NCBI GenBank assembly: GCA_944389385.1
Contig: CALXMC010000004.1
Coordinates: 8,254 to 72,253, forward strand
Direction of reading: 5' to 3'
From: an uncultured Alphaproteobacteria bacterium
Lineage (GTDB): Bacteria > Pseudomonadota > Alphaproteobacteria > Rs-D84
Length of the DNA stretch: 64,000 nt
The notes beneath the pieces were generated by a model. The model searched no databases and had not been told where the DNA came from. It saw only the letters and a list, made by a program, of their open reading frames with translations. The translations under genes were made by a program, and so were the position numbers. Positions 1 to 64,000 of the stretch are shown piece after piece. Position 1 is the first letter of the stretch. Each line of letters begins with the position of its first letter.

Positions 1-128
1 TCATTTTGTGGATTATGCGCGTCATCGCGACTTGTTCAAATTGGCGGCGTCTGCGGCGCGTGATATGGACGCGCCAGATTCTTGGACACGTGATTTAATG
101 TTTATATTTGACCGCGGGGTGACAATCA

Positions 129-1421
129 GTGCGTAAAGTATTGTTTATTATTTTATGTGTAATATTTGCGACGCCTGGATACGCGGCATCGCTGATAAAC
201 GATACAGAAACCGAACGTGTAATAACCGACTTGATTGCACCATTGGCGGCCGCGGCCGATATACCGGATGGACGCCTGAGGGTGCATATTGTTGGCGACA
301 ACCAATTCAACGCATTCGTTATGGGGGGCGAAGACGTATATGTTTATACTGGATTGCTGACACAAATTAAATCGCCCGATGCGTTACAGGCCGTTGTCGC
401 GCACGAATTGGGGCACACGATTGGTGGCCACATGACGCAAATGTCCGACCGAATGAGTGCTGAAATGTTGCGGACTATGATAATCCAGGCATTGGGGATT
501 GGACTTATGGCGGTCGGGGGCGATCCATCGCTGGGGGCGGGCGTGTTGGCCGGTTCCAGTGGTGTTGCCCAGCAATCTATGTTGGCATTCACGCGTGACG
601 AAGAACGCATCGCCGACGATATGGGATTAAAACTGATGATACGCGCGGGATTAAATCCCGACGGATTTGTCCAGGTATTTGAACAAATGGGGCACATGAC
701 CGGCGCGTTGGAATCGCGTATAAATCCAAATCGAATAAACCATCCGCTTACGGCGGAAAGATTAAATAACGTGCGCGCCCAAATTGAAAAAATGGATTCA
801 GATTACATACCAACCAACGCGCCAACGGATGCCCAACGCTCAGAATTTGAATTGGTTCGGGCAAAGTTAATTGGGTATTTGGATTCGGCTGAAAATGTCG
901 CGACGGCATATCCAAAATCAGATACATCCGACGCGTCATTATACGCGCATGCAATTGCATATATGCGCGGTGGCAATTTGGATGCTGCGCGTACGACAAC
1001 ATTGGCACTGATTGACCGCGCGCCGGACAATCCTTATTTTTATGAATTGTTGGGCGATGTTGAATACCAGTTGGGACATTATGACGACAGCGTTTCCGCA
1101 TACGAAAAATCATTGGAATTAACCGATAATGCCCCCCAGATAGAAACCGCATTGGCATTGGTATTATCCGAACGGAATAAATCAGGCGATCGTGCGCGTG
1201 CGATTGAATTGTGCAAACGTGCATTGCTGACGTCGCCAATGCCATTGACGTATTGGGTATTGGCGCGCGCATACGACGACGGCCGTGCAGATTGGGCACG
1301 TGCAGAATACTATCACATGATGGGGAAAAAAGAATTGGCGCGCGAATACGCACGCCGTGCGCGAAAATCGTTAAAACCAAACACCCCCGAATATATTAAA
1401 TCAGGCGATATTTTGGGATAA
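129..1421 (+). CDS. M48-family zinc metalloprotease with TPR-like C-terminal half (BepA-like), secreted
   Basis: 430-aa ORF. Hydrophobic N-terminal signal-like segment. HExxH zinc motif in VVAHELGHTIGGHM. Repetitive helical C-terminal half consistent with TPR. Confidence 0.65.
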   Translation: MRKVLFIILCVIFATPGYAASLINDTETERVITDLIAPLAAAADIPDGRLRVHIVGDNQFNAFVMGGEDVYVYTGLLTQIKSPDALQAVVAHELGHTIGGHMTQMSDRMSAEMLRTMIIQALGIGLMAVGGDPSLGAGVLAGSSGVAQQSMLAFTRDEERIADDMGLKLMIRAGLNPDGFVQVFEQMGHMTGALESRINPNRINHPLTAERLNNVRAQIEKMDSDYIPTNAPTDAQRSEFELVRAKLIGYLDSAENVATAYPKSDTSDASLYAHAIAYMRGGNLDAARTTTLALIDRAPDNPYFYELLGDVEYQLGHYDDSVSAYEKSLELTDNAPQIETALALVLSERNKSGDRARAIELCKRALLTSPMPLTYWVLARAYDDGRADWARAEYYHMMGKKELAREYARRARKSLKPNTPEYIKSGDILG

Positions 1422-1425
1422 CCAC

Positions 1426-3765
1426 CTACGCAGCCATGCCGTACTTTTTCAAATAATTCGCATAATACGCCTGGAATTTTATCTGGGATTCTTTCATATT
1501 TTTTTCTTTACCGAACGCATCGGCGGCTTTACGCATTTTGTCGGCTTTTTTCTGTTTTGCTGCTTTACTTAGTGGCGAACGAGAATCCATTTTTCCACTG
1601 ATTAAAAAATCCCAGTAAGCCATCAGTTCATGGTATTTGTGTTCGTCAGAGTTATCAAGTTCTTCTTTTCTTTTTTCTTCGTTTTCTATTAAATTATCAT
1701 ATTCTTTTAATGCCTCGGCTTGGTCTTCCAGTTCCTGTTTTTTGCGCCGTTTTTCTTGTATATTATCAGAAAGGTTTGCGATGACAGATTGCAAATCACG
1801 CATTCTGGTCAGTTTTTCACGTACGTCATCTTCTGTAATGTCTTTCAAATAATCATCATCAACAGTGTATCCAATGGATATATATGTCATGGCATCTTCA
1901 ATATAGTCGTGCAGCGCGTGACCACTGTTTTTCTTTAACCATATACGAAGTTCTTCGGATAATTTGTCATATTCAGGTTGTAATTTTTCATCGCGCAGTT
2001 TGGTTCTGCTTTCTATATTTGAATCCAAATATCCTTCTGGATCGTAACGGTTGCGCAATTCTTCCAGTTTCTTTTCTTGAATTTCTTTGTCTTTTGTGAA
2101 AGCTTCGATATTCTTCTCGATTTCGGTACGTGTCTTTTCAGCCGCTTCCGTTTTTGCTTTTGCGGCATTGCCCAAACGTCCATACTGACCCTTGAATTTC
2201 GCGCCAGATAATCTGACCGCATTTCCAACCGCTGTAATTCCATAACCAATTGCGTTAAAGGCAAATTTTATCGTATTATCCATGGCGCTGGTCAAGAAAC
2301 GCATAGCTTCGCCGCCTTTTTGATTCCATGAAAAATCTTTATCTGAAAATATGGTCAAGTCAGATTTTCTGAAAGTTTCCATAACCTTGCTGGTGGTATA
2401 ACCAAATCTGATAACGGCCAATACCTCCATCGCGGTTCTGGCTTCTTCGACCTTGTTTTCGCGTATGGCACGTATAATCATGTGCGATACAATTGTACGC
2501 AGGCGACGCCCGTCTTTTAATGCACTGGCAAACGCCTTGGGTTCTTGGTCTTTCAGATCGTTAAGTACGGTTACGCACCAATCGAAATGCCCGGGTGCAT
2601 TTTTTGATTCAGCCAAACGCTTTTTTATGGCATCTTTGCTTTCAAGAATTTTTATCAGTCCATCGGTGGGTTTGATTTTTTCTTTATCAATTGCCTTGCA
2701 AATAGACTTGGCATAGGGTGACATAAATACATGGTCGCCACGGAATCGCGAATATTTTTCAAAATAATTTTCATACGTATCATCCCACCACTTGGATATA
2801 CGCTGTGGCAAAGTTAAATCGTCTTTTAACTTTGGTGGCACATAACTTTTGCTTTCTTTGTTGTTGTAACTTAAAAATTCCTTGGCGTCTTCCAATGATT
2901 TTGAAATTTTGCTGGAATCATGCGCCTGGAATACTTCAAAGACTTTTGGTTTATCAAGTAACGTCGTTAATAATTCGCGGTAATACTGTTTTAATAAAGA
3001 AATCTTATCTGCACGGACTGCTTTATTTTCAAATCCCTGGGCGATTGTGCTGAAATCCAGTCGGGATTCGGGACCAACAATTTTGCGTACGACACTGTCG
3101 CTATGTTGCAAATCATTATCCAGCGCGCCGGCAACATCAATCATTCGCTGTCTGAATTTCGGATCTTTATTGTACTTTTGATCTTCCAATCCCTTGATTA
3201 AATCTTCCCAAGAAAACTCGTCATTAAAATATTGTCCGCGATTTCCCGACGAATTAAACCATTGTTTCAAACGTTCGCCGTGTGGCCCACTTAATAACTT
3301 ATGCAATTCTTGTATTTTTTCTTCTGCTTCGCGCGATGCAGTCGTATATGCAAACAATTTCACTTTGGCGTCGGGGCCGAAAAAGCGCTCTAAAAATGCC
3401 TTGGCTTTGTCATTTGGGTTGGGATATTCCAGTGATTTTTTCTTGCTGTACATCGACTGGAACGCGTCATTAAACGCGTTGTACATTTTTTCCCATTCTG
3501 CGTCGGTTAATTGCCAATCGTCACCGGGCGTTTCTTCAACAGGGTCGGGAACTTCTTTACGTACATATAATTTTGTTGCAGGATCTTTAACGTATTCGTC
3601 GCCATCTTTGCGCAACAATTGATTGCGCCAATACTTCATATTGCCGCCCAAATCATCCTTATCCACGTATTCACAGAAACGAACAAATTGTTCATCCGGC
3701 ATATTCAAAAATATCATCCGCTTGAAATACTCGGATACAAAATCAACCATTGACTTATCAGACAC
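1426..3765 (-). CDS. Large hypothetical protein, K/E-rich with predicted coiled-coil; no recognisable catalytic motif
   Basis: Uninterrupted 779-aa ORF. Highly charged low-complexity segments (EEKRKEELD..., QEKRRKKQELEDQAEALKEYDNL). No family motif recognised by eye. Confidence 0.5.
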   Translation of the reverse strand: MSDKSMVDFVSEYFKRMIFLNMPDEQFVRFCEYVDKDDLGGNMKYWRNQLLRKDGDEYVKDPATKLYVRKEVPDPVEETPGDDWQLTDAEWEKMYNAFNDAFQSMYSKKKSLEYPNPNDKAKAFLERFFGPDAKVKLFAYTTASREAEEKIQELHKLLSGPHGERLKQWFNSSGNRGQYFNDEFSWEDLIKGLEDQKYNKDPKFRQRMIDVAGALDNDLQHSDSVVRKIVGPESRLDFSTIAQGFENKAVRADKISLLKQYYRELLTTLLDKPKVFEVFQAHDSSKISKSLEDAKEFLSYNNKESKSYVPPKLKDDLTLPQRISKWWDDTYENYFEKYSRFRGDHVFMSPYAKSICKAIDKEKIKPTDGLIKILESKDAIKKRLAESKNAPGHFDWCVTVLNDLKDQEPKAFASALKDGRRLRTIVSHMIIRAIRENKVEEARTAMEVLAVIRFGYTTSKVMETFRKSDLTIFSDKDFSWNQKGGEAMRFLTSAMDNTIKFAFNAIGYGITAVGNAVRLSGAKFKGQYGRLGNAAKAKTEAAEKTRTEIEKNIEAFTKDKEIQEKKLEELRNRYDPEGYLDSNIESRTKLRDEKLQPEYDKLSEELRIWLKKNSGHALHDYIEDAMTYISIGYTVDDDYLKDITEDDVREKLTRMRDLQSVIANLSDNIQEKRRKKQELEDQAEALKEYDNLIENEEKRKEELDNSDEHKYHELMAYWDFLISGKMDSRSPLSKAAKQKKADKMRKAADAFGKEKNMKESQIKFQAYYANYLKKYGMAA

Positions 3766-3892
3766 GATGAACCCCTTTTAATCTGTCCCTGCTATTATAG
3801 TCTTTTTTGGGCGAAATTTCAAGTTTGTCGGGCGGTGTTGTGGGGATACGTTCCTGTCGCTTTGGCGGCTTGTTTCGGGCACAATAGGGCAC

Positions 3893-4573
3893 ATGAAGTT
3901 CCGTTTGCACGATTTTTTGCTGAAAATGATACCCTATGTACTGTCTATCGCGGGCGGATTGGTGTTATTTATCGTTACAAAAGACGACATTCATGACCCA
4001 AATATGACTGATTTGATAAATAACATTGCGGCATCGTTGCTGTCCATACCGTTGGTGTTTTTGCTGTACGATTATTCGAATTACCGCGTATCAAAGCAAT
4101 TACAAAAGACCATGGCGGACAGCGTCGGCGACAAAATCAACGTTATATTGCTGCGCGTGGCAATAGTCATTCGTGGTATTATCGGCATGCGTAAAAAATT
4201 GACATTTATGACGTTGAATAATATGAGTGACATCAGTGTATCCCGAATATCGACGCGGTTAAAAATCACGCCATCGGCATTGTCTGAATTACACAGTCTG
4301 CACGACCAGTTATATGATTTTATTTACCATGGCGCGAATACAAATGTTTTGTCTGTGGATCAAATTCAGTCTTTGTCGGGATTATTGCGTGAAATATCCC
4401 AGTTAATAAACGAACACGAATTCCGCCGCAATCGCCGCATTGCCGCCCGATACATCAAAAACATAATGGGGCATATCGCGGATTGGATGGATTCAGACGC
4501 ATTCGCATCGTTGCACTTTGACAAATTACTTGGCACAGCCCAGTTGAACGGGAAAAACAATTTGCTGAATTAA
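3893..4573 (+). CDS. Hypothetical membrane-anchored protein
   Basis: 226-aa ORF with one N-terminal hydrophobic helix (IPYVLSIAGGLVLFIV) and a second hydrophobic stretch. Confidence 0.45.
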   Translation: MKFRLHDFLLKMIPYVLSIAGGLVLFIVTKDDIHDPNMTDLINNIAASLLSIPLVFLLYDYSNYRVSKQLQKTMADSVGDKINVILLRVAIVIRGIIGMRKKLTFMTLNNMSDISVSRISTRLKITPSALSELHSLHDQLYDFIYHGANTNVLSVDQIQSLSGLLREISQLINEHEFRRNRRIAARYIKNIMGHIADWMDSDAFASLHFDKLLGTAQLNGKNNLLN

Positions 4574-4662
4574 AATTCGCGTATTTTCCCATTGACGTGG
4601 GCAGTTGAATTTAACTATACTGCCCATCGGGAAATCTTTGGTACAAGTGTAAAGGTGGTAAA

Positions 4663-5385
4663 ATGTTGGATTTGGTACACATGTACAAAGACAGGGTTAT
4701 TAACAAACCTGATAATAATTATGCGTTGCAATGCGTTTATTCTATTGACGGGATATCGGATTTAATAAATCAGTGTTACCCGAACATAGTCGCATTTCTT
4801 GATATGAATATGGATAAAGATAATGCGGAAAATCCGTGTATTAAACTTGTGTTAACGGATGTTGGATATCCTGTATCTTTTATTGACACAAAGAAATATA
4901 ATTCCGGTGGTGCGTGGTGGCTTAATTTTTTATCGCGCCAACCGGTAAAAAACGTGCATATTAACGGCGAAAAATTGCAGAAAAACATCGCTATTCGTCT
5001 GGAAACACCGGCCTTGGCGGATGATGTTTCGTTGGGCGTGCCGACTTTGTTATACACCACTGCACGCATAGGCAACAATTGTCATTTTGAATCTTTGGAT
5101 GCACGCGGTGTGCAAAGCATAGGCGATAATTTTTCCGCAAATACCTTAATCGCGCCGCAATTAACCACAGTTGGTCGTGGATTTAATGTAAAAAAATTGG
5201 ATGCGCCGGCGTTGCCACATCCGGCCAATGTTCAGTTATTTGATGCACGTATTCGCGACCAAGATGCAAAAATTGCTGCGGCCATGGACGAAATGGAAAA
5301 AATGAAATTAAAGGTGGCTGAAATGCGTAATGCGCGTGAAAAATTGGTGGCTCAACGCGCAATGTGTATGCAAAATACAAAATAA
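4663..5385 (+). CDS. Hypothetical protein
   Basis: 240-aa ORF followed immediately by a hairpin terminator. No recognisable motifs. Confidence 0.45.
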   Translation: MLDLVHMYKDRVINKPDNNYALQCVYSIDGISDLINQCYPNIVAFLDMNMDKDNAENPCIKLVLTDVGYPVSFIDTKKYNSGGAWWLNFLSRQPVKNVHINGEKLQKNIAIRLETPALADDVSLGVPTLLYTTARIGNNCHFESLDARGVQSIGDNFSANTLIAPQLTTVGRGFNVKKLDAPALPHPANVQLFDARIRDQDAKIAAAMDEMEKMKLKVAEMRNAREKLVAQRAMCMQNTK

Positions 5386-5387
5386 TA

Positions 5388-5413
5388 AAAACCGCCGCAA
5401 TGGCGGTTTTTAT
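5388..5413. terminator. Bidirectional rho-independent terminator between convergent genes
   Basis: AAAACCGCCGCAATGGCGGTTTTTAT: GC hairpin with U/A-runs on both sides, between 4663..5385(+) and 5413..6162(-). Confidence 0.55.
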
Positions 5414-6162
5414 CAGTCGTTTAAGCAGCGGACTATTTTTGCATGTATCACGTTAAATAACTTATCCATGTGCTGCTTGCGGATTTTTTTCATATTTGCA
5501 TCGTACGCCGACCAATCGGATGAACGCATCATTTGGACCATGTTCAGGCCATACATCATGCTTTGATTGCCAAATGTAAAAAATTGTCTTTTTGCTTGTT
5601 CCAAATTTGGCGACCGCAACAGCATTTCAGGTGCGGTTTCATACACCACATTTTGCAAAACCATAACTTTCAGACCGCCCTGACGAATAGTATTGTCAAT
5701 ATCGTCAGATATAAAATCGACAAAGGTTTTGAAATAAGGACGTGTTTGATATGCGTCTGATGCGTCACGCAAAGCCCGCGCAACCGCGTTCGGCGTTGGG
5801 TTGGGTTCTGCATACATGTATCCGGCCGCAGTTGCGGTTATTTCGTCCAAAACCTGCAATTCCATTTTTTCGTAATGATTATGTGCATTATTGTAATACG
5901 TATGCGGCGCGTTTTGTATGTGATGCAATTCATGCGCCAATGTTTCAGGGACTTTGTCATTTAATATTTTGACGTCATGTTGCAGTGCAGCCATCAAATC
6001 ATCTGGCAAGCGCATTTTTTCATCGATTTTGAATTTGTATATTACCACGTCGCCGGTGCGTGTGTTTGTCTGGCCACTGCAAACGGAACGATTTGTTCGT
6101 ATTTTGTCCAAAGTCTCGTACGTCAATATAACAGTTTCATAACGAATTTTTGGTGTTATCAT
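5413..6162 (-). CDS. Hypothetical protein with HExxH-type motif (possible zinc metallopeptidase-like)
   Basis: 249-aa ORF. Motif AHELHHIQ (HExxH) followed ~20 aa later by E/H-rich segment (HNHYEKME). Confidence 0.4.
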   Translation of the reverse strand: MITPKIRYETVILTYETLDKIRTNRSVCSGQTNTRTGDVVIYKFKIDEKMRLPDDLMAALQHDVKILNDKVPETLAHELHHIQNAPHTYYNNAHNHYEKMELQVLDEITATAAGYMYAEPNPTPNAVARALRDASDAYQTRPYFKTFVDFISDDIDNTIRQGGLKVMVLQNVVYETAPEMLLRSPNLEQAKRQFFTFGNQSMMYGLNMVQMMRSSDWSAYDANMKKIRKQHMDKLFNVIHAKIVRCLND

Positions 6163-6289
6163 TTATAAACAATCCCTTTGTTTTGTTGACAAAAATAACA
6201 ATCTTTGTATAATTTGTCAAGGCTTTTGGTGCAAAAAAAAGCGCCCAAACTTGACCAAGGGCGCAGAAACTGATGTCTGATTTTTCAAA

Positions 6290-7210
6290 TTAACGACTGC
6301 CAACGCTTTTGAATACAGGTATAAAATCAAACAAATAGATTTTGTAACAAGACGAATTTTGTACGTCGCGATAAATCGTTATCAGCGGTATTGAAAACAC
6401 AGTTAATCTGTAAATTTTTTTATATTCCTTGTATCCTGTAAATTTTGTACCGATGCGCTGTATATTTGCCTGGATATCTTCAACAATACTTGGAACCGCC
6501 ACCTGGTACAGACGGTTAATATCCATGACCTGGTGTATTGCCTGTTTCTTTATAAACGGGATGCCAGATTCCAATACATACACCGGTGCTTCATATACAT
6601 CGTGGCGCACATCACCATCTTTTGTATTAAATTTTGTGTACATTTGATAACCGTGCTGCATAATCGTTCTGGATAAACCAACTTCGTATTTAAGTATGAT
6701 TAAATCTTTGGTTGGTTGGCCGGATATGCGTCGCATAAAATCGCGTAAAAAATCCGACGTTGCAACCCGTTGTGACATGCCCACAAACCAAGATTGCACA
6801 TGATGTAATGTAACACTGTTACGGTAAGATGCGGGGCCGACCAAGTCCGCACCACTTGATTCCAGTTCCGTCAAAAGTGGTTCCACATTAAATAATGGAC
6901 CATACACACTGTCATTTACCAGATATATCCAATCGTAATTTTTAATCAAACCATTATCGTCCGCCCATTGGTATGCGCGCTTGTATGATCCAAAATCGTA
7001 TTCGCCATGACGCTTGGCCGATGCGTATAATACATGCGGAATTTGTTTAATCTTGTCCAATTCAGAATCATTTGCATCCGAGTCCATAATAAAAACTATA
7101 TCGCCCAAATCTGACAAGCAACGTAAATAATGCAACAAAGTTTTATCAACAAAACCGTATTTATCGTATCCTGCAAATAAAAATAGCCGTTTAACCATAT
7201 TATTCTCCAT
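6290..7210 (-). CDS. Putative polysaccharide-biosynthesis glycosyltransferase (family uncertain)
   Basis: 306-aa ORF. D-S-D acidic motif (IMDSDANDSE). YLVNDSVYGP segment reminiscent of sugar-transferase folds. Call is weak. Confidence 0.3.
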   Translation of the reverse strand: MENNMVKRLFLFAGYDKYGFVDKTLLHYLRCLSDLGDIVFIMDSDANDSELDKIKQIPHVLYASAKRHGEYDFGSYKRAYQWADDNGLIKNYDWIYLVNDSVYGPLFNVEPLLTELESSGADLVGPASYRNSVTLHHVQSWFVGMSQRVATSDFLRDFMRRISGQPTKDLIILKYEVGLSRTIMQHGYQMYTKFNTKDGDVRHDVYEAPVYVLESGIPFIKKQAIHQVMDINRLYQVAVPSIVEDIQANIQRIGTKFTGYKEYKKIYRLTVFSIPLITIYRDVQNSSCYKIYLFDFIPVFKSVGSR

Positions 7211-7265
7211 TTATTGTATATGTCAGCGATGCTGATACTATTCTATAAACAAACCGAAATCAAGC

Positions 7266-7289
7266 GATAAAAACGCCCCGATTGGGGCG
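7266..7289 (-). terminator. Rho-independent terminator downstream of DUF378 gene
   Basis: Minus strand reads CGCCCCAATCGGGGCG followed by TTTTTAT, 24 nt after the stop of 7313..7528. Confidence 0.45.
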
Positions 7290-7312
7290 GATGACATGAA
7301 ATTGCTGATTTT

Positions 7313-7528
7313 TTATCGTTCGTCGCGTTTTTGTGATTTTTCGATAATCATCCAAATAACCCATGCCAAAGCCGCAATGCCAATTATGGCATATACAATG
7401 CTGCTGGCGATGCTCATCGGGCCAAAGATAAACGCAACCAAGTCAAAACCAAAGATTCCAATCAGACCCCAGTTCAAGGCGCCCAAAATTGTCAATGGCA
7501 TTAACACGTATGTTGTCAGTCCTCTCAT
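7313..7528 (-). CDS. Small membrane protein, DUF378 family
   Basis: MRGLTTYVLMPLTILGALNWGLIGIFGFDLVAFIFG... matches the DUF378 signature (LTILGALNWGLIG). Start moved to the internal Met of the longer tracked ORF. Confidence 0.6.
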   Translation of the reverse strand: MRGLTTYVLMPLTILGALNWGLIGIFGFDLVAFIFGPMSIASSIVYAIIGIAALAWVIWMIIEKSQKRDER

Positions 7529-7693
7529 CTTTTTTCTCCTTTTGACTGTTATGTATCTTGGTGATACCCAAGACAATGCCATTATAATCATTTTTGAATG
7601 TGTTCGCAATCATAATAAAAGGATTGGGAAAACGTTCCTGTACCCGTAAATCTGGGCTTTTATTCATACGTGCGGGTTTGTGTTGCCGCAATT

Positions 7694-8374
7694 TTACATA
7701 TCGTTTATGATGTGCCAAATTGCATAATTTGCGGCCATCAAACCAAATGTTCCCGTTACAGTTATGATCGATCCGAAAACGCGCGCGTCATCCGTCGGTG
7801 TGGCGGGTTCAGTTGAATACACCACATCAAAATCAGGCAAATTCTCTGCGCGTACCAACTTTCTGATTTTTGCGGCCAATGGACAAACGGTTGTTTTTGA
7901 TATTTTTGCAATTTTTATATATCTGGGGTTGGTTTTGCGTGCCGCGCCCATACTGGAAATAAACGGGACGTTTCGTGCCAAGCACCATTTGTACAGCGCG
8001 ATTTTTGACGGAACCGTATCTATGGCGTCAATTACAAAATCGGGCGTCACATTTAATTCTGTTGCGTCGTCAAAAAAAGCCTTTATCGCGGTGACATGCG
8101 TGTCTGGATTTATGTCATGGATGCGCGCACTGGCAACATCGACCTTTGCTTTGCCAATGGTGGCGTCGGTTGCAAAAATTTGTCGGTTGATATTTGATTC
8201 TTCGATTGCGTCTGAATCAACAATGATGATATTACCGACGCCTGTACGGGCCAATGCCTCGATGGCGAAAGAACCGACCGCACCGCATCCGACAACCATA
8301 ACGGTCGCCTTTTGCAATTTTTCTATGCCGGTATCGCCAAATAATAAACGGGTTCTGTGTAATCTGTCACTCAT
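7694..8374 (-). CDS. tcdA: tRNA threonylcarbamoyladenosine dehydratase (ThiF/MoeB E1-like, TcdA/CsdL)
   Basis: Rossmann GxGxxG (VVGCGAVGS). ThiF-family body (DSDAIEESNINRQI...). 4-nt overlap with upstream tatD. Confidence 0.7.
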   Translation of the reverse strand: MSDRLHRTRLLFGDTGIEKLQKATVMVVGCGAVGSFAIEALARTGVGNIIIVDSDAIEESNINRQIFATDATIGKAKVDVASARIHDINPDTHVTAIKAFFDDATELNVTPDFVIDAIDTVPSKIALYKWCLARNVPFISSMGAARKTNPRYIKIAKISKTTVCPLAAKIRKLVRAENLPDFDVVYSTEPATPTDDARVFGSIITVTGTFGLMAANYAIWHIINDM

Positions 8375-9147
8375 TTCAAAATCCCAATGGTGTTTTTATA
8401 AATTGTATTGGTAACTTCATCCAAATCAACAGATTTTATTTCTGCCACGCGTCGCGCCACAGACATTACTTCAACCGGATTGGCGTCGTCACTTTCGATT
8501 AAAATACGCGACATTGGCGTTTGACGAACGGTGTCGATTAAACGGCCACGGCGACCGTCCATAATCATCGGCGAATAAGAAAAATAAAAACCGTACCCGT
8601 CCGCTAAAGTACGCATAATATCGATCGAGCCTGCAAACGCATGCGCAACCATCGCGCGCGGCAATCGGTTGCGACGCGATTTTAATATTTGCAATACGCG
8701 GTTCCACGCGCCAACGCAGTGTATAAACGCGGGGCGTGAAAATTCAGCCGCCATATCCAAACAATCGATAAAAATATTTTCCTGTAATTCTGGGGCAGGG
8801 CGATATTTATCCAAACCGATTTCACCAACCATAATGTCGGGGAATTCAGTCAAAATTTCGCGCATACGTGTTGCCCAATTGGACGCAATATTTTGAACAT
8901 ACCACGGATGAACGCCAACCGCACCATAAACACCGGGAACATTACGCGCAATGCGCAACACATCCGCCCAATCCGCCGGATTTGTTCCGTTGCATACCGC
9001 GCCACATACGCCAACATCCGCGGCGCGCGCCATTACATACGCCACATTGGACACATTTTGTAAATGACAATGTGCATCAAAGTATTTCTGCATGTAAACA
9101 TTATCCACCCCCGCATACAAAAAATCAAGCCCGCAAAACTGTATCAA
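8371..9147 (-). CDS. tatD: TatD-family metal-dependent hydrolase/DNase
   Basis: N-terminal FDAHCHL motif. TatD-like histidine/aspartate pattern throughout. 258 aa. Confidence 0.7.
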   Translation of the reverse strand: MIQFCGLDFLYAGVDNVYMQKYFDAHCHLQNVSNVAYVMARAADVGVCGAVCNGTNPADWADVLRIARNVPGVYGAVGVHPWYVQNIASNWATRMREILTEFPDIMVGEIGLDKYRPAPELQENIFIDCLDMAAEFSRPAFIHCVGAWNRVLQILKSRRNRLPRAMVAHAFAGSIDIMRTLADGYGFYFSYSPMIMDGRRGRLIDTVRQTPMSRILIESDDANPVEVMSVARRVAEIKSVDLDEVTNTIYKNTIGILK

Positions 9148-9175
9148 AGAATGTCGTTGTATATGTAAATATAAC

Positions 9176-9226
9176 TTGACACAGTGTCAGGTCGCGTGAT
9201 ATTCTGACATCGTGTCAGAACAGTGG
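9176..9226 (+). promoter_or_regulatory. Sigma70-like promoter overlapped by two palindromic operators upstream of the TetR gene
   Basis: TTGACA (9176-9181), 16-nt spacer, GATATT (9198-9203). Palindromes TGACACAGTGTCA (9177-9189) and CTGACATCGTGTCAG (9204-9218). Confidence 0.5.
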
Positions 9227-9240
9227 GGAAGGGAATCAAA

Positions 9241-9876
9241 ATGCCAAACGTTACACATGGTGATAAACGCAGGGCTGAAATCGTACGCGCATGTCGCGAA
9301 TTGTATCAAACGATGTCGTTCAAAGACATTACAATCAAAGAAATCAGCAAATACACCAGTTTTTCCAGACCATCCATTTATAATTATTTTACAACCAAAG
9401 AAAGCATTTTTCTGGAAATATTCCGTGAAGAATACGCCCTTTGGTGTGATGATATGGACGCCATAATAACAAAATACAAAAAACTTAGTGTAAAAAAAAT
9501 TGCGGACAAATTGGCGCAAACACTGGAAAACCGCCCCGTGTTATTAAAATTGCTGTCTATGAATCTGTATGATTTGGAAGAAAATTGTTCGTTATCCGAC
9601 TTAACAACGTTCAAGCGTGAATACCGGCGTGCTTTGGATACAGTCGAACGTTTATTGACGGTATATTTCCCGCGTATGCACAAATCGGACAGGGAACGTT
9701 TTATATACATATTCTTTCCGTTTATGTTCGGGCTTTATCCATACGCGAATGTTACGCCAAAGCAAAAACAAGCGATGATTGCGTCTGGGATAAAATTCCC
9801 AACCAAACGTGTTTATGATTTTGCATATCAAACAATATTTTCATTGTTAATCAACCAAGGGGAAACAAATGAATAG
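9241..9876 (+). CDS. TetR-family transcriptional regulator
   Basis: N-terminal HTH (FKDITIKEISKYTSFSRPSIYNYFTTKESIF) typical of TetR. RBS GGGAAGGGAA upstream of ATG at 9241. Confidence 0.75.
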   Translation: MPNVTHGDKRRAEIVRACRELYQTMSFKDITIKEISKYTSFSRPSIYNYFTTKESIFLEIFREEYALWCDDMDAIITKYKKLSVKKIADKLAQTLENRPVLLKLLSMNLYDLEENCSLSDLTTFKREYRRALDTVERLLTVYFPRMHKSDRERFIYIFFPFMFGLYPYANVTPKQKQAMIASGIKFPTKRVYDFAYQTIFSLLINQGETNE

Positions 9877-10360
9877 TATTTTATCTTCTGTTCTTATTGC
9901 GTATTTTTCTGCAACGGGCACAACGGCAAATGTTGCGCAAAAATTGGCGTCGGCACTGGATGCGCCCATTTATGAAATCCAGCCCGCCCAACCATATACA
10001 GATGCGGATTTGGATTGGAACGATGAATCCAGTCGTTCATCTTTGGAAATGGATGGGAAAATACCGTATCCTGAATTGGCGGATTTGGATGCGCCGGTAA
10101 AGGATTACGACACGATATTTTTGGGATTCCCGATATGGTGGGGCACATCGCCCAAAATTGTAAATCAGTTTGTAAAGACCTATGACCTGACGGGCAAGAA
10201 AGTGATTTTATTTGCGACGTCTGGTTCCAGTGGTCTGGGCGATACCGCATCTGATTTATCGCAAGACGCCACCGGCACCCCCGAAATTATAAACGGCCGG
10301 CGTTTCCCGGCCAGTGTCAGCACAACCGAACTGAAAACCTGGGCTGAAAGCATAAAATAG
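9869..10360 (+). CDS. Flavodoxin
   Basis: IAYFSATGTTANVAQKLA FMN-binding N-terminus. ~160-aa flavodoxin fold with a W-rich loop (FPIWWG). Confidence 0.7.
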   Translation: MNSILSSVLIAYFSATGTTANVAQKLASALDAPIYEIQPAQPYTDADLDWNDESSRSSLEMDGKIPYPELADLDAPVKDYDTIFLGFPIWWGTSPKIVNQFVKTYDLTGKKVILFATSGSSGLGDTASDLSQDATGTPEIINGRRFPASVSTTELKTWAESIK

Positions 10361-10375
10361 CAAAGGGGGCAACAA

Positions 10376-11371
10376 ATGAAAACGGCAACAGCAATAGTTT
10401 TAACTTTAATCGGAATCACAGCAATCGCATTTGGCATACACAAGTATTATGAAACAAAAATGAAATCGGAGGATAAAATGAAAAACACACCTGCCAAGGT
10501 ATATTATGTCAAAGAAATCACACCGGAAAATCTGATAAAAATCTATGACGCGTTGGGCGTTGAATTAAAGGGCAACGTCGGCGTCAAAGTATCCACCGGC
10601 GAAGCCGGATCACGCGGTTATTTGAAACCTGATTTAATCGGGCCATTGGTGCAAAAGTTAAATGGCACGATTATAGAATGCAATACTGCATACGCCGGGC
10701 AGCGTAACACTGCGGCCGATCACTTGCGGGTTGCCGCGGAACACGGTTTCACAAAAATCGCAAACGTCGATATTATGGACGCAGATGGCGAAATGAAAAT
10801 TCCCGTCAATAATGGAAAGCACTTGAAATACAACCTGGTCGGGACGCATTTGGATAACTATGATTCTATCTTGAACCTGGCGCATGGCAAAGGACACGCG
10901 ATGGGCGGATTTGGTGCAAATTTGAAAAACCAATCTATTGGTATCGCGTCCAGAAATGGCAAAGCGTACATCCATTCTGCTGGATTCACAGCGGATCCAG
11001 ATGCCGCTTGGTCTAATTTACCACAGCAACAGGCGTTTATAGAATCTATGGCCGAGGCCGCAAAATCAGTCAGCGATTATTTCGCTTCACAAAACAAGCA
11101 GATAGTTTATATAACTGTGATGAACTTTTTATCTGTGGATTGCGATTGTGACGCGCATCAGACAGATCCTGTTATGGCGGACTTGGGCATTGTTGCATCC
11201 ACTGACCCGGTTGCAAACGACCAAGCGTTTGTGGATATGATATACGCATCCACCGACCCAGGCGCCAAGAAATTACAAGAACGTATCGACCGGCAAATGG
11301 GACGGCACATATTGCCGTACGCAGAATCAATTGGATTGGGAACAACAAAATACGAACTGATAGAATTATAA
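10376..11371 (+). CDS. DUF362-domain protein with N-terminal membrane anchor
   Basis: Conserved core (GNVGVKVSTGEAGSRGYLKPDLIGPLVQKL...) resembles DUF362. N-terminal TM helix. Co-oriented with flavodoxin and TetR. Confidence 0.5.
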   Translation: MKTATAIVLTLIGITAIAFGIHKYYETKMKSEDKMKNTPAKVYYVKEITPENLIKIYDALGVELKGNVGVKVSTGEAGSRGYLKPDLIGPLVQKLNGTIIECNTAYAGQRNTAADHLRVAAEHGFTKIANVDIMDADGEMKIPVNNGKHLKYNLVGTHLDNYDSILNLAHGKGHAMGGFGANLKNQSIGIASRNGKAYIHSAGFTADPDAAWSNLPQQQAFIESMAEAAKSVSDYFASQNKQIVYITVMNFLSVDCDCDAHQTDPVMADLGIVASTDPVANDQAFVDMIYASTDPGAKKLQERIDRQMGRHILPYAESIGLGTTKYELIEL

Positions 11372-11375
11372 AACA

Positions 11376-11402
11376 AAAACCGCCCCACCGGCGGTTTTAT
11401 AA
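11376..11402 (+). terminator. Rho-independent terminator
   Basis: AAACCGCCCCACCGGCGGTTTTAT immediately after the stop at 11371. Confidence 0.6.
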
Positions 11403-11487
11403 TTGTTGCATGACCTGATTCTTTTTTCAACAGCATCGCTGCCCAGACAATTTACCTGTTTGCTGTTAAAAAGCGGGACGGGGCGCC

Positions 11488-12750
11488 ATGGTAAATCTGA
11501 TAGATATTTCTGAAAAAGATGTTGTATACTTTGCGATAAAGGAATGCGATATGTCGGGAATTATACAACAAAAACAGTTGAAAAAATTAAATCGTATAAC
11601 AGACGCTGATTTTCATTTTGTTCCTGCGAATAAAAATCAGTTTGGGGTAAAATATTACGAACACGCATGTGCAAATGATGAAGAGTTTCAGCGAATTGCC
11701 GGCGATTTAAACCAGCGTCAAAATGTTTTCTATACATGCCTGGAATATCCGGGGGGTAATATCTCGATTGCCGTTGTGCAAAACGAACTGGATAAAAATC
11801 GCATAGAAAATATAATGTGGGGACGCGTACCAGATCTGGCGGACACCAAACCAATTGGCAAGATTCATGGTAACGATGTTTATCTGGAATTAATTACGAC
11901 CCAGTCTGGCAAAGCCTCGGGCGTTGTCATGCGCCACGGTCGTGCAATTGCTGTTGTTGTTATTAATGGTCATCGTTTGCCTTTTTATGTATCGTCTGGA
12001 CTGGCCGGCAAGGAAGCGGAATACGGTATTGCATCTGGTAAATGGTACCCATTGCAGGGAATTTCTGACAGTGGTTGGTTGAACAAAATGCCGGACATGA
12101 ACAAAAATCCATATCCAGAACTGGATCAGGTTTGTGCAATGCTAGAGAAAAAATATCCCGCGGCGATATTGAAACAACGCGCATTGAATAATGAATTGCC
12201 CGCCGCGGATAGAGATGCGTTGTTAAAAACTGCCAACAGCGAATTTGTCGAAGGAACCCCGTACAATGAACGCAGCCTATATCAGTATTACAGAAATCAT
12301 ATAATATATTTGCCGGCGGTAATTGATGCGTGGCGGACCGCACCAAAAGATTTTCTGGAAATTACGGGCGGGGCATTACAGATTCACGAACTTAATACAT
12401 TAGAAAAAATTCGAAAAACGGATTTAATGGCTAATTCAACCCTAGAAGATAATGTCGTTTGGCTTACCCCTGTCCCCAGCCAGCTAGCGACCCAAACCGG
12501 TGCAGAAACAACCCAGGGAATACAAAGACAGCTGGATAAACTTGGTCTAAGCGGTGCGTTTTTTTATTCGGATAATAATGACGGGATTGGCCTGCCTGTT
12601 GAAACATTTGATAATTATTTCTATGCCAACCAGGTACAAAACCTGGTCGCGGCAACAAAAAGAATCAATGCCCAGCCACGAAAGCAAGGTAAACAAGACT
12701 CTGTTATACAAATTGCCCTGGACAAGGTAAAAAAGATGTTTAACGGCTAA
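11488..12750 (+). CDS. Hypothetical protein (420 aa)
   Basis: Long ORF with non-repetitive composition. No motif recognised. Confidence 0.45.
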   Translation: MVNLIDISEKDVVYFAIKECDMSGIIQQKQLKKLNRITDADFHFVPANKNQFGVKYYEHACANDEEFQRIAGDLNQRQNVFYTCLEYPGGNISIAVVQNELDKNRIENIMWGRVPDLADTKPIGKIHGNDVYLELITTQSGKASGVVMRHGRAIAVVVINGHRLPFYVSSGLAGKEAEYGIASGKWYPLQGISDSGWLNKMPDMNKNPYPELDQVCAMLEKKYPAAILKQRALNNELPAADRDALLKTANSEFVEGTPYNERSLYQYYRNHIIYLPAVIDAWRTAPKDFLEITGGALQIHELNTLEKIRKTDLMANSTLEDNVVWLTPVPSQLATQTGAETTQGIQRQLDKLGLSGAFFYSDNNDGIGLPVETFDNYFYANQVQNLVAATKRINAQPRKQGKQDSVIQIALDKVKKMFNG

Positions 12751-12821
12751 CCCGGCATATTTGCGGCACAAGAAATTAGAAAAGCACAAGCGGTTCAATC
12801 AATGGTTGAATTTTACCCCGT

Positions 12822-15480
12822 GTTTTTTGCCCGAACGAAAACATGTGTATATTGCTATTAAAGAACAATATTTGCTATACCGGCCGCATATTCAACTCTG
12901 GGTTGAATCTCGGGTCAGGTTTGTGCGGACTTCGAAACATAGACGAAGATTTTTACAGCACGACATATTTTCGCACGCGCCAAAAAAACCGCAAGTGAAT
13001 TCAACCTGTGGTTGTATTGTGTTGTAAATATAACATAATTATGCGAATTTAGACTAAAATACAACTCATACTAGAATCCAATCTTGTTTTTTAGCGGTTT
13101 TACCAATATCATCCAAACGTACTCCAAAACCGAAGTACAGCCCGTGGTTGTCTTGGACACAGTGCTTCAAGATTTTATGTGATAGTCTATTAGGTTGTAA
13201 AACATGATAAAATTCAACCTACGGTTGTATTTTGGGTCGGTTTTGTGCGGGTGGAGAAATGCAAACAAATGTTTTTTACGCCCCGACATGTCTTCGTATG
13301 CGCCAGAAAACAGCGACTATATTCAACCACAAGTTGTATTATGTTGTAAATACAACGTCACGATGCGAATTTATACTAAAATACAACTTATACTAGAATC
13401 TAATCTTGATTTTCAGGGCTTTATCAACGTCATCCAAACGCACCCGAACCCCGAAGTACAACCTATGGTTGAATTTCGGGTTAGTTTTATACGGGTAACA
13501 AAGCGCGGACAAATATTTTTACGCCCCGACATGTCTTCGCACGCGTCAGAAAACCGCAAGTGAATTCAACCTGTGGTTGTATTTTGTTGTAAATATAACA
13601 TAATTATGCGAATTTATAATAAAATACAACTTTTGGTTGAATTGAATCTTGTTTTTTTGCGGGTTTACAAACATCGTCCAAACACACTCCAAAAAATGAA
13701 GCGCAACCTGTGGTTGAATTTCGGGTCAGTTTTATGCAGGTGACAAAGCGTGGACAAATGTTTTTACAAGCCGATATATTTTGTACACATCAGAAAACAA
13801 CGGTCATATTCAACCACAGGTTGTATTATTGTGTGAACACAACACCATAATGCGAATTTATACTAAAATACAACTTATACTAGAATCTAATCTTGATTTT
13901 CAGGGCTTTATCAACATAGACCAAACGCACCCAAAAAACGAAGTACAGCCCGTGGTTGTCTTGGACACGGTGCTTCAAGATTCAATGTGATAGTCTATCA
14001 GGTTGTAAATCATGATAAATTCAACCCACGGTTGTATTTTAGGTCGGTTTTGTGTGGATGACGAAAGGCGGACAAATGTTTTTGCAAGCCGACATATCTT
14101 CGTACGCAGCAGAAAACAACAACTGAATTCAACTTGTGGTTGTATTTTGGTTCAAACACAACATCAAAATGCGAAATTAGACTAAAATACAACTTATGGT
14201 TGAATTTCGGGTCAGTTTTATGCAGGTGACAAAGCGTGGACAAATGTTTTTACAAGCCGATATATTTTGTACACATCAGAAAACAGCGGCCACGTTCAAC
14301 CATAGGTTGTATTATTGTGTGAACATAACATCATAATGCGAATTTTAAATAAAATACAACTTATGATTGAATTTCGGGTCAGTTTTATGCAGGTGACAAA
14401 GCGTGAAAAAATGTTTTTACAAACCGGCACATCTTCATACATGCCGGAAAATCGCAAGTGAATTCAACCTGTGGTTGTATTTTGTTGCAAAAATAACGTC
14501 ACGATGCGAAATTTGACCAAAATACAACCTATACTAGAATCTAATCTTGATTTTCAGGGCTTTATCAACGTCATCCAAACGCACCCGAACCCCGGAGTAC
14601 AACCTATGGTTGAATTTCGGGTTAGTTTTATACGGGTAACAAAGCGCGGACAAATGTTTTTACAACCCGATATATTTTCGCACACACCAGAAAACAACGG
14701 TCATATTCAATCACAGGTTGTATTATTGTGTGAACACAACACCATAATGCGAATTTAGACTAAAATACAACCTATACTAGAATCTAATCTTGATTTTCAG
14801 GGCTTTATCAACGTCATCCAAACACATCCGAAAACCGAAGTACAGCCCGTGGTTGTCTTGGGCACGGTGTTTCAAGTTTTAACATGATGGTCTATCAGGT
14901 TGTAAAACACAGCAAGATTCAACCCATGATTGAATCCTGGGGCAATTTTGTGCGGGTAGCAGAATACGGACAAATATTTTTACGCCCCGACATGTCTTCG
15001 CATGCGGCAGAAAACAGCGACCATGTTCAACCATAGGTTGTATTATCTTGCAAACACAACATCACAATGCGAAATTAGACTAAAATACAACCTATGCTAG
15101 AATTGTATCTTGATTTTCAGGGCTTTATCAACATAGCCCAAACGCAACATATGGCTGAATCCTGGGTCAATTTTGTGCGGGTAGCAGAATACGGACAAAT
15201 ATTTTTACGCCCCGACATGTCTTCGCACGCGTCAGAAAACCGCAAGTGAATTCAACCACGGGTTGTATTGCGTCGTTAATATAACATCATTATGCGAAAT
15301 TTGACCAAAATACAACTTATAGTTGAATTTAATCTTGATTTTCAGGGCTTTATCAACATCATCCAAACGCACCCCGAAATACAACCCGCAGTTGAATCAG
15401 GCCCGAGATTTTTGATACTTGTAACGCCTTGAATGCAAGCCATATCACAATTCGTGTCTGTCTTGGGCGCGGCGTTTTGA
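12822..15480 (+). repeat. Non-coding tandem array of >=10 degenerate 165-330-bp units rich in short palindromes
   Basis: Box ATTCAACC-NNN-GGTTGTATT starts at 13028, 13321, 13564, 13808, 14127, 14294, 14462, 14705, 15025, 15249. Each unit also carries GTTGTAAATACAAC-like palindrome, ATGCGAATTTAGACTAAAATACAAC, optional ~78-bp insert (CTTGATTTTCAGGGCTTTATCAAC...) and a second oppositely oriented box (ACAACCTATGGTTGAAT). Units are ~85-90% identical with indels. Confidence 0.8.
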
Positions 15481-15565
15481 TTCTTTTCCACGGATGTTAA
15501 TATTTTATTTTTATTCTGATTTGTTATTCAGTGACGCGCCATGTTGCCAATCCTTAATAAAATTA

Positions 15566-15593
15566 TTGACAATCTGTTTTTTTTTTCTAGGAT
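15566..15593 (+). promoter_or_regulatory. Sigma70-like promoter for the 123-aa ORF
   Basis: TTGACA (15566-15571), 16-nt T-rich spacer, TAGGAT (15588-15593). Followed by RBS AAGGTG 7 nt before ATG at 15623. Confidence 0.45.
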
Positions 15594-15622
15594 TACAAAA
15601 AAACTGATACAAAAGGTGTAAT

Positions 15623-15994
15623 ATGTTTTTGCGATTAAGATATTATTTCAAAACAGACCGCAAAATACGCGTCCAGGACAAACAAGAATATGCCGACCAG
15701 CGTAAAAAGTTAAAAAATTTAGACGACATACTGGAATACCGGTGCGAAGAGATAACGTTCCCATTTGATGATCCGGCTTTCTACAGTTGGTGGGGATGTA
15801 TTAAACGTTCTACGACCGGGGCAGAATACTATTGTCCTGGGTTTAGTTTTGATGTTCCTTGCGAACATGAACGCAGTTGTGTACGAGGACCTGATAATAG
15901 TAAATTTGTTAGGGCGCGACAAGAATATTTTAGACAAAAGCAACTTGTTCGTGATTTTTGGCGCAATCGTATGCGCGAACGTGTAAAAGGATAA
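15623..15994 (+). CDS. Small basic Cys-containing hypothetical protein embedded between repeat arrays
   Basis: 123-aa ORF with good RBS and upstream promoter. Five Cys (C..C..C..C..C). Highly basic termini. No family recognised. Confidence 0.45.
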   Translation: MFLRLRYYFKTDRKIRVQDKQEYADQRKKLKNLDDILEYRCEEITFPFDDPAFYSWWGCIKRSTTGAEYYCPGFSFDVPCEHERSCVRGPDNSKFVRARQEYFRQKQLVRDFWRNRMRERVKG

Positions 15995-16249
15995 AATATC
16001 ACGGGCATAAATGCGCCAGTGATACTGAACCGCAACGACCCGCGGGCGAATTAAGCCAATCAAACTATTTTCTGTACATGCCGTGAATGTCTGGCCGGCT
16101 GTGTGCGGTAGCGGGCGGTTGCCGTTTCGCAGAAGAATCAGGTGTCTTGCCGTAATTTGCGACATATTTACGTATTCTTACATATTGTAATTTTTGCGCC
16201 CTCGCGGGGGCAGCGTTCAGCGCGTTACAAGCATCAAAAAACTCGGACA

Positions 16250-16640
16250 CGCTTCAACCGCGGGTTATATTTCGGGATTTTGGTTCGTTGGGGTGATATT
16301 GCCCCCCCGAAAATCAAGATTGGATTCAACCATAAGTTGTATTTTAGTCTAAATTCGCATTATGACGTTGTGGTTGCGACACAATACAACCTCTGGTTGA
16401 TTTCACCCACCGTTTCCTGACGGTTATAAAAACATACCGGGTTGTAAAAACTTGTCCGCATTTCGTCATCCGCACAAAATGGGCTGTGCATTTAATCGTG
16501 GGGTGTATTTGTTGTGTAATACAACCTCTGGTTGAATTCTGGTGTCGTTTTCTGGGGGGTATTGTGGACTTAAAATGTATATCTGTGCCTCGTTTTTTTT
16601 GCCGCGTTCCGTCACAAAATTCAACCTGTGGCTAACAATC
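16250..16640 (-). repeat. Inverted-orientation copies of the same repeat unit
   Basis: 16330-16415 reads ATTCAACCATAAGTTGTATTTTAGTCTAAATTCGCATTATGACG...AATACAACCTCTGGTTGA, the reverse complement of the unit. 16465-16500 matches RC of TTTTGTGCGGATGACGAAA-GGCGGACAAAT. Confidence 0.65.
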
Positions 16641-16754
16641 GCGTGTTTTTAATAAAAGTCTTTTTTGGAATAGCGGTATTTAATTCACTTTTGACAATAT
16701 AAATCACAAAAAATCAACCATCGCGGCAATGTGCGCACAATGTGTTGTGTTCCG

Positions 16755-16780
16755 AAATAAAAACTGGGGCAGTGCCCCAA
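16755..16780 (-). terminator. Rho-independent terminator for 16785..17201 gene
   Basis: Minus strand reads GTTGGGGCACTGCCCCAG followed by TTTTTATTT. Confidence 0.5.
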
Positions 16781-16784
16781 CTTT

Positions 16785-17201
16785 TTATATCGACCCCAGG
16801 AATTTTTCGAACTCTTCCTTGTTCTTGTATCCCAGGTGATAAAGCGAAGAAGGCATTATGGCCAAGGATGTTATTTTTCCGTCCAGGTTTGATTTTACGT
16901 CAAAGCACCCAAGCCCACCGTCTGGGGTTTTAGAACCTATCAACAAAAACGGCTTTCCGGTTCCCTGTTCGTACATCATGAAGAATTTGTTGATAGTATT
17001 CAGTTCTTTCATAGTTGCCAGTTTGCCGACAATATATTTGGTGTATTCATCTTTGGTCAAATCTGGCGCGGTTACCCAAAATGAAGAATATCCAAAATCG
17101 TCCGCCAAAAACGGTAAAATATATTTTGCGTCATATTCTGTGTATGCTTTGACCAGATTTTTCAAAAATAATTCTTCGTTTTCAAATGATTGTTCTGACA
17201 T
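16785..17201 (-). CDS. Hypothetical protein (138 aa)
   Basis: Protein-like composition. Overlapping plus-strand ORF is low complexity and disfavoured. Confidence 0.4.
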   Translation of the reverse strand: MSEQSFENEELFLKNLVKAYTEYDAKYILPFLADDFGYSSFWVTAPDLTKDEYTKYIVGKLATMKELNTINKFFMMYEQGTGKPFLLIGSKTPDGGLGCFDVKSNLDGKITSLAIMPSSLYHLGYKNKEEFEKFLGSI

Positions 17202-17343
17202 GATCGGTTCCTTTTTTTTAGGTTTCCAAACAATACGGGATTACAAAGTTATAAAAAGACAATAAAAAACTTGGTTTGTGCGCGCAAATGGCGAGAAGAA
17301 AATACCGAGAAAAATTCTCGGTATTTTTTCAAAAATAATGATA

Positions 17344-18081
17344 CTAATCTCTTTCTTGTGTTTTTGCTTGTATTGGATTCAGGTAATAAACATTTTTATT
17401 TGGTTGACTGGTTATGGTTGATATTTTGCCGTTATCAAATATAATTGCTGCACAATTATCTAACGCATATCCTGTAACACCACGTTTTTCTAATAACGCA
17501 TTAAAATACATTCTGTCAGATTCCGATTTTGTATCATAGTGTGGTACGCAGAAACCTTTTATAAAACCAAGACCAGGCAAAAAATCTAATTTTTCCCAAT
17601 CAGTTTTACCTGTTTCATCTTTTATATAATCGTTATTGTCATAATACTCGAACCAACATATTGCCCCAGCAGACAGTCCAGACAGAATAACACCTTTGTC
17701 GCCATATTCTTTTAATAATTTATCGAACCCGGTTCTGCGCCAACAATTTATCATCAGCAATGTGTCGCCCCCACCAACATATATGATATCAGTGTTATCT
17801 AAAATTTTTCGAATACTATCTATGGTCGGGGGATTGTTGATTAAACGCAGTTCTGAAACATTAGCCCCCAAGGATTGAAAATGTGTTATCAGAAAATCTG
17901 TATAAGACGGCAAATCATTGCCGGCAGTCCCCAGAATTAGTATATTAGGATTCTTTTTACCAGATAATTCGATAATTTTTTTGTTAATTGGTGTATTCTC
18001 GAAAGGGTATTGTTTTATTGTACCATCTGGCAGTATTTTGGTGCGCCCATTTTCACCGCCGCCTATCGCAACAATTCTCAT
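17344..18081 (-). CDS. Peptidase S51 family protein (dipeptidase E/PepE-like)
   Basis: MRIVAIGGG...IIYVGGGDT...LSGLSAGAICW pattern typical of S51/class-I glutaminase-like fold. Confidence 0.6.
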   Translation of the reverse strand: MRIVAIGGGENGRTKILPDGTIKQYPFENTPINKKIIELSGKKNPNILILGTAGNDLPSYTDFLITHFQSLGANVSELRLINNPPTIDSIRKILDNTDIIYVGGGDTLLMINCWRRTGFDKLLKEYGDKGVILSGLSAGAICWFEYYDNNDYIKDETGKTDWEKLDFLPGLGFIKGFCVPHYDTKSESDRMYFNALLEKRGVTGYALDNCAAIIFDNGKISTITSQPNKNVYYLNPIQAKTQERD

Positions 18082-18253
18082 ATTTTATCCTTTTGGGGTA
18101 TGCGTTGTAATTATACGATTTGGGTTAAAAACATTCAAGACGAATTCGATAATTTATACAAAAGGGTAATAATTCTCATAAAAAATATCAAAGTGTGTGG
18201 AATTTTAAGTATAGTAAAACAAACCCGCCTTGACAGCGGCAGGTTGAAATCTT

Positions 18254-18298
18254 TGGCTCGGGCAACTGGACTCGAACCAGTGACATACGGATTAACAG
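18254..18298 (-). other. 45-bp fragment identical to the 3' part of tRNA-Asn, starting in the anticodon loop (att site direct repeat)
   Basis: TGGCTCGGGCAACTGGACTCGAACCAGTGACATACGGATTAACAG is identical to 36220-36264. Similarity extends ~8 bp further (GAAAT-CTT). Confidence 0.85.
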
Positions 18299-18958
18299 CA
18301 AGTTCTTGATTTCAGGGCTTTTTTTACGATGTGTCGTGTTAGCCCAGATTTCCGCCACTTTTTGCACATATCTGTGTATGCGCCGTATAGCTGTTTTTTA
18401 GTATGTAGCAAAAAAATTGCACCCCCGTATACCCACAAGTGTCTAAATCATACAAAAATGACGTCCGCCAAAATGAAATTACGGAATGCGTTTATCGGGC
18501 AATAATCATACCTTGAATGCGGGTGCCATACGGTTGATTTCTGTTTTGTCAAATTTATTATACCACAAATCGCACTAAAAAGAAAGAGGTATCACATCGG
18601 ATATAAAAATAAGAGGTTTATTATTGGTATTAGCACCCTAAAAAACATGAAAAATCCCAAAATTCGATTCGGGGCAAAAGTTTGATTTTTTTGTCGGGTG
18701 CCGTCGATGAGCCGTTGTTTCAAAAACTGACAAAATATGATTTAATACTATTTAGACGTGTTTTAATGTAGGTTTGATACATTGTGATACAAATTTTTTT
18801 AGTAAAAACAGGACGTTTTTTGCTAGTTTTGCCAGACTTTTACTTTTTTATGTGCTATAAATTATATGTACAGATATAAAAAGTTGTTGTGATATCAGAT
18901 TGTATAAAGCGACCTTTTTATATCCTACAAACCATATTGAAACCCAAAGGAGAATAAC

Positions 18959-19168
18959 ATGGATTACCAATTCATGAACCATGGGGGACAAGAGAGAGAT
19001 ACAAGACAATACGCCCTGAACAAGGAAGCGTTTAAAGACAGACTGTTTACACCGAAACAATTAGCTGACTATCTTTGTTCGTCTGTTTCGGCATTAAGCC
19101 AATATCGTGCACTGGGGATTGGACCTGCGTACTTCAAGATCGTCAAAATGGTACGTTACCCCAAATAA
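18959..19168 (+). CDS. AlpA/Xis-like HTH excisionase-regulator
   Basis: 69 aa. FTPKQLADYLCSSVSALSQYRALGIGPAYFKI resembles the AlpA-family HTH. Immediately upstream of the integrase. Confidence 0.55.
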   Translation: MDYQFMNHGGQERDTRQYALNKEAFKDRLFTPKQLADYLCSSVSALSQYRALGIGPAYFKIVKMVRYPK

Positions 19169-19266
19169 GTGGCTGGAACAAAAAAAGAAGCGATAAAAAA
19201 TAGCTGTTTCTGCTGGATATTATGTTTTTATCGTGCATTGTGTGTTTGTAATAAAGGAGTGCACAC

Positions 19267-20475
19267 ATGGCAGAACAATGGAAATGCTATACAAAGCCGT
19301 TTCGGGACACTTGGATACATCTGTTGCATTCAGATGTTAACCTGCAGGTCAGCGACGGCACCATCCCAGGATTATTCCTGCGATATTCTGCGGCAACACG
19401 CAATATTCGGTTTTTCCTGGGGTGTAAAATAGATAACAAGAAATGCAATATTTTTATAGGTCGCTACAGAGATTATTCTATCAAAGATATTCGTGACATG
19501 GCGTGGAATATGCGGCATCAAATTGCCCAAGGCGAAGACCCACGCAGAAAAAGAATAGAAGAACAACTGAAAGAAAAAGAAACGCTGGGCGAACAGGTAA
19601 AAGTACTGTTCCCACAATATATGGACAAATATTCCAAAATATACAAGAAGCCACGAACCCAGGATTCTAATTGGGGGCAATATAGATTATATTTAGCGCC
19701 TATGTTTGATAAGCTGTACATACGCCAAATAGAAGAAAAGCATGTAATGGACGCCTATGCCAAGTGGGTAAAGAAAACCTCATTCTCAACCGCGAACAAA
19801 GCGCTGTCTCTGTTCTCTAATTTCTGGGATTGGTGCGAAATGTATAAATACGTAGACCGCAATACAAACCCATGCAAGTATGTCCGCAAAGGTTCAAACA
19901 AAGTTTATAAGCCACAAATACTGGACCAAGACGGTTATCGTGCATTATCGCATGCGCTGGATGTTGGGCCCCAGGTATCTAAAATGCACCCACGGTTATT
20001 CAATGCGTTGCGGGTGCTGATGCTGACTGGGGGTCGTGCGTCTGAAATAACCGGGCTAGAGGTAGAAGAACTTGCGCTTATGCACAAGGTAATACACCTG
20101 AAAGACAGCAAGACCGGCGCCCGGGATGTAAAACTGTCTGACGCAGTTATACCATACTTGCAGGCTGCGCTGGATGAAGCAACCGCACTGGGCAGCAAAT
20201 ATGTATTCCCAGGTGTTGGGAACGAGCACAGACCAATAAACAACATCCGCAAGCCATTTGAATGGGCACTGTCATATGCCAAGCTGCCACATATGCGAAT
20301 ACACGACCTGCGACATTCGTTTATCAGTATGGGTGCAAATATCGGTGAAAATATAGCTGCCATGAAAGAAGCAGCCGGCCATTCCCGTATAACCACCACC
20401 GAAGGATATACCCACATCATGGACAGCAGCACCTATCGTGCCATCAATAACGTTGCAAATGCAATATGTGCCTAA
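19267..20475 (+). CDS. int: Tyrosine site-specific integrase
   Basis: C-terminal catalytic region with R (GGRASE), HDLRHSF, HSRITTTEGYTH (H-x-x-R...Y). 402 aa; true start may be downstream. Confidence 0.8.
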   Translation: MAEQWKCYTKPFRDTWIHLLHSDVNLQVSDGTIPGLFLRYSAATRNIRFFLGCKIDNKKCNIFIGRYRDYSIKDIRDMAWNMRHQIAQGEDPRRKRIEEQLKEKETLGEQVKVLFPQYMDKYSKIYKKPRTQDSNWGQYRLYLAPMFDKLYIRQIEEKHVMDAYAKWVKKTSFSTANKALSLFSNFWDWCEMYKYVDRNTNPCKYVRKGSNKVYKPQILDQDGYRALSHALDVGPQVSKMHPRLFNALRVLMLTGGRASEITGLEVEELALMHKVIHLKDSKTGARDVKLSDAVIPYLQAALDEATALGSKYVFPGVGNEHRPINNIRKPFEWALSYAKLPHMRIHDLRHSFISMGANIGENIAAMKEAAGHSRITTTEGYTHIMDSSTYRAINNVANAICA

Positions 20476-20535
20476 ATGGTGCATGTTGCATTTCAGTAAA
20501 ATAAAAATAGGTTCTGTAAAACCTCTTTTGATTGG

Positions 20536-20569
20536 GGGGAACGGCGACCTCGAGACCTTGTTACACACA
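20536..20569 (+). repeat. ~34-bp imperfect direct repeat flanking the Fic gene (copy A)
   Basis: GGGGAACGGCGACCTCGAGACCTTGTTACACACA versus copy B GGGTAACGGCGACCCCGCCACCTTGCTACACAC (~85% identity). Confidence 0.6.
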
Positions 20570-20692
20570 GGTTTGAAAAATTGGTTCGCAGGTTCGCACT
20601 TTGGGTGTTTTAATAGTAATTACAATATGATAAGTGCGAACCTGGGGTGCGAACCTGGTTCGCACCTAAGAACATATTTCCTTATAAATCGA

Positions 20693-21799
20693 TTATCGTT
20701 TTTCTGGCAAACTATATTTGCGGCCTTTGTTTTGACCGGTGGCAACCAAGAAACCTTTGTTAACCAATGCGACAAATAGTTGGCGTACGCGCTGTGGCGA
20801 CTTGCCCGTTATAGAAATTGCATCCGCAGCAGTAACATAACCCAGCGTGCATAACTTTTCAGCCATAGCGATAAAGAACGTCCGTTCTGTTTTGTTCAGG
20901 TCGTCTATATTCAAATCGCTACATTTATCGCTAGTTATATCGCTAGTTTTTATTTCAGGATTAGCGATATTTATAACCATGTCGTCACCTTTCAGCGAAT
21001 TGTTTTCGCCCAGCAACAGATTTCCAAAGAACAAGTTCAGGTATTTATAGGTCCGTTTGATACCGCGCGGTATATTTTCATAGTTGGCACGAACCAAGGC
21101 ATTGCGAAAATATTCTGCATAATCCTTGAATAATTCGTTATCAGCAGCAAAGCCTTTATTGTGCAGATACTTGATTGCAAATACGGCGATTGTGCGCGTA
21201 TTGCCTTCGCGAAATGGATGAATTTGCCACAGGCCAGACACGAATTGCGCGATATGTTCAACTTGCGCACGTGTGTTAAGCGTACTGTAATCAAAACGTT
21301 CTTCGCGGTCAAAGTCGTATTCCAGCGTTGGCATAATGTCCATATGGCTGGCATAGTGCACAGTATCCCCCATCAGCACGTTTTCTGCCTTGATAATATC
21401 CTTGGTACGAAGATTCCCAACCCAGTGTTCAGGCAATGCCGCATTAAACAAATACTTGTGAATAGACAGCAAAGTAGTCGGCGCAAAGGTAAAAGACGAA
21501 TTGCTTAACAGTTCTGCAATACGGTTGGAAACGGTGTCGGCCTCCCAGTATTCAATACCCAGTTCGTCACCCTCTGGGGTGCGGTAATACTGGCGCAGCG
21601 ACTGATGAACTTCGTCATGACTCAGCTTGCCTTCGATATTATCACGCGCCACCTGGTACAGATAACGCGATGGTGTCAACCCATCAACCTGTTGCAGGCC
21701 AATGGCGATATCCCAATTACGTGCCTTTTCTTGTTTAGATGGCTCTTGGGCTGTTTTGTATTCGCTGATAAAATCTGAAAACTTTGCCATATCTTTCAT
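20693..21799 (-). CDS. Fic/Doc-family protein (AMPylator-like) with C-terminal winged-helix domain
   Basis: Fic motif HPFREGNTRT (HPFx[DE]GNxR). 368 aa. C-terminal wHTH-like segment (LVALVNKGFLVATGQNKGRKYSL). Confidence 0.75.
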   Translation of the reverse strand: MKDMAKFSDFISEYKTAQEPSKQEKARNWDIAIGLQQVDGLTPSRYLYQVARDNIEGKLSHDEVHQSLRQYYRTPEGDELGIEYWEADTVSNRIAELLSNSSFTFAPTTLLSIHKYLFNAALPEHWVGNLRTKDIIKAENVLMGDTVHYASHMDIMPTLEYDFDREERFDYSTLNTRAQVEHIAQFVSGLWQIHPFREGNTRTIAVFAIKYLHNKGFAADNELFKDYAEYFRNALVRANYENIPRGIKRTYKYLNLFFGNLLLGENNSLKGDDMVINIANPEIKTSDITSDKCSDLNIDDLNKTERTFFIAMAEKLCTLGYVTAADAISITGKSPQRVRQLFVALVNKGFLVATGQNKGRKYSLPEKR

Positions 21800-21877
21800 G
21801 CCTTACACTATTGATTATATCCAAGAAATACAAAAATTCCAGTTATTTAATGGGTCCTGTGACGGGCGTTTCATATA

Positions 21878-21911
21878 CGGGTAACGGCGACCCCGCCACC
21901 TTGCTACACAC
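21878..21911 (+). repeat. ~34-bp imperfect direct repeat flanking the Fic gene (copy B)
   Basis: See copy A. The two copies bracket 20693..21799. Confidence 0.6.
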
Positions 21912-21962
21912 TGATAAAAAAACAAGACCGCATGCCGCACTGTCTAATTTCATAAATCAGAA

Positions 21963-21996
21963 TTGATTTCATGTTGATTTCAATATTGATTTCATA
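21963..21996 (+). promoter_or_regulatory. Three tandem TTGATTTCA repeats at ~12-bp spacing in the divergent Fic/Nudix intergenic region
   Basis: ATTGATTTCATGTTGATTTCAATATTGATTTCATAGG. Followed by (AGT)5 microsatellite and a purine-rich tract. Confidence 0.4.
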
Positions 21997-22277
21997 GGTA
22001 AGGAAAGTAGTAGTAGTAGTAAAGAAAAGCAAAAGATAATAAAAATAAAAGATAAAGAAAAGGTAGTGAAAGAAGAAATGCACAAAAAATTGTTGAAAAC
22101 TTACGTAAAACTGTTGATATGTTGTTAGTTATGTCTAAATCATAAAATATCGCAAAATTTAACCTTAAATGTATCGTGGTGTATCTCTATGTATAAACGC
22201 TAAAATCCGCAGAAAATAAGGACTTTACAAACCCAAAAAAACAGTGCAAGATGGTGTTGTAAAGGAAAGGATTCAGT

Positions 22278-22664
22278 GTGAAAGTAACAGCTGCGATTTT
22301 TAGAAATGAGGACCGGGTTCTGCTTATGCGACGGGCGGCTGATCAGCCGTTGGCGGGCGAATGGGAATACCCCGGTGGCAAGTTTGAAGATGGCGAAGAC
22401 GGCCCAACATGCCTGCGCCGGGAACTGGCCGAAGAGTTGGGAATCGATGCGCAAATTGGCGACCTGATTACCATCGCAAAACATACAACAGATTCTGGCA
22501 AGGTTATCGAACTGCACACATACGAAATCAAATCCTTCACCGGCGAAATTCAACTGCGCGTCCACGATGATATGCATTGGGTGCCAGTCCAGGACTTGCC
22601 ATTCCACCCACAACTCCCCGCCGACCAAATCGTATCTAAAACATTACAAGCCAAAGGAAAGTAA
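22278..22664 (+). CDS. Nudix hydrolase (MutT-like)
   Basis: Nudix box GGKFEDGEDGPTCLRRELAEELGI (Gx5Ex7REUxEExGU). 128 aa. Stop 1 nt before next start. Confidence 0.8.
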   Translation: MKVTAAIFRNEDRVLLMRRAADQPLAGEWEYPGGKFEDGEDGPTCLRRELAEELGIDAQIGDLITIAKHTTDSGKVIELHTYEIKSFTGEIQLRVHDDMHWVPVQDLPFHPQLPADQIVSKTLQAKGK

Positions 22665-22665
22665 A

Positions 22666-24642
22666 ATGAGCGACGCTTTCTACAAAAACAGTATTCATAA
22701 CTTTTTGCGCCAAAGCGATGATGAAATCTTTGGTATTATCGCCGCAGGTGACAGATACGACACGGTTGCCGCACAAAAAGACGCCTGGATGGAACAAATT
22801 CGCGTGTTGAAATATGCGCTGGCATACGCGCCATCTGGCAGCATCCTGTTTGAATACACACTGCCACGTGTGGGCGGTCGCATAGATAACATCTTGCTGA
22901 TAAACAATACTGTTTTTGTTTTAGAGTTCAAGGTCGGCGCAGAAACATATGCCAGTGATGCAATCCGCCAGGTTCGCACATACGCATTTGATTTGCAAAA
23001 CTATCATGAAGAAAGTCGTCAGTGTAAAATCGTTCCTATCTTGGTGGCAACAGGTGTACCGGATGACTACCGCAAACACGATATGCCAGAAGATGTAATC
23101 CTGACTGACGGTGATGAATTGCGTAATATATTCATTCGCAACACAGATACTTCGTGCACAACAATCAATATGGACAAATGGGCAACTTCCAGATATGTCC
23201 CAACCCCAACGATTATCGAAGCCGCGGAAATTTTATACAGCAATCACTCTGTTGCGGATATTGCGCAAAATACGGCGGCTGAAAACCTGACCAAAACATC
23301 AGACGCAGTTCAGCGTATAATTGAACATTCAAAGCAGAATAAACAAAAATCTATTTGCTTTATCACCGGTGTGCCTGGCGCGGGTAAAACCTTGGCGGGT
23401 CTGAATATCGCAATTGAAAATCAGAAAACAACAGGGCAAAGTTATTCGTGTTTCTTAACGGGTAATCAGCCACTGGTATCCGTTTTACGCGAAGCGTTGG
23501 CCGCAGACGATCATCGGCAAAACGGTACGCAAATCACAGAAGCCCGCAATAAAGTAAAATCCTTTATCCAGATAATCCACCATTTTCGTGACGCGTCATT
23601 GGAAAATGTGGATGTGCCACCAATCGACAATGTTGTTATATTTGATGAGGCGCAACGCGCATGGGTTCAATCAATGCTATCTGGTTTTATGCAAGAGAAG
23701 AAGGTTGCTGTTCTTAATCGACTGACCAACGAACAGCGGGCACATTTCTTGTCTATGAGTGAACCAGAAATGTTAATTGACTATATGAACCGACACCAAG
23801 ATTGGGCCGTAATCGTCTGTCTTGTTGGCGGTGGTCAGGACATTAACACTGGTGAAGCTGGTATCCAGGAATGGTTCGCGTCATTAAAACGTTCTTTCCC
23901 AGATTGGAATGTTTACGTGTCTGGCGACATAACATCCAATGAATACCTGGGCGATCAATCGTTTACAGAACTGACCGATGGATTGAAATGCGAAACGATT
24001 AAAGAACTGCACCTGTCCGTATCATTGCGTGCACACAGAACATCCGATGTTGCGGGTTTTGTGGATTCTTTGCTGGATAACGATGCCGCAGCCGCCGCAG
24101 AAAAATATAAGCACCTGTCCGGAATTTACCCGATTTATATGACCCGCGACTTGGCGCGCGCCAAACAATGGGTGCGCGAACAGACCGCCGGCAAGGCATT
24201 GCGTCATGGTCTGATTGCCAGTTCAAATGGTCGCAGATTGCGTGCAGATGGTATTTGGATAGAAAGTAAGTGCAAGCCGGAAAAGTGGTTCCTGGGTGAA
24301 CGTGATGATATCAAGTCTTCATACTTTATGGAAGAAGCGGCCAGTGAATTTGATATCCAGGGCCTGGAAATAGATTATGCGGTTGTTGGCTGGGATGCAG
24401 ACTATAGATATGTAAACGGTGAATTCGAATGTTTTAAACCAAGTGGTTCGCGCTGGTTAACAATAAATCAAGAATACAAGAAACGTTATCTGAAAAACGC
24501 ATATCGCGTTTTACTGACACGTGCCCGTGAAGGTTTTGTAATATTCGTCCCACGCGGCGACGCGTCCGACACCACCCGTCAACCAGAATTCTACGACGCC
24601 CTATGGCAATACCTAACCGATATTGGGGTGGAGGAGTTATAA
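22666..24642 (+). CDS. DUF2075-family protein: N-terminal nuclease-like region plus P-loop ATPase/helicase-like domain
   Basis: Start set at ATG 22666 (RBS GGAAAG). Walker A FITGVPGAGKTLAG mid-protein. Walker B-like VVIFDEAQRAW. Overall order matches DUF2075 as I recall it. Confidence 0.6.
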   Translation: MSDAFYKNSIHNFLRQSDDEIFGIIAAGDRYDTVAAQKDAWMEQIRVLKYALAYAPSGSILFEYTLPRVGGRIDNILLINNTVFVLEFKVGAETYASDAIRQVRTYAFDLQNYHEESRQCKIVPILVATGVPDDYRKHDMPEDVILTDGDELRNIFIRNTDTSCTTINMDKWATSRYVPTPTIIEAAEILYSNHSVADIAQNTAAENLTKTSDAVQRIIEHSKQNKQKSICFITGVPGAGKTLAGLNIAIENQKTTGQSYSCFLTGNQPLVSVLREALAADDHRQNGTQITEARNKVKSFIQIIHHFRDASLENVDVPPIDNVVIFDEAQRAWVQSMLSGFMQEKKVAVLNRLTNEQRAHFLSMSEPEMLIDYMNRHQDWAVIVCLVGGGQDINTGEAGIQEWFASLKRSFPDWNVYVSGDITSNEYLGDQSFTELTDGLKCETIKELHLSVSLRAHRTSDVAGFVDSLLDNDAAAAAEKYKHLSGIYPIYMTRDLARAKQWVREQTAGKALRHGLIASSNGRRLRADGIWIESKCKPEKWFLGERDDIKSSYFMEEAASEFDIQGLEIDYAVVGWDADYRYVNGEFECFKPSGSRWLTINQEYKKRYLKNAYRVLLTRAREGFVIFVPRGDASDTTRQPEFYDALWQYLTDIGVEEL

Positions 24643-24646
24643 CCAT

Positions 24647-25480
24647 ATGATTAAAGAATATCCATTGCCACATCCGTTAAAGAATGATGACGTAGACACC
24701 TTAATGAAAAAAATAAGGATGATGGTTCGCACCATGGAATCATTTCACCCTCAGGCTACAAAAGACAAGGCTCTTATGGGGCTACATAGTTTGGTGGGGG
24801 CTATTATTTCTCTGTCGGCAGAGGTTTATGATGCTTTGCAAAATAACAGAGTTTTTGTGGCCAGTTCCATTACGTGCCAAATTTTAGAAGCTGAAATACA
24901 ACTGCTATGGTTAAACAAGCATTTTAATACCAGGGGTAAAGATTTTATAGATTTTGGATATGTTGAACAAATAGAAATGTTATGTGTACACCCAGATCGT
25001 AAAGATAGGGTTTTAGAATTACTGAAGCAAAATAATTGCGACAGATTCTTACGTAAAGGCCTTAAGAATCCAAATAGACTAGATCGTAACAGTTACAACA
25101 AAAAGTGGTATGGTGATACGATACAAAACATATCAGAAGATTATTTCAATCCTGTTTTGGAATCGATTCAAGACACACCAGAGTTGGTTGCATATTATGA
25201 AAACAAAGATATAAACTACGAAAATTATCAACTGTTTTGTGGCTACAAACACTTTTCACCATATTTAGTAAGAAGATTTTTCGCAACAAGTCAATCTTTT
25301 CAAGAAGATGAAAGCAAATATGCTAGGGTGGCGGTTTTGCAAACTGTTTTGAATTCATTACTAAATGTCTGTTTCGTTCTTGAACAACATGGCGATCCAA
25401 TATTGCATATCAAGCCACTCGCAACAGAAGGGTTGGCGCCCGCATCCGCCAAACAAAAAATACAGGAAGAACGCAATTAA
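24647..25480 (+). CDS. Hypothetical protein (operon member)
   Basis: 277-aa ORF starting 4 nt after the DUF2075 stop with RBS GGAGGAG. No recognised motif. Confidence 0.45.
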   Translation: MIKEYPLPHPLKNDDVDTLMKKIRMMVRTMESFHPQATKDKALMGLHSLVGAIISLSAEVYDALQNNRVFVASSITCQILEAEIQLLWLNKHFNTRGKDFIDFGYVEQIEMLCVHPDRKDRVLELLKQNNCDRFLRKGLKNPNRLDRNSYNKKWYGDTIQNISEDYFNPVLESIQDTPELVAYYENKDINYENYQLFCGYKHFSPYLVRRFFATSQSFQEDESKYARVAVLQTVLNSLLNVCFVLEQHGDPILHIKPLATEGLAPASAKQKIQEERN

Positions 25481-25548
25481 CATATTGTTCCCTTGACTTT
25501 ATGGTTTGTTTTGGTCTAACTTTCTTACTGAGGAAAGGTTCAAGAACA

Positions 25549-26529
25549 ATGGAATATGAAATTGATATCAGAGAAAATATGATATTGAGAAAGTGGCCAG
25601 TTTTACTGGATATTCTGTTGTATGATCATACGACAAAAAAAAATATTTTCTGGGCTACAGATTTATATGAAAACCATTATGGTAATAGATACTCATTTAG
25701 GTCTCAAATAAAACCGGAACTTATTACTGGTATAAACGATGGCATAATCAAACCTCGTGTAGCGAAGACTAAGAAAGCACAGCAAGATCGCGTTAAGGAT
25801 AAAGCAGAGGTTTTTACGCCCTCCTGGATATGTAACAAACAAAATAATTTGATAGATAATGATTGGTTTGGTTATGAAGGGGTTTTCAACAAAGAAAAAG
25901 ATGACAACACCTGGATCCCCACTAAGAAGCCTGTTGTGTTTCCAGAGGGGAAAAACTGGGTTGATTATGTTCGTGAATTGCGGTTAGAGGTTGCGTGTGG
26001 TGAGGCACCGTATTTAGTAAGTCGATACGATATTACAACTGGAAAAAAGATAAAAATACCTAATAGAATTGGTTTGCTGGATCGGAAACTCCGCATTATA
26101 AATGAAAATGCAGCCAGTGATAGCGAATGGTTTGCGATGGCAAAATGGGCATTCAAAAGCACATATGGTTATGAATGGCAGGGGGATAATTTATTGCTGG
26201 CTCGAGAAAACTTGTTGTTCACGTTTATTGAGTACTATCAGGATAGATTTGACGAAGAACCGGGATTAGAAATTTTAATGGAGATCGCAGAAATTATTTC
26301 TTGGAATATATGGCAAATGGATGGAATTCGTGGTGTTTTACCGTGTTCTTGCTGTAATTCAAAACATATAGACTTATTCGGTGAAAAAACTAGGGGGGGG
26401 TGTCTTGGTTGTAAAACCGGCGATATTCATAGTCATAACGGTATATATTGCAAGATTCGTGATTGGAATAGCAAAACAAAACGTCCAAAAACATTAACTT
26501 TTGTATCATTGTTAAAGGATATAAAATGA
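25549..26529 (+). CDS. Methyltransferase-like protein with degenerate gamma-class motifs X and I, no NPPY, and a C-terminal Cys cluster
   Basis: EVFTPSWICNKQNNLI resembles motif X of N6-adenine MTases and is near-identical in pattern to EVPTPINVCDNIINLI in the next gene. LEVACGEAPYLV resembles motif I (DPACGxGxFL). No NPPY. C-terminal CSCCN...CLGCK...C cluster. Confidence 0.45.
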   Translation: MEYEIDIRENMILRKWPVLLDILLYDHTTKKNIFWATDLYENHYGNRYSFRSQIKPELITGINDGIIKPRVAKTKKAQQDRVKDKAEVFTPSWICNKQNNLIDNDWFGYEGVFNKEKDDNTWIPTKKPVVFPEGKNWVDYVRELRLEVACGEAPYLVSRYDITTGKKIKIPNRIGLLDRKLRIINENAASDSEWFAMAKWAFKSTYGYEWQGDNLLLARENLLFTFIEYYQDRFDEEPGLEILMEIAEIISWNIWQMDGIRGVLPCSCCNSKHIDLFGEKTRGGCLGCKTGDIHSHNGIYCKIRDWNSKTKRPKTLTFVSLLKDIK

Positions 26530-29500
26530 AAGATTTAAATCTTGATGAAGTTATAGTAGGTAGAGTAGAACCACATATATACGCCTTTACAACGAATACC
26601 ATACCGAACTATTTAAAGGTTGGAGATACATATCGTACTGTCAAAAGTAGATTGGAGGAATGGAAAAAATATTTTCCGAACCTAAAAGCAGAGTTTGATG
26701 GAAGTGCAAAAATATCTGATGGAGTTTTTGTTAGAGATTATTCTGTGCATCAATATTTGGAAGGCGGTATACATAGAGATAGGTTAACGCCAGAGATTTT
26801 AAAGCAAATTTCGCCAGCAGCTTATTTTTCTAAAGAATTTTTTAAAAATGCCACTGCACAAGATGTTAGTGATGCGTTGACTGATATTCGGGAATCGTTT
26901 GCTAATAACGATAACAGGTATAGTTTTTATAATTTAGATCGTATGCCTGTAGTTCACCAGTATGCCTCAACAGGATTCTGGAAGCCTCGTCCAAATCAAC
27001 AAGATACGATAGATAAAATTAAGGAGGCTGTTGAGAAAGGTAGAACCAATTTGCTAATGTATGCAGTAATGCGCTTTGGAAAATCTTTTACAGCCCTATG
27101 TTGCGCAAAGGAAATAAACGCTGAAATCGTATTGGTTGTTTCTGCAAAAGCTGATGTTAAGGAAGAATGGCGTAAAAATGTTCAAAGTGCAGATAATTTC
27201 AGAGACGATTATATTTTTGCAGATGCAAAACAATTGCGAGATGAGGAAGGTTTAATCAAAAACACGCTGGATAATAAAAAAAAGGTGGTTTTGTTTTTGA
27301 CTTTGCAAGATTTGCAAGGAACAGATATTAAAGAAAAACACAAAGAAGTTTTTGATAACAAAATAGATCTGTTAATTGTTGACGAAACTCATTACGGGGC
27401 TAGGGCCGAAAAATATGGTGCTGTTTTGCGTCAAACAAAGGATATAAAGCAAGACTATTCAACAGAAGGTTTTGTAGATATAGAAGAGGCTGATAAACAG
27501 ATAAAGACCCTTAAGGCCAAGATAACGCTACACCTATCAGGAACACCGTATCGCATATTGATGGGCAGCGAATTTACCAAAGATGACATAATTGCTTTTT
27601 ATCAGTTTACAGACATTGTAAAGGCGCAGGAGAATTGGGATAAAGAAAACCTATTAAAGGACGAAGCAGAACCAGAATGGGACAACCCTTATTTTGGTTT
27701 TCCGCAAATGATACGATTTGCGTTTCACCCAAGTACAGTCGCTAAAGCAAAGCTAGACGAGTTAAGGAAGAATGGTGTTAGTTATGCATTTTCTGAGTTG
27801 TTTAAACCAAAATCGATCTATCGTGCAGGTGACGAAAGTCATAAAATGTTTGTCCATGAGTCCGAGATTTTAGATTTGTTCACAGTGATAGATGGCAGTA
27901 AGAACGATAAAAATGTTCTTGGTTTTCTTAATCATGACAAAATCCAATCAGGAAATATGTGTCGCCACATAGTTTGTGTGTTGCCATATTGTGCTTCTTG
28001 TGATGCGCTGGAAAAACTTATACAAGACAATGCAGATAAATTTAAAAACTTGCGGGACTACGAAGTAATAAATATCTCAGGTGTTGATGCTGCTAGAACC
28101 TATAGAGATGTTAATGCTGTGAAGAGAAAGATTAAGGAATGCGAAGCCGATAACAAGAAAACTTTAACTTTGACAGTGAATCGTATGCTTACGGGTAGCA
28201 CGGTTGAAGAATGGGATACAATGATTTTTTTGAAGGATACCGCATCCCCACAAGATTATGACCAGGCTGTTTTTCGTCTGCAAAATCAATATGTTAGAAA
28301 ATATGTTGATCCTAAAACAGGGCAGGAAATCAAATATAACATGAAACCGCAAACATTATTGGTCGATTTCGATCCAAATCGTATGTTTATGATGCAGGAA
28401 TCTAAATCACAGATATATAATGTAAATACGGAAGTAAACGGAAATTCTAAATTACAAGACAGAATCCAAGAAGAATTGCGTATTTCGCCGATTATAACCA
28501 TAAATCAAGACAAAATAAGTCAGGTTGATGCGTCGGATATTATTGATGCAGTTAGCGAATATTCGAGTAAACGCGGTGTCTGGGACGAATCAAAAAGCAT
28601 TCCTGTAGATTTTGAATTATTAAAAGATCAACAGATATTTGATGTAATAAATAGTCAGGGGGAAATTGGATCTAACCAGGGATTGAAGGTCGAAGGAAAT
28701 GTCGGTGATGATGTTGATATTGATGTGCCACCGGTAGAACTTCCGGAACCTCCTGTTGAGCCAAAAGATCCGGCGCCAGTGGTTGCTGTTGAAAAAGACG
28801 ATATGAAAAGTTTGGAAAATAAATTCAAAACTTATTATTCCAGAATATTATTTTTCGCCTTTTTAACAAACAATAAAGTTACATCATTGGATGATGTATT
28901 AAATTGCATCACAAAAGAAGATAATGTGCGTATAGCAAAGAATTTAGGTTTAAAATATCAGATATTGGTTAGCATAAGAAATAAAATCAACAGTTATATT
29001 TTGCAACAGCTGGATTACAAAATATATGATATCAGTAAATTGGCACACGATACAGAGGTTGAGCCTATAAATCGTGCGGAAACGGCATTGATAAAGTTTG
29101 GGCGTTTTTCAGAATCCGAAGTCCCAACGCCAATCAATGTTTGTGACAATATAATAAATTTAATACCAGATGACGCATTTCTGTCACTCAAGAAACAGAA
29201 TAATGCAATGTTGGATATAGCAAGCAAGGCCGGTGAATTTGCGATCGCTATTTGTAAAAGATGTGAAAAGATAGGCATCGATATAGAATCAATAAAAGAT
29301 TCCGTGCTGGCTATACCCACATCATCGGTTGCGTATGAATTTACGCGCAAAGTTTATGAATTTCTTGGTTTGAATATCAATGCGATAGCAGCAGAATTTA
29401 ATAGTTATGATTTGTTGGATGTTAAGATGTTGGACAGACGTGGCAGACCAACAAAGAACATAGATTATGCACGTGTTGCTGCTATATTAAAACAAACTAA

Positions 29501-30593
29501 GCCACTGGATAAAATTAAATTAAATGATAATATTGAAGAAGCAGGAGAAAATAAAATGCAGTTTCAAGCAGTTGTTGGAAATCCGCCATACCAAGAAGCG
29601 CGCCAGAATACTAGTGATAATCCTATATATCATTTATTTATGAATGTAGCATTTCTGCTGAGTAATAAAGCATCATTTATTACGCCTGCTAGGTTTTTAT
29701 TTAATGCCGGTAAAACCCCAAAAGAATGGAACAGGAAGATGCTTGACGATGAGCATGTTAAGGTTTCATCTTATGAAAGAGAATCTAAAAAGTATTTCCC
29801 TCATACCAGTATAAATGGCGGAATTGCAATAACTTATAGAGATACTTCAAAAAAATATGGTGCAATTAAATTTTTTCGACCATATAAAGAAATGGGGAGT
29901 GTTGCAGATAAAATATTGAATTACAAAAACTTTGAAAGCATCAAAGATATGGTTTATCTCCAAAATAAATTTAATTTAGAGGCGCTATATAAAGATTATT
30001 CTAAAGCTAAAACAAAAATTAGCTCTGCTGGTAGCGAAAAGCGAATAGTGTCATCTGCTTTTGAGAACCTTACTGAAGTTTTTTCAGATGTGATGCACAC
30101 AAAAAGTAGTGTTCCTATTTGTGGATTATTCAAGAGAAGAAGGATAGTCAAATACATTGAGGAAAAATATTTAGAACGTGGATCAAATATAGATCATTAT
30201 AAAGTTTTACTTTCTTCCGCTGATGGGGCGAGTGGTACCATAGGCAACCCTGTACCAGCAAGGGTGATTGGAGAGCCAGTTGTGTTGGATGCTGGTGTTG
30301 GATACACTCAGACATTTATTTCAATTGGAGCTTTTAAACGTAAAAAAGAAGCGGATAATTTACAGAAATATTTAAAAACTAGATTTGTTCGTTTCATGGT
30401 GGGGACTCTAAAGGCAACAAATGGGCTTAAGATAGAAGTTTGGTCAAATGTGCCAAAACAGGATTTTTCTGACGCGTCTGACATAGATTGGTCAAAATCC
30501 ATTGCTGAAATAGATAAGCAGTTATACAAGAAGTATGGGCTGGATAAGAAAGAAATTGATTTCATTGAATCTATGATCAAACCAATGGAGTAA
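26526..30593 (+). CDS. Fused GIY-YIG nuclease / SF2 helicase-ATPase / gamma-class N6-adenine methyltransferase / C-terminal putative TRD (Type ISP/IIG-like RM enzyme)
   Basis: N-terminus HIYAF-(9)-YLKVGDTYRTVKSRLEEW fits GIY-(9-11)-YIG...R...E. Helicase motifs I RFGKSFTAL, II LLIVDETHYGA, III LSGTPYRI, VI QAVFRLQN. MTase motifs X EVPTPINVCDNIINLI, I LDIASKAGEFA, IV VVGNPPYQ. ~450 aa after NPPY for target recognition. ATGA overlap with upstream gene. Confidence 0.7.
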   Translation: MKDLNLDEVIVGRVEPHIYAFTTNTIPNYLKVGDTYRTVKSRLEEWKKYFPNLKAEFDGSAKISDGVFVRDYSVHQYLEGGIHRDRLTPEILKQISPAAYFSKEFFKNATAQDVSDALTDIRESFANNDNRYSFYNLDRMPVVHQYASTGFWKPRPNQQDTIDKIKEAVEKGRTNLLMYAVMRFGKSFTALCCAKEINAEIVLVVSAKADVKEEWRKNVQSADNFRDDYIFADAKQLRDEEGLIKNTLDNKKKVVLFLTLQDLQGTDIKEKHKEVFDNKIDLLIVDETHYGARAEKYGAVLRQTKDIKQDYSTEGFVDIEEADKQIKTLKAKITLHLSGTPYRILMGSEFTKDDIIAFYQFTDIVKAQENWDKENLLKDEAEPEWDNPYFGFPQMIRFAFHPSTVAKAKLDELRKNGVSYAFSELFKPKSIYRAGDESHKMFVHESEILDLFTVIDGSKNDKNVLGFLNHDKIQSGNMCRHIVCVLPYCASCDALEKLIQDNADKFKNLRDYEVINISGVDAARTYRDVNAVKRKIKECEADNKKTLTLTVNRMLTGSTVEEWDTMIFLKDTASPQDYDQAVFRLQNQYVRKYVDPKTGQEIKYNMKPQTLLVDFDPNRMFMMQESKSQIYNVNTEVNGNSKLQDRIQEELRISPIITINQDKISQVDASDIIDAVSEYSSKRGVWDESKSIPVDFELLKDQQIFDVINSQGEIGSNQGLKVEGNVGDDVDIDVPPVELPEPPVEPKDPAPVVAVEKDDMKSLENKFKTYYSRILFFAFLTNNKVTSLDDVLNCITKEDNVRIAKNLGLKYQILVSIRNKINSYILQQLDYKIYDISKLAHDTEVEPINRAETALIKFGRFSESEVPTPINVCDNIINLIPDDAFLSLKKQNNAMLDIASKAGEFAIAICKRCEKIGIDIESIKDSVLAIPTSSVAYEFTRKVYEFLGLNINAIAAEFNSYDLLDVKMLDRRGRPTKNIDYARVAAILKQTKPLDKIKLNDNIEEAGENKMQFQAVVGNPPYQEARQNTSDNPIYHLFMNVAFLLSNKASFITPARFLFNAGKTPKEWNRKMLDDEHVKVSSYERESKKYFPHTSINGGIAITYRDTSKKYGAIKFFRPYKEMGSVADKILNYKNFESIKDMVYLQNKFNLEALYKDYSKAKTKISSAGSEKRIVSSAFENLTEVFSDVMHTKSSVPICGLFKRRRIVKYIEEKYLERGSNIDHYKVLLSSADGASGTIGNPVPARVIGEPVVLDAGVGYTQTFISIGAFKRKKEADNLQKYLKTRFVRFMVGTLKATNGLKIEVWSNVPKQDFSDASDIDWSKSIAEIDKQLYKKYGLDKKEIDFIESMIKPME

Positions 30594-30597
30594 CGGT

Positions 30598-30942
30598 ATG
30601 AAAATGTTGCACATTTTTATATTACTTGTATTTCCACTTGCGCTGGTTGGATGTTCTGAACCTGCACCGGAATGCTGGTCGCCTTCTGTAAAAAGCTTAC
30701 TAAAAGATATAGCGAAAGAAAGCTATAACAAGGAAATAGTAGGGTTTGAAGAAGTTGTGGAGATGGAAGTGTTTAATAATGTTACTCCACAAAGACGTGC
30801 TTGCTCAGCCAAACTGGTAACCAAATACAATGAAAAAGAAGCTACATACCAGTATTTTGAGGTAGATTATGTCGTTAGAACCATCCGTGGCGAAAATAAT
30901 ATGTACTACACTTCAGTAACCGATATGCATCGAAAATTATAA
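30598..30942 (+). CDS. Small lipoprotein, hypothetical
   Basis: Signal peptide with lipobox LALVGC. 114 aa. Confidence 0.5.
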   Translation: MKMLHIFILLVFPLALVGCSEPAPECWSPSVKSLLKDIAKESYNKEIVGFEEVVEMEVFNNVTPQRRACSAKLVTKYNEKEATYQYFEVDYVVRTIRGENNMYYTSVTDMHRKL

Positions 30943-30962
30943 GATATAGGATAAGATGAAAA

Positions 30963-31676
30963 ATGGATACATGTAATATTTTGGAATATATTGGCATGGG
31001 AGGCGATTATGTTATTAAAAATATAGTCAAACTTCTTACTAGCTGGCCTTTTATTGTACTGGTTGTGTTTTTTGCGCTCAGAAAATACTTTGTCGCAATT
31101 TTGAAAAAAATAAAAGAAGATTTGCGAGTAAAAGACAACAAATTTTCACTTGGTGACTCAAATCAGCCAGATATTCAAAATAGCACACAAGACAAATTAT
31201 TTGATATTCCTGCAACTACTTCTGATAAGAAGTTAAAAAAGCGTAAGGCAGAATACGATCTTCCAGAATTGCCTGATACGGGCTTGAAGGCTTATACATT
31301 AGAAATAGAAAATAAGTTAAAGAAAGATTTAGCGGAATCGCCGTATAAAAAAATAGATATAATGGTTAGGGATTCGACAAATTATAGGATAGCAACGGAG
31401 TTTGAACGTATATATAGAATTATCTTTGGAAGCCAAATACGATTGTTACGTCATTTGGAAGCAGCAAAAACACTAACAAAAAATGAAGTAGCTAAGTTTT
31501 TCAAACAAGAAAAACGTAAAATGCCGGATAGCAATATTGAATTAGAACCTTGGACCAAATTTGTGCAATCTCAGGGACTGATGGAGTACAAAGATGGGGA
31601 ATATACAATTACAAATAAAGGGTTAGCTTTTATAGCCTATTTAGCCCTTTTCAATTATGAGGATAGGCTGTGGTAA
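30963..31676 (+). CDS. Hypothetical membrane-anchored protein
   Basis: N-terminal TM (WPFIVLVVFFAL). K/E-rich soluble domain. 237 aa. Confidence 0.45.
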   Translation: MDTCNILEYIGMGGDYVIKNIVKLLTSWPFIVLVVFFALRKYFVAILKKIKEDLRVKDNKFSLGDSNQPDIQNSTQDKLFDIPATTSDKKLKKRKAEYDLPELPDTGLKAYTLEIENKLKKDLAESPYKKIDIMVRDSTNYRIATEFERIYRIIFGSQIRLLRHLEAAKTLTKNEVAKFFKQEKRKMPDSNIELEPWTKFVQSQGLMEYKDGEYTITNKGLAFIAYLALFNYEDRLW

Positions 31677-31728
31677 AAATAAAAAGAAAAAATAATGAAT
31701 AAATAGCCAAGTATCATTTTAAATAATG

Positions 31729-32247
31729 TTATATATTAAAAGTAGTAAAAAAATTTTGTAGTTCTTTATCTGAAACAGTGTGTGACAATATATCACTTAC
31801 ATTTTTCAAATTTGTTTTTTCTTTTGGATTTAATCTTTGGTGTCTTAAATTTTCAAAACATTTGCGTATAAGATGCTGTTTGGTGTCCGGTAAATAGGCG
31901 ATGCATGCTAAATGATTATTTTTTCTTTTGTTCATTAAATCAGATTCATTTTCAGTGCAGATTTTTCTGATGTCAAAATGAGAACATCCGGATAAATATT
32001 GTGTAGGTCTGGATGTTAATGAATCTTTTATCAAACATAACCATTCTTTTTCTGTTACAGAAAACGTTAAGCTATGATTTGTATAGTCTTTTGATGTAGA
32101 AACAAAAAAATACAGTACTTCCCGAATAAGAGGCATCCGGTTTATAAATAATTTATATTTACGTTTGCAAACATTTGTGGTTTCTTCTACAGATTGTTCA
32201 TCAACGTAACACCAAAACGGTTGAAAATATTCCATTTTAAGCAGCAT
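31729..32247 (-). CDS. Putative toxin partnered with a Panacea-domain antitoxin (no recognisable family)
   Basis: 172-aa ORF. 11-nt overlap with upstream Panacea gene in operon arrangement. No known toxin motif seen. Confidence 0.4.
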   Translation of the reverse strand: MLLKMEYFQPFWCYVDEQSVEETTNVCKRKYKLFINRMPLIREVLYFFVSTSKDYTNHSLTFSVTEKEWLCLIKDSLTSRPTQYLSGCSHFDIRKICTENESDLMNKRKNNHLACIAYLPDTKQHLIRKCFENLRHQRLNPKEKTNLKNVSDILSHTVSDKELQNFFTTFNI

Positions 32248-32725
32248 ACATATTTAAAACTTCACCCATATGCTCTGTGCCGCCAAGAGTCGCACCAATT
32301 AAAACCATAGGTTTTGTGTTATAGGCTATTTCTGTTAAAGTTTTAGCTCCGTATCCCTGCACATGTTCCAGCATAGTAGAAACAATGTTCAGTTCATCTG
32401 GTGACAAAGAATCTGTTTCTACTGATGTAGGATCGGTAAGATTGTAAACTACGTGCTCGTCGCTTCCAAAGAAACAGGATTCTGCAGATATCGTTCCTTC
32501 TTCGCGCATGTTTTCAAGGTTTTTGTAAATAGTACTATCAAAAGGACCAAAATTCCAACGGATATATTTAAATTCGGATATAGGTTTCCCAATATTGCGA
32601 ATTGCGGCCAAGTCAATCAAGTATGATATTTTTAGCAAACTAGTAACTCCGCGTGGGCCATCACGCAAAATGAGCGCCAAAAGCTGTTTCGTTTTCTGAC
32701 ACATAAAATTTCTCTTTGAGTTCAA
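32237..32725 (-). CDS. Panacea-domain (DUF4065, GepA/SocA-like) putative antitoxin
   Basis: KQLLALILRDGPRGVTSLLKISYLIDLAA...ISEFKYIRWNFGPFDSTIYKNLENM fits the DUF4065 pattern (LQKLLYLAD...W.YGPV...Y). Confidence 0.5.
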   Translation of the reverse strand: MNSKRNFMCQKTKQLLALILRDGPRGVTSLLKISYLIDLAAIRNIGKPISEFKYIRWNFGPFDSTIYKNLENMREEGTISAESCFFGSDEHVVYNLTDPTSVETDSLSPDELNIVSTMLEHVQGYGAKTLTEIAYNTKPMVLIGATLGGTEHMGEVLNMYAA

Positions 32726-33216
32726 TGCAATTATAACACATTATGTTAAAATTATAAAAGCATAAAATTAGGTTTTTAGAAAAATAGGACTAAAAAATAA
32801 AAAAAGCAACAAAAATATCTCGTTGCTCATGCTGACAATTATACCATAATTTGCTTAAAAAGTCAATAATAACTAGTTGTTGGTCACGAAAATATGGACT
32901 TGTAATAACTTGACATCTGTGTCAACTTGTGCTGGATGCGGCGGGGCAACCATGTCTGCCGGCATGTTAGGTTGCCGTTGTTTGTTCTGCGGATAGCTCC
33001 AACTCGTGTAATGATCGGCATGCTGCGAAATAAAGCATAATAAAATCCGTCTTATTACTGGGCTCAATTTCTCGAAAATGTTTGTACTTCATAGACAATC
33101 CTTTTAAGGTTGTCGTATTTGGCATAATCTTTCGTCACTTGCCCAGTCATTTGTTGTAACTAAAGGATATTGCTTGTTTTTCAATTTTTTGGTAATTTGG
33201 AACAAAAGGGGACAAA

Positions 33217-34017
33217 ATGGCAGATTATAAGGAATATCTGGATAAAATAAGAAATTCGCAGTTGTTATATTTTGATTCATTTCCATTGGATATGACGTCT
33301 TGTGAATATAATGTGCATTTGTTGTTGAATAAAATGGCGGAAGCAAGAAAGTCATACCTTTTGCTAATGGATAATGAACGATTTACGGATGCTATGTTGG
33401 TGGCAGGACATTTGCTAGAGAATGCAGCGGTGATCAATTATCTTTCTGCTAGCTTGCAAGAAGCTAATACAAAACAAATAAGCAAATATCTGGCACGAGA
33501 AACGGTACAAACTCTATGTGATTTATTCAAATTTGTAGGCGATGATAATGTGGATGCGGAAACTCAAGAAAATATAGATTTTATAATGGATGATTTTAAG
33601 AATAGATGCGACATAGTTGTATCGAAAAAAGCGGAACAAAGTCACGAAGAATTGGTCCAGACTATATTGATGGCTATGACAAATTCGGAAAAATTAAGAA
33701 TTATAAAAAATAATTACGAATTTCCGGTGGTTGAAGATTATTTGAGGCCGTTTAGGAAAGATTTATCAAATTTTTATGGTTTTTCCGGTATTGATAAAAA
33801 GCTTGTGTTGTTTTATTCGTCATATTGCAAAATAAAACACTGCGGGGCGGCTATGTATGTGCCAGTTCTATGCAAAGATATGGTTGTTATGAATAAAAAT
33901 CAGTACAGAGGCCTTAGCCCTATAGTTGTCTGGATGTGTTTGGAATACACAGAAAAGAATATAAAAAATATATTGTCAAAAATAAAACCAGAATTAGGAT
34001 TAACAGCCAAAAACTAG
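33217..34017 (+). CDS. Hypothetical protein (266 aa), convergent with reverse transcriptase
   Basis: Clean ORF. No recognised motif. Confidence 0.4.
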   Translation: MADYKEYLDKIRNSQLLYFDSFPLDMTSCEYNVHLLLNKMAEARKSYLLLMDNERFTDAMLVAGHLLENAAVINYLSASLQEANTKQISKYLARETVQTLCDLFKFVGDDNVDAETQENIDFIMDDFKNRCDIVVSKKAEQSHEELVQTILMAMTNSEKLRIIKNNYEFPVVEDYLRPFRKDLSNFYGFSGIDKKLVLFYSSYCKIKHCGAAMYVPVLCKDMVVMNKNQYRGLSPIVVWMCLEYTEKNIKNILSKIKPELGLTAKN

Positions 34018-34034
34018 ATGTTTTTTATAACGTT

Positions 34035-35576
34035 TTAATTTATTGGTTTATTGATAAGTGTTGTTATAAATTTGTTAAGTTCCACATCTTCTGAGTCTAT
34101 AATCTTTTTAACGCGTTCAAAATGTTTTCGCATTTGTTTTTTCAATGTGATATCGCCCATATCGTCAAAGGCTCTATTGACATAGGCCCAGAAAGTTCTT
34201 TTGCCTAGGTGTGTGTAATTCCTATATAAACTTCTCCTGTATAGTTTGGTTTTGATTTGTTTGGGGGCTTGGCCAGCTTCGACCAATCGTTTAATTTTGT
34301 TTTGTGTTGCTAAGCGCATGGATCTAATACCACGTTTGGATTTCCGTAAATATCTTGCCATACTAGAACCACGAATTTTTATGTCTTTGCCATCAAACGT
34401 GAATCCTAAATATTGTAAAGGGTCTTCGATTATTCTGTCAGAAGTAAAATCATAACATTTGCTTTTAGATTTTTTATTATCTTCGATTTGATGTATTGAT
34501 AAATATTTTCCTTGTTCTTTGATGGTTGTCATAATATGTCGGCATATATCTTCTTTTGAATCTTTATCGCATATAATCAAAATATCATCAGAATAACGTC
34601 TGTATACGGCACCATGGTTATTACAAAATTCATTCATGGATTTATCAAATGGCAGCATATAAATATTCGCTAATAACGCCGAAAGGGGAGAACCTTGCGG
34701 AATACCATATGGTGCATCTGTACCTTGAACACCAGGGTTAACATCAAATGTATGATTGTTGATTTTTTCTTTATTACAGATTTTTTGGTGTTGTTTATAC
34801 CATTGTCTAAATTTATGGAAATCGGACATATTGTTAAATAATTTTTGCGGTAATTTATATCCCCTTCGCAACGGGCAGTTTAAACAGGTTTTTGCAGTTG
34901 GAATACAATGCATACATTGCAAATACATTTTTATGATGTCAATATCGATGAAACTGTATTTAGTCAGTGTTTTATAAATATTGAAATGATCTGGTGGTAG
35001 GGTGTCGCAAGCGTCATCTCTACTAAGGAGCGCAGCCCATTGTTTTTTTAGGTTTTTATGGTCAATATAGTCATAAAAACTTTTTATATCGAATGCGAGA
35101 GCTAAGCAGTTGTTTTTTCTGCTTTTTATTATATCAAATACTTCTCGTGCAAAAGTAATATTATTTGCGACTTTTTGCATGTGTTTGGACTTACGGTATG
35201 CTAATACCACATCACCGAGCCCCAATTTTGAGAGCTTTTTTTCATATAAATCATACAATATAGTTGCATAATATGAAAAAATCATTGAATCAAAATGGGC
35301 GGCATATCTGATTGGACGTTTTTTTACAATAGATTGTTGTTGGTCTCTTGGCGTGGTTTTATCTATTTTAGATACGCGCCGTTCTTCAATGTCATACCCA
35401 ATAAAAGGCAGAAAGGGATGTTGGGCTATTTTATTGGCATTGGTTATATACTCGATAATGTTCTTAGCTGCGCTAGATATTGTGCCGTTTGGTAATCTGT
35501 ACGCGTTGATTGGAGCATCAATATGTTTATATTTTTTTCTATTATTATAAAAAAAAGATTCCCAATCAAATTCCAT
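34035..35576 (-). CDS. Stand-alone reverse transcriptase (defence-associated/Abi-like or retron-like; unclassified)
   Basis: RT motifs: motif 1 KKRPIRYAAHFDSMI, motif 2 LALAFDIKSFYDYIDH, motif 4 GIPQGSPLSALLANIYM, motif 5 YRRYSDDILI (YxDD), motif 6/thumb LQYLGFTF. ~90-aa insertion with CxxC...CxxC between motifs 2 and 4. No maturase or endonuclease domain. Confidence 0.75.
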   Translation of the reverse strand: MEFDWESFFYNNRKKYKHIDAPINAYRLPNGTISSAAKNIIEYITNANKIAQHPFLPFIGYDIEERRVSKIDKTTPRDQQQSIVKKRPIRYAAHFDSMIFSYYATILYDLYEKKLSKLGLGDVVLAYRKSKHMQKVANNITFAREVFDIIKSRKNNCLALAFDIKSFYDYIDHKNLKKQWAALLSRDDACDTLPPDHFNIYKTLTKYSFIDIDIIKMYLQCMHCIPTAKTCLNCPLRRGYKLPQKLFNNMSDFHKFRQWYKQHQKICNKEKINNHTFDVNPGVQGTDAPYGIPQGSPLSALLANIYMLPFDKSMNEFCNNHGAVYRRYSDDILIICDKDSKEDICRHIMTTIKEQGKYLSIHQIEDNKKSKSKCYDFTSDRIIEDPLQYLGFTFDGKDIKIRGSSMARYLRKSKRGIRSMRLATQNKIKRLVEAGQAPKQIKTKLYRRSLYRNYTHLGKRTFWAYVNRAFDDMGDITLKKQMRKHFERVKKIIDSEDVELNKFITTLINKPIN

Positions 35577-36219
35577 TGTTATAACCCAACAGCAAAATAC
35601 CCGGGAGACGCCAGGTTTGCGCTAACCATTTGAGACGTCTCTCGTAAACCTTGATTCTACTAAGCTGTGCTCAGTTTGGCTGGTCATCCTTGCTGTTCAC
35701 GCAAAAGTACACGCATAAATTATCAAAGGTTCTATATTTGTCGTAATGAACGTTATTATGAACCAAGGGAGGTCTTGATGATATTCGCACAAATCTTGTT
35801 TAAATGCTTCAATATTCAAGTTTGCCAAGATTCACTGGTCATAGTATTCTTTGCGTTGCAATGGATACTTGACTTCGTTTATTCGATCCCCCTGAACCTA
35901 AAGAACAGGGCAAATTAAATATAATTTTCTTTGGCAGGATTTCAAGTGGTTGAAATGATTTTTTTACGGTATTTGGTTTAGTTTTTTGTAACATAAATAT
36001 AAAACTTGCATTATGTTCAAAATATGTAGACAATCTTACTGATTGAAAAAGCATAAGTTATTCATAAGACGACGGATAGGTTACGGATCCTGTGTAGCTA
36101 TTGTGTAGCCAGAGGGGTGTTTTATGGCGTATTTTGGTGTATCGTAGTATGCGTAAATACAGAAGTGTTAATTTAAGAAAAATGCCGCAAACCTGCGGGG
36201 TTTACGGCGGAAATTCTTG

Positions 36220-36295
36220 GCTCGGGCAACTGGACTCGAACCAGTGACATACGGATTAACAGTCCGTTGTTCTACCGACTGAACTATGCCCGAAC
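36220..36295 (-). tRNA. tRNA-Asn (anticodon GTT), CCA encoded
   Basis: 76 nt: TCGGGCA TA GTTC AGTCGGTA GAAC A ACGGA CTGTTAA TCCGT ATGTC ACTGG TTCGAGT CCAGT TGCCCGA G CCA. Cloverleaf folds with GTT anticodon. Confidence 0.85.
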
Positions 36296-36413
36296 AGCCC
36301 GCATATCATATAATCTTTTTTATCCGATTTCAAGTACTTTTTTTATCCGTTGCGATTTTACTTTTTTAGTGCTATATTTTTACCCGTCCAATAAAAAACA
36401 TAGAGGAAGCAAA

Positions 36414-37238
36414 ATGTTATTAAAAGGAAAAAAGATTTTAATTACTGGTGTCGCAAATGATTGGTCTATGGCGTGGGCTATTGCCCGCCGCGCGCATGAC
36501 GAAGGCGCAGAAATCGCCATGCCGTATGCTATGCCAAATTTGGAAAAGCGCGTACGTCCGTTGGCTGAATCCATTGGCGCGAAATTTGTCCAGGAATGCA
36601 ACGTTCAAAACGATGAACAAATGGACGATTTGTTTAACAAAATTGAACAAGAATGGGGCAGGTTGGACGGCATGCTGCACGCGATTGCGTTTTCTGATAA
36701 AAACGAATTGACCGGGCGTTATGCAGACACCACACGTGCGAATTTCAAAAATACCATGGACGTGTCAGTATATTCTTTGGTTGATTTGACGCGTCGTGCA
36801 TCCAAACTGATGACAGACGGCGGCAGTATCGTTACATTAACATACTATGGCGGTGAAAAATCAGTACCAAATTATAATGTAATGGGTGTTGCAAAATCCG
36901 CCCTGGACAGCAGTGTTCGTTATCTGGCGTCTGACCTGGGGCGTGATAGAATTCGCATCAACGCAATCAGTGCGGGTCCGATTATGACTCTGGCGTCGTC
37001 TGGTGTTGGTGGAATGAAATCCATGCTGCGCCTGAATGCGGAACAAACTCCGCTGCGTCGCAATATGACGTTGGACGATGTGTCTGGTGCTGCGATTTAT
37101 TTGTTCAGCGATTTATCCAGTGCGGTTACCGGCGAAGTGCATCATGTTGACTGTGGATATTCTACAACTGGCATGATTCCAAACGATTTGAAAGATGTTT
37201 TATTGCGCGGCTTGGACGAGCAAAACGAACAAAAATAA
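36414..37238 (+). CDS. fabI: Enoyl-[acyl-carrier-protein] reductase (NADH), FabI
   Basis: MLLKGKKILITGVANDWSMAWAIA N-terminus (Rossmann). Catalytic Y...K context (YNVMGVAKSALDSSVRYLA). RBS GAGGAAG before ATG 36414. Upstream part of the tracked ORF overlaps the tRNA and is excluded. Confidence 0.8.
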   Translation: MLLKGKKILITGVANDWSMAWAIARRAHDEGAEIAMPYAMPNLEKRVRPLAESIGAKFVQECNVQNDEQMDDLFNKIEQEWGRLDGMLHAIAFSDKNELTGRYADTTRANFKNTMDVSVYSLVDLTRRASKLMTDGGSIVTLTYYGGEKSVPNYNVMGVAKSALDSSVRYLASDLGRDRIRINAISAGPIMTLASSGVGGMKSMLRLNAEQTPLRRNMTLDDVSGAAIYLFSDLSSAVTGEVHHVDCGYSTTGMIPNDLKDVLLRGLDEQNEQK

Positions 37239-37254
37239 AATCGTTTGTACTGAA

Positions 37255-37287
37255 AAAAAGTCCCGCAATTCTGCGGGATTTTTTATG
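37255..37287 (+). terminator. Rho-independent terminator after fabI
   Basis: AAAAAAGTCCCGCAATTCTGCGGGATTTTTTAT. Confidence 0.6.
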
Positions 37288-37468
37288 CTTTGATATTTTT
37301 TGAAACAAATGGCAAAGCCCACAATACTTACAAAAACGACAGGGTAAGAGTTTTGTTGGATTATTCCAATCATTTGAATTTTCCAAAATATCCCCGACCC
37401 AAGGATTTTTTTCTTAGTTCAACCAAACATCAAACCTTAGTTCGCCCAGCGACAAATAATCATCCACA

Positions 37469-37826
37469 ACACATCGTGGTTAATTTTTGGGGTTGGTTGT
37501 TTTGCGGATTATTCGACCAAATTCTTCTGGGGATATGTGGGCAAACGATATAATTTTGGCTATTGTTATGCACGAAGGCCAATGCAATTTACCATATTTG
37601 TCTATGCGTTTGCTTTTATTAAACGCGGTTGCGTCCAAACCACACGCACGTGCCAATCCTGACCGGCTTAGTCCATTTGATGCGGCGATATAATCAACCG
37701 CAGCCCAAATGCTTGCATGATTCATAATCCTTCCTTTTAGGTATAAATCCAGGAACAAATTCAAGGATAGGTTGTATTTTACCATATAATTCGCGTCTTG
37801 TATAATGGTTATTATTCCTATTGTTT
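37469..37826. repeat. Left copy of a ~360-bp perfect inverted repeat carrying an 81-aa HTH gene
   Basis: Reverse complement of 42391-42758. Encoded 101-aa tracked ORFs are identical. Confidence 0.8.
37480..37725 (-). CDS. Small XRE/phage-repressor-like HTH DNA-binding protein (copy 1)
   Basis: MNHASIWAAVDYIAASNGLSRSGLARACGLDATAFNKSKR...GKLHWPS. Start set at internal Met with RBS AGGAAGGA. 81 aa, same length as the paralog at 42951. Confidence 0.55.
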   Translation of the reverse strand: MNHASIWAAVDYIAASNGLSRSGLARACGLDATAFNKSKRIDKYGKLHWPSCITIAKIISFAHISPEEFGRIIRKTTNPKN

Positions 37827-37917
37827 TTTGAATGTTACACGAACAGAACTTGAATAATTGTTTGATTTTTTTTGGTTTGGGACTTAAAGTATCATTAAAG
37901 GTACATCAGGGTGATAT

Positions 37918-38703
37918 ATGATAAAAGAAATCAGTTATTCTGTGTATATTTTCCCAGTACGTAACGGCCGCGTGGCACTGTTAAAGTACGGTGATGATGG
38001 ATATGGTCCAATCGGCGGTCGTTTGGATGATTGCGAAAAATTCAACGATGCCCTGGGGCGCGAATTGGTGGAAGAATTGGGTGTCGGCGCTGATGTTTTA
38101 TTAAAAGACGCATTTGAAATACCTGTGTCGTATAAATTCAAACATTCATTGCCGGAACAGGCTGAAAAACGTGGCGCATGGGCCGAAGAGCATCATTTTT
38201 ATATCGCGCAAATACCAGATGACTTTGATATTGAATTTTGCGAGTCGCGCCCAGAAAAAGTTTCTGTGGTATGGGTTTCGCCAGATGAACTGGTTTCGCC
38301 AAACATCATACCATTTGATGATATGCGCGTATTTTATGCAACGCATATTGTGCCGAACCTGGCGTGCAGATTTTCTATGAATTTACAACACCAATACTAT
38401 GAAATGATAAAGTCGGGCGAAAAAGATATAGAATTACGCCTGTATGATGAAAAGCGGCGCAAAATGCGCAATGGCGATATGCTGTTGATTTATGACGCAC
38501 AAAATCCGTCGGATTATATTCGTTGCATAATATCACGTTTGCATATCGCCAAAAGTTTTGCGGATTTATCAACCAAAATCAGTATGCCACGAACTGGTTT
38601 CCCAACATTAAACGCATTGTTGGGCGCTGTGTCGAAATTTTATTCCCCCGACATGGAAACTAAACATGGCATCGTGGGCATAGAACTGATGTTCGCGGAA
38701 TAA
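37918..38703 (+). CDS. Nudix hydrolase fused to C-terminal ASCH domain
   Basis: Nudix box GGRLDDCEKFNDALGRELVEELGV. C-terminal YYEMIKSGEKDIELRLYDEKRRKMRNGDML matches ASCH pattern. Confidence 0.6.
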   Translation: MIKEISYSVYIFPVRNGRVALLKYGDDGYGPIGGRLDDCEKFNDALGRELVEELGVGADVLLKDAFEIPVSYKFKHSLPEQAEKRGAWAEEHHFYIAQIPDDFDIEFCESRPEKVSVVWVSPDELVSPNIIPFDDMRVFYATHIVPNLACRFSMNLQHQYYEMIKSGEKDIELRLYDEKRRKMRNGDMLLIYDAQNPSDYIRCIISRLHIAKSFADLSTKISMPRTGFPTLNALLGAVSKFYSPDMETKHGIVGIELMFAE

Positions 38704-39703
38704 TTCCAGAAATACCAATGTCGCACAGATGTGTATAAATCGGCTTGTCCAATCCCAATGCTGCGATAAGCGTACTGGGGTTTTGTTTTGTCCATAAATT
38801 TTGGTATGACACAACATTATTTTTTATCGTTTTTATCAGACCGCTGGGTAATTCTGACCGCCCGATACAAGACGACATATATACAAAGCATTCGTCATTA
38901 TCTGCCAAATTCGCACATGCCAATATACGCGCGTATACGTTCAGTGTTACATCCGCCTTGGTTGGGTCTTTGGTCCATGGACTGCCGCCGCCGATGGGGC
39001 AAGCAGTCGAATAAAAATCGCACGCCAATTTACGCCCAGTTATACCGCAATCCGCCACAGATGAATGATATGTATATCGTCCTGTGCCGTTAACAATTAT
39101 ATTGTTTGGCGTCTGGCCCAATGTATCAACGATGAAATCAGTTAAATCGGCATCATGCAACATTGGAATTGCAACAATTGCGGTCTCGATTGAATCATCG
39201 TTCAGTGTAATCTGGGTTTTTATGTCCAATCCAAAATTATCAGATTTCCGTGCCATATCATACAATGCACGGTTTAATTTTTTTGCCAAGAATAATTCGC
39301 GGTTTATTTTTTGTTCGCCACGACATGCGTACCCGACAAATACACCTTGGTCGCCCCATCCGTCGGCAACAACGCCGCGGTTAATATCCGCAGATTGCAC
39401 CCCCAGTAAATTTACGATTTTTAATTTTTGGGGACAAATCGCAAAATCGCCCCAAATCGCAGAATACCTTTCATCATACCCAATTTCTGCCAATGCGGCA
39501 CTTACATATTCTGGTATACGTTCAAAATCTACGTTGCCAGTGATTTCTCCGCCCAGTACAACAGTGTTGTCTTTGATCATAACCTCGGTCGCATATTTTA
39601 CGTGCACATCTTGCGCAATCATGCGATCCAAAATGTAACAAGAAATATAGTCTGCAATTTTATCTGGATGTCCCAACGATACAGATTCAGCCGTTTTTTG
39701 CAT
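38660..39703 (-). CDS. metK: S-adenosylmethionine synthetase (MetK); C-terminus possibly aberrant
   Basis: GHPDKIADYIS, GDQG, GGGSPWTKDPTKAD motifs. Start set at ATG 39703. C-terminal ~30 aa do not match the expected TAAYGHFGR region. 44-nt convergent overlap with 37918..38703. Confidence 0.7.
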   Translation of the reverse strand: MQKTAESVSLGHPDKIADYISCYILDRMIAQDVHVKYATEVMIKDNTVVLGGEITGNVDFERIPEYVSAALAEIGYDERYSAIWGDFAICPQKLKIVNLLGVQSADINRGVVADGWGDQGVFVGYACRGEQKINRELFLAKKLNRALYDMARKSDNFGLDIKTQITLNDDSIETAIVAIPMLHDADLTDFIVDTLGQTPNNIIVNGTGRYTYHSSVADCGITGRKLACDFYSTACPIGGGSPWTKDPTKADVTLNVYARILACANLADNDECFVYMSSCIGRSELPSGLIKTIKNNVVSYQNLWTKQNPSTLIAALGLDKPIYTHLCDIGISGIIPRTSVLCPRCHV

Positions 39704-40062
39704 AATTTTCTCCTTTGGTTTTGCAAATAATATAACCAAAGGCGGATTTACACAACGTATCAAATACAGTACGCATAACATGTGCGCCAAGATACGTAAA
39801 ATTATGGGATTTTTTCACAATAACACCCCCATATTTAGTCCATTTATAAGGCAGGACAAGTCTGGTTAAATCCACCTAAGTTGGGGGTGATTGTAACATA
39901 ATTTCTGTGTCTTAATCAACAAAAAATATAATCGCCAACGGTAAAGACACAAAAATTGTGAAAATATGGTATTTTTTCTTGATTTTTTATTTTTTATATG
40001 GCAAAATTAGCCCCGAACTTTGGAAAATGTGATGCAAACGCATCCATTTCCAGTTCAGTTTT

Positions 40063-40138
40063 GGGGACATAGCTCAGTTGGTAGAGCAAATGACTTTTAA
40101 TCATTGGGTCCAGGGTTCGAGTCCCTGTGTCCCCACCA
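40063..40138 (+). tRNA. tRNA-Lys (anticodon TTT), CCA encoded
   Basis: GGGGACA TA GCTC AGTTGGTA GAGC A AATGA CTTTTAA TCATT GGGTC CAGGG TTCGAGT CCCTG TGTCCCC A CCA. Confidence 0.85.
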
Positions 40139-40141
40139 AGA

Positions 40142-40176
40142 AAACCCGCGGACACCCGCGGGATTTTTGTTTTTTG
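40142..40176. terminator. Rho-independent terminator after tRNA-Lys, possibly bidirectional for the DHFR-like gene
   Basis: AAACCCGCGGACACCCGCGGGATTTTTGTTTTTT. Confidence 0.6.
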
Positions 40177-40187
40177 ACGCCAATTAT

Positions 40188-40694
40188 TTATCTGGATTTT
40201 TTGCGTATCCAACGCGATATTTTTATATCGATGTCATTGTGTTCTGATGGCCAGTTCGCACCATTTACATTTAATACATCAGACAGAACATAATCCCGAC
40301 GAAAATCCGTCGGAAAATATGTATATTTGTCCGGATTATGTCGTACATCTGCCGCCAATGCGTCAGAATAAATTTCAGACACATACAATACGTCTGTAAT
40401 TTCTTTATCGATTACATATTTATAAATACTGCCCCCGCCACAGACAAATGTTGTTTTGTACGGATATGTTATGCGGCTGATTTTGATTGCGTTTTCTATC
40501 GAGTTTGTTTTTATATATTTTGTTCCACTATCGGTTGGCATCGGTTGGAATTTTGGGAAATTGCGACTGCATACAATATTTCCCCGACCGCGCAATGGGT
40601 AATGTGGCAAGTTATAAAAAGTTGTTGCCCCAAAAATACACGGATGGTTCACAGTTGCTTTTTTGAAAAAATAAAAATCTTTATCAGAATGCAA
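40188..40694 (-). CDS. Dihydrofolate reductase-like protein (non-ATG TTG start; N-terminal region short)
   Basis: [29 protein letters not shown] aligns with DHFR [34 protein letters not shown] matches the DHFR GGG motif. Minus-strand start codon reads TTG directly after an in-frame TAA. Lacks ~20 N-terminal residues of canonical FolA. Confidence 0.45.
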   Translation of the reverse strand: [168 protein letters not shown]

Positions 40695-40804
40695 TTATAT
40701 CAAATTGGAATTAGAAGTCTAGTCGCAACAAAAACATTTGTTGGCAACATTTTGAACAAATTATATCAAATTGGAATAACAGGTCAGTGGGTAACGAAGA
40801 ATAA

Positions 40805-40888
40805 AAGAAAAGACCCGGCGTCCCCAGAGTGCCGCTGCGAACTCGGCTTAAGCAGTTGAATTTTACCCCTCTGGTCATCGGGTCTTCA
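40805..40888 (-). terminator. Long interrupted hairpin plus U-tract downstream of 40936..41622
   Basis: Minus-strand RNA: AAGACCCG...CCAGAG...CUCUGG...CGGGUCUU then UUUUCUUUUAUU. Confidence 0.4.
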
Positions 40889-40935
40889 ACAAAAGTTATA
40901 AATCAGTCGGATTCCAAAGTCAAGCCTGTATCCCA

Positions 40936-41622
40936 TTATGAACGAATTAAGTAATTATTATCGGTATTAAAATCCTTTACCAATACACTTGGTGCTTTGT
41001 GCCCGGCGCACAACGCACCTGCAAACATTAACACCATTTCGGTCGGGATGCCGCCCAGTTCCACAGTTATGGATTTTTCATTAAATACAACTTCTTTTTC
41101 TGTATCTTTATAATTTCCGACGAAATTATTACCAATATTATATCCGCCAACATACAAAGAATCCAATTCAAGACTCGATTTCCATTTGTTTATTACTTTT
41201 TTGATTTTTTTGTCGTTGGACGCATTTATGAACCCGTATATTTTTTTTAACTCGGATTTAATATTCGATTTATCTGTATTGGTGCCGTTTGGGAACACAA
41301 CCATCCCGCCGCGATAATCAGAAAATCCGTATCGCGTGGTTTTCTTTGATTCGATATACGAATCCGTCATAGGATGGTTATTAAAACCGTTTTTATTTTT
41401 CCAAATTGTTTGTTCAATCCATCCGCGGGTCAATCCCGATGGGCGGGTATCCAATCCGTCTGATCTGAAATATTTTATTTTTTTAATTTTCATATTTGCC
41501 CCCATACCACTACTATTTTGTGTCGGATGTACCTCAACCGTGTCAAATTGAAAACGTCCGACATTTGAAGCGTTAACAACAAAACTAAGGCCGTTGGGTA
41601 ATTTTATTACCTTGTTCATCAT
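40936..41622 (-). CDS. Hypothetical protein (228 aa)
   Basis: Protein-like composition, N/K-rich. No motif recognised. Confidence 0.4.
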   Translation of the reverse strand: MMNKVIKLPNGLSFVVNASNVGRFQFDTVEVHPTQNSSGMGANMKIKKIKYFRSDGLDTRPSGLTRGWIEQTIWKNKNGFNNHPMTDSYIESKKTTRYGFSDYRGGMVVFPNGTNTDKSNIKSELKKIYGFINASNDKKIKKVINKWKSSLELDSLYVGGYNIGNNFVGNYKDTEKEVVFNEKSITVELGGIPTEMVLMFAGALCAGHKAPSVLVKDFNTDNNYLIRS

Positions 41623-42298
41623 AGTCTAAATAGTTCCATTTTTTATCTTCTTCAATGGTGGCAAAGCAGCATTTTATATCTGGTTCACAATTTTCTTCAT
41701 AAATTTTTTCGACGCATCCGAAACTGGGACCTGCGCAGTATGCGCGTGCAAAGGCTTTTGGATATCCGCGCGATATTTTATTTTCTATACATTCTTTGCG
41801 AACAACGTCTTCAATATCGTCCATGGTGCCGAATACTACTATACTTGCGCCGAAAAGAAACGCCCAAAAGCATAATACGCTGAACGATATCATAGTGGTA
41901 TTTTGTTGAGGCATCTTGCTTTTTGGGTTGGCAAACAAATAAATCAGGCAAAGAACAGATATTGCCGCACAAATCAAAACAATTACATCGTCAAATCTTG
42001 GGAAATCCCAAAAAACTCTGCCAAATTTTACCACATAATACAGCCACCACCCACAACAAAACAGTACAAATCCATGTGCAAATTTGCTGTTTTTTATTAT
42101 CAAGTATCCAACTGAAAACATCGTGGCGGCAAAAGTAAGCCCGACAAGTATCATCGACAATATACTGATCGTGGCCGCCACACCAATCCATACAAACGCA
42201 ATCGCGAATATAATGACGGCCTGGATGTATTTCATCCAATCGTACCAATTTAACATTTTTATACGATTAAAGATTTGTTTTTGCGGGTTCACAGGCAT
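41585..42298 (-). CDS. Hypothetical multi-pass membrane protein
   Basis: Several hydrophobic helices (AVIIFAIAFVWIGVAATISILSMILVGLTFAATMF...). Confidence 0.45.
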   Translation of the reverse strand: MPVNPQKQIFNRIKMLNWYDWMKYIQAVIIFAIAFVWIGVAATISILSMILVGLTFAATMFSVGYLIIKNSKFAHGFVLFCCGWWLYYVVKFGRVFWDFPRFDDVIVLICAAISVLCLIYLFANPKSKMPQQNTTMISFSVLCFWAFLFGASIVVFGTMDDIEDVVRKECIENKISRGYPKAFARAYCAGPSFGCVEKIYEENCEPDIKCCFATIEEDKKWNYLDYDEQGNKITQRP

Positions 42299-42390
42299 TC
42301 TCCTTTGTATGATAATACCCGATTTTTTACAAAAATCTATAAAATTACGACAAATAAAAGTCGGGTTAACGTTCTGTTACTTGGCGCTTG

Positions 42391-42758
42391 AAACAATAGG
42401 AATAATAACCATTATACAAGACGCGAATTATATGGTAAAATACAACCTATCCTTGAATTTGTTCCTGGATTTATACCTAAAAGGAAGGATTATGAATCAT
42501 GCAAGCATTTGGGCTGCGGTTGATTATATCGCCGCATCAAATGGACTAAGCCGGTCAGGATTGGCACGTGCGTGTGGTTTGGACGCAACCGCGTTTAATA
42601 AAAGCAAACGCATAGACAAATATGGTAAATTGCATTGGCCTTCGTGCATAACAATAGCCAAAATTATATCGTTTGCCCACATATCCCCAGAAGAATTTGG
42701 TCGAATAATCCGCAAAACAACCAACCCCAAAAATTAACCACGATGTGTTTTTATATAC
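42391..42758. repeat. Right copy of the ~360-bp inverted repeat
   Basis: Reverse complement of 37469-37826. Confidence 0.8.
42492..42737 (+). CDS. Small XRE/phage-repressor-like HTH DNA-binding protein (copy 2, identical to copy 1)
   Basis: Identical protein to 37480..37725. ATG at 42492 preceded by AGGAAGGA. Confidence 0.55.
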   Translation: MNHASIWAAVDYIAASNGLSRSGLARACGLDATAFNKSKRIDKYGKLHWPSCITIAKIISFAHISPEEFGRIIRKTTNPKN

Positions 42759-42950
42759 TGTGGTCTGCGGGGGTGTATGAATAAATAATTTTAACATCAG
42801 ATATTGCATGTTATACGTGTCAATTTCTGATGTTTTTTATTACGAATATATTCCTGTAATTTTTGGTTGATTTTTATACAAAATACAATCATAATAAGAA
42901 TATAGTCAAAGAAATCCTGGGGTTAACAGAATATTTGTTTAGGGGGAGTC

Positions 42951-43196
42951 ATGATAACAAATTCTATGTTTTGGCATGCGATAGATAACCTGGCGGCGTC
43001 ACGTAACATGTCTTGTTCGCGTATGGCGCAAATCAGTGGTATGGATATAACTGCACTGAATAAATGCAAGCGTCGCGGTGCAGATGGCAAACCACATTGG
43101 ATGTCGGTCGGCAGTTTAGTCAAAATCATGAATGCCACAAATACCACTTGGCGTGAATTTGCAGATTTTTTCCCACCCGACCGCGGCCGTGAATAA
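42951..43196 (+). CDS. Paralogous small HTH DNA-binding protein (81 aa)
   Basis: MFWHAIDNLAASRNMSCSRMAQISGMDITALNKCKRRGADGKPHWMSVGSLVKI shares the W..(V/I)D.(I/L)AAS...S.S..A...G(L/M)D.TA.NK.KR...GK.HW.S pattern. Confidence 0.5.
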   Translation: MITNSMFWHAIDNLAASRNMSCSRMAQISGMDITALNKCKRRGADGKPHWMSVGSLVKIMNATNTTWREFADFFPPDRGRE

Positions 43197-43218
43197 AATT
43201 ATATTTCCGTTGTGTTAA

Positions 43219-45249
<2,031 letters not shown>

Positions 45250-45252
45250 CGA

Positions 45253-45873
45253 TTACAACCCAAACTTATACGCCGCGCCGATATAGAATTCTGTTCCATC
45301 GACTTCGATATTGTAATGATTGCCTGCGGCGTCGGTCATTTCCAAATCGCCATAGTTTTGATACTTTACGCCCAAATTCAAATCGATGCGTTCGTTCAGT
45401 GCGAAATTGACACCAATCATCGCCGCCCAAGACATATCGGCCGTTGCATCAGACATATCCAGTGCGCCATCAACGCTGCCCCAGATGCCGGAAACACCAA
45501 CGCCCAATCCTGCATACGGTTCAACCGCGCCACCGAATTGTTTGTATAAATACACATTCAGCATATTCGACCAAACATCAAAATTATAATTGTTGCCGTT
45601 TTTGCTTTTATTTGCGTATGTGTATTCTGTTTCGAATTCCAATTTCAAAAAATCGGTCAAACGATTTCCAACAATTAACCCGAAACCAAAACTGTCATCG
45701 CGAACCTTGAACCCATCGCCATTTTCAGGCTCAACCCCAAACGCCAAATTGTCATTTTTGTGCAAACGCACGCCGACATAGTTGTCGCGCCGCGGCGTCT
45801 GGCCGCCGTATTCGTTCGCCATCGCGGGCACAGTCATAAATAACGCAGTCATAATTGCAAATAATTTTTTCAT
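45253..45873 (-). CDS. Outer-membrane beta-barrel protein (Omp25/OmpW-like)
   Basis: Signal peptide MKKLFAIMTALFMTVPAMA. Alternating amphipathic beta-strand pattern. Aromatic C-terminal region. Confidence 0.6.
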   Translation of the reverse strand: MKKLFAIMTALFMTVPAMANEYGGQTPRRDNYVGVRLHKNDNLAFGVEPENGDGFKVRDDSFGFGLIVGNRLTDFLKLEFETEYTYANKSKNGNNYNFDVWSNMLNVYLYKQFGGAVEPYAGLGVGVSGIWGSVDGALDMSDATADMSWAAMIGVNFALNERIDLNLGVKYQNYGDLEMTDAAGNHYNIEVDGTEFYIGAAYKFGL

Positions 45874-45966
45874 TCCCCATTCCTTTTATACAAAATGTAA
45901 CACGACGCATTATAGTTTTAATTTATGGAAAAACGCAAGTTGTTTGTGATATAATTCCATAAAACC

Positions 45967-47748
45967 ATGGGGAAAGATTTGCAGAAAAAAAATATCGCAT
46001 CACGAAAAAATCAGTCTGAACCGCGGACGTCCCGCGGATTGCGTATATTTGTTTGGTGTGTTGATTTATTTATGCTGTTGTTGGTTGGGGTTGCGATATA
46101 CGTTGTGATTGTGTTTTTGCAGATGCCGTCACTGGATGCGATTTTACACGAAACTCGTCCGGCGACCATTATTATTTTGGATCAAGACGGCAATGAAATT
46201 CGTGCGTCAAATCGCATAATGGGAACACCTGTGTCTGTCGAGTCTTTGCCCCCACACGTATGGCAATCGATTATCGCGATTGAAGACAAGCGTTTCTTTG
46301 AACACGGTCCGATTGAATTTCGCGCGATTGCACGTGCAATGATTTCAAATTTAATGCGCGGTCGTTTGGCTGCGGGCGGTTCAACAATTACACAACAAAC
46401 GGCCAAGAATATATTTTTATCGCGTGAAAAAAAGATTTCACGAAAAATCCAAGAACTGATTTTGTCATATTGGTTGGAAAACAGATTTACAAAAAATCAA
46501 ATACTGGATTTGTATATGAATCGTGTGTCTTTGGTTGGCGGGCTGCGTGGGATTGACGCGGCGGCGCGCATGTTGTTCCAACGTTCTGCAAAAGAATTAT
46601 CCATTGCCCAGGCTGCACAAATCGCCGCCATGTTAAAGGCCCCAACCGCATACAGTCCATTGGCAAATCCCGATAAAAACATTGCCCGCGCCCGCGTAAT
46701 ATTGCAAGAAATGGTGCGCCAGGGATATATCACATTGAACCAGGCGCGAATTGCTGCGCGACAATTGGCGCCCGCTGTGCCTGGGCATAACACAAATATT
46801 TATCGTTATTGGACAGACTTCGTCCTGGACGAGGTTAAATCAACCATCGGCACATTGGAATCTGATTTATATGTTTATACCACACTGGATATGAAATTAC
46901 AGGAACGTGTTGCCGATATTTTGCCGCGCCATGTTGGCGAATATCAGGGTGCGGCCGTTGCCATGGATACGGGTGGCGCGGTGCGTGCGATGGTTGGTGG
47001 AACTGATTATCAAGAAAGTCAATTTAATCGCGCGTTGGCACTGCGCCAACCCGGCAGTTCGTTTAAGCCCGTTGTATATCTGGTGGCGTTGGAAAATGGC
47101 ATGACGCCCGACAGTTATGTTAATGATTCTCCGTTTTCAATTGGCGATTATTCACCACAAAATTATAACAAGCGTTATTACGGTGATATAACTTTGGCGA
47201 CCGCATTTGCAAAGTCTGTTAATTCGGTGCCATTGAAATTAACCCAAGAATTTGGAATCGATAATGTATTGAATATGGCGGGTCGTTTGGGTGTGGGTAA
47301 TAAATTGCGGCGCGAATATTCAACCGTTTTGGGTGCGTCTGAAATGTCTTTGTTGGATTTGACGACAATATATGCGGTCATTTGGAACGACGGGTATTCT
47401 GTGCGCCCGTATTCAATCACAAAAATCACAGACGCGCATGGCAACATAATTTATGAACGCAATCCATCCGAACCGTTACAGGTTTTAATGCCACAAACTG
47501 TGGATTATATGACTGAATTATTGGCCGACGTGGTAAAGCCCGCCGGTACGGGTCACCGTGCAATGGCACCCGGTGTATTGGGCGGAAAAACAGGCACCAG
47601 TAATGATAACCGCGATGCTTGGTTTGTTGGCGCGTGGAATAATTTGATAATTGGGGTTTGGACGGGCAACGATAACTTTACCCCCATGTCGTCAAAAATA
47701 ACCGGCGGCACAATCCCCGCAACGATATTCCATGAAATTGTGAAATAA
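45967..47748 (+). CDS. Class A penicillin-binding protein (GT51 transglycosylase + transpeptidase)
   Basis: GT51 motifs EDKRFFEHGPIEF, GGSTITQQ. Transpeptidase SSFKP (SxxK), SVN (SxN), KTGT. N-terminal TM anchor. Confidence 0.8.
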   Translation: MGKDLQKKNIASRKNQSEPRTSRGLRIFVWCVDLFMLLLVGVAIYVVIVFLQMPSLDAILHETRPATIIILDQDGNEIRASNRIMGTPVSVESLPPHVWQSIIAIEDKRFFEHGPIEFRAIARAMISNLMRGRLAAGGSTITQQTAKNIFLSREKKISRKIQELILSYWLENRFTKNQILDLYMNRVSLVGGLRGIDAAARMLFQRSAKELSIAQAAQIAAMLKAPTAYSPLANPDKNIARARVILQEMVRQGYITLNQARIAARQLAPAVPGHNTNIYRYWTDFVLDEVKSTIGTLESDLYVYTTLDMKLQERVADILPRHVGEYQGAAVAMDTGGAVRAMVGGTDYQESQFNRALALRQPGSSFKPVVYLVALENGMTPDSYVNDSPFSIGDYSPQNYNKRYYGDITLATAFAKSVNSVPLKLTQEFGIDNVLNMAGRLGVGNKLRREYSTVLGASEMSLLDLTTIYAVIWNDGYSVRPYSITKITDAHGNIIYERNPSEPLQVLMPQTVDYMTELLADVVKPAGTGHRAMAPGVLGGKTGTSNDNRDAWFVGAWNNLIIGVWTGNDNFTPMSSKITGGTIPATIFHEIVK

Positions 47749-47781
47749 ATTGCTTGAATGAAAATTTCGGTTTTTGTATGA

Positions 47782-47967
47782 TTGGCGCGCGGGCGCACAA
47801 CTGTTGCTATTGCGCACAGATTATCCACTTTGCGTAATATGGATAAAATCGTGGTGTTAAACAATGGCGTGGTGGTGGAATACGGCACACACAATCAATT
47901 ACTGCGCCGTCGCGGCGAATATTGGCGGTTGTGGAATTTGCAATCCGGTGGATTTATCCAAGAATAA
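47782..47967 (+). pseudogene. Remnant of an ABC exporter ATPase C-terminus (MsbA-like)
   Basis: 61-aa [39 protein letters not shown]...[10 protein letters not shown] equals the H-loop and C-terminal tail of ABC ATPases. No upstream Walker A, signature or TMD. Confidence 0.6.
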
Positions 47968-48003
47968 TTTTGTTTTTATTATATCAAAATTTGTGATATA
48001 ATA

Positions 48004-48993
48004 ATGGGCATGAAGTGTAGGAAACTGTTTCTTTTACCGTTGTTGTCATGCCTGGTGGTGGGCGCGGCGCGTGCGAATTGGGAATATCCTGGTTACTATA
48101 TTGGCGAAGGCGCCTATACCGATGATGGCAGTCGATTTACGTTTTCATTCCGTGGCGGTATGTCATTTGGATTTGGCTCGATTCAGAACGATATCGGGGA
48201 ATTAACCCCACTGTATTACAGTGACGGTGTGTCTATATTGTCCGAATTGGCATATTTACAGGGAATAAATTCTGTAAACAGCACGGATTACGAAAATTTT
48301 ATGCCGATTGGATACGTTAATATCGGCGATTTATCGCCGACCAAGGATTATGATTCTTTCACATTTGCGGCGGGTGCCAGTATCGGTTGGACGGTTCCGA
48401 ATTCGCCGCAATGGCGCATAGAATTTGGTTGGGATCATATTTCCGAAAGTGAATACAACGCGTCGCCGTTTTTATCTGGCGATGCCACGTTGTTGGGCAC
48501 AGAACAAAGTGATGTTGTCGCGAATATATCCAGTGGTGCTGTGCAATCGTCTGTCATGACCGATATTTTCAGCATCATGGCATTTTATGATTTTTATTCT
48601 GGCATGCAAAAACCTGTACGCACGTTGATTCCATATTTTGGTTTTGGGGTCGGGTACGCAGATATTTTGACAACGCTGAACATGACGGATTTGTATGGTG
48701 ATTTGTCGTTAAGTACGGATTTGTTGCCGTATGGCGACAAGGCCGACGAATTAAGCCCAATACAGTTTTATCGTTCAGAACGTAATATTGCAAATATTGC
48801 GGGATTGTTGGCGTTGGGTGTGTCGTACGGCATAGATAAAAATACTTATTTTGATTTTGGTGTGCGCGCGGCGTATATTCCTGAAATTCGGTGGTCTTTG
48901 TCGAATGCGGATGGCACGCTGTACCGTGATTGGTTTTCGTCGCAAAATACATTTTACATAAACGCGATGATCGGTCTGCGGTTCGAGTTTTAA
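48004..48993 (+). CDS. Outer-membrane beta-barrel protein
   Basis: Signal peptide (LLPLLSCLVVGAARA). C-terminal GLRFEF with terminal Phe. Beta-strand periodicity. Confidence 0.6.
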   Translation: MGMKCRKLFLLPLLSCLVVGAARANWEYPGYYIGEGAYTDDGSRFTFSFRGGMSFGFGSIQNDIGELTPLYYSDGVSILSELAYLQGINSVNSTDYENFMPIGYVNIGDLSPTKDYDSFTFAAGASIGWTVPNSPQWRIEFGWDHISESEYNASPFLSGDATLLGTEQSDVVANISSGAVQSSVMTDIFSIMAFYDFYSGMQKPVRTLIPYFGFGVGYADILTTLNMTDLYGDLSLSTDLLPYGDKADELSPIQFYRSERNIANIAGLLALGVSYGIDKNTYFDFGVRAAYIPEIRWSLSNADGTLYRDWFSSQNTFYINAMIGLRFEF

Positions 48994-48997
48994 GTTA

Positions 48998-49030
48998 AAA
49001 AAAATCCGCCATTCGGCGGATTTTTATTTT
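48998..49030. terminator. Bidirectional rho-independent terminator
   Basis: AAAAAAAATCCGCCATTCGGCGGATTTTTATTTT between convergent OMP and comM genes. Confidence 0.6.
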
Positions 49031-50544
49031 ACCCCATATTTACCACGATTTATTGGTCGGTATGATAATGCCTCGGCCAAATCGGGCATTTCAATATTTT
49101 CCGCCCCGCGCAGATCCGCAATCGTTCGCGCAATGCGTTTTATACGATTGTACCCACGGGCAGACATTCCCATTTTTTCAGCGGCATTATTCAAAAATTC
49201 GGTTAATTCGGCCGATAATGGTGCGGCCGCATCCAAAGCCGCACCATCCAGGCGTGCGTTTGGCATTCCCTGACGCGCGATTTGGCGATTGCGTGCGGCA
49301 ACAACGCGCACGCGAATTTGCGCAGACGTTTCAACCGGCGCGTCGTCGTTTTTATTCATATCCCACGGATTAACCGCATCAACATCAACGTGTAAATCTA
49401 TTCTGTCCAATAATGGGCCGGAAATTTTGTTTTGATATGCCTCGGCACATCTGGGGGCACGTGAACAAGACAGCGCGGCATTCCCCAAATGCCCACACGG
49501 GCACGGATTCATTGCGGCAATCAACTGGAACCGTGCGGGATAGGTCGCGGTGCGCTTTGCACGCGCAACCATGATTTTGCCAGCCTCCATCGGTTGGCGT
49601 AAAATTTCCAAAGTTGCGCGATTAAATTCAGGCAACTCGTCCAAAAACAAAACGCCATTATGTGCCAACGATATTTCGCCTGGGCGCGCATCCGCACCGC
49701 CGCCCGCCAGTGATACTGCGCTGGACGTATGATGAACGCTGCGGAATGGGCGCGTGGTGATTAAAGATTTGCCGTTTAATTGACCTGCGATGGAATAAAT
49801 TATAGATGTTTCCAAAATTTCATCAGGCGTCATTTCGGGCAATATGGTCGGCAATCGCGATGCCAACATAGTTTTCCCAGACCCCGGCGGCCCAACCATT
49901 AACATCGCGTGTCCGCCGGCCGCGGCGATTTCCAAGGCGCGCTTTGCGGCGGCCTGGCCATGAACCTCGGCCATATCGATGTGCATGGCGGGCGTGGCGT
50001 CAATTGCCGACATCTGGGGCAGGGGTAAAATTTGAGTGCCTTTGAAATGATTTATTATTTCCAGCACGTGAAACGGCGCAAGTATATTGGTGTGTCCCGC
50101 CCATCGGGCCTCGGCCCCTTGATCGCCGGGACATATTATCCCAAGGTTATGTTGATTTGCCCAAACACTGGCGGGTAATACGCCGTCTGTTTTAACGATT
50201 GCGCCATTCAGACCGACTTCGCCAATAATGATATATTTTGCCAATTCGTCTTCGGGCAATACCCCCATCGCGCACAGAATGCCGCACAGTATCGGTAAAT
50301 CAAAATGAGATCCTGATTTTTCCACGTCCGCCGGCGATAAATTAACAGTCAATTTTTTCGGCGGCATAGATATGTTTAATGCGGCCAACACATTGCGAAT
50401 GCGCTCGGCGGATTCTTTGACCGCGCGATCCGCCAACCCGATTATGTTAAATTCAGGCTTGGCCAATCCGGCTGACAATTGCACCTGGACATCTATGGGT
50501 GTTGCGTCCATTCCATTAAATATGATTGAATTCAAAGAAATCAT
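49024..50544 (-). CDS. comM: YifB/ComM-family Mg-chelatase-like AAA+ ATPase
   Basis: N-terminal Lon-like domain. Walker A GPPGSGKT. Sensor and arginine-finger context typical of the YifB family. 506 aa. Confidence 0.8.
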   Translation of the reverse strand: MISLNSIIFNGMDATPIDVQVQLSAGLAKPEFNIIGLADRAVKESAERIRNVLAALNISMPPKKLTVNLSPADVEKSGSHFDLPILCGILCAMGVLPEDELAKYIIIGEVGLNGAIVKTDGVLPASVWANQHNLGIICPGDQGAEARWAGHTNILAPFHVLEIINHFKGTQILPLPQMSAIDATPAMHIDMAEVHGQAAAKRALEIAAAGGHAMLMVGPPGSGKTMLASRLPTILPEMTPDEILETSIIYSIAGQLNGKSLITTRPFRSVHHTSSAVSLAGGGADARPGEISLAHNGVLFLDELPEFNRATLEILRQPMEAGKIMVARAKRTATYPARFQLIAAMNPCPCGHLGNAALSCSRAPRCAEAYQNKISGPLLDRIDLHVDVDAVNPWDMNKNDDAPVETSAQIRVRVVAARNRQIARQGMPNARLDGAALDAAAPLSAELTEFLNNAAEKMGMSARGYNRIKRIARTIADLRGAENIEMPDLAEALSYRPINRGKYGVK

Positions 50545-50619
50545 ATTTGCATATTAAAACTTGCGCAACGTCAATTCAAGTTATAAAATACTGCGAACGA
50601 AAAGGGGATTAAATACACT

Positions 50620-51507
50620 ATGCCATTAAAAAAGAAGACAAATGTCGCGCGCGATTGGTTTAATACCATATTTTATGGTGTGCTGATTGCCATCGCGTTC
50701 CGCAGTTTTTTGCTGGAACCGTTTAATATTCCATCTGGGTCAATGATACCAACGTTGCATGTTGGCGATCATATTTTTGTGGAAAAATGGCCGTATGGAT
50801 ATTCGCGTTATTCGTTCCCATTTGGGTCGTGGCATTTGTGGAACGGGCGATTTTTTGGGCACGAACCTGAAATTGGCGACGTTATTGTTTTTCGTAATCC
50901 GATTAACGAATCCCAGGATTATGTTAAACGCTTAATCGGCAAACCGGGCGATACAATCCAGATGATGGACGGCCGCCTGTATATAAACGGCGAAATAGTG
51001 CCACGTGAAAATCCGCGCCCGTACGTAATCGCGACTTTGCCACGCGCATTGCGCAGTGCGGGCTATCATATCCCAGAAAAAAATATGGTGATAAAGGGTA
51101 ACAAAGTCTGGGTGGATAACAAGCCCGCTGAATTCGGATATACAATTGAATACAAAGACGATAAATTCTGTCGGGCAAACGAATGGGCGTGTGGTGTATT
51201 TATGGCAACTGAATACACAGAAACATTGCCGAACGGCGTTTCACACAGCATTGTTGAAATGGCGGATGATGCACCATTGGATAATACGATGTTATTTACA
51301 GTTCCTGAAAATCATTACTTTTTCATGGGCGATAACCGTGACAACAGTGGCGACAGCCGCGCTGACATTGGCTATGTTCCGCGTGATAATGTTTTGGGAC
51401 CTGTGTGGTTTATATGGTATTCGCACAATTATTATTCGTCTATGTGGGCCGTATGGAATTGGGGACACAAGATGCGCTGGGACAGAATTGGCATGGGGAT
51501 AGATTAA
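50620..51507 (+). CDS. lepB: Signal peptidase I
   Basis: SGSMIPTL (box B serine). GDNRDNSGDSR (box E). N-terminal TM. Confidence 0.85.
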   Translation: MPLKKKTNVARDWFNTIFYGVLIAIAFRSFLLEPFNIPSGSMIPTLHVGDHIFVEKWPYGYSRYSFPFGSWHLWNGRFFGHEPEIGDVIVFRNPINESQDYVKRLIGKPGDTIQMMDGRLYINGEIVPRENPRPYVIATLPRALRSAGYHIPEKNMVIKGNKVWVDNKPAEFGYTIEYKDDKFCRANEWACGVFMATEYTETLPNGVSHSIVEMADDAPLDNTMLFTVPENHYFFMGDNRDNSGDSRADIGYVPRDNVLGPVWFIWYSHNYYSSMWAVWNWGHKMRWDRIGMGID

Positions 51508-51508
51508 C

Positions 51509-52141
51509 GTGATGAAATTAAAATATGATTTCAAAAATCCAGAATTACTGGAATTGGCATTAACGCAAAGCGGCGCGGACGCGGTGCATAATAACGAGCG
51601 GTTGGAATTTGTTGGCGACCGCGTATTGGGGTTGTCTGTGGCGACGTTGCTGTACGATATGTTCCCGGCCGAGCACGAGGGCGAATTGGCGCGTCGTCAT
51701 GCTATGTTGGTATCGACGGATACATTGGCGCGTGTCGCGACCGAGTTGGGTTTGGATAAAAAAATTCATCATGGCCACATGACTGCAGGGCGCATGAAAC
51801 ATATTTGTGCCAACGCGATGGAGGCTGTCTTTGGTGCAATCTTTATCGACGGCGGGTTTGAAGTGGCACGGAAAATCATTGTTGATATATGGCGCGATTT
51901 GGCTGCGGCCGACGTTGTTGCACCCAAAGATGCCAAAACTGCGTTACAGGAATATGTGCAAAAACATGCAGCCGGCGCATTACCGGAATACGAATATTTG
52001 GCGCAAACCGGCGCATCGCACAAACCAACATTTAACGTGCGTGTGACGGCCATGGGGCAAAGCGCGGATGGGTGTGGTACATCCAAAAAGACGGCCAGTA
52101 TTGCCGCCGCAGACGCGTTGCTGAAAAAACTTGCAATTTAG
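51509..52141 (+). CDS. rnc: Ribonuclease III
   Basis: RNase III signature ERLEFVGDRVLG. C-terminal dsRBD. Adjacent to lepB as in many bacteria. Confidence 0.85.
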   Translation: MMKLKYDFKNPELLELALTQSGADAVHNNERLEFVGDRVLGLSVATLLYDMFPAEHEGELARRHAMLVSTDTLARVATELGLDKKIHHGHMTAGRMKHICANAMEAVFGAIFIDGGFEVARKIIVDIWRDLAAADVVAPKDAKTALQEYVQKHAAGALPEYEYLAQTGASHKPTFNVRVTAMGQSADGCGTSKKTASIAAADALLKKLAI

Positions 52142-52183
52142 GCTTTTGGTATATAAAATAGTCGCAAATTAAAGGGTTATTAT

Positions 52184-52549
52184 ATGTTTACAATTTTATT
52201 GGTTTTGTTAATCATCGTCGCGATTTTGATGACGGGCATCATTTTGTTACAAAAGTCCGAGGGCAGCGGTATGTCCGGTTCGTCCGCGGCATCTATGTTT
52301 GGTGGTGTGCTGACTGGTGCGGCGGCTGGGAATTTTTTAACACGTGCGACGGCATGGTTGGCGACAATATTTTTCGTGTTGTGCGCATTGTTGGCGTTGG
52401 TGTCGGCAAAATCAGACATGGCAACCCAACAAAGCGGTCTGCGTGACGAATTGGTACAGCAGGCCGGCGCCCCCGTGCAATCTGCAATACCGGCCGCGAC
52501 AACGGAATCAGAACCTGTGCCAACACCGGTGGAATCTGAAAATCAGTAA
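52184..52549 (+). CDS. secG: Preprotein translocase subunit SecG
   Basis: MFTILLVLLIIVAILMTGIILLQKSEGSGMSGSS...FGG matches the SecG N-terminal helix and Gly-rich loop. Confidence 0.75.
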   Translation: MFTILLVLLIIVAILMTGIILLQKSEGSGMSGSSAASMFGGVLTGAAAGNFLTRATAWLATIFFVLCALLALVSAKSDMATQQSGLRDELVQQAGAPVQSAIPAATTESEPVPTPVESENQ

Positions 52550-52550
52550 T

Positions 52551-52583
52551 AAAAAATCCCGCAATCGCGGGATTTTTTTATTT
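52551..52583 (+). terminator. Rho-independent terminator after secG
   Basis: AAAAAATCCCGCAATCGCGGGATTTTTTTATTT. Confidence 0.6.
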
Positions 52584-52593
52584 ACCAAATTAT

Positions 52594-52863
52594 TTATTTC
52601 TTGGATGTTTTTTTGGATGCTGTCTTTTTCGCAGGCGATTTTTTTACCGTTGCACTTACCGTGCGTTTGCCGGAAAAAACATCGCGAAATGCGCGATACA
52701 ATGCCGCGCCACACGCGTATGCAACCAATGCGCTTAATGCCGTAATCAGACCGGGAATCAACCCGTCTGAAAAATATGCAAAGAATATCACGGCAACAAT
52801 CAGCACGATTGTATAGCCCAGATTTTTACCAAAAACATTCAAGATTTTTTCAAAAGTTGTCAT
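52594..52863 (-). CDS. Small membrane protein with lysine-rich C-terminal tail
   Basis: 89 aa. Two hydrophobic helices. KKSPAKKTASKKTSKK tail. Confidence 0.4.
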   Translation of the reverse strand: MTTFEKILNVFGKNLGYTIVLIVAVIFFAYFSDGLIPGLITALSALVAYACGAALYRAFRDVFSGKRTVSATVKKSPAKKTASKKTSKK

Positions 52864-52975
52864 ATTTTATCCCTCTCGCTTGGATGGTTGTATTATACCA
52901 TATTTGTGATAAAAAGTCCATAAAAAACGGCTGTATAAATACAACCGTTTTTATTTTCAGGGGAAACTGGTAAAA

Positions 52976-53707
52976 TTATAAAATCACTTGGCCGCCAATA
53001 CGTGCGTTGCGCGGAATTGGGCCAAACGATGAATCTGGCGTAACATATATATTGCCTGTTACTGTAAATTCGCCTGCGAATTGCAACATGCCCAAATTAC
53101 GCAAGAACAAGTTACCGCGTACGACAACGCCACGTGGCAATATGAATTTGCGAATATGTTGAATATATAAATTTCCATTAACAACGTCGCCCGCGCGTAA
53201 TATCGGCGCAGCGCCATCGCTGTCGATGATAATGTCGCCATACATATTGCGGCCAACACGTGCCGTTTGACGTTCAACCACAGGATCGATTTTTTGCGAC
53301 TTAATGATTACAGGTTCGTTAATTAAACCACCGTGTATGTCGCGTTCCATTGGCAAAGACACAACTTTTTTAACTGAACGAACGATGTTTTTTTGTTCGT
53401 GATTATCGGCGCATACGTTGATTTCAGGTACTGGATTTTGTTTAATAATAACAACAGGTTTTTTATTATATCCGACAAAATCCATAATCAGCATAGAAAA
53501 TAAAACAATGATTGCGCACAACAGGGTAATATTAACCAATCCAATTAAATCTATGCAACAAATCCAACGCCATACCGCACAAAATGGTGCGCAAATGACG
53601 TGCCAAACACGTCCAAAAAATGATGCCCCGCCACCAGCCGTGCGTTTTTTTTCGTTGCGACGTTCCATTTTACGGGCCGCCGCCTTTACTTTCAGTGCAT
53701 TGAACAT
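52976..53707 (-). CDS. Hypothetical membrane-anchored protein with beta-helix-like repeats
   Basis: 243 aa. Internal TM. C-terminal repetitive hydrophobic/Gly/Asn pattern (GNLYIQ...GNLFLRNLG...GNIYVT). Confidence 0.4.
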   Translation of the reverse strand: MFNALKVKAAARKMERRNEKKRTAGGGASFFGRVWHVICAPFCAVWRWICCIDLIGLVNITLLCAIIVLFSMLIMDFVGYNKKPVVIIKQNPVPEINVCADNHEQKNIVRSVKKVVSLPMERDIHGGLINEPVIIKSQKIDPVVERQTARVGRNMYGDIIIDSDGAAPILRAGDVVNGNLYIQHIRKFILPRGVVVRGNLFLRNLGMLQFAGEFTVTGNIYVTPDSSFGPIPRNARIGGQVIL

Positions 53708-53834
53708 AAATTAACCCTTTTTTTGTTTATATTATGTCCCAAAAAATACATTTGTCAAGTATTTTTGTCAATTATTTTGTCAATTTGATATAGTTTGACT
53801 GGCATTTCGGATTGAATTATGATGTACAGATACA

Positions 53835-54569
53835 ATGCGGTTAAAATACGTTGTTTGTTTATTGGTTTTGTCGGGATGTGCGGGCGCAAATTGGCGTGCG
53901 CCTGCGGATTTTATGCCGATAACAATTAACGCCGGTATTTTTGAAATTGCCACATTGCAAAAAACGACCAACCAATCCGATCCAATACATATTTATTTAG
54001 AGGGTGATGGCCACGCGTTTGATGGGCGTGGTGTGCCAACCCGCGACCCAACACCGCGCGAGACATTTTTGCGCGAATTGGCGACATCTGATGCGTCGGC
54101 AAATGTTGTGTATATGGCGCGCCCGTGTCAGTATATAATGTCGCCCGCGTGCGATGTATCTGATTGGACAGACGGGCGATTTTCGCCACAAGTAATCGAA
54201 TCCGCCGCCACGGCAATCAAGCAAATTGCCGGCACGCGCCCGATAATTTTGGTTGGATATTCAGGTGGCGCATTATTATCTGGATTGGTAATTGAAAAAT
54301 ACCCAGAATTAAACGTAAAAAAATGGATTACAATTGCAGGGGTTTTGAATCACAGTGATTGGACGGATTTTTTCGGCGACAGCCCGCTGACACATTCGAT
54401 AAACATGAATGTATTGCCGCGTGTGCATCAGTTGCATTATGCGGCCGAAAACGACAAAACAGTGCCAAATTCATTAACAATGCAATGGACGGGCGGGGCG
54501 GATACGATAATCATTCCGAACGCCACACACGATGATTTTGAAGATTTAATATTGGATTTTTCATATTAA
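53835..54569 (+). CDS. Lipoprotein, alpha/beta-hydrolase-like (GxSxG)
   Basis: Lipobox LVLSGC. GYSGG nucleophile elbow. 244 aa. Confidence 0.5.
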   Translation: MRLKYVVCLLVLSGCAGANWRAPADFMPITINAGIFEIATLQKTTNQSDPIHIYLEGDGHAFDGRGVPTRDPTPRETFLRELATSDASANVVYMARPCQYIMSPACDVSDWTDGRFSPQVIESAATAIKQIAGTRPIILVGYSGGALLSGLVIEKYPELNVKKWITIAGVLNHSDWTDFFGDSPLTHSINMNVLPRVHQLHYAAENDKTVPNSLTMQWTGGADTIIIPNATHDDFEDLILDFSY

Positions 54570-54580
54570 GTTATGTAATA

Positions 54581-54615
54581 AAAAAAAAACGGGGCGAATG
54601 CCCCGTTTTTTTACA
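54581..54615. terminator. Bidirectional rho-independent terminator
   Basis: AAAAAAAAAACGGGGCGAATGCCCCGTTTTTTTAC between the hydrolase gene and the groEL stop. Confidence 0.6.
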
Positions 54616-56227
54616 TCATTCCCGGCATGCCGCCACCCATTTGCGGTGCGGGTTTTTCTTCTGGGATTTCAGACATAACCGCGCCCGTGGTCAATAACAC
54701 GCCCGCGGTGCTGGCCGCAGCCTGGATAGCTGTTTTAACAACCTTGGCCGGGTCGATAATGCCTGATTTCATCATATCGACATATTCGCCGGTCTGGGCG
54801 TTATAACCCATGTTGTAATCTTTTGCTTCCATAACTTTGCCAACAACAATTTCGCCGGACACGCCCGCGTTTTCAGCAATTTGGGCGCACGGTGCAACCA
54901 AAGCACGACGTACGATGTCGATACCGACGTCTTGGTCTGCATTTGTGCCGTGTAATTTTTCCAACGCAGCCGTCGCACGAACTAACGCGATACCACCGCC
55001 GGCAACGATACCTTCGGCCACAGCCGCACGTGTTGCCGCCAAAGCGTCATCAACGCGGTCTTTCTTTTCTTTAACTTCGACTTCGGTCATGCCGCCGACT
55101 TTGATAACTGCGACACCACCGACCAATTTAGCCAACCGTTCTGCCAATTTTTCACGGTCATAATCGCTGGTTGATGTTGAAATCAGTTTGCGAATTTCGT
55201 CTGCACGGGCCGCAATTGCGGATTTGTCGCCACCGCCCTGAGCCAACAGAGTTGAATCTTTTGTAATAACGATTTTTTTCGCAGTCCCCAAAACATCAGT
55301 TGTGATATTTTCGAACGTCATACCCATATCATCGGATACAACCGTCGCGCCGGTAACGGCCGCGATATCCTTTAACATTTCTTTGCGTCTGTCGCCGAAA
55401 CCTGGGGCTTTGACCGCGCAAACTTTTAATCCGCCACGCAGTTTATTCAAAACCAAAGTTGCCAATGCTTCGGATTCAACATCTTCGGCAATAATCAACA
55501 ACGGTCGACCAGATTGCGCAACGGGCTCTAAAATCGGCAATAATGCTTGCAGCCCGGAAATTTTCTTTTCAGAAACCAAGATTTGTGCGCCATCCAATTC
55601 AGCCAACATTTTTTCACTGTTGGTAACGAAATAGGGCGACATAAAACCTTGGTCGAATTGCATACCTTCGACGACGTCGATTTCAGTATCCAATCCTTTG
55701 GCTTCTTCGACGGTGATAACGCCTTCTTTGCCGACTTTTTCCATCGCGCCCGCGATTTTTTCGCCAATATCAGCATCACTGTTTGCGGATATGGTCGCAA
55801 CCTGGGCAATTTCAGCACTGTCTTTGACTGGGCGGGCATGCTTTTCAATGTCGGCCACAACCGCAGCAGTTGCCATATCTATACCGCGTTTGACATCCAT
55901 CGGATTCATACCTGCGGCGATAACACGGCGACCCTCACGGATGATTTTTTGCGCCAACACAGTCGCGGTTGTCGTACCATCGCCTGCATCATCGCCGGCC
56001 TTTTTTGCGACTTCTTGGATCATACGTGCGCCAATATTTTCCTGGGGGTCTTTCAGTGACACAGCCTTGGCCACGGTGACGCCGTCTTTGGTTGCAGTCG
56101 GCGCGCCGTATGATTTGTCAATTACCACTGTGCGACCCTTGGGCCCCATTGTAATTTTGACGGCATTGGCCAGTTTATCGACACCTGCCGCCAGTTTATC
56201 TGTATCAAAAACAATTTCTTTTGCCAT
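54611..56227 (-). CDS. groEL: Chaperonin GroEL
   Basis: MAKEIVFD... N-terminus. [12 protein letters not shown]-terminal GGM repeats (MGGGMPGMM). Confidence 0.95.
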
Positions 56228-56242
56228 AATCAAATCCTTTTG

Positions 56243-56530
56243 TTATTCCAAAATTCCCAAAATATCAGTTTCTTTGATTAACACATAATCTTTGCCATCG
56301 ATTTTAACTTCGTTCGCAGAAGATGCCCATTTCGCAAACAGCACCACATCACCGACTTTGACCGTCATGGGCACGCGATCATCGCCATCAAATGCGCCGT
56401 CGCCCACCGCGATAACACGTCCGCGTGATGGTTTTTCTTTCGCATTATCAGGAATAATAATTCCGCCGGCTGTTTTATTTTCTTCTTCCATACGTTCCAA
56501 CAGAACATAGTTATGCAAAGGTTTGAACAT
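56243..56530 (-). CDS. groES: Co-chaperonin GroES
   Basis: 95 aa. [17 protein letters not shown]...GIIIPD mobile-loop region. Directly upstream of groEL. Confidence 0.9.
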
Positions 56531-56569
56531 TTTTTATTCTCCTTTTTATGTCTTAAAACTTTGTCAGGT

Positions 56570-56601
56570 GTGTATATAGTGCGGTGCATCGGCATTTCAA
56601 G
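56570..56601 (-). promoter_or_regulatory. Sigma32-like heat-shock promoter upstream of groES
   Basis: Minus strand: CTTGAAA, 15 nt, CTATATAC. Compared with the alphaproteobacterial RpoH consensus CTTGAA-N16-CCCCATNT as I recall it. No CIRCE element seen. Confidence 0.35.
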
Positions 56602-56658
56602 TGCTTGATTTTATGCCTTGGTTGTAATACGCTTGGGCATACAGACAGGGGGTAAATT

Positions 56659-57006
56659 ATGTACGATAAAGACAATATTTTTGCAAAAATCATCCGTGGC
56701 GATGCGCCATCAACACAAATCTATGCCGATGATTACGCCATCGCTTTCCAAAACATTGCGCCGCGTGCGAAAACGCATGTTTTGGTTGTGCCACGTGGCG
56801 AATATACCGATATATACGATTTTACCGCGAACGCGCCCGCCGATGCCCAGGCCGGTTTTTGGAACGCGGTGCGTAAAACTGTGGAAAAATTGGGGATTGA
56901 AAATAATTTCCGCGCGGTTGCAAACACAGGTGCCGGCGCGGGTCAAAGCGTGTTTCATTTTCATGTACATATTATGAGTGATGAACGATTCAAAACGGAC
57001 TTTTAA
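56659..57006 (+). CDS. HIT-family (histidine triad) protein
   Basis: HFHVHIM histidine-triad motif near the C-terminus. 115 aa. Confidence 0.8.
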   Translation: MYDKDNIFAKIIRGDAPSTQIYADDYAIAFQNIAPRAKTHVLVVPRGEYTDIYDFTANAPADAQAGFWNAVRKTVEKLGIENNFRAVANTGAGAGQSVFHFHVHIMSDERFKTDF

Positions 57007-57211
57007 TATTCGCGTAATACCGCGTGCGCGCAGGGATGAAATAACCGTTGATGAAAACGGCACTTTGCGCGTTCATACAACCGCCGCCCCAACAGACGGG
57101 GCGGCGAACGCGGCTGTAATAAAAATGCTGGCGAAATACTTTGACGTACCCAAATCCAGCATTCAAATTATTCGCGGCGCTGCGTCGCGTGATAAAGTCA
57201 TTCAATTTTGA
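56978..57211 (+). CDS. DUF167 (YggU-family) protein
   Basis: FNIRVIPRARRDEI...LRVHTTAAPTDGAANAAVIKMLAKYFDVPKSSIQIIRGAASRDK matches the YggU pattern. Confidence 0.6.
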   Translation: MMNDSKRTFNIRVIPRARRDEITVDENGTLRVHTTAAPTDGAANAAVIKMLAKYFDVPKSSIQIIRGAASRDKVIQF

Positions 57212-57759
57212 TATTTAATGATACGGTGGATTAAATCATTGGCTGTATTTGCGCCATGAATGTTATAATCATGGATGCTTTCGATAAATCCGTTGTTTTT
57301 CATGTGAATAAACAGACGCACAAACGGAATCCAGAACCCGGCTGTATTCAAGAAAAACAGCGGTTTTTTGGATTCGCCAATTTGCTGCATTGTCATAATA
57401 TCGGTTAATTCGTTTAATGTACCAATTCCGCCCGGCAAAATAATAAACGCGTCGGATAATTCAAACATTTTTTGTTTGCGTTCATTTACGCCATCCACGA
57501 TTTCGACCTGGACACCATTGTGCACAGGTTCTTGCTTTTCAATAACATTTGCGGTTGAAACGCCAACGACTTCGCCGCCTGCATCCAACGCAGCCGTCGC
57601 AACCGTGCCCATCAGTCCAACATCGCCGCCACCAAAGACCATGCGAATATTGTTTTTTCCCAAAAATTCGCCTATTACCGCAGCCTCTCGCGCAAAGGCG
57701 GGATTGTATCCGAATTCATGTCCGCAATATACCGCAATAGATTTTAATTTATTTCCCAT
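57202..57759 (-). CDS. LOG-family nucleotide 5'-monophosphate nucleosidase (TIGR00730-type)
   Basis: VFGGGDVGLMGTVA and PGGIGTLNEL motifs. Confidence 0.75.
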   Translation of the reverse strand: MGNKLKSIAVYCGHEFGYNPAFAREAAVIGEFLGKNNIRMVFGGGDVGLMGTVATAALDAGGEVVGVSTANVIEKQEPVHNGVQVEIVDGVNERKQKMFELSDAFIILPGGIGTLNELTDIMTMQQIGESKKPLFFLNTAGFWIPFVRLFIHMKNNGFIESIHDYNIHGANTANDLIHRIIKYQN

Positions 57760-57808
57760 AATTTATTTTCCTTTATTTTTGGAAATTATAACATAAAATA
57801 TTTGTGTT

Positions 57809-58792
57809 ATGAATCAAAACTTTTTGGATTTTATCGCAGATTACAGGGCGCATCGCATGGCTGTCGCGGTCAGTGGCGGTGTGGATTCAGTATGTCTGCT
57901 GTGTTGGTTGGCGTCCGTTGGCGCGGACATTGTGTGTCTGCATGTAAATCACGGTCTGCGCAAAAATGCGGAAACAGAAACCGATTACGTGCGCGATTTA
58001 TGTAAAAAATTGGGTGTGCCATGTAAAATCTTTTATTGGACGGATGACAAGCCTGAAACCGGAATCGAGGCCGCCGCCCGCACCGCGCGATATAAATTTA
58101 TGACGGATTTTTGCCACGAAAATAATATTGAAATTTTATTAACTGCGCACCAGGCCGATGATCAAATCGAAACATTTTTGATGAATCTGGGGCGGGGCAG
58201 TGGCCTGTACGGTTTGGCGGCGATGCGGCGCGTTACATGGCGTGACGGGATTAAAATTGTGCGCCCATTACTGTATGTGCCACGCGCGGAATTAAAAAAA
58301 TATTGTGACGATAATGGCATTAAATATTTTATGGATGAAATGAATTCAGATCCGCACTATACCCGTGTGCGCATTCGTCAAAATCGGCATTTATTATCGG
58401 AACAATTGGGCATCAGCGATGCACGCATTTTATTGGCGGTTCAAAATCTGGGTCGTGTTCGCGATGCGTTGGACGATGAAATTGCGCAAATGACGGCGTC
58501 TGTGATGACGGATACGCGTCGCGCAGTGTTTGATGAAACATTTCTGTTTGACCCGGCACCCGATATTCGGTTAAAGTTGCTTGGGACGTTAATTCAAAAA
58601 ATCGGGGGGGATGAATATCAGCCACGCTTGAATTCGTTGTCAACTGCACTAGATAAATTGCAACACGATTGTAAATTTACGTTGGGGCATTGCACAATTC
58701 GCAGACTTGGCGCGCGTATTTTAATCGTTCCCGAAGGACAAAAAACAAGTTTCAGGACAAGACATGGAAAATCAAAACCAAAATCAAAATAA
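57809..58792 (+). CDS. tilS: tRNA(Ile)-lysidine synthetase
   Basis: PP-loop SGGVDS (AVAVSGGVDSVCLL). Located immediately upstream of ftsH as in many bacteria. Confidence 0.8.
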   Translation: MNQNFLDFIADYRAHRMAVAVSGGVDSVCLLCWLASVGADIVCLHVNHGLRKNAETETDYVRDLCKKLGVPCKIFYWTDDKPETGIEAAARTARYKFMTDFCHENNIEILLTAHQADDQIETFLMNLGRGSGLYGLAAMRRVTWRDGIKIVRPLLYVPRAELKKYCDDNGIKYFMDEMNSDPHYTRVRIRQNRHLLSEQLGISDARILLAVQNLGRVRDALDDEIAQMTASVMTDTRRAVFDETFLFDPAPDIRLKLLGTLIQKIGGDEYQPRLNSLSTALDKLQHDCKFTLGHCTIRRLGARILIVPEGQKTSFRTRHGKSKPKSK

Positions 58793-60683
58793 TAATATGA
58801 ATATTCGTAAAAAATCTCATCGTCGCGATGGTGGCAACATATTTATTATAATATTTGCTGCTTTATTTGTTGCGTTGATTGTGCGCAGTTTTACAGGCAC
58901 AATGACTGCGCCACAGTTGTTGCCCGATGGCACTTCTGCGCCCGCACCGGTGGAATTAACATTTTCAGATATATTGAATCGTGCGGACGAAATCAAAACG
59001 ATGGATGTACGCGGCAACGATGCGTCTGGGACTTTAACGGATGGCACGCCATATACTGCGACGATTACATACGATCCCGAAATGTTGGGAAAAATTGCAG
59101 AAAACGGGGCGACGATTTCGTTGGATGCGTCAAAAACGTGGGTTGATTATCTGGGGACATGGGTTCCAATTTTGATGGGCTTGTTCTTTATCTGGTGGAT
59201 TTTCCGCGGGTTTCGTGGTGGTGCATCTGGATTAACGCGCAGTTTGGCGCAGCAAAATCCGACCAAAATTACAACCGGCAAACCCAAAACAACTTTCAAA
59301 GATGTCGCCGGCATAGATTCTGAAAAGCAAGAGTTAATGGAGATAGTAGATTTTCTGCGTGATGGCAAAAAATTCCGTGATGTTGGTGCACGTGTGCCGC
59401 GCGGAATATTACTGTCCGGCGAACCGGGCACGGGTAAAACATTACTGGCGCGCGCCATAGCGGGTGAAGCAAATGTACCATTCTTTGCCGCATCTGGCAG
59501 TGATTTTTCAGGCATCATTGTCGGCCTGGGCGTTGCCAAGATAAAGGAAATATTCGACATGGCCAAGCGCAACGCGCCGTGTATATTGTTTATTGACGAA
59601 ATCGACGCGATTGGCCAACGCCGCAGTACTGCGTCTTATAATGACCAAGACCGCGAACAAACATTAAATCAGTTGTTGATTGAAATGGACGGTTTTTCAA
59701 ATGACACCGGCATCATAGTTATCGGTGCAACCAATCGTGCGGATATGTTGGATCCCGCATTATTACGTCCGGGTCGCTTTGACCGCCAGGTCTATATTGA
59801 ATTGCCCGATTTGGCGGGGCGTCGTGAAATCCTGGATTTATACGCGAAAAAGGTAAAAGTATCTGATGATGTTAATTTACAGGATTTGGCGCGTGGCACA
59901 ACCGGATTTTCGGGCGCAGATTTGGAAAATCTGTTGAACGAGGCCGCATTACACGCTGTGCGTAACGGCCGCAAAGAAATCACGTCTGTGGATGTGGAAG
60001 AGGCGCGTGATAAAATCCTGATGGGGCCACGCAAAGTGCGTAAAATGCGTCCCGAAGATATTAAATTAACCGCCTATCACGAGGCCGGCCACGCATTCGT
60101 AAGCATTATGTACGCCGACATCACCGACCCAATTCACAAGGCGACGATTATCCCGCGTGGGCGTGCGCTGGGCATGGTGCAACATTTGCCAATTGACGAC
60201 AAAGTTTCAATGACGATTGCCGAAGTTCGCGCAAATCTGGCCATATCATTGGCGGGACGCGCATCCGAAGAGGTTTTCTTTGGTGCCGATAAAATCACCA
60301 CTGGCGCAGAAAGCGACATCGCGATGGCAACGCGTTTGGCACGATATTCAATTACAACGGCCGGATTATCGGAAAAAGTCGGCCTGGCGGCGATTAAACA
60401 GGTTAATAATTTCGGCACGCGCAGTGCGTTGGAAAACGCGTCTGAAAAAACCGCAGAACTGGTCGATGCCGAGGTCAAGGCCTGGTTGGATGCGGCACAT
60501 GCAGATGCAACAAAATTGCTGTCTAAAAACAAAGAAACGGTTCGTAAATTGGCCGAAGAATTGTTGGCGCGCGAAACCCTGACTGGGGATGAAATTCGCG
60601 CGATTGTGAACGGCAAAAATGCTGCGAAAAAGGCGCCGAAAAAATCCACTGCGAAAAAGGTTAAAAAACATGCCGCAAAATAA
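58764..60683 (+). CDS. ftsH: ATP-dependent zinc metalloprotease FtsH
   Basis: Walker A GEPGTGKT. SRH region. HEAGHA zinc motif. N-terminal TM anchors. Confidence 0.95.
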   Translation: MENQNQNQNNNMNIRKKSHRRDGGNIFIIIFAALFVALIVRSFTGTMTAPQLLPDGTSAPAPVELTFSDILNRADEIKTMDVRGNDASGTLTDGTPYTATITYDPEMLGKIAENGATISLDASKTWVDYLGTWVPILMGLFFIWWIFRGFRGGASGLTRSLAQQNPTKITTGKPKTTFKDVAGIDSEKQELMEIVDFLRDGKKFRDVGARVPRGILLSGEPGTGKTLLARAIAGEANVPFFAASGSDFSGIIVGLGVAKIKEIFDMAKRNAPCILFIDEIDAIGQRRSTASYNDQDREQTLNQLLIEMDGFSNDTGIIVIGATNRADMLDPALLRPGRFDRQVYIELPDLAGRREILDLYAKKVKVSDDVNLQDLARGTTGFSGADLENLLNEAALHAVRNGRKEITSVDVEEARDKILMGPRKVRKMRPEDIKLTAYHEAGHAFVSIMYADITDPIHKATIIPRGRALGMVQHLPIDDKVSMTIAEVRANLAISLAGRASEEVFFGADKITTGAESDIAMATRLARYSITTAGLSEKVGLAAIKQVNNFGTRSALENASEKTAELVDAEVKAWLDAAHADATKLLSKNKETVRKLAEELLARETLTGDEIRAIVNGKNAAKKAPKKSTAKKVKKHAAK

Positions 60684-61317
60684 TGATGCACCGAATTTTG
60701 AAGTATTGCACATGCCGCCTGAAAATACCAATTCAGTCTTGGTGACACGTGGCAACGATGCGGTTATTTTTGACGCGTGGGGCCAGGTTGCCGATTGGGA
60801 AAAATTATTGACCGCGCGTGGATTGCGATTGCGTGCGATATATTCAACCCATGGCCATGGCGACCATATTGCCGCTGCACCGATGTTGGCTGAAAAATAT
60901 AACATTCCATGGTTCTTGAACAGTGAAGATGATGTTTTAATTTCTTGGTCAAATAATTTACTGAAATATTTCGGGTTGCCGGAAATTGAAAACGATTATC
61001 GTCGGCCGACAGATTTGGAATCGGGTACGATTGAAATTTTACCGGGTGTTTTTGCAGATGTTATTGAATCACCGGGGCATACACCGGGCGGGGTTATGTA
61101 TTATTTTCCTGAATTTGGAATTTTGCTGACGGGTGATACTTTGTTCCGTGATTCTTGTGGTCGATATGATTTGCCGGGTGGCGACGCAAACGCGTTGATG
61201 CAGTCCATTTCAAAGTTGTACGAAATGAATTTACCGGATGAAACGTATGTCGTACATGGACACGGTGTGGATTCAACAATCGGGATGATGAAAACCGAAA
61301 ATCCTTATTTCAAATAA
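60670..61317 (+). CDS. MBL-fold metallo-hydrolase (glyoxalase II-like)
   Basis: THGHGDHIAAAP (HxHxDH). Downstream His/Asp ligands (ESPGHTPGG, HGHG). Confidence 0.7.
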   Translation: MPQNNDAPNFEVLHMPPENTNSVLVTRGNDAVIFDAWGQVADWEKLLTARGLRLRAIYSTHGHGDHIAAAPMLAEKYNIPWFLNSEDDVLISWSNNLLKYFGLPEIENDYRRPTDLESGTIEILPGVFADVIESPGHTPGGVMYYFPEFGILLTGDTLFRDSCGRYDLPGGDANALMQSISKLYEMNLPDETYVVHGHGVDSTIGMMKTENPYFK

Positions 61318-61319
61318 TT

Positions 61320-62090
61320 TTATTTTTCGAACACCAATACGCGCACAATGCCTGTCAAATCACGTTCAGCGCGATTGAATTGCCAACCATTATTTGTAAA
61401 TATATCGCGAACATCAGCGGACATGCCGTCGCCAATTTCAACATAAATCCGCCCGCCGTCGCGTATCCAGTCCCGTGCGTTTTTTGCAATCGCCATATAT
61501 GCCGCCAATCCGTTGTTTTTTGCATACAGCGCGCGTCGCGGATCATGCGTTGCGCCGATATTTACACGTGCATCGCCCGCCGATATATATGGTGGATTGG
61601 AAACAATTACATCGAATTTTTCGCGTACCAATCGCGGATTCTGAAAGTTTCCCCGCATAACACGCACGCGCGCGCCAATTCCCAAATTGTGTATATTACG
61701 CCGCGCCACACGCAGCGCGCCACGCGACGTATCAACCGCCACCCCGTGCATGCCATGAATATTTTTAACCAATGCCGCAATTATACATCCCGTCCCAGTC
61801 CCCAAATCCAACACTCGCCGCGGGGCGTCGGTTTCGCAATCTGCAATCACGGCGGCGATCAAAGTTTCGGTATCAGGCCGCGGGTCCAAAGTATGTTTAT
61901 TTGTATAAAATTTTAATCCATAAAACCATTTTTGATGGATTATTTTCGCAACAGGCACACCACGCCGCAACGCCCGCGCCATACGCCAAATTTTTATTCG
62001 CGAAAAATTTTGTGTGTTTTCAATAATAACCCGCGCATCATGGGAATTTGATGCGCGTGCCAGAATTTCAAACGCTTGATTTATTGTCAT
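61320..62090 (-). CDS. prmC: Release-factor glutamine N5-methyltransferase PrmC (HemK)
   Basis: VLDLGTGTGCIIAAL (motif I). IVSNPPY (motif IV). Confidence 0.8.
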   Translation of the reverse strand: MTINQAFEILARASNSHDARVIIENTQNFSRIKIWRMARALRRGVPVAKIIHQKWFYGLKFYTNKHTLDPRPDTETLIAAVIADCETDAPRRVLDLGTGTGCIIAALVKNIHGMHGVAVDTSRGALRVARRNIHNLGIGARVRVMRGNFQNPRLVREKFDVIVSNPPYISAGDARVNIGATHDPRRALYAKNNGLAAYMAIAKNARDWIRDGGRIYVEIGDGMSADVRDIFTNNGWQFNRAERDLTGIVRVLVFEK

Positions 62091-62111
62091 GAAGCCATTA
62101 TAATCGCCGGT

Positions 62112-63371
62112 ATGAAAAAAGCAAAAGATATTCTGAAATTAAATAATATTGCATGGACGGTTATTGGCTGCGCGTTGGCGTTGGTACTGGTTGCGATAAT
62201 ATTGGTGTTTACGCGCGGTGGCGATGGCGGTACAGTATTTTCATCGGATGACGAACATCGTTCTGTTGTGGTTGTATCATCTGGGGACACGCTGTCAAAA
62301 TTATTAACGGACCAAGGCCTCACCAATGCCCAGGCATTGGAAATCGCAAAAATATTAAAGGACGACGCCGATGTAACGAACCTGCGCGCCGACCGTGACA
62401 GAATCGAATTCGTGCGTGCCGATGCGGATGCGCCAATATCCAAAATTGTAATAGTTCCATCCCCCTGGCGTCAAATTCAGGTCAGTCCAACCGCGGACGG
62501 TGGGTGGTCTTGTGAAACGATTGAAATAACGCCTGATACGCGTGCGGTATACCGTGCCGGCGAAATTCTGGATGGCGACAGTTTTTATCTGGCGGGCGCG
62601 CGTGCCGGCATCCCGGATGGTATACTGGCCAATGTCTATGATTTGCTTGCGTTCGAGATGGACTTTGAACGCGATGTTCGTGCGGGTCAACATTTTGCCG
62701 TGCTGTACGAAGAAAACTTTTCTAATGGGAAAAAGGTTGAAAACGGCGATGTTTTGGCCGTCAGTTTCGAAGCCCTGCGCGGCAACGTAAAAATGTACAG
62801 ATTCAAAAAGTCAGATGGAAAAATTGGATACTATGACGAAAATGGTAATGGCGCGATTAAATCATTAAAACGTACGCCAATTAACAATGCCAAGGTAACC
62901 AGCAGTTTTTCAAATCGCCGAAAACATCCTGTTTTGGGATATACACGCGCACACAAAGGCGTTGATTTTCGCGCATCAACCGGCACCCCAATTCCGGCCG
63001 CTGGTGCGGGTCGCGTGGTTGCGCGCGGTTATAACAACGGCCACGGTAATTACATCAAATTGCGTCACAACGCGTCATTTGAAACACTGTATGCGCACAT
63101 GTCTCGTTTTGCCAAAGGTGTGGTTGTTGGTACAACTGTAAAGCAGGGTCAAACAATCGGATACGTTGGATCGACGGGTCTGTCAACGGGTCCGCATTTG
63201 CATTATGAAATTATCAAGGATGGTAAACATGTAAATCCTATGACGGTGAAATTACCGGCAATCAGTAATTTGAGTGCGGCGGACAAGGAAAAATTTATCG
63301 AATACCGTAAAACATTGGATACCAGTATGGATTTTCTGTCCAAACACCCCGACGCCTTTATCCAACTGTAA
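62112..63371 (+). CDS. M23-family metalloendopeptidase (murein hydrolase activator/EnvC-like)
   Basis: HKGVDFRA (HxxxD). HLHYE (HxH). N-terminal TM. Start set at ATG 62112. Confidence 0.75.
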   Translation: MKKAKDILKLNNIAWTVIGCALALVLVAIILVFTRGGDGGTVFSSDDEHRSVVVVSSGDTLSKLLTDQGLTNAQALEIAKILKDDADVTNLRADRDRIEFVRADADAPISKIVIVPSPWRQIQVSPTADGGWSCETIEITPDTRAVYRAGEILDGDSFYLAGARAGIPDGILANVYDLLAFEMDFERDVRAGQHFAVLYEENFSNGKKVENGDVLAVSFEALRGNVKMYRFKKSDGKIGYYDENGNGAIKSLKRTPINNAKVTSSFSNRRKHPVLGYTRAHKGVDFRASTGTPIPAAGAGRVVARGYNNGHGNYIKLRHNASFETLYAHMSRFAKGVVVGTTVKQGQTIGYVGSTGLSTGPHLHYEIIKDGKHVNPMTVKLPAISNLSAADKEKFIEYRKTLDTSMDFLSKHPDAFIQL

Positions 63372-63375
63372 AATA

Positions 63376-63400
63376 CCTGCGGGCGTCCGCCCGCTTTTAA
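63376..63400 (+). terminator. Rho-independent terminator after M23 peptidase gene
   Basis: CCTGCGGGCGTCCGCCCGCTTTTAATT. Confidence 0.6.
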
Positions 63401-63642
63401 TTACTCGTGACTCGTATTTCCCCCGTCGCGGTCTAAGTTCCCCCTTTACGACGGATGGGGCTGCTACCCCAGTACTGTCGCGGTCCGGGTTCCCCTCTGC
63501 GGAGGGGTGGCACGCGTCAGCGTGCCGGGGTGGTCTACCACAAGTAACCAGTAACTAGCAACTCCACCGCTGTCATTGCGAAGGAGTACGATCAACGTTG
63601 AAAACGTTGTCGTACGACTGCGGCAATCAAGGTTATAATATG

Positions 63643-63674
63643 TCTGCGGGCGAATGCCCGCAGTGCTTTTTTAT
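63643..63674 (+). terminator. Second hairpin plus T-run with the same stem sequence
   Basis: TCTGCGGGCGAATGCCCGCAGTGCTTTTTTATT. Stem CTGCGGGC is shared with the terminator at 63376. Confidence 0.5.
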
Positions 63675-63689
63675 TTACTGGATCGCCAC

Positions 63690-64000
63690 GGTCGTTTCAC
63701 TCCCTCGCGATGACAAAGGGGACTAAGTGCTCAAGCCCGCACCACTCTTGTCATTCCCGCGCAGGCGGGAATAGGGTCTATTAAATTCATATCGCGGATT
63801 GCGGGTGAATAAAAAATATAACGCTGAATTATTCCCAAAATTAAATAATTATTAACAACCCAAGCCCTATTCCCGCCTTAACCACCCCACAAATACATTC
63901 GTATTTGCGGGGACCCTGGGCGCGGGAATGACAAGGGATTAAGTGGATAATTCCGTACTCTCTAACCACCCCGGGCTTGACCACTCACGCGACACATCGC
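63690..64000. repeat. Cluster of short GC-rich palindromic (REP/MITE-like) elements
   Basis: Repeated motifs CGCGATGACAAAGGGGACTAAGTG / GGGAATGACAAGGGATTAAGTGG. Palindrome GTCATTCCCGCGCAGGCGGGAATAGGGTC and its partner AGCCCTATTCCCGCC. Confidence 0.5.

Follow-up and report, generated by a model that had tools for sequence, protein, structure and literature searches.

A Panacea-domain antitoxin gene and a putative toxin gene of predicted MazF/PemK-like fold in an integrative island of an uncultured alphaproteobacterium

We analysed a stretch of 64,000 nucleotides from an uncultured alphaproteobacterium (contig CALXMC010000004.1, positions 8,254 to 72,253), called the window below; all positions are counted from its first letter. 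It contains an integrative island of about 18 kb (18246..36293) at a tRNA-Asn(GTT) gene, delineated using the tRNA, a direct repeat, and Pfam and PADLOC assignments. The ends of the island are formed by a direct repeat of the 3' half of the tRNA (18246-18307 and 36210-36271, 62 nt, 90% identity). The tRNA-Asn was the only match in an Rfam scan of the region 31-37 kb. The island encodes an integrase, Fic/PDC-S72, a PDC-S41 helicase, a DUF5677 protein, a type II methyltransferase, a type IIG restriction-modification enzyme, DRT2, and the gene pair considered here, panAT. Judging by this gene content, it is a mobile anti-phage defence island.

The first gene of the pair, panA (32237..32704, minus strand), encodes a candidate standalone Panacea-domain antitoxin of 155 amino acids. 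The ORF as called by the program is longer (32725..32237, minus strand, 162 aa) and starts from TTG. However, the start is most likely ATG 32704, as the PanA homologues have 151-159 aa with the N-terminus MCQKT..., and a Shine-Dalgarno-like sequence AAGAGA (32711..32716, minus strand), read directly from the sequence, precedes this codon by 6 nt. The start at TTG 32725 is unlikely and was rejected. The assignment of the gene to DUF4065/Panacea, made in a sequence-only reading of this DNA, holds: PanA matches the Pfam profile PF13274 SocA_Panacea (E 3.3e-13, 51 bits with the gathering score of 25.7 bits), the match covering profile positions 1-109 of 113. The protein consists of the Panacea domain alone, with no added N-terminal or neutralisation domain, and direct neutralisation by Panacea has been demonstrated for this standalone class (Ernits et al. 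2023). The GPV motif of Panacea is reported to be critical for neutralisation (Kurata et al. 2022, PMC8832971). Its counterpart in PanA is the signature W-N-F-G53-P54-F; the nine aligned orthologues all share G53 and P54, and the third residue of the motif is F or Y, not V. PanA is acidic (pI 5.0). Its structure predicted from the single sequence has pLDDT 39, too low for use.

The second gene, panT, encodes the putative toxin (31729..32247, minus strand) of 172 aa if translated from ATG 32247, or 168 aa from ATG 32235. The latter codon, Met5 of the longer version, may be the start, as in the relatives P0002-P0004 and P0006; in the relatives L003 and L005 Met5 is absent and the overlapping start is used. 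The junction of the two genes, ATGCTGCTTAAAATG (32233..32247, minus strand), was read from the sequence, and the candidate panT starts were taken from homologues. The panA stop codon TAA (32239..32237) falls between these starts. The ORFs as called overlap by 11 nt (32237-32247), whereas the start at 32235 yields TAA-A-ATG with a gap of 1 nt. The two ORFs and the overlap described in the sequence-only reading are therefore reproduced, on the minus strand, with this alternative added. The junction is tight whichever start holds, which suggests translational coupling of the operon type, as had been proposed.

A candidate sigma-70-type promoter of panAT was found by a consensus scan at 32730..32758 (minus strand; TTTATA-17-TGtTATAAT, 10 of 12 positions). 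The rejected TTG 32725 sits just past its -10 box. Promoter-like sites in this AT-rich region are fewer than in shuffled controls, which makes for weak evidence. An imperfect inverted repeat (32725-32736 and 32752-32763) flanks the predicted promoter on both sides and is a possible operator.

The panT family is rare, with 36 clusters among 1.84 billion representatives, and its members are known only from metagenomes and MAGs. None of the 30 clusters whose names were looked up was called SocB or anything else. A Panacea gene (PF13274, 151-159 aa) lies directly upstream of the panT-family gene in all nine genomic contexts examined. The two genes overlap by up to 11 nt or are separated by up to 5 nt, and the genes around the pair are unrelated. 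Even the distant member P0036, with 25% identity to PanT, keeps panA upstream; this pair sits between argS and ileS. The two proteins diverge in step: pairwise identity between PanA proteins correlates with that between their PanT partners (r = 0.90). The dN/dS values against relatives, 0.05-0.10 for panA and 0.13-0.23 for panT, are far below 1, which points to purifying selection on both. Since these values are low and the synteny is kept in distant genomes, both panA and panT are, on comparative grounds, real genes and not chance ORFs. Two neighbours of panAT, encoding proteins of 237 and 114 aa, recur in the closest relatives only; they were ruled out as third components, being missing from the distant contexts.

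Panacea-toxin (PanAT) pairs have been recognised in silico as genes at most 100 nt apart, with an architecture present in at least two species and lying outside a longer conserved operon (Kurata et al. 2022); all three features are seen here. The family members HNV97467.1 and MCX6739462.1 are not among the NetFlax supplement entries listed, and the entries listed for the Kurata dataset include none named "Alphaproteobacteria bacterium".

At the sequence level PanT is isolated. The statement of the sequence-only reading that the 172-aa protein belongs to no recognised family is borne out by searches against Pfam, NCBIfam, PADLOC, PHROGs and PDB chain sequences, none of which produced a significant match. 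In particular, the PF02452 PemK_toxin profile matched neither PanT of the window (E up to 0.1) nor any of 38 family members (E up to 0.05), and there was no Pfam match to the CcdB family PF01845. A PDB profile search with the PanT family did not find MazF. Alignment of the family profile with a profile of three MazF/EndoA/Kid sequences by hhalign gave a probability of 0.1%, the template profile being shallow; a search made to deepen it brought in little besides near-identical NdoA sequences. Tblastn searches against plasmids yielded a single chance-level match for PanT and no relative for PanA.

The same reading had regarded PanT as a candidate new toxin fold and had called for structure prediction, which leads to a different conclusion. 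The AlphaFold2 model of PanT is confident (pLDDT 87.4, pTM 0.81), and the first 39 PDB matches found for it by Foldseek are all MazF, PemK, EndoA or MoxT proteins (probability 0.99-1.00, target TM 0.55-0.73). The best matches are MazF-mt3, S. aureus MazF and B. subtilis EndoA, with E-values from 5.5e-5 to 1e-3 and target TM of 0.65-0.73; the best named BFVD matches are PemK-like. CcdB structures are absent among the top 50 PDB matches. According to the model, PanT has a highly divergent version of the MazF/PemK RNase fold. Residues from about 10 to 135 are predicted to form the SH3-like beta-barrel core, followed by a C-terminal helical extension of roughly 40 aa (about 140-172) particular to this family, with a conserved hydrophobic C-terminus and no counterpart in MazF. 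The proteins of the family are longer than the MazF proteins compared, 150-185 aa against approximately 110-120 aa, due to an insertion after beta4 and this extension.

Four residues are invariant across the family, K30, Y31, K32 and W69, and six more, S19, T24, K28, F47, D92 and K107, are nearly so. K28 is conserved in 92% of members, and T51, at the end of beta3, in 82%. The conserved polar residues S19, E21, K28, K30, K32 and T51 map in the model to the beta1-beta2 loop, the start of beta2 and the end of beta3 and form a possible active site. The spacing between K28 and T51, 23 residues, is the same as between R25 and T48 in B. subtilis MazF and between R29 and T52 in E. coli MazF, a correspondence in secondary-structure register only. 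However, the canonical catalytic arginine of MazF is not conserved: position 29, occupied by R29 in PanT, is variable in the family, and only the lysines K28, K30 and K32 are kept.

Panacea antitoxins with MazF/PemK-like toxins that lack matches in sequence databases have been documented (Kurata et al. 2022, PMC8832971). Such toxins form T5, T6 and T9 of the 88 published PanT clusters, including the validated pairs from Pseudomonas moraviensis and Bifidobacterium ruminantium. Two PanTs, PemK/MazF-like by HHpred only, proved toxic in experiments; PanA neutralised them, and they inhibited translation specifically. Validated PemK/MazF-like PanTs form complexes with PanA. The present pair shares with the published ones the Panacea gene in the first position, a small overlap or gap, and the MazF/PemK fold, predicted here; several published toxins, like PanT, have no match in conserved domain databases. 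On the other hand, the published T5 and T6 toxins are matched by HHpred to MazF/EndoA with probability up to 99.5%, whereas the PanT family has no Pfam match and no profile-profile signal to the small MazF/Kid profile; clusters T5, T6 and T9 were compared with it by description only. Given the structural matches to MazF/PemK and the documented pairs of Panacea with such toxins, PanT is best placed in a new, divergent sequence family whose fold and pairing are both known.

Compared to the classical MazEF and PemIK (Kid-Kis) systems, the similarity extends over the predicted toxin core, the antitoxin-toxin gene order and the pairing of an acidic antitoxin protein with a basic toxin protein. Going by secondary-structure register only, the candidate lysine and threonine residues of PanT may correspond to those of the MazF active site. 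The differences are the antitoxin, a Panacea domain instead of the AbrB/SpoVT or RHH proteins MazE and PemI, and the toxin, in which the PF02452 match is missing, the arginine is at best replaced by conserved lysines, and extra C-terminal helices are present.

Taken together, these data indicate that the two genes probably make up a bicistronic toxin-antitoxin module of type II that belongs to the PanAT class. Its toxin is probably an RNase, with a possible role in abortive infection. PanA would inhibit PanT by direct binding. If PanA disappears, is titrated away or changes state on a signal, for instance phage infection, PanT would be freed to act as a sequence-specific endoribonuclease. Translation would then halt, resulting in growth arrest or abortive infection. 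PanT of the window is basic (pI 8.6), and in eight of ten pairs PanA with pI of about 5 is opposed to PanT with pI 8.2-9.9; a basic pI is what would be expected of a nucleic-acid-binding toxin.

The fold shared by MazF and CcdB also hosts toxins that are not RNases, for example, the gyrase poison CcdB. PanT might likewise be a genuine toxin directed at gyrase, at the replication clamp, as SocB, or, via its C-terminal extension, at some other target. The missing catalytic arginine, the undetectable sequence homology to MazF and the extension of about 40 aa without a MazF counterpart would agree with this, and the host is an alphaproteobacterium, as are nearly all listed hosts of the SocB cluster (T10). 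We nevertheless consider it rather unlikely, since MazF endoribonucleases fill ranks 1-39 of the Foldseek list with no CcdB in the top 50, NCBIfam gives no match and none of the 30 clusters looked up bears the name SocB or any other, the N-terminal QPFW resembling a clamp-binding motif is limited to the closest subfamily, and the conserved basic face of beta2, together with the basic pI, suits binding of nucleic acids.

The SocAB system of Caulobacter crescentus, a type VI toxin-antitoxin system whose toxin represents PanT cluster T10, resembles panAT in having a Panacea antitoxin, an alphaproteobacterial host and the antitoxin-toxin order. However, SocB (WP_010921343.1, set beside PanT by description only) binds the clamp and blocks replication, and SocA is an adaptor for ClpXP, whereas the fold of PanT points to RNases. 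By analogy, PanA could be a proteolytic adaptor handing PanT over to ClpXP, so that PanT becomes toxic when proteolysis fails. Indeed, SocA, the founding Panacea protein, works in this way in an alphaproteobacterium, and the two modes need not exclude each other (Kurata et al. 2022, PMC8832971). At the same time, the PanA neutralisations tested in that study all proceeded without ClpXP or Lon, with stable complexes involved, standalone Panacea neutralises directly (Ernits et al. 2023), and type II systems typically show both the antitoxin-first overlapping order and an acidic protein paired with a basic one, which makes the adaptor mechanism improbable here.

It is also improbable that panAT is a conserved operon unrelated to toxicity, in which a non-toxic protein of the MazF fold, such as a regulatory or RNA-binding factor, works together with a Panacea partner in another function. 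The canonical catalytic residues are not obviously retained in PanT, and 8 of 25 PanT candidates tested in E. coli, about one third, were non-toxic (Kurata et al. 2022, PMC8832971). However, the strict linkage of panA and panT amid unrelated flanks, on mobile elements and beside restriction-modification systems, argues against such an operon, and a patchy and rare distribution combined with a toxin-type fold is the standard signature of toxin-antitoxin or defence modules.

Finally, the PanT family may be a branch of the MazF fold that has a function of its own, with an active site based on lysines (K28/K30/K32, with Y31, T51 and D92) or with no catalysis, and PanA may act as a phage sensor in a new abortive-infection system. 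This we regard as unlikely. If it were so, the C-terminal helical module could direct the toxin to a new target, or let a standalone Panacea hold it in a new manner, and the system would be typical of uncultured lineages with small genomes, such as gut Alphaproteobacteria and Parcubacteria.

The PanAT interpretation, if confirmed, would add an unnamed and very divergent family of MazF-fold toxins to those that pair with the hyperpromiscuous Panacea antitoxin. Pfam, NCBIfam and PADLOC do not detect this family, which has so far been seen only in uncultured bacteria; its alignment could seed a Pfam or PADLOC model. It illustrates that structure prediction can resolve hypothetical partners of Panacea genes, and the combination of a standalone Panacea with a well-understood fold offers a compact system for studying Panacea neutralisation. 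No new class of biology is implied: pairs of Panacea with MazF-like toxins, and the way they act, have been known from work of 2022-2023.

The neighbourhood of panAT suggests a possible role in defence. On the island described here, the pair could serve as a defence or island-stabilising element. Restriction-modification systems adjoin panAT in contexts L001, L002, L005, L014 and L016-18, while L006 and L019 are housekeeping regions.

Two overlapping minus-strand genes were found at the interval flagged by the sequence-only reading: panA (32725..32237 as called, 162 aa from a TTG start), encoding a putative antitoxin, and panT (32247..31729, 172 aa from an ATG start), encoding a putative toxin, with an overlap of 11 nt. 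The pair is a real feature. The assignment of the upstream gene to Panacea agreed with the profile: PanA matches Pfam SocA_Panacea (PF13274) with E 3.3e-13 and 51 bits (gathering score 25.7 bits), covering 109 of the 113 profile positions. Weaker matches are to the PADLOC defence-candidate model PDC-M19A (E 4.9e-5) and to PHROG 1281. PanA has no N-terminal HTH, PAD1 or ZBD domain, and thus it is a standalone Panacea protein. The GPV motif, a Panacea signature critical for neutralisation (Kurata et al. 2022, PMC8832971), corresponds to G53-P54-F in PanA, the G and the P being unchanged across the nine aligned orthologues. The stretch of about 25 residues that follows the Pfam match is strongly conserved in the PanA subfamily (P-M-x3-G-A-x-L-G-G-x-E-H-M-G-E-x-L-N), and this tail is a candidate toxin-contacting element.

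The downstream protein indeed belongs to no recognised family by sequence: searches of Pfam, NCBIfam, PADLOC, PHROGs and PDB chains gave nothing significant. Among 5.8 billion proteins, a word-indexed search produced only six relatives, all unnamed and metagenomic, and an exhaustive phmmer search of 1.84 billion 50%-identity representatives produced 36 (E up to 1e-3). Their lengths are 120-184 aa in 35 cases; the exception, P0023 (585 aa, five matched stretches), was excluded from the 38-sequence alignment, A2. A2 shows a real family of putative toxins. After the core motif D-x-K-S-x-E-x2-T-G-x2-K-[RP]-K-Y-K-L come FFVLTS, E-W, S-Y-x-D and a conserved Lys. The invariant residues are K30, Y31, K32 and W69; conservation reaches at least 92% at S19, T24, K28, F47, D92 and K107. 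No family member has a meaningful Pfam match, and the family profile has no relative in the PDB. The 30 clusters looked up all carry the name "hypothetical protein" or none, and come from MAGs or metagenomes, including a Candidatus Parcubacteria MAG; the family is so far confined to uncultured lineages.

The AlphaFold2 model of PanT, built with A2, is confident (mean pLDDT 87.4, pTM 0.81) and contains strands at residues 12-20, 27-37, 44-51, 61-65, 88-100 and 113-118, helices at 101-109 and 121-134, and less confident helices at 141-154 and 160-169. In the Foldseek comparison with the PDB, ranks 1-39 are all MazF/PemK/EndoA/MoxT endoribonucleases, the best being MazF-mt3 of M. tuberculosis (5HKC, E 5.5e-5); the top matches have target-normalised TM 0.65-0.73 and probability 0.99-1.00. 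Rank 40 is the type III toxin CptN, and CcdB is absent from the top 50. Among viral models, the best named matches are PemK-like proteins and an endoribonuclease. The elements follow the MazF order: beta1, beta2, beta3, beta4, an insertion, beta5/6, beta7 and the C-terminal helix. The proposal of a new toxin fold is therefore not supported; as modelled, PanT is a MazF-fold putative toxin in which an insertion follows beta4 and about 40 residues form a C-terminal helical extension. Unlike the MazF proteins compared, the family members are longer. The relationship to MazF is invisible in sequence comparison: when A2 was compared by hhalign with a MazF/EndoA/Kid alignment (supplied sequences, of which EndoA was confirmed against the PDB), the probability was 0.1%.

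A candidate active site may resemble that of MazF. By secondary-structure register, T51 at the end of beta3 (82% conserved) would align with the MazF catalytic Thr. K28 lies exactly 23 residues before T51, as far as R25 is from T48 in B. subtilis MazF and R29 from T52 in E. coli MazF. S19 and E21, like the S/E pair of MazF, fall in the beta1-beta2 loop. This putative likeness is suggestive. A non-RNase activity on the MazF/CcdB scaffold is a rival reading that we consider rather unlikely.

In every context recovered, the gene directly upstream of panT encodes a PF13274 protein of 151-159 aa. Nine contexts were compared, with PanT at 25-100% identity to the window protein: the window itself; L001 and L002; L003 and L005; L006-10 (P0036, 25% identity, between argS and ileS); L011-13 (P0043, next to an IS1595 transposase and genes for type IV secretion); L014-15 (P0009, with a type III RM before it and HipA after it); L016-18 (P0044, flanked by an integrase and an EcoRV-type RM); and L019-21 (P0053, in a housekeeping region). 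At the junctions the two genes overlap by up to 11 nt or stand up to 5 nt apart, and the flanking genes are unrelated. Pairwise identities of PanA and PanT co-vary (Pearson r = 0.90 over ten pairs, the points not being independent). Of the two proteins, PanA is the better conserved. dN/dS is 0.05-0.10 for panA and 0.13-0.23 for panT. Eight of the ten pairs join an acidic PanA (pI about 5) to a basic PanT (pI 8.2-9.9). Such linkage, co-variation, selection and charge are typical of a TA pair of type II that is mobile and self-contained, and the locus fits the in-silico definition of PanAT set out explicitly by Kurata et al. That the two genes form a non-toxic operon is very improbable.

The panA start is almost certainly ATG 32704, giving 155 aa, because the orthologues have 151-159 aa and the first residues are MCQKT; AAGAGA lies 6 nt 5' of this ATG. 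The panT start is ambiguous (172 or 168 aa), because close relatives are split: the second Met is the start in four of six (168 or 161 aa), and the two most divergent lack it, so that the overlapping start is obligatory there. The junction, read on the minus strand, is ...TAT GCT GCT TAA A ATG GAA..., and the panA stop TAA (32239..32237) is flanked by both candidate panT starts, 32247 and 32235. Translational coupling is not in doubt under either start. The most promoter-like site nearby, TTTATA-17-TGtTATAAT (32758..32730), would, if used, place TTG 32725 within the 5' leader. This site is bracketed by an imperfect inverted repeat that may be an operator, a rather weak prediction. Further upstream, between a gene remnant and panA, the minus strand at 32804-32866 carries a near-consensus promoter TTGACT-17-TGgTATAAT (11/12) and, about 10 nt on, an 11-bp hairpin with a T-run terminator. 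The predicted transcript is very short; the structure could be the orphaned terminator of the decayed gene or a small RNA.

In the best-supported reading, the promoter near 32758..32730 would drive the panAT operon, both proteins would be made by translationally coupled synthesis, and the standalone PanA would bind PanT directly. Standalone Panacea proteins neutralise directly, and this function is delegated to added domains where these are present (Ernits et al. 2023). PanA-PanT complexes are known, with neutralisation independent of ClpXP and Lon (Kurata et al. 2022, PMC8832971). A SocA-like protease-adaptor mode is very improbable for PanA. Freed PanT, by analogy, would cleave RNA and block translation; translation is blocked by two experimentally validated PanTs whose likeness to PemK was seen through HHpred alone (Kurata et al. 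2022, PMC8832971). [quoted passage not shown] 2023.

Pairs of Panacea with MazF/PemK-like toxins are already catalogued in Kurata et al. 2022 (PMC8832971; clusters T5, T6 and T9, Dataset S1), where some toxins are labelled PemK/MazF through HHpred only, and therefore the kind of system is known. What appears new is the PanT sequence family, unnamed and undetectable with current family libraries, although it may coincide with one of the 88 published PanT clusters. Two GenBank accessions of family members (HNV97467.1, MCX6739462.1) were not found in the accessible part of the NetFlax supplements, nor were "Alphaproteobacteria bacterium" entries in that of the Kurata dataset.

The pair lies in a typical integrative defence island of about 18 kb (18246-36293) at tRNA-Asn(GTT) (36218..36293, minus strand), bounded by 62-nt direct repeats of the tRNA 3' half (18246-18307 and 36210-36271, 90% identity). 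The closest genome record, OZ007020.1 (uncultured alphaproteobacterium, 958-kb circular chromosome), has PanT at 100% and neighbouring genes at 95-99% identity, and so comes from a very close relative, the same genome not being implied. The island begins with a tyrosine integrase (19267..20475), followed by an adjoining Fic-domain gene (20693-21799, minus strand; PADLOC candidate PDC-S72, 323 bits). In L016 and L017, unrelated loci that carry PanAT, a Fic gene likewise stands beside the integrase. On the plus strand within 22567-25480, a Schlafen-group-3-like helicase gene (Pfam SLFN-g3_helicase E 2e-72; PADLOC PDC-S41, 830 bits) is followed, with an overlap, by a DUF5677 gene, and the two may form a two-gene defence candidate. 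Next on this strand are a type II methyltransferase gene (25501-26529, 372 bits) and, directly downstream with a 4-nt overlap, that of a 1355-aa type IIG restriction-modification enzyme (26526-30593; PADLOC REase_MTase_IIG, 1281 bits). RM systems flank the pair in four other loci, and thus a defence or abortive-infection role is plausible by association.

Genes of a 114-aa small lipoprotein-like protein and a 237-aa membrane protein (30598-31676, plus strand), the latter with a TM helix at its N-terminus and a weak winged-helix match at its C-terminus, come before panT in the order of the island. They come after whichever RM is present, type IIG here and type III in L001 and L002, and in close relatives are convergent with panT (70-76% identity; L001 1878-2952, L002 1541-2260, L005 8506-8886). 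None were found in distant PanAT contexts, and therefore they are probably outside the TA pair. Beyond panA, a frameshifted and truncated remnant (32896-33092, minus strand) lacks the C-terminal half of a gene of about 150 aa that is intact just upstream of panA in L001 and L003 (tblastn: two frames, 46-52% identity). The following 266-aa ORF (33217-34017, plus strand) has no match in Pfam, PADLOC, NCBIfam or PHROG, and is 95% identical in OZ007020.1, compared with 100% for PanT. The last gene encodes a DRT2-type defence reverse transcriptase (34035-35576, minus strand; PADLOC Drt2, E 6e-126, 419 bits). DRT2 systems require an upstream non-coding RNA template, and the 640-bp stretch from the reverse transcriptase start to tRNA-Asn (35577-36217) is the obvious place for it; Rfam gave no match there.

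A second, different Panacea pair was observed in L005, a horse-gut alphaproteobacterial relative (3773-4694). It consists of a 180-aa PF13274 protein (E 6.8e-15) and, after a 1-nt gap, a 125-aa protein that matches neither Pfam nor PADLOC.

Follow-up and report, generated by a model that had tools for sequence, protein, structure and literature searches.

What kind of reverse transcriptase (RT) stands at the tRNA-Asn edge of a defense island in this Candidatus Enterousia genome, and what does the gene-free DNA upstream of it encode? The window, that is, the whole stretch of 64,000 nucleotides analyzed here, was first described as carrying an orphan RT next to a structured noncoding region. We put at roughly 85% the probability that we are looking at a full DRT2 (UG2) anti-phage system, consisting of one RT and one cis-encoded ncRNA, with a hidden neo gene. 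This type of system is known; the sub-family found here is divergent and so far uncharacterized. The closest known system is KpnDRT2, the DRT2/UG2 system of Klebsiella pneumoniae (PDB 9c0i; Wilkinson et al. 2024; Tang et al. 2024), and the features taken as defining DRT2 come from PMC12039810 and PMC11100668. DRT2 is among the most unusual gene-making routes: the RT copies a portion of the neighboring ncRNA over and over, and only this rolling-circle reverse transcription brings the toxic, "never-ending" gene into existence.

The reverse transcriptase and its genomic setting

The RT gene and the features within and around it are:

34035-35576, minus strand: RT gene of the Drt2 family, encoding 513 aa with the catalytic YSDD at 328-331 (ORF list, profiles and fold)
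34707-35057, minus strand: residues 174-290, the enlarged stretch that separates RT motifs 3 and 4 (alignment)
34875-34916, minus strand: Cys cluster C221-x2-C224-x6-C231-x2-C234, a putative zinc knuckle that may bind metal
33217-34017: 266-aa ORF, convergent with the RT gene
36218-36293: tRNA-Asn

A Pfam search found a single RVT_1 domain in the RT and neither a maturase nor an endonuclease domain, and the YRRYSDD catalytic box (residues 325-331) is invariant among relatives, as expected from the preliminary description of a real 513-aa RT with this box and without either domain. Its label of orphan was overturned by the profile searches. The PADLOC Drt2 models matched at E=6e-126 (PDLC03757) and E=7e-103 (PDLC02173), about 100 orders of magnitude ahead of the second-best PADLOC family, UG17/DRT10 (E=2e-28), and the NCBIfam Drt2 model (NF041746) matched at E=6.5e-116 with 387.9 bits, 2 bits below its equivalog cut-off of 390. 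KpnDRT2 was the top PDB sequence match (9c0i, E=7e-64). An AF2 model of the RT (pLDDT 87.2) retrieved 9c0i_A first in Foldseek (E=2.7e-32, TM 0.82), the next match following at E=1.7e-9, and showed the right-hand RT fold, long helical thumb and fingers insertion of KpnDRT2, with RVT_1 as the sole enzymatic domain. By its profile matches and modeled fold, the protein is a clear Drt2/UG2 defense RT and not retron-like; of the earlier suggestion of a retron- or DRT-type enzyme, the DRT part is upheld by the Drt2 profiles and the retron part falls, its matches lying far under the cut-offs.

The enzyme had also been described as carrying an insertion of ~90 aa with CxxC...CxxC between motifs 2 and 4. 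The cysteines are present, placed more precisely between motif 3 (residues 161-173) and motif 4 (residues 291-299), and the size requires correction: the segment between these motifs measures 117 aa here, with a median of 113 aa in long relatives versus 83 aa in canonical Drt2, giving a clade-specific net insertion of ~30-38 aa. A CxxC occurs in 50 of 53 long forms versus 2 of 56 short ones, and all 27 long-clade sequences aligned have C231 and C234. Judged from these alignments, the Cys cluster marks the long DRT2 sub-clade. AF2 confidence in the Cys-bearing segment is low (pLDDT 57-60). The expansion is suggestive of an enlarged fingers insertion, the element that docks the 5' handle in KpnDRT2.

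The RT module lies at the tRNA-Asn edge of a defense island of ~18 kb. The 3' end of tRNA-Asn recurs as a perfect 22-nt copy at 18257-18278 and GC content falls across ~25-36 kb, both confirming the island edge proposed earlier. The att core of the island was found in no relative's locus.

The upstream noncoding RNA

Upstream of the RT gene we delineated the following elements:

35918-35945, minus strand: predicted ncRNA promoter TTGAAA-16 nt-TATATT, probably the RT promoter too, with a predicted start at ~35912
35577-35912, minus strand: DRT2 ncRNA of ~336 nt (5' handle, template, 3' scaffold), its 3' boundary provisional, with a conserved/variable/conserved alignment pattern
35888-35912, minus strand: 5' handle hairpin GCCCUG...CAGGG, helix 1 of the consensus fold, 30 nt before the template
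35577-35723, minus strand: 3' scaffold, comprising a short hairpin (35675-35659) and a long compound hairpin (35650-35596; GGGAGACG/CGTCTCTC repeat)
35616-35599, minus strand: terminator-like hairpin in the ncRNA

No other minus-strand site resembles a promoter as closely as the candidate TTGAAA-N16-TATATT, which matches at 10 of 12 positions and whose location is conserved in relatives. The 640-bp gap had been described as one structured noncoding region. It is indeed gene-free, with no conserved ORF from the RT start to tRNA-Asn, and structured; only ~336 nt of it (35912-35577) are ncRNA, the remainder comprising the ncRNA promoter, sequence that is conserved at the island end, and the terminator of the tRNA. 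A minus-strand ORF of 71 aa (35839-36054) was rejected as a gene because it is not conserved, relatives having an 8-nt indel there.

The consensus fold of the ncRNA has 43 pairs, with 92.5% of cells paired. Changes on both sides were seen in 20 of these pairs, compared with 8.1±2.0 in shuffles (none of 500 reached the observed count), and slid registers gave at most 7. Folded as a single sequence, the region is no stabler than its shuffles (z = -0.85), so the evidence for structure is the covariation and not fold stability; the structure check proposed in the preliminary description thus came out in favor of a structured RNA by covariation, though not by fold energy alone. In the 5' handle, which has its analog in the 5' handle of KpnDRT2 (PMC12039810), compensatory variants read CCCUAU/AUAGGG in one relative (L168) and CACU/AGUG in three others (L003, L089, L123). 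Scaffold helices 4-7 contain 14 pairs changed on both sides, and the inverted repeats noticed earlier upstream of the RT form the long 3' hairpin CGAGAGACG...CGUCUCCCG (35644-35602), which likewise shows compensatory changes. Conserved architecture and covariation together bear out the proposal that this DNA encodes a template-plus-scaffold RNA, and identify it as of the DRT type.

A scaffold covariance model (R1) matched the window at 126.5 bits, its reach being the group of 56-99% RT identity only; the ncRNAs of canonical DRT2 and of long-clade loci at 40-48% identity were not detected with it. An Rfam search of 30-41 kb (E<=1) returned no family besides tRNAs. Kinship at the RNA level with the scaffold of KpnDRT2 (tower, buttress, pseudoknot) is therefore only a possibility. 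Neither the consensus fold nor inspection by eye revealed a conserved basal stem that would close the template (SL2 of Tang et al.).

The predicted neo gene and its conservation

The template and the signals on its antisense strand are:

35724-35882, minus strand: template region, 159 nt, hypervariable; read as its reverse complement on the plus strand, it forms one neo unit encoding QRFYICRNERYYEPREVLMIFAQILFKCFNIQVCQDSLVIVFFALQWILDFVY
35879-35882, minus strand: border microhomology copy 1, AUAA, with which the template opens
35720-35723, minus strand: border microhomology copy 2, AUAA, directly 3' of the template, the predicted landing site of the template jump
35869-35874, plus strand: neo -35 element TTGACT, toward the end of the unit, invariant in 9 of 9 aligned loci
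35733-35738, plus strand: neo -10 element TATATT, toward the start of the unit; the 17-nt distance from the -35 arises only when one unit follows another
35767-35772 and 35778-35780, plus strand: neo Shine-Dalgarno GGGAGG and in-frame ATG

When the antisense of the template is circularized, TTGACT, a 17-nt spacer and TATATT span the junction, followed by GGAGG and an in-frame ATG, and the frame runs through 53 codons without a stop. An unbiased unit finder recovered the 159-nt unit, and complete candidates appeared in 0 of 200 shuffles; given the frame, a stop-free circular frame arises by chance in 2.1% of window shuffles and 1.5-4.7% per locus. Applied to canonical DRT2 loci, the neo-finding method returned the published unit sizes and the ACA motif. 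The neo ATG lies 39 nt after the -10 here versus 24 nt in the canonical loci scanned, and 13 nt has been reported for KpnDRT2 (PMC12039810). Other stop-free units (111, 123, 126 and 141 nt in the window; 129, 144, 150 and 180 nt in relatives) were set aside as lacking the 17-nt junction promoter or being unconserved. Enumeration of all in-frame stop-free concatemers in the gap was non-discriminating, with thousands of candidates on both strands, and was therefore replaced by comparative and signal-based tests.

In nine loci of 56-99% RT identity the units are 153-162 nt long and all divisible by three, with the 17-nt spacer in all nine and co-varying border microhomology. Loci at 40-48% RT identity also have complete units of 147-171 nt with the 17-nt spacer, and every unit in the 17 relatives' loci (147-171 nt) is divisible by three. 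Between the window and relatives of 82-84% identity the unit differs by exactly one codon (159 versus 162 nt), and the template sequence is very different. As read from these loci, the neo architecture is kept in relatives down to 40% RT identity.

Literal ACA-1 and ACA-2 motifs flanking the template are absent, and AUAA stands at both borders instead. The border motifs co-vary between the two copies across loci (AUAA(A), GAUAA, GAACAGAU, AUUAA, AUC); with such microhomology present, the role of the jump motif is filled although ACA is absent, and the second AUAA copy can be regarded as the functional analog of ACA-2 in DRT2 (PMC11100668). Another co-varying direct repeat, (U)GAC[C/A]AG, has one copy in the template (35842-35835) and the other in the scaffold (35687-35680); it could be a new control element acting, for example, in priming, second-strand synthesis or termination.

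Related templates differ with only a weak excess of substitutions at third positions, and purifying selection on Neo residues left little sign. The bias was too weak for a codon-position or synonymous-change test to serve as coding evidence, and this test was dropped; the Neo coding claim consequently rests on the kept frame and signals. A three-repeat Neo query against 5.8 billion proteins from public assemblies gave no junction-spanning match, a negative that is uninformative. The weak selection on Neo residues agrees with the published picture of Neo.

By analogy with KpnDRT2, the ncRNA would be transcribed from TTGAAA-N16-TATATT, starting at ~35912, and would bind the RT via its 5' hairpin and 3' scaffold. 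The RT would copy the 159-nt template from 35882 to 35724 and go round again (rolling-circle reverse transcription), yielding tandem 159-nt repeats in which the end of one unit, ...TTGACTTCGTTTAT, is joined to the start of the next, CAAAGGTTCTATATT... Once the repeats were double-stranded, each junction would form a sigma-70 promoter (TTGACT-17 nt-TATATT); the mRNA made from it would carry GGAGG-ATG and repeat 53 codons without a stop, and the hydrophobic Neo polypeptide would arrest the infected cell (abortive infection), phage presumably being the trigger. The predicted effector is thus the Neo protein hidden on the antisense of the ncRNA template, and with Neo in this role no protein partner is needed.

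Long-form Drt2 relatives occur in gut-associated Alphaproteobacteria, Gastranaerophilales, Bacilli and Desulfovibrionaceae. We offer tentatively, and with more doubt than confidence, the further reading that these relatives (513-610 aa) constitute a distinct DRT2 sub-family, in which the fingers insertion has grown by a CxxC module resembling a zinc knuckle, templates are longer by about one third (147-171 nt) and any short co-varying microhomology, not ACA, serves as the jump site. If so, border homology alone would program the DRT2 jump. What the computational comparison indicates is that one divergent DRT2 clade keeps the full Neo logic of junction promoter, frame and unit length divisible by three, while parts thought fixed change: ACA gives way to variable co-varying microhomology, the unit to one of 147-171 nt, and the RT gains a Cys-rich module. 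This supplies concrete rules for finding hidden neo genes that pipelines based on the NCBIfam equivalog or on ACA would miss, and makes the long-clade loci a natural variant set for testing what programs the template jump.

Alternative readings and known systems

The convergent 266-aa ORF had been proposed as an effector partner of the RT, and a two-gene system with this protein as effector or required accessory has some observations in its favor. The gene keeps the same 17-nt stop-to-stop spacing behind the RT in five loci (L001, L081, L082, L083 and L084) despite differing outer flanks (integrase, resolvase, DUF488, methyltransferases), and between some loci it is more conserved than the RT, the L084 and window proteins being 96% identical against 84% for the RT. 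However, only in the nearest relatives (>=82% identity) does it accompany the RT. It is absent at RT loci of 56-63% identity, which have unrelated neighbors instead, and a locus at 66% (L002) ends at the RT gene. Homologs also occur in other defense contexts without the RT: an 87%-identical one adjoins an AAA_15/AAA_21 ATPase in at least 23 contigs, and a 48% homolog adjoins PLD, methylase and Mrr genes. Pfam, PADLOC, NCBIfam and fold searches matched the protein to no family or fold, and canonical DRT2 requires only RT and ncRNA (PMC12039810). On its distribution among these loci the ORF is not an obligate partner of the RT; the partner proposal is not sustained, and a two-gene system is very unlikely.

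We also regard as quite unlikely that the RT and ncRNA are DRT2-like but the repetitive cDNA acts untranslated, as a decoy, sponge or signaling DNA, with the open frame incidental. Such a role has precedents in the tandem-repeat DNA of DRT10/UG17 and the homopolymers of DRT9, and it would fit the rank of UG17/DRT10 as second-best PADLOC family and the weak third-codon-position bias of the template; Tang et al. note that Neo is hard to annotate in divergent DRT2 clades and that other mechanisms are possible there (PMC11100668). Against it, the Drt2 match exceeds that of UG17 by ~100 orders of magnitude, no SLATT or other DRT10 partner lies nearby (Pfam, PADLOC), and a unit divisible by three in every lineage examined, the stop-free frame, the Shine-Dalgarno with ATG and the 17-nt junction promoter all outlast extreme template divergence. 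A retron, making branched msDNA from an msr/msd RNA and guarding a toxin, is extremely improbable: the catalytic core weakly matches retron RT models, but the best NCBIfam model (NF038233) reaches 58.6 bits against a cut-off of 235, the PADLOC retron models match the core only (~E=1e-13), the Drt2 and KpnDRT2 fold matches dominate, and the ncRNA is laid out as in DRT2, junction promoter and ORF included. Drt2 and group II intron RTs are distantly related, and TIGR04416 matches the core at 63.6 bits, but its cut-off is 300 bits, the RT has no maturase or endonuclease domain, no intron RNA domains were found in 30-41 kb (Rfam, E<=1), and in place of TR/VR-like repeats the 30.0-37.5 kb region holds only AT-rich repeats of at most 44 nt and ~70% identity. 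A degenerate group II intron or diversity-generating retroelement (DGR) has next to no chance of being correct, in line with the earlier judgment, no intron or DGR signs having been found. The preferred reading accordingly stays with a DRT2 system encoding Neo.

Set beside known systems, the locus shares with retrons a defense RT and an adjacent structured ncRNA template; retrons, however, belong to another RT clade, make single-copy branched msDNA and use a separate effector protein, features not seen here. DRT10/UG17 carries out telomerase-like tandem-repeat DNA synthesis with a SLATT effector. It resembles the present system in having a class 2 UG RT, a cis ncRNA template and tandem-repeat DNA (predicted here), but the RT match is far weaker (E=2e-28), no SLATT partner is present, and the present locus has a long repeat (159 nt) that bears signals for gene expression.

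From KpnDRT2 the system differs in RT identity (~31-35%) and length (513 versus 425 aa), in the ~30-38-aa Cys-bearing expansion that this RT has between motifs 3 and 4, in its catalytic box (YSDD versus YCDD), in a longer template (159 nt, clade 147-171 nt, versus 111-132 nt), in the clade-variable AUAA in place of the conserved ACA, and in a longer neo 5' UTR (ATG 39 nt past the -10); scaffold sequence similarity to canonical DRT2 ncRNAs is not detectable. In common with KpnDRT2 it has a single RT-domain protein with a same-strand upstream ncRNA, a 5' handle hairpin of ~30 nt, a central template and a 3' scaffold of ~140 nt, a template length divisible by three with neo on the antisense strand, a -10 near the start of the unit and a -35 near its end that acquire a 17-bp spacer only after concatenation, a Shine-Dalgarno with ATG and a stop-less hydrophobic repeat, and direct microhomology at both template borders.

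A divergent Drt2 reverse transcriptase

The reverse transcriptase (RT) gene at 34035-35576 on the minus strand encodes 513 aa, as the preliminary description stated, with RVT_1 as its sole Pfam domain, no maturase or endonuclease domain, and a YRRYSDD catalytic box that is invariant across relatives. Its designation as an orphan was not borne out by either profile or structure matches. In a PADLOC search the Drt2 model matched with E=6e-126, the next model, UG17, reaching only 2e-28, and the NCBIfam Drt2 equivalog gave E=6.5e-116 with a score (387.9 bits) 2 bits below the cut-off. The closest solved structure by sequence is the DRT2/UG2 system of Klebsiella pneumoniae, KpnDRT2 (PDB 9c0i; E=7e-64, ~31-35% identity), and the predicted fold (AlphaFold, pLDDT 87.2) likewise retrieved 9c0i (E=2.7e-32, TM 0.82) far ahead of the next chain (1.7e-9). 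Tests for a retron, a DGR, or a group II intron all came out negative, the last in keeping with the earlier exclusion of a group II intron.

The paired CxxC motifs reported for the RT are present, as CxxC-x6-CxxC (residues 221, 224, 231, and 234), but the insertion put at ~90 aa is a net gain of ~30-38 aa relative to the family. Among the best 120 RT homologs, long proteins (500-645 aa; 31-99% identity to the query) form one group and canonical Drt2 proteins of ~425 aa another. The segment between motifs 3 and 4 has a median length of 113 aa in the long forms versus 83 aa in the short forms, and contains CxxC in 50/53 and 2/56 of them, respectively; C231 and C234 do not vary across 27 long-clade sequences. 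This distribution indicates that the Cys cluster is real and a clade marker. AlphaFold confidence is low in the Cys-bearing segment (pLDDT 57-60), as expected of an unmodelled metal site, and because the model is uncertain there we only infer zinc binding by the putative Cys module. In KpnDRT2 the 5' handle of the noncoding RNA (ncRNA) docks on a fingers insertion (PMC12039810), and by analogy we infer that the Cys module would enlarge this element.

A predicted ncRNA and neo gene upstream of the RT

The stretch upstream of the RT is gene free, as described previously, with no conserved ORF from the RT start to 36217.

Predicted features upstream of the RT gene
36218-36293, minus: tRNA-Asn bounding the region, with its own terminator at 36208-36184
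35945-35918, minus: conserved ncRNA promoter, TTGAAA-16-TATATT, the best promoter-like site on the strand
35912-35888, minus: hairpin of the 5' block, a block highly conserved in the alignment
35882-35724, minus: template, 159 nt, with AUAA at its 5' end and a second AUAA just beyond its 3' end
between the 5' and 3' blocks, minus: ncRNA centre, hypervariable in the alignment
extending to the RT start, minus: 3' block, conserved in the alignment
35842-35835 (template) and 35687-35680 (3' scaffold), minus: direct repeat (U)GAC[C/A]AG

The alignment, covering relatives with 56-99% RT identity, has the pattern of DRT2 ncRNAs, in which conservation is lowest in the template (PMC12039810). Single-sequence fold energy is unremarkable (z = -0.85). 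The consensus structure comprises 43 pairs with 92.5% of cells paired, and 20 pairs are changed on both sides, compared with 8.1+-2.0 in shuffles (0/500) and <=7 in slid registers. The inverted repeat quoted in the preliminary description is the long 3' hairpin at 35644-35602, with 6/11 pairs changed on both sides. Together with the neo signals described below, the block pattern and covariation support the earlier suggestion that this DNA encodes a template and scaffold ncRNA.

At 35616-35599 (minus) a terminator-like hairpin, ACCUGG...CCGGGU with AUUUUG after it, shares sequence with the 3' strands of the scaffold helices and varies on one side only (U-G to C-G). It could mark the ncRNA 3' end, serve as an attenuator ahead of the RT, or supply the ACCY/GGGU pseudoknot arm.

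The longest direct repeat common to template and scaffold in all nine ncRNAs is (U)GAC[C/A]AG[C/U], 7-10 nt, found at the same positions in the window and in the relatives' loci L081, L084, L002, L085, L087, L170, L168, and L169. Its C/A state is always equal within a locus and does not match the RT phylogeny, no complement is present elsewhere in the ncRNA, and the copies are spaced 155 nt apart, which is not divisible by three. A similarly placed repeat occurs in some canonical DRT2 loci (L017, L038, and L050) and is absent in others.

What defines DRT2 is a template that, concatenated in antisense, recreates a promoter and an endless ORF, neo (PMC12039810, PMC11100668). Reverse-complement units of the window template joined head to tail read ...TTGACT TCGTTTAT|CAAAGGTTC TATATT..., giving -35 and -10 elements 17 nt apart, followed by AAGGGAGG and an ATG whose frame stays open over 53 codons; the predicted Neo repeat is hydrophobic. 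A finder working without prior anchors recovered the 159-nt unit. It demanded that the -10 precede the -35 within the unit with 16-18 nt between them around the circle, that the length divide by three, and that microhomology of >=3 nt, SD plus ATG, and a frame without stops be present; complete candidates arose in 0/200 shuffles. For a given frame, composition-matched shuffles left the circle free of stops in only 1.5-4.7% of cases per locus.

Judged from sequence, the comparative evidence for neo is stronger than this single-locus result. Relatives at 82-84% identity have a template almost unrelated in sequence to that of the window. Their 162-nt unit exceeds the window's by exactly one codon and carries TTGACT-17-TATAAT, AAGGAG, and an ATG in frame. 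All nine aligned loci have units of 153-162 nt with a 17-nt spacer and invariant TTGACT, and the microhomology at their two template borders co-varies (AUAA(A), (CA)GAUAA, GAACAGAU, AUUAA, AUC). Complete units of 147-171 nt were also found in long-clade loci at 40-48% RT identity (including L007 and L008). Applied to canonical Drt2 loci, the same method returned 99-132-nt units (mode 120) with ACA microhomology, matching the literature and thus validating the method. The border motif in the window is AUAA, not ACA, and its -10 lies 39 nt from the ATG versus 24 nt in the canonical loci scanned; for KpnDRT2 the ATG is reported 13 nt after the -10 (PMC12039810).

Neo peptides of several long-clade loci (L004-L006, L088, L090-L092, and L171) share a Y-N-rich N-terminal stretch, which comes from the TATAAT -10, and a C-terminal ILDF/LDI stretch, which comes from the TTGAC -35, so that the conserved residues reflect promoter constraints rather than protein function. 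Substitutions between related templates have only a slight third-position excess, and constraint on individual residues of the Neo peptide is thus not strong. Published remarks on Neo say the same, but one line of coding evidence falls away.

Island setting and the convergent gene

The RT does sit at an island edge, as proposed earlier: a perfect copy of the tRNA-Asn 3' end at the distal end delimits an integrated island of ~18 kb, with the RT on its tRNA-proximal side. The host belongs to Candidatus Enterousia, a gut alphaproteobacterium, and a 98%-identical RT occurs in one of its MAGs.

Features of the island
18257-18278 and 36221-36242: perfect 22-nt direct repeats of the tRNA-Asn 3' end
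19267-20475, plus: integrase, distal island end
within 22567-26529, plus: SLFN-type (group 3) helicase, 691 aa
within 22567-26529, plus: DUF5677 protein, 285 aa
within 22567-26529, plus: ORF without family match, 342 aa
26526-30593: type IIG restriction-modification enzyme
within the island: Fic protein
33217-34017, plus: 266-aa ORF, convergent with the RT

The three genes at 22567-26529 overlap or abut directly upstream of the type IIG gene and may form another defence operon. A SocA/Panacea-domain antitoxin-type gene (162 aa, 32237-32725, minus) overlaps a downstream 172-aa ORF without family match by 11 nt, and the pair (31729-32725) looks like a PanA-type toxin-antitoxin with an unclassified toxin. 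Two GCUACACA copies 11 nt apart (GGCTACACAATAGCTACACAGGATCC) lie at 36090-36115 (minus), past the tRNA terminator and ahead of the ncRNA promoter, in sequence conserved in L001 and L081-L083; just beyond this sequence, L081 and L083 have an excisionase-like HTH_17 gene and an integrase. The copies may bind a recombinase, as arm or accessory sites. The mechanical ORF of a FabI-like enoyl-ACP reductase (36267-37238, plus) has a TTG start overlapping tRNA-Asn; because its Pfam match begins only at residue 55, the gene probably starts at an internal ATG (MLLKGKK...) near 36414.

The suggestion that the 266-aa ORF is an effector partner of the RT did not hold up. Its 17-nt convergent spacing behind the RT is identical in six loci despite differing outer flanks, so the two genes move as a cassette among the closest relatives. 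Other observations speak against an obligate partnership. RT relatives at 56-63% identity have unrelated neighbours (at 66%, the L002 sequence stops at the RT gene), and members of this small family (27 clusters) occur without an RT: in at least 23 contigs an 87%-identical homolog adjoins an AAA_15/AAA_21 ATPase, and a 48% homolog adjoins PLD, methylase, and Mrr genes. We conclude that the 266-aa ORF is an independent defence-island gene and not a DRT2 effector; a lineage-specific accessory role is conceivable.

The 266-aa protein has a confident all-alpha predicted model, for which no family or PDB fold match was found, and invariant residues H65, E68, D113, E173, D174, R177, R180, K207, and H208. 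Members of its family turn up repeatedly in defence islands, in one case just upstream of an AAA_15/AAA_21 ATPase and in another behind a PLD-domain gene (L172 4001-6661 / L173 3014-4783), and may belong to defence systems not yet characterised.

Comparison with KpnDRT2

Of the seven DRT2 features examined, five were found at the locus; the literal ACA motif is absent and the scaffold covariance model does not reach canonical DRT2 ncRNAs. Tang et al. found Neo annotation difficult in divergent DRT2 clades and noted that this might indicate alternative mechanisms (PMC11100668). Our literature search, of incomplete coverage, found no paper on the long clade or linking DRT2 with a zinc module. 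We consider the DRT2/Neo explanation very probable (roughly 0.85); homology and alignment place the locus in a known type of system, DRT2, as part of a divergent long-form sub-family that is so far uncharacterised. By analogy it would work like KpnDRT2, from which the sub-family departs in four respects: the Cys-bearing expansion of the RT, a template longer by about one third, a border microhomology that varies, and a longer neo leader.

Follow-up and report, generated by a model that had tools for sequence, protein, structure and literature searches.

Two orientations of an accessory block between inverted copies of a small regulator cassette in Candidatus Enterousia

Introduction

What becomes of a chromosomal segment that is enclosed by two perfect inverted copies of the same regulatory gene? 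This question is raised by a locus in Candidatus Enterousia, a gut alphaproteobacterium that is uncultured and genome-reduced; in one of its lineages such copies bracket about 4.6 kb of DNA. From the sequence alone, an earlier note on the window (the whole 64-kb stretch of DNA analysed here, from a genome of ~0.9–1 Mb) had proposed that recombination between the two copies inverts a "housekeeping segment". Here we compare the window with contigs of public metagenome assemblies that are 98–99.9% identical to it and were independently assembled from many samples, and we consider what the inversion may mean for the genes involved.

The inverted repeat and its regulator gene

A repeat search of the 35–46 kb region of the window found a single inverted pair, 359 nt long and 100% complementary. 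The left arm (37468–37826) is exactly the reverse complement of the right arm (42391–42749), and 4564 nt of interior lie between them. The perfect repeats with identical helix-turn-helix (HTH) genes that had been reported earlier are therefore present, and their coordinates agree except that the right end had been set at 42758, which overshoots by 9 nt. Each arm consists of an ORF for an 81-aa HTH protein, 101 nt 5′ of its ATG and 12 nt beyond its stop codon. Similarity is lost sharply at the arm ends, with negative global-alignment scores for the inner flanks and for the outer ones, and the arm boundary is also where cross-species conservation of the upstream region starts. Because the two-armed layout is seen in more than 20 independent assemblies, in some of which the arms differ at 1–5 sites (arm-to-arm identity is 98.6–100% in sister contigs), the inverted repeat is no product of assembly collapse, the artefact against which the earlier note had cautioned.

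The arm genes point outward: HTH-L (37480–37725, minus strand) toward fabI, and the identical HTH-R (42492–42737, plus strand) toward HTH3-ligA. Their product gave no match above threshold in Pfam, NCBIfam or PHROG, and none in a sequence search of the PDB. Its AlphaFold2 model (pLDDT 86.4) has five helices, and the top Foldseek matches are C.BclI (2b5a), C.Esp1396I (3clc) and C.AhdI, with TM scores of 0.67–0.73 and probability 1.0, E-values being only 0.03–0.3. Sequence identity to the controller (C) proteins of restriction–modification (R-M) systems is 16–24%. As modelled, the five-helix fold places the arm protein among the Xre/Cro-C1-type HTH regulators. Just outside the block there is, as had been noted, a third paralog, the resident 81-aa HTH3 (42951–43196, plus strand), which is 39% identical to the arm copy, scores 17.5 bits against HTH_26 (under the 22-bit cutoff) and is conserved 5′ of ligA in sister species with 71–93% identity.

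Consensus scans predict two promoter-like sites, overlapping and back to back, within the inner portion of each arm (37776–37806 on the left, mirrored at 42411–42441 on the right). The predicted outward promoter (TATACA-17-TAAAAT, minus strand) would serve the HTH gene, and the inward one (TTTACC-17-TATAAT, plus strand), a consensus match only, is directed toward the Nudix-ASCH gene. The −35 and −10 hexamers of the outward promoter are kept in the HTH cassettes of other species, whereas the inward promoter is not. A search for an operator-like palindrome found none in the arms, with no inverted repeat of at least 8 nt within 37700–37930; the region upstream of the HTH gene is nonetheless shared between species. 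We infer a regulatory role for the HTH protein: it most likely autoregulates, and it probably also controls the divergent cargo operons, Nudix-ASCH at one end and unk2-unk1-(CRISPR-Cas)-DHFR at the other.

Genes of the block

The interior gene list that had been given (Nudix-ASCH, metK, tRNA-Lys, a DHFR-like gene and two unknowns) stands as claimed, but the description of the block as a housekeeping segment holds only in part. It fits the tRNA-Lys(UUU) gene (40063–40138, plus strand; ARAGORN; Rfam, 77.5 bits), which is followed by a terminator-like hairpin, is identical at 76/76 positions in other Enterousia species and looks like the lineage's normal gene. It does not fit the block as a whole, which is absent from this site in the closest genomes and has a lower G+C content than the right flank, nor does it fit the metK-like and DHFR genes.

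The metK-like gene (38660–39703, minus strand) encodes a 347-aa protein of the short-form methionine adenosyltransferase (MAT) type, with matches to TIGR01034, phrog_1569 and MetK entries in the PDB. It scores 231 bits against phrog_1569 and 156 bits against TIGR01034, the MetK equivalog model, for which the cutoff is 309.4. Identity with every other copy compared is just 74–79%, relatives that are 63–74% identical occur on temperate-phage contigs, and a second metK of sister strains (metK2, for example in L125) is 91–94% identical to the chromosomal metK that other Enterousia carry on contigs of 0.6–0.9 Mb. By these comparisons the metK of the block is classed as a divergent second-type copy and not as the lineage's housekeeping MetK equivalog. 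It probably encodes an active MAT, since the regions of its catalytic motifs (GHPDK, GDQG and GGG...KD) align with solved MetK structures. The 3′ end of the gene has a convergent 44-nt overlap with the Nudix-ASCH fusion gene (37918–38703, plus strand; 261 aa; Pfam NUDIX and ASCH), which is divergent from HTH-L and of which many Enterousia MAGs carry homologs, 62–71% identical, at loci other than this one.

The DHFR remnant (40188–40694, minus strand) matches Pfam DHFR_1 over profile positions 25–125 only. Junction alignment shows ~27 N-terminal codons to be missing relative to the 195-aa gene of sister strains (L003–L008, L115–L131), and the window copy is probably a pseudogene. Adjacent to it is a CRISPR scar (40694–40780, minus strand) made up of an intact 36-nt repeat (the reverse complement of 40694–40729 is GTTGCGACTAGACTTCTAATTCCAATTTGATATAAT), a 30-nt spacer and a degenerate repeat. 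At the same position, inside the invertible block, L126, L116 and L118 carry a type II array with cas1, cas2, cas9 and an anti-repeat, and by sequence the scar is identified as the remnant of that CRISPR-Cas9 array. The invertible interior is ~11 kb in strains that retain CRISPR-Cas9, as against 4.6 kb here. Of the two remaining genes, unk1 (40936–41622, minus strand; 228 aa) has no match in Pfam, NCBIfam, PHROG, PADLOC or the PDB, and unk2 (41585–42298, minus strand; 237 aa), which is divergent from HTH-R and has hydrophobic segments at its N-terminus and a C-terminus rich in Cys, has no family match in Pfam, NCBIfam, PHROG or PADLOC.

Both orientations occur in independent assemblies

We call the window order of the interior orientation A, and the interior flipped exactly between the arms orientation B. 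In two contigs of 44–70 kb (L115 and L117), blastn joins window positions 36207–37826 to 42749→40781, then 40692→37468 to 42391–50197, so that within single contigs the interior is inverted exactly from arm to arm. Orientation B is also found in L004, L005, L120, L121, L128, L129, L131, L116, L118/L126 and L119, and orientation A in the window, L001 (and 8–9 similar places), L002, L003, L127 and L130. Several long contigs span both arms. These orientations were called from short-read assemblies, which had to bridge the 359-nt repeat, and many contigs (L006–L010) stop at the arms. The blastn blocks switch exactly at 37468–37826 and 42391–42749, so that the breakpoints lie inside the arms. Inversion by recombination between the arms, as proposed in the earlier note, is thus borne out by both orientations in independent assemblies.

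Of 38 informative SNPs, 18 show every one of the four combinations of orientation and allele. The nearest relative of L127 (A) is L121 (B), at 6 SNPs, and that of L005 (B) is the window (A), at 7 SNPs; the DHFR/CRISPR deletion allele likewise occurs in both orientations (A in the window, B in L121). Orientation is independent of SNP haplotype, and therefore flipping is recurrent in the lineage. Equal haplotypes from different samples, on the other hand, share the same orientation (L115 = L128 = L131; L129 = L120), and the window, L001, to which it is identical, and L002, which is 2 SNPs away, are all in orientation A. Thus the inversion is not a rapid phase variation and appears stable within a clone.

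Lineage-specific SNPs are common to both arms of one contig (five in L001, for example), and the arms differ at a mean of 1.5 sites within a contig versus 3.4 between contigs, a comparison to be read in the knowledge that assemblers can collapse repeats. These patterns support concerted evolution of the arms by what appears to be ongoing gene conversion, in line with the earlier suggestion. Because the arms are identical and each holds a full HTH unit, the junction sequences and the promoter–gene pairings are the same in A and B, and no expression switch by inversion is apparent from the sequence.

Improbable readings: programmed switch, mobile element or artefact

It could be that the inversion is nevertheless a programmed phase variation, in which a site-specific invertase encoded elsewhere acts inside the arms and flipping switches the expression of cargo or flanking genes. 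Both orientations are common, in roughly equal contig numbers, in one sister strain (L126) a gene of the resolvase family lies upstream of fabI, and the window is a small part of the genome in which such an enzyme could be encoded. We nevertheless consider this reading improbable. The arms comprise a whole gene, unlike recombinase sites of 14–40 bp, and no gene of the 36–47 kb region has a recombinase domain (Pfam, NCBIfam, PHROG and PADLOC). The sole recombinase among the window ORFs scanned is a P4-like integrase (19267–20475) that belongs to a separate tRNA-Asn island, which has its own 48–53-nt att repeats; strains in which flipping occurs as well have different DNA in place of this island. 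Nearly every strain differs in what lies upstream of fabI, yet both orientations are still found. Inversion alters no promoter–gene relationship, and the constant orientation of identical haplotypes argues against fast switching. The arm length, the lack of a recombinase within 36–47 kb and the unchanged junctions speak against an invertase-driven element.

Just as doubtful is the proposal that the block is, or was, a composite-transposon or foldback mobile element, with the arms as functional ends and the HTH protein taking part in mobilisation. In the closest genomes the site is empty, with fabI-HTH3-ligA contiguous, and the DNA inserted relative to sister genomes is 5546 nt long with the 8-nt TTTTTTAT on both sides. 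Alignment with empty sites (L113, L047, L049 and L051) places the left copy at 37279–37286, in the T-tail of the fabI terminator, and the right copy, at which sister-genome homology resumes, at 42833–42840 (plus strand), at the end of a hairpin with a T-run 3′ of HTH-R (AACATCAGATATTG / CAATTTCTGATGTT; 42793–42840, plus strand; sequence scan and empty-site alignment). In another species resembling Enterousia (L134–L138), a homologous HTH cassette of ~280–340 nt recurs, its flanks differing between copies. Cargo also differs by strain: CRISPR-Cas is present or absent, and L119, in which strain-specific DNA starts just 3′ of tRNA-Lys (breakpoint 40146), has an Abi/Rep element. However, the inverted repeats do not form the ends of the inserted DNA, because a unique 181-nt spacer (37287–37467, 3′ of HTH-L) lies outside the left arm; on the right, 83 nt of unique sequence separate arm and insertion edge. 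A test of the ends of the inserted DNA for terminal inverted repeats found none, and the 8-nt repeat, which falls in the T-tails of two terminators, may be due to chance or to microhomology. Profile and fold searches find no transposase, integrase or relaxase domain in the arm HTH protein, and it speaks against a composite transposon or IS-bounded element that this 81-aa Xre-type protein is all that the arms encode. The element is found at one locus only in the lineage, and no phage or plasmid record carries it. The earlier note had counted relatives without the duplication as evidence against its proposal, and comparison of synteny finds that sister species do lack it at this locus; this shows the structure to be young and lineage-specific, but it does not turn it into an artefact.

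Least probable of all is that the two orientations reflect short-read assemblers choosing arbitrarily through a collapsed 359-nt repeat node: both paths are valid in a de Bruijn graph and assemblers often failed to resolve the repeat (L006–L010, L122 and L123 end 55 nt into or within the arms), but full-length contigs come from more than 15 samples and two different pipelines, identical haplotypes from independent samples always have the same orientation (3/3, 2/2 and 3/3), and arms with distinct SNPs were assembled separately. A SNP at the outer edge of the arm (position 352) goes with the flank on the HTH3 side in A and B contigs alike, as is expected of real crossovers within the arms.

A probable homology-dependent flip-flop and known systems

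The explanation that we favour, and hold to be likely, is a homology-dependent and largely neutral flip-flop between duplicated regulator cassettes that bracket a strain-variable accessory block. In one lineage of Candidatus Enterousia, the accessory block between fabI and HTH3-ligA has at either end an inverted copy of a small-regulator cassette that is complete in itself, comprising an Xre/C-protein-like HTH gene together with a conserved promoter and leader of its own. Because the two 359-nt cassettes are near-identical, recombination between them would flip the interior, whether 4.6 kb or, with CRISPR-Cas9, ~11 kb; associated gene conversion would keep the arms alike, and the flips have recurred across the lineage but appear stable inside a clone.

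Two identical inverted copies that are kept uniform, with a unique region between them in two orientations, are also found in plastid genomes, whose large inverted repeats undergo flip-flop recombination. Plastid inverted repeats are 10–25 kb long, gene conversion keeps their copies uniform, and the two orientation isomers are equimolar within the cell and have no functional consequence. Unlike these isomers, orientation here seems to be fixed per clone and to differ between strains. A segment bounded by inverted repeats and present in two orientations is likewise what the Hin/Gin/Cin/Pin systems, the fim switch and gut invertons have in common with this locus, but those act through short sites for a serine or tyrosine recombinase that is encoded next to them, and they switch a promoter or coding sequence; none of these features is seen at our locus.

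Closer parallels are the homology-dependent inversions known between rRNA operons, IS copies and prophages, and between the paralogous hsdMS loci of S. aureus (PMC6778178; for a general account, PMC4272514). Our locus resembles them in having near-identical repeats of hundreds of bp with breakpoints inside, in occurring in both orientations in natural isolates, in being reversible, and in escaping standard short reads once the repeat is longer than the reads or fragments. Near-identical inverted repeats of more than 100–200 bp, both orientations and concerted evolution, three features by which such inversions are recognised, are all found. It differs in that the repeat is a complete regulator cassette of 359 nt, that the inverted piece is 4.6–11 kb and not hundreds of kb, that the host is uncultured, with a genome of ~0.9–1 Mb, and that the evidence comes from metagenome assemblies alone. 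We infer a homology-dependent recombination pathway, RecA or other; in S. aureus, inversion between 1,748-bp inverted repeats is recA-independent (PMC6778178).

The regulator itself is like the R-M C proteins C.BclI and C.Esp1396I in its length of ~80 aa and five-helix Xre fold (TM ~0.7), and like C proteins and other small Xre regulators of cassettes that are mobile or serve defence in the setting of its gene, which has a conserved promoter and leader to itself and lies at the margin of a horizontally variable cassette. Unlike C proteins, to which its sequence identity is low, it has no C-box-like palindrome that we could find and no R-M genes under apparent control, and its gene is duplicated, inverted and present at both ends of the cassette.

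Since the arms are identical and each carries the whole regulator unit, leaving junctions and pairings alike in A and B, the inversion would be a largely neutral by-product of the duplication, with no sign of a programmed switch. The inversion at this locus is genuine, but among repeat-driven inversions it is a fairly ordinary one.

Identical arms bound the block

The sole inverted pair that a repeat search found between 35 and 46 kb of the window consists of two 359-nt arms, 37468-37826 and 42391-42749, which are 100% complementary and separated by 4564 nt; the left arm is, by computation, the exact reverse complement of the right. The earlier note had placed the arms correctly except for the end of the right one, which lies at 42749 and not at 42758. 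Each arm carries an ORF for an 81-aa HTH protein (left, 37480-37725, reverse strand; right, 42492-42737, forward strand), with 101 nt before the ATG and 12 nt past the stop codon. As both genes read outward, their upstream regions face the interior. Similarity stops abruptly at the arm ends: global alignments of the inner and of the outer flanks score negatively, and a search for a degenerate extension of the repeat beyond the arms found none. The resident paralog HTH3 (42951-43196, forward strand), upstream of ligA, is 39% identical to the arm protein.

Both orientations of the interior occur in related strains

By exact-protein lookup, metK, HTH3 and fabI led to dozens of contigs, 98-99.9% identical to the window, in metagenomes of the BRZ_* and ONAT22-* cohorts. 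The same lookup with the 81-aa HTH sequence had no match, because in other strains the gene is called from another start or differs by one residue; orientation was accordingly recovered via metK, HTH3 and fabI. In orientation A the order is fabI, HTH-L (left-arm gene), Nudix, metK, tRNA-Lys, DHFR, unk1, unk2, HTH-R (right-arm gene), HTH3, ligA, as found in the window, L001/L114/L124 (with 8-9 further similar places), L002, L003, L127 and L130. In orientation B, seen in L115/L125, L117, L128, L129 and L131, the interior is exactly reversed, and the right-hand B junction is also present in L004, L005, L116, L118/L126, L119, L120 and L121. Contig L115/L125 is 69.5 kb long at 33x coverage, and blastn divides the alignment of L115 with the window into blocks 36207-37826, 42749->40781, 40692->37468 and 42391-50197, the overlaps of which are exactly the 359-nt arms. 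Many contigs (L006-L010, L122, L123) end within an arm or at a point 55 nt into it, as is expected of short-read assemblers at an unresolved repeat.

We compared the 2866-nt interior block 37827-40692 among 16 contigs of known orientation, and all four orientation-by-allele combinations were present at 18 of the 38 informative biallelic sites. Nearest neighbors in this block are of opposite orientation in three cases: L127 (A) with L121 (B) at 6 differences, L005 (B) with the window (A) at 7 differences, and L130 (A) with L004 (B). The window and L001 (both A) share a deletion allele at the CRISPR/DHFR junction with L121 (B), and the undeleted allele is likewise found in both orientations. This mixing of orientation with alleles, together with the deletion allele in A and B, points to one of two histories, either several flips of the block or recombination between strains across it.

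Contigs from different samples with the same interior haplotype always share an orientation: L115, L128 and L131 are identical and all B, L129 and L120 are identical and both B, and the A group comprises the window, the identical L001 and L002, which is 2 SNPs away. Because of this agreement, the proposals that orientation is an arbitrary choice of the assembler, or that it switches rapidly within a population, both seem disfavored.

The arms evolve together and recombine

Sixteen arm positions vary among contigs, and where a variant is specific to a lineage, both arms of the contig usually have it. L001, whose other 19 kb is identical to the window, has five changes that are the same in both arms, and private variants shared by both arms are also found in L127, in L115/L128/L131 and in L117. 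The two arms of a contig differ at 0, 0, 0, 4, 5, 2, 1, 0, 1 and 2 sites (mean 1.5), as against a mean of 3.4 sites between contigs. At arm position 352 (8 nt from the outer edge), contigs of both orientations, L003 (A) and L115, L117, L128 and L131 (B), carry C in the arm beside HTH3 and G in the arm beside fabI; this position stays with its flank, as is expected if crossovers occur inside the arm. Collapse of the repeat by the assembler may explain the perfect identity of the arms in the window, but as some assemblies keep the arms distinct, we consider the identity probably real. The reasoning of the earlier note on recombination and gene conversion between the arms is borne out by the existence of both orientations, the breakpoints within the arms and the variants common to both arms.

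With respect to mechanism, no recombinase or transposase domain is present in any gene between 36 and 47 kb of the window, and a Pfam scan of approximately 40 of its larger ORFs identified a single recombinase, the P4-like integrase of the tRNA-Asn island (19267-20475). Sister strains have wholly different DNA upstream of tRNA-Asn, yet both A and B are present among them. Because the arms are identical and each contains an entire HTH unit, A and B have the same junction sequences and unchanged promoter-gene pairings, with no expression switch apparent. Inversions in general proceed through homologous recombination or dedicated invertases (PMC4272514). Homology-dependent recombination is the economical mechanism here, and RecA may be involved in the flipping, with the caveat that an inversion in S. 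aureus between 1,748-bp inverted repeats is recA-independent (PMC6778178). An invertase-driven switch does not fit the length of the arms, the genes in and beside the block or the unchanged junctions, and a composite transposon does not fit an arm ORF that has no transposase domain.

The block is an insertion with mosaic cargo

Among genomes covering the site, the nine closest (ligA 83-88% identical, plus L113) have fabI with its terminator, HTH3 and ligA immediately after it, with HTH3 also missing in one of them (L052). Relative to these genomes, the window has 5546 nt of extra DNA (37287-42832), on either side of which is a copy of an 8-nt direct repeat, TTTTTTAT (37279-37286 and 42833-42840). 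Each copy is the T-tail of a terminator, so the repeat could reflect a target duplication, microhomology or chance. Outside the arms lie 181 nt of unique DNA on the left and 83 nt on the right, thus the arms are not the ends of the extra DNA, and no terminal inverted repeats were found when those ends were tested. The G+C content of the block is 0.37-0.43, versus 0.45-0.50 to its right.

The cargo comprises Nudix-ASCH (37918-38703, forward), the methionine adenosyltransferase gene metK (38660-39703, reverse), tRNA-Lys(UUU) (40063-40138, forward), a DHFR-like ORF (40188-40694, reverse), and unk1 (40936-41622, reverse) and unk2 (41585-42298, reverse), neither of which matches any family; a PDB sequence search also gave no relative for unk1. 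Nudix-ASCH and metK are convergent and overlap by 44 nt at their 3' ends (38660-38703). PADLOC assigned none of the cargo genes to a defense system.

The block metK scores 156 bits against the MetK equivalog model (cutoff 309) and 231 bits against a phage family, and its GHPDK, GDQG and GGG...KD motif regions align with solved MetK structures. Temperate-phage contigs carry relatives that are 63-74% identical, in the company of genes for a ParB-like DNA methyltransferase, a serine integrase, terminase and portal; the methyltransferase directly adjoins the metK relative in two contigs (L014, 9245-10573; L011, 7442-8698). These associations are consistent with phage MetK supplying SAM for DNA methylation. 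A phage origin of the block metK cannot be claimed firmly, as the short form (~336 aa) is the ordinary one of the genus, being found on 0.6-0.9-Mb contigs. In L125 (8429-9439), L128 and L132 there is a second metK of 336 aa, close upstream of tRNA-Asn and fabI; it shares 91-94% identity with the metK on the chromosome of other Enterousia and is the core-type copy. The block metK, 74-79% identical to all other copies, is a divergent gene of a second type; no core-type metK lies within the 64 kb of the window.

Homologs of Nudix-ASCH (62-71% identical) are found at other loci in many Enterousia MAGs. Other species have the tRNA-Lys with 76/76 identical positions, and there too its gene is no more than 10 kb away from fabI and ligA. 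In one B-junction contig (L119, 1-4122), an element with Abi_C and a rolling-circle Rep (REP_ORF2-G2P) takes the place of the DNA 3' of tRNA-Lys, which suggests that the 3' side of this tRNA gene is itself an integration site. Among IMG/VR contigs metK is the only cargo gene with relatives, the other cargo genes not being nearby, and the block is absent from GenBank phages and PLSDB plasmids, which have only metK and tRNA stretches in common with it; a prophage remnant is therefore unsupported as an explanation of the block as a whole.

At 40694-40780 of the window, fused to the 5'-truncated DHFR, is a CRISPR remnant in which a 30-nt spacer separates one intact 36-nt repeat from a degenerate one. 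The same spot in L126/L116/L118 is occupied by an array of ~19 repeats with cas1, cas2 and cas9 (L126, 13021-14297 and 14457-19071), and a putative anti-repeat lies beside cas9. As this complete CRISPR-Cas9 locus sits inside the invertible block, the interior of these contigs reaches ~11 kb. The deletion in the window extends from the first CRISPR repeat into DHFR and removes ~27 N-terminal codons of a protein that is 195 aa long elsewhere, and the window DHFR is probably a pseudogene. The cargo is a mosaic and not a housekeeping operon; with a divergent metK and a probable DHFR pseudogene, the "housekeeping" label of the earlier note fails as stated.

The arm as a regulator cassette

Database searches yield just eight relatives of the arm HTH protein, each from an Enterousia-like metagenome, and none of the curated sequence models searched matches the protein above threshold. 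With these relatives as the alignment, AlphaFold2 predicts a five-helix HTH fold (pLDDT 86), whose best PDB matches are the restriction-modification controller proteins C.BclI, C.Esp1396I and C.AhdI and other small Xre regulators (TM 0.67-0.73, with weak E-values). In single-copy homologs from other species, the gene is conserved along with ~95 nt upstream, including promoter-like TATACA/TAAAAT hexamers. The inner repeat boundary (42391) lies 6 nt from where this conservation starts, which shows that the duplicated unit is the complete regulator cassette.

Consensus scans predict in each arm an outward promoter for the HTH gene and an overlapping inward one, TTTACC-17-TATAAT, the sole promoter-like site found upstream of Nudix-ASCH and unk2. 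Because the inward site is not conserved in other species, and a search of the arms for operators or palindromes was negative, we would only infer that the HTH protein might control the divergent cargo operons.

Another Enterousia-like species has a homologous cassette (76% protein identity) as a 282-344-nt repeat with two different flank sets, one of which adjoins a NUDIX gene (L134, 7905-8248; L137, 847-1189; L136 and L138, 1-282). Two of these contigs, which share a sample of origin, begin at the repeat. Given the duplication here and the two flank sets there, it is conceivable, if improbable, that the ~350-nt cassette is a portable homology "handle" at the borders of variable DNA, paired copies of which promote inversion and exchange between strains. 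If so, it would constitute a recombinase-free cassette-swapping architecture for accessory and defense genes in a genome-reduced symbiont, the exchanged DNA being CRISPR-Cas9, Abi/Rep elements and metabolic paralogs.

The fabI-ligA neighborhood and its meaning for Candidatus Enterousia

In a collection of species-representative genomes, nearly all LigA relatives come from animal and human gut MAGs assigned to 'Candidatus Enterousia' or to uncultured Alphaproteobacteria. Candidatus Enterousia belongs to the order Rs-D84 and has genomes below ~1 Mb (PMC12306168). Next to the block lies an ~18-kb integrative island (18246-36293), whose boundaries are marked by direct repeats (48-53 nt) of the tRNA-Asn 3' half (18246-18298 and 36210-36262). 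Besides the P4-like tyrosine integrase, identified with Pfam, it encodes Fic (20693-21799), a Schlafen-like helicase (22567-24642), a DUF5677 gene, a type IIG restriction-methyltransferase (26526-30593), a SocA/Panacea-domain gene (32237-32725) and a DRT2 reverse transcriptase (34035-35576). At this site each sister strain carries other DNA, and the fabI-ligA neighborhood with the adjacent tRNA-Asn site shows itself to be a hotspot of accessory and defense DNA in this lineage.

Between the start of the DRT2 gene and tRNA-Asn are ~640 nt without ORFs (35577-36217), which we take to be where the template ncRNA of DRT2 is expected; Rfam at gathering thresholds gave no match there. Stretches of 1.2-2.9 kb at 12750-15620 and 18081-19267 also have neither an ORF of at least 120 aa nor an Rfam match, and the Rfam scan of the whole window detected nothing beyond two tRNAs.

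The locus reveals no new mechanism, and belongs functionally with homology-dependent inversions between long inverted repeats such as rRNA operons, IS copies, prophages and the hsdMS paralogs of S. aureus. A further parallel is the flip-flop isomerism seen in plastid inverted repeats. What is specific here is that the repeat unit at each end of the variable accessory block is an entire C-protein-like regulator cassette, that the block includes a CRISPR-Cas9 locus in some strains, that the host, an uncultured alphaproteobacterium of the gut, has a reduced genome, and that apparently recurrent flipping is documented from public assemblies. Short-read MAGs of Candidatus Enterousia are expected to be broken or mis-oriented at this locus. 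The block provides a clean natural example in which a short duplicated regulator cassette appears to suffice for repeated flipping of a multi-gene block; it can be detected from public metagenome assemblies alone, and its host is an uncultured gut bacterium whose genome is < 1 Mb.
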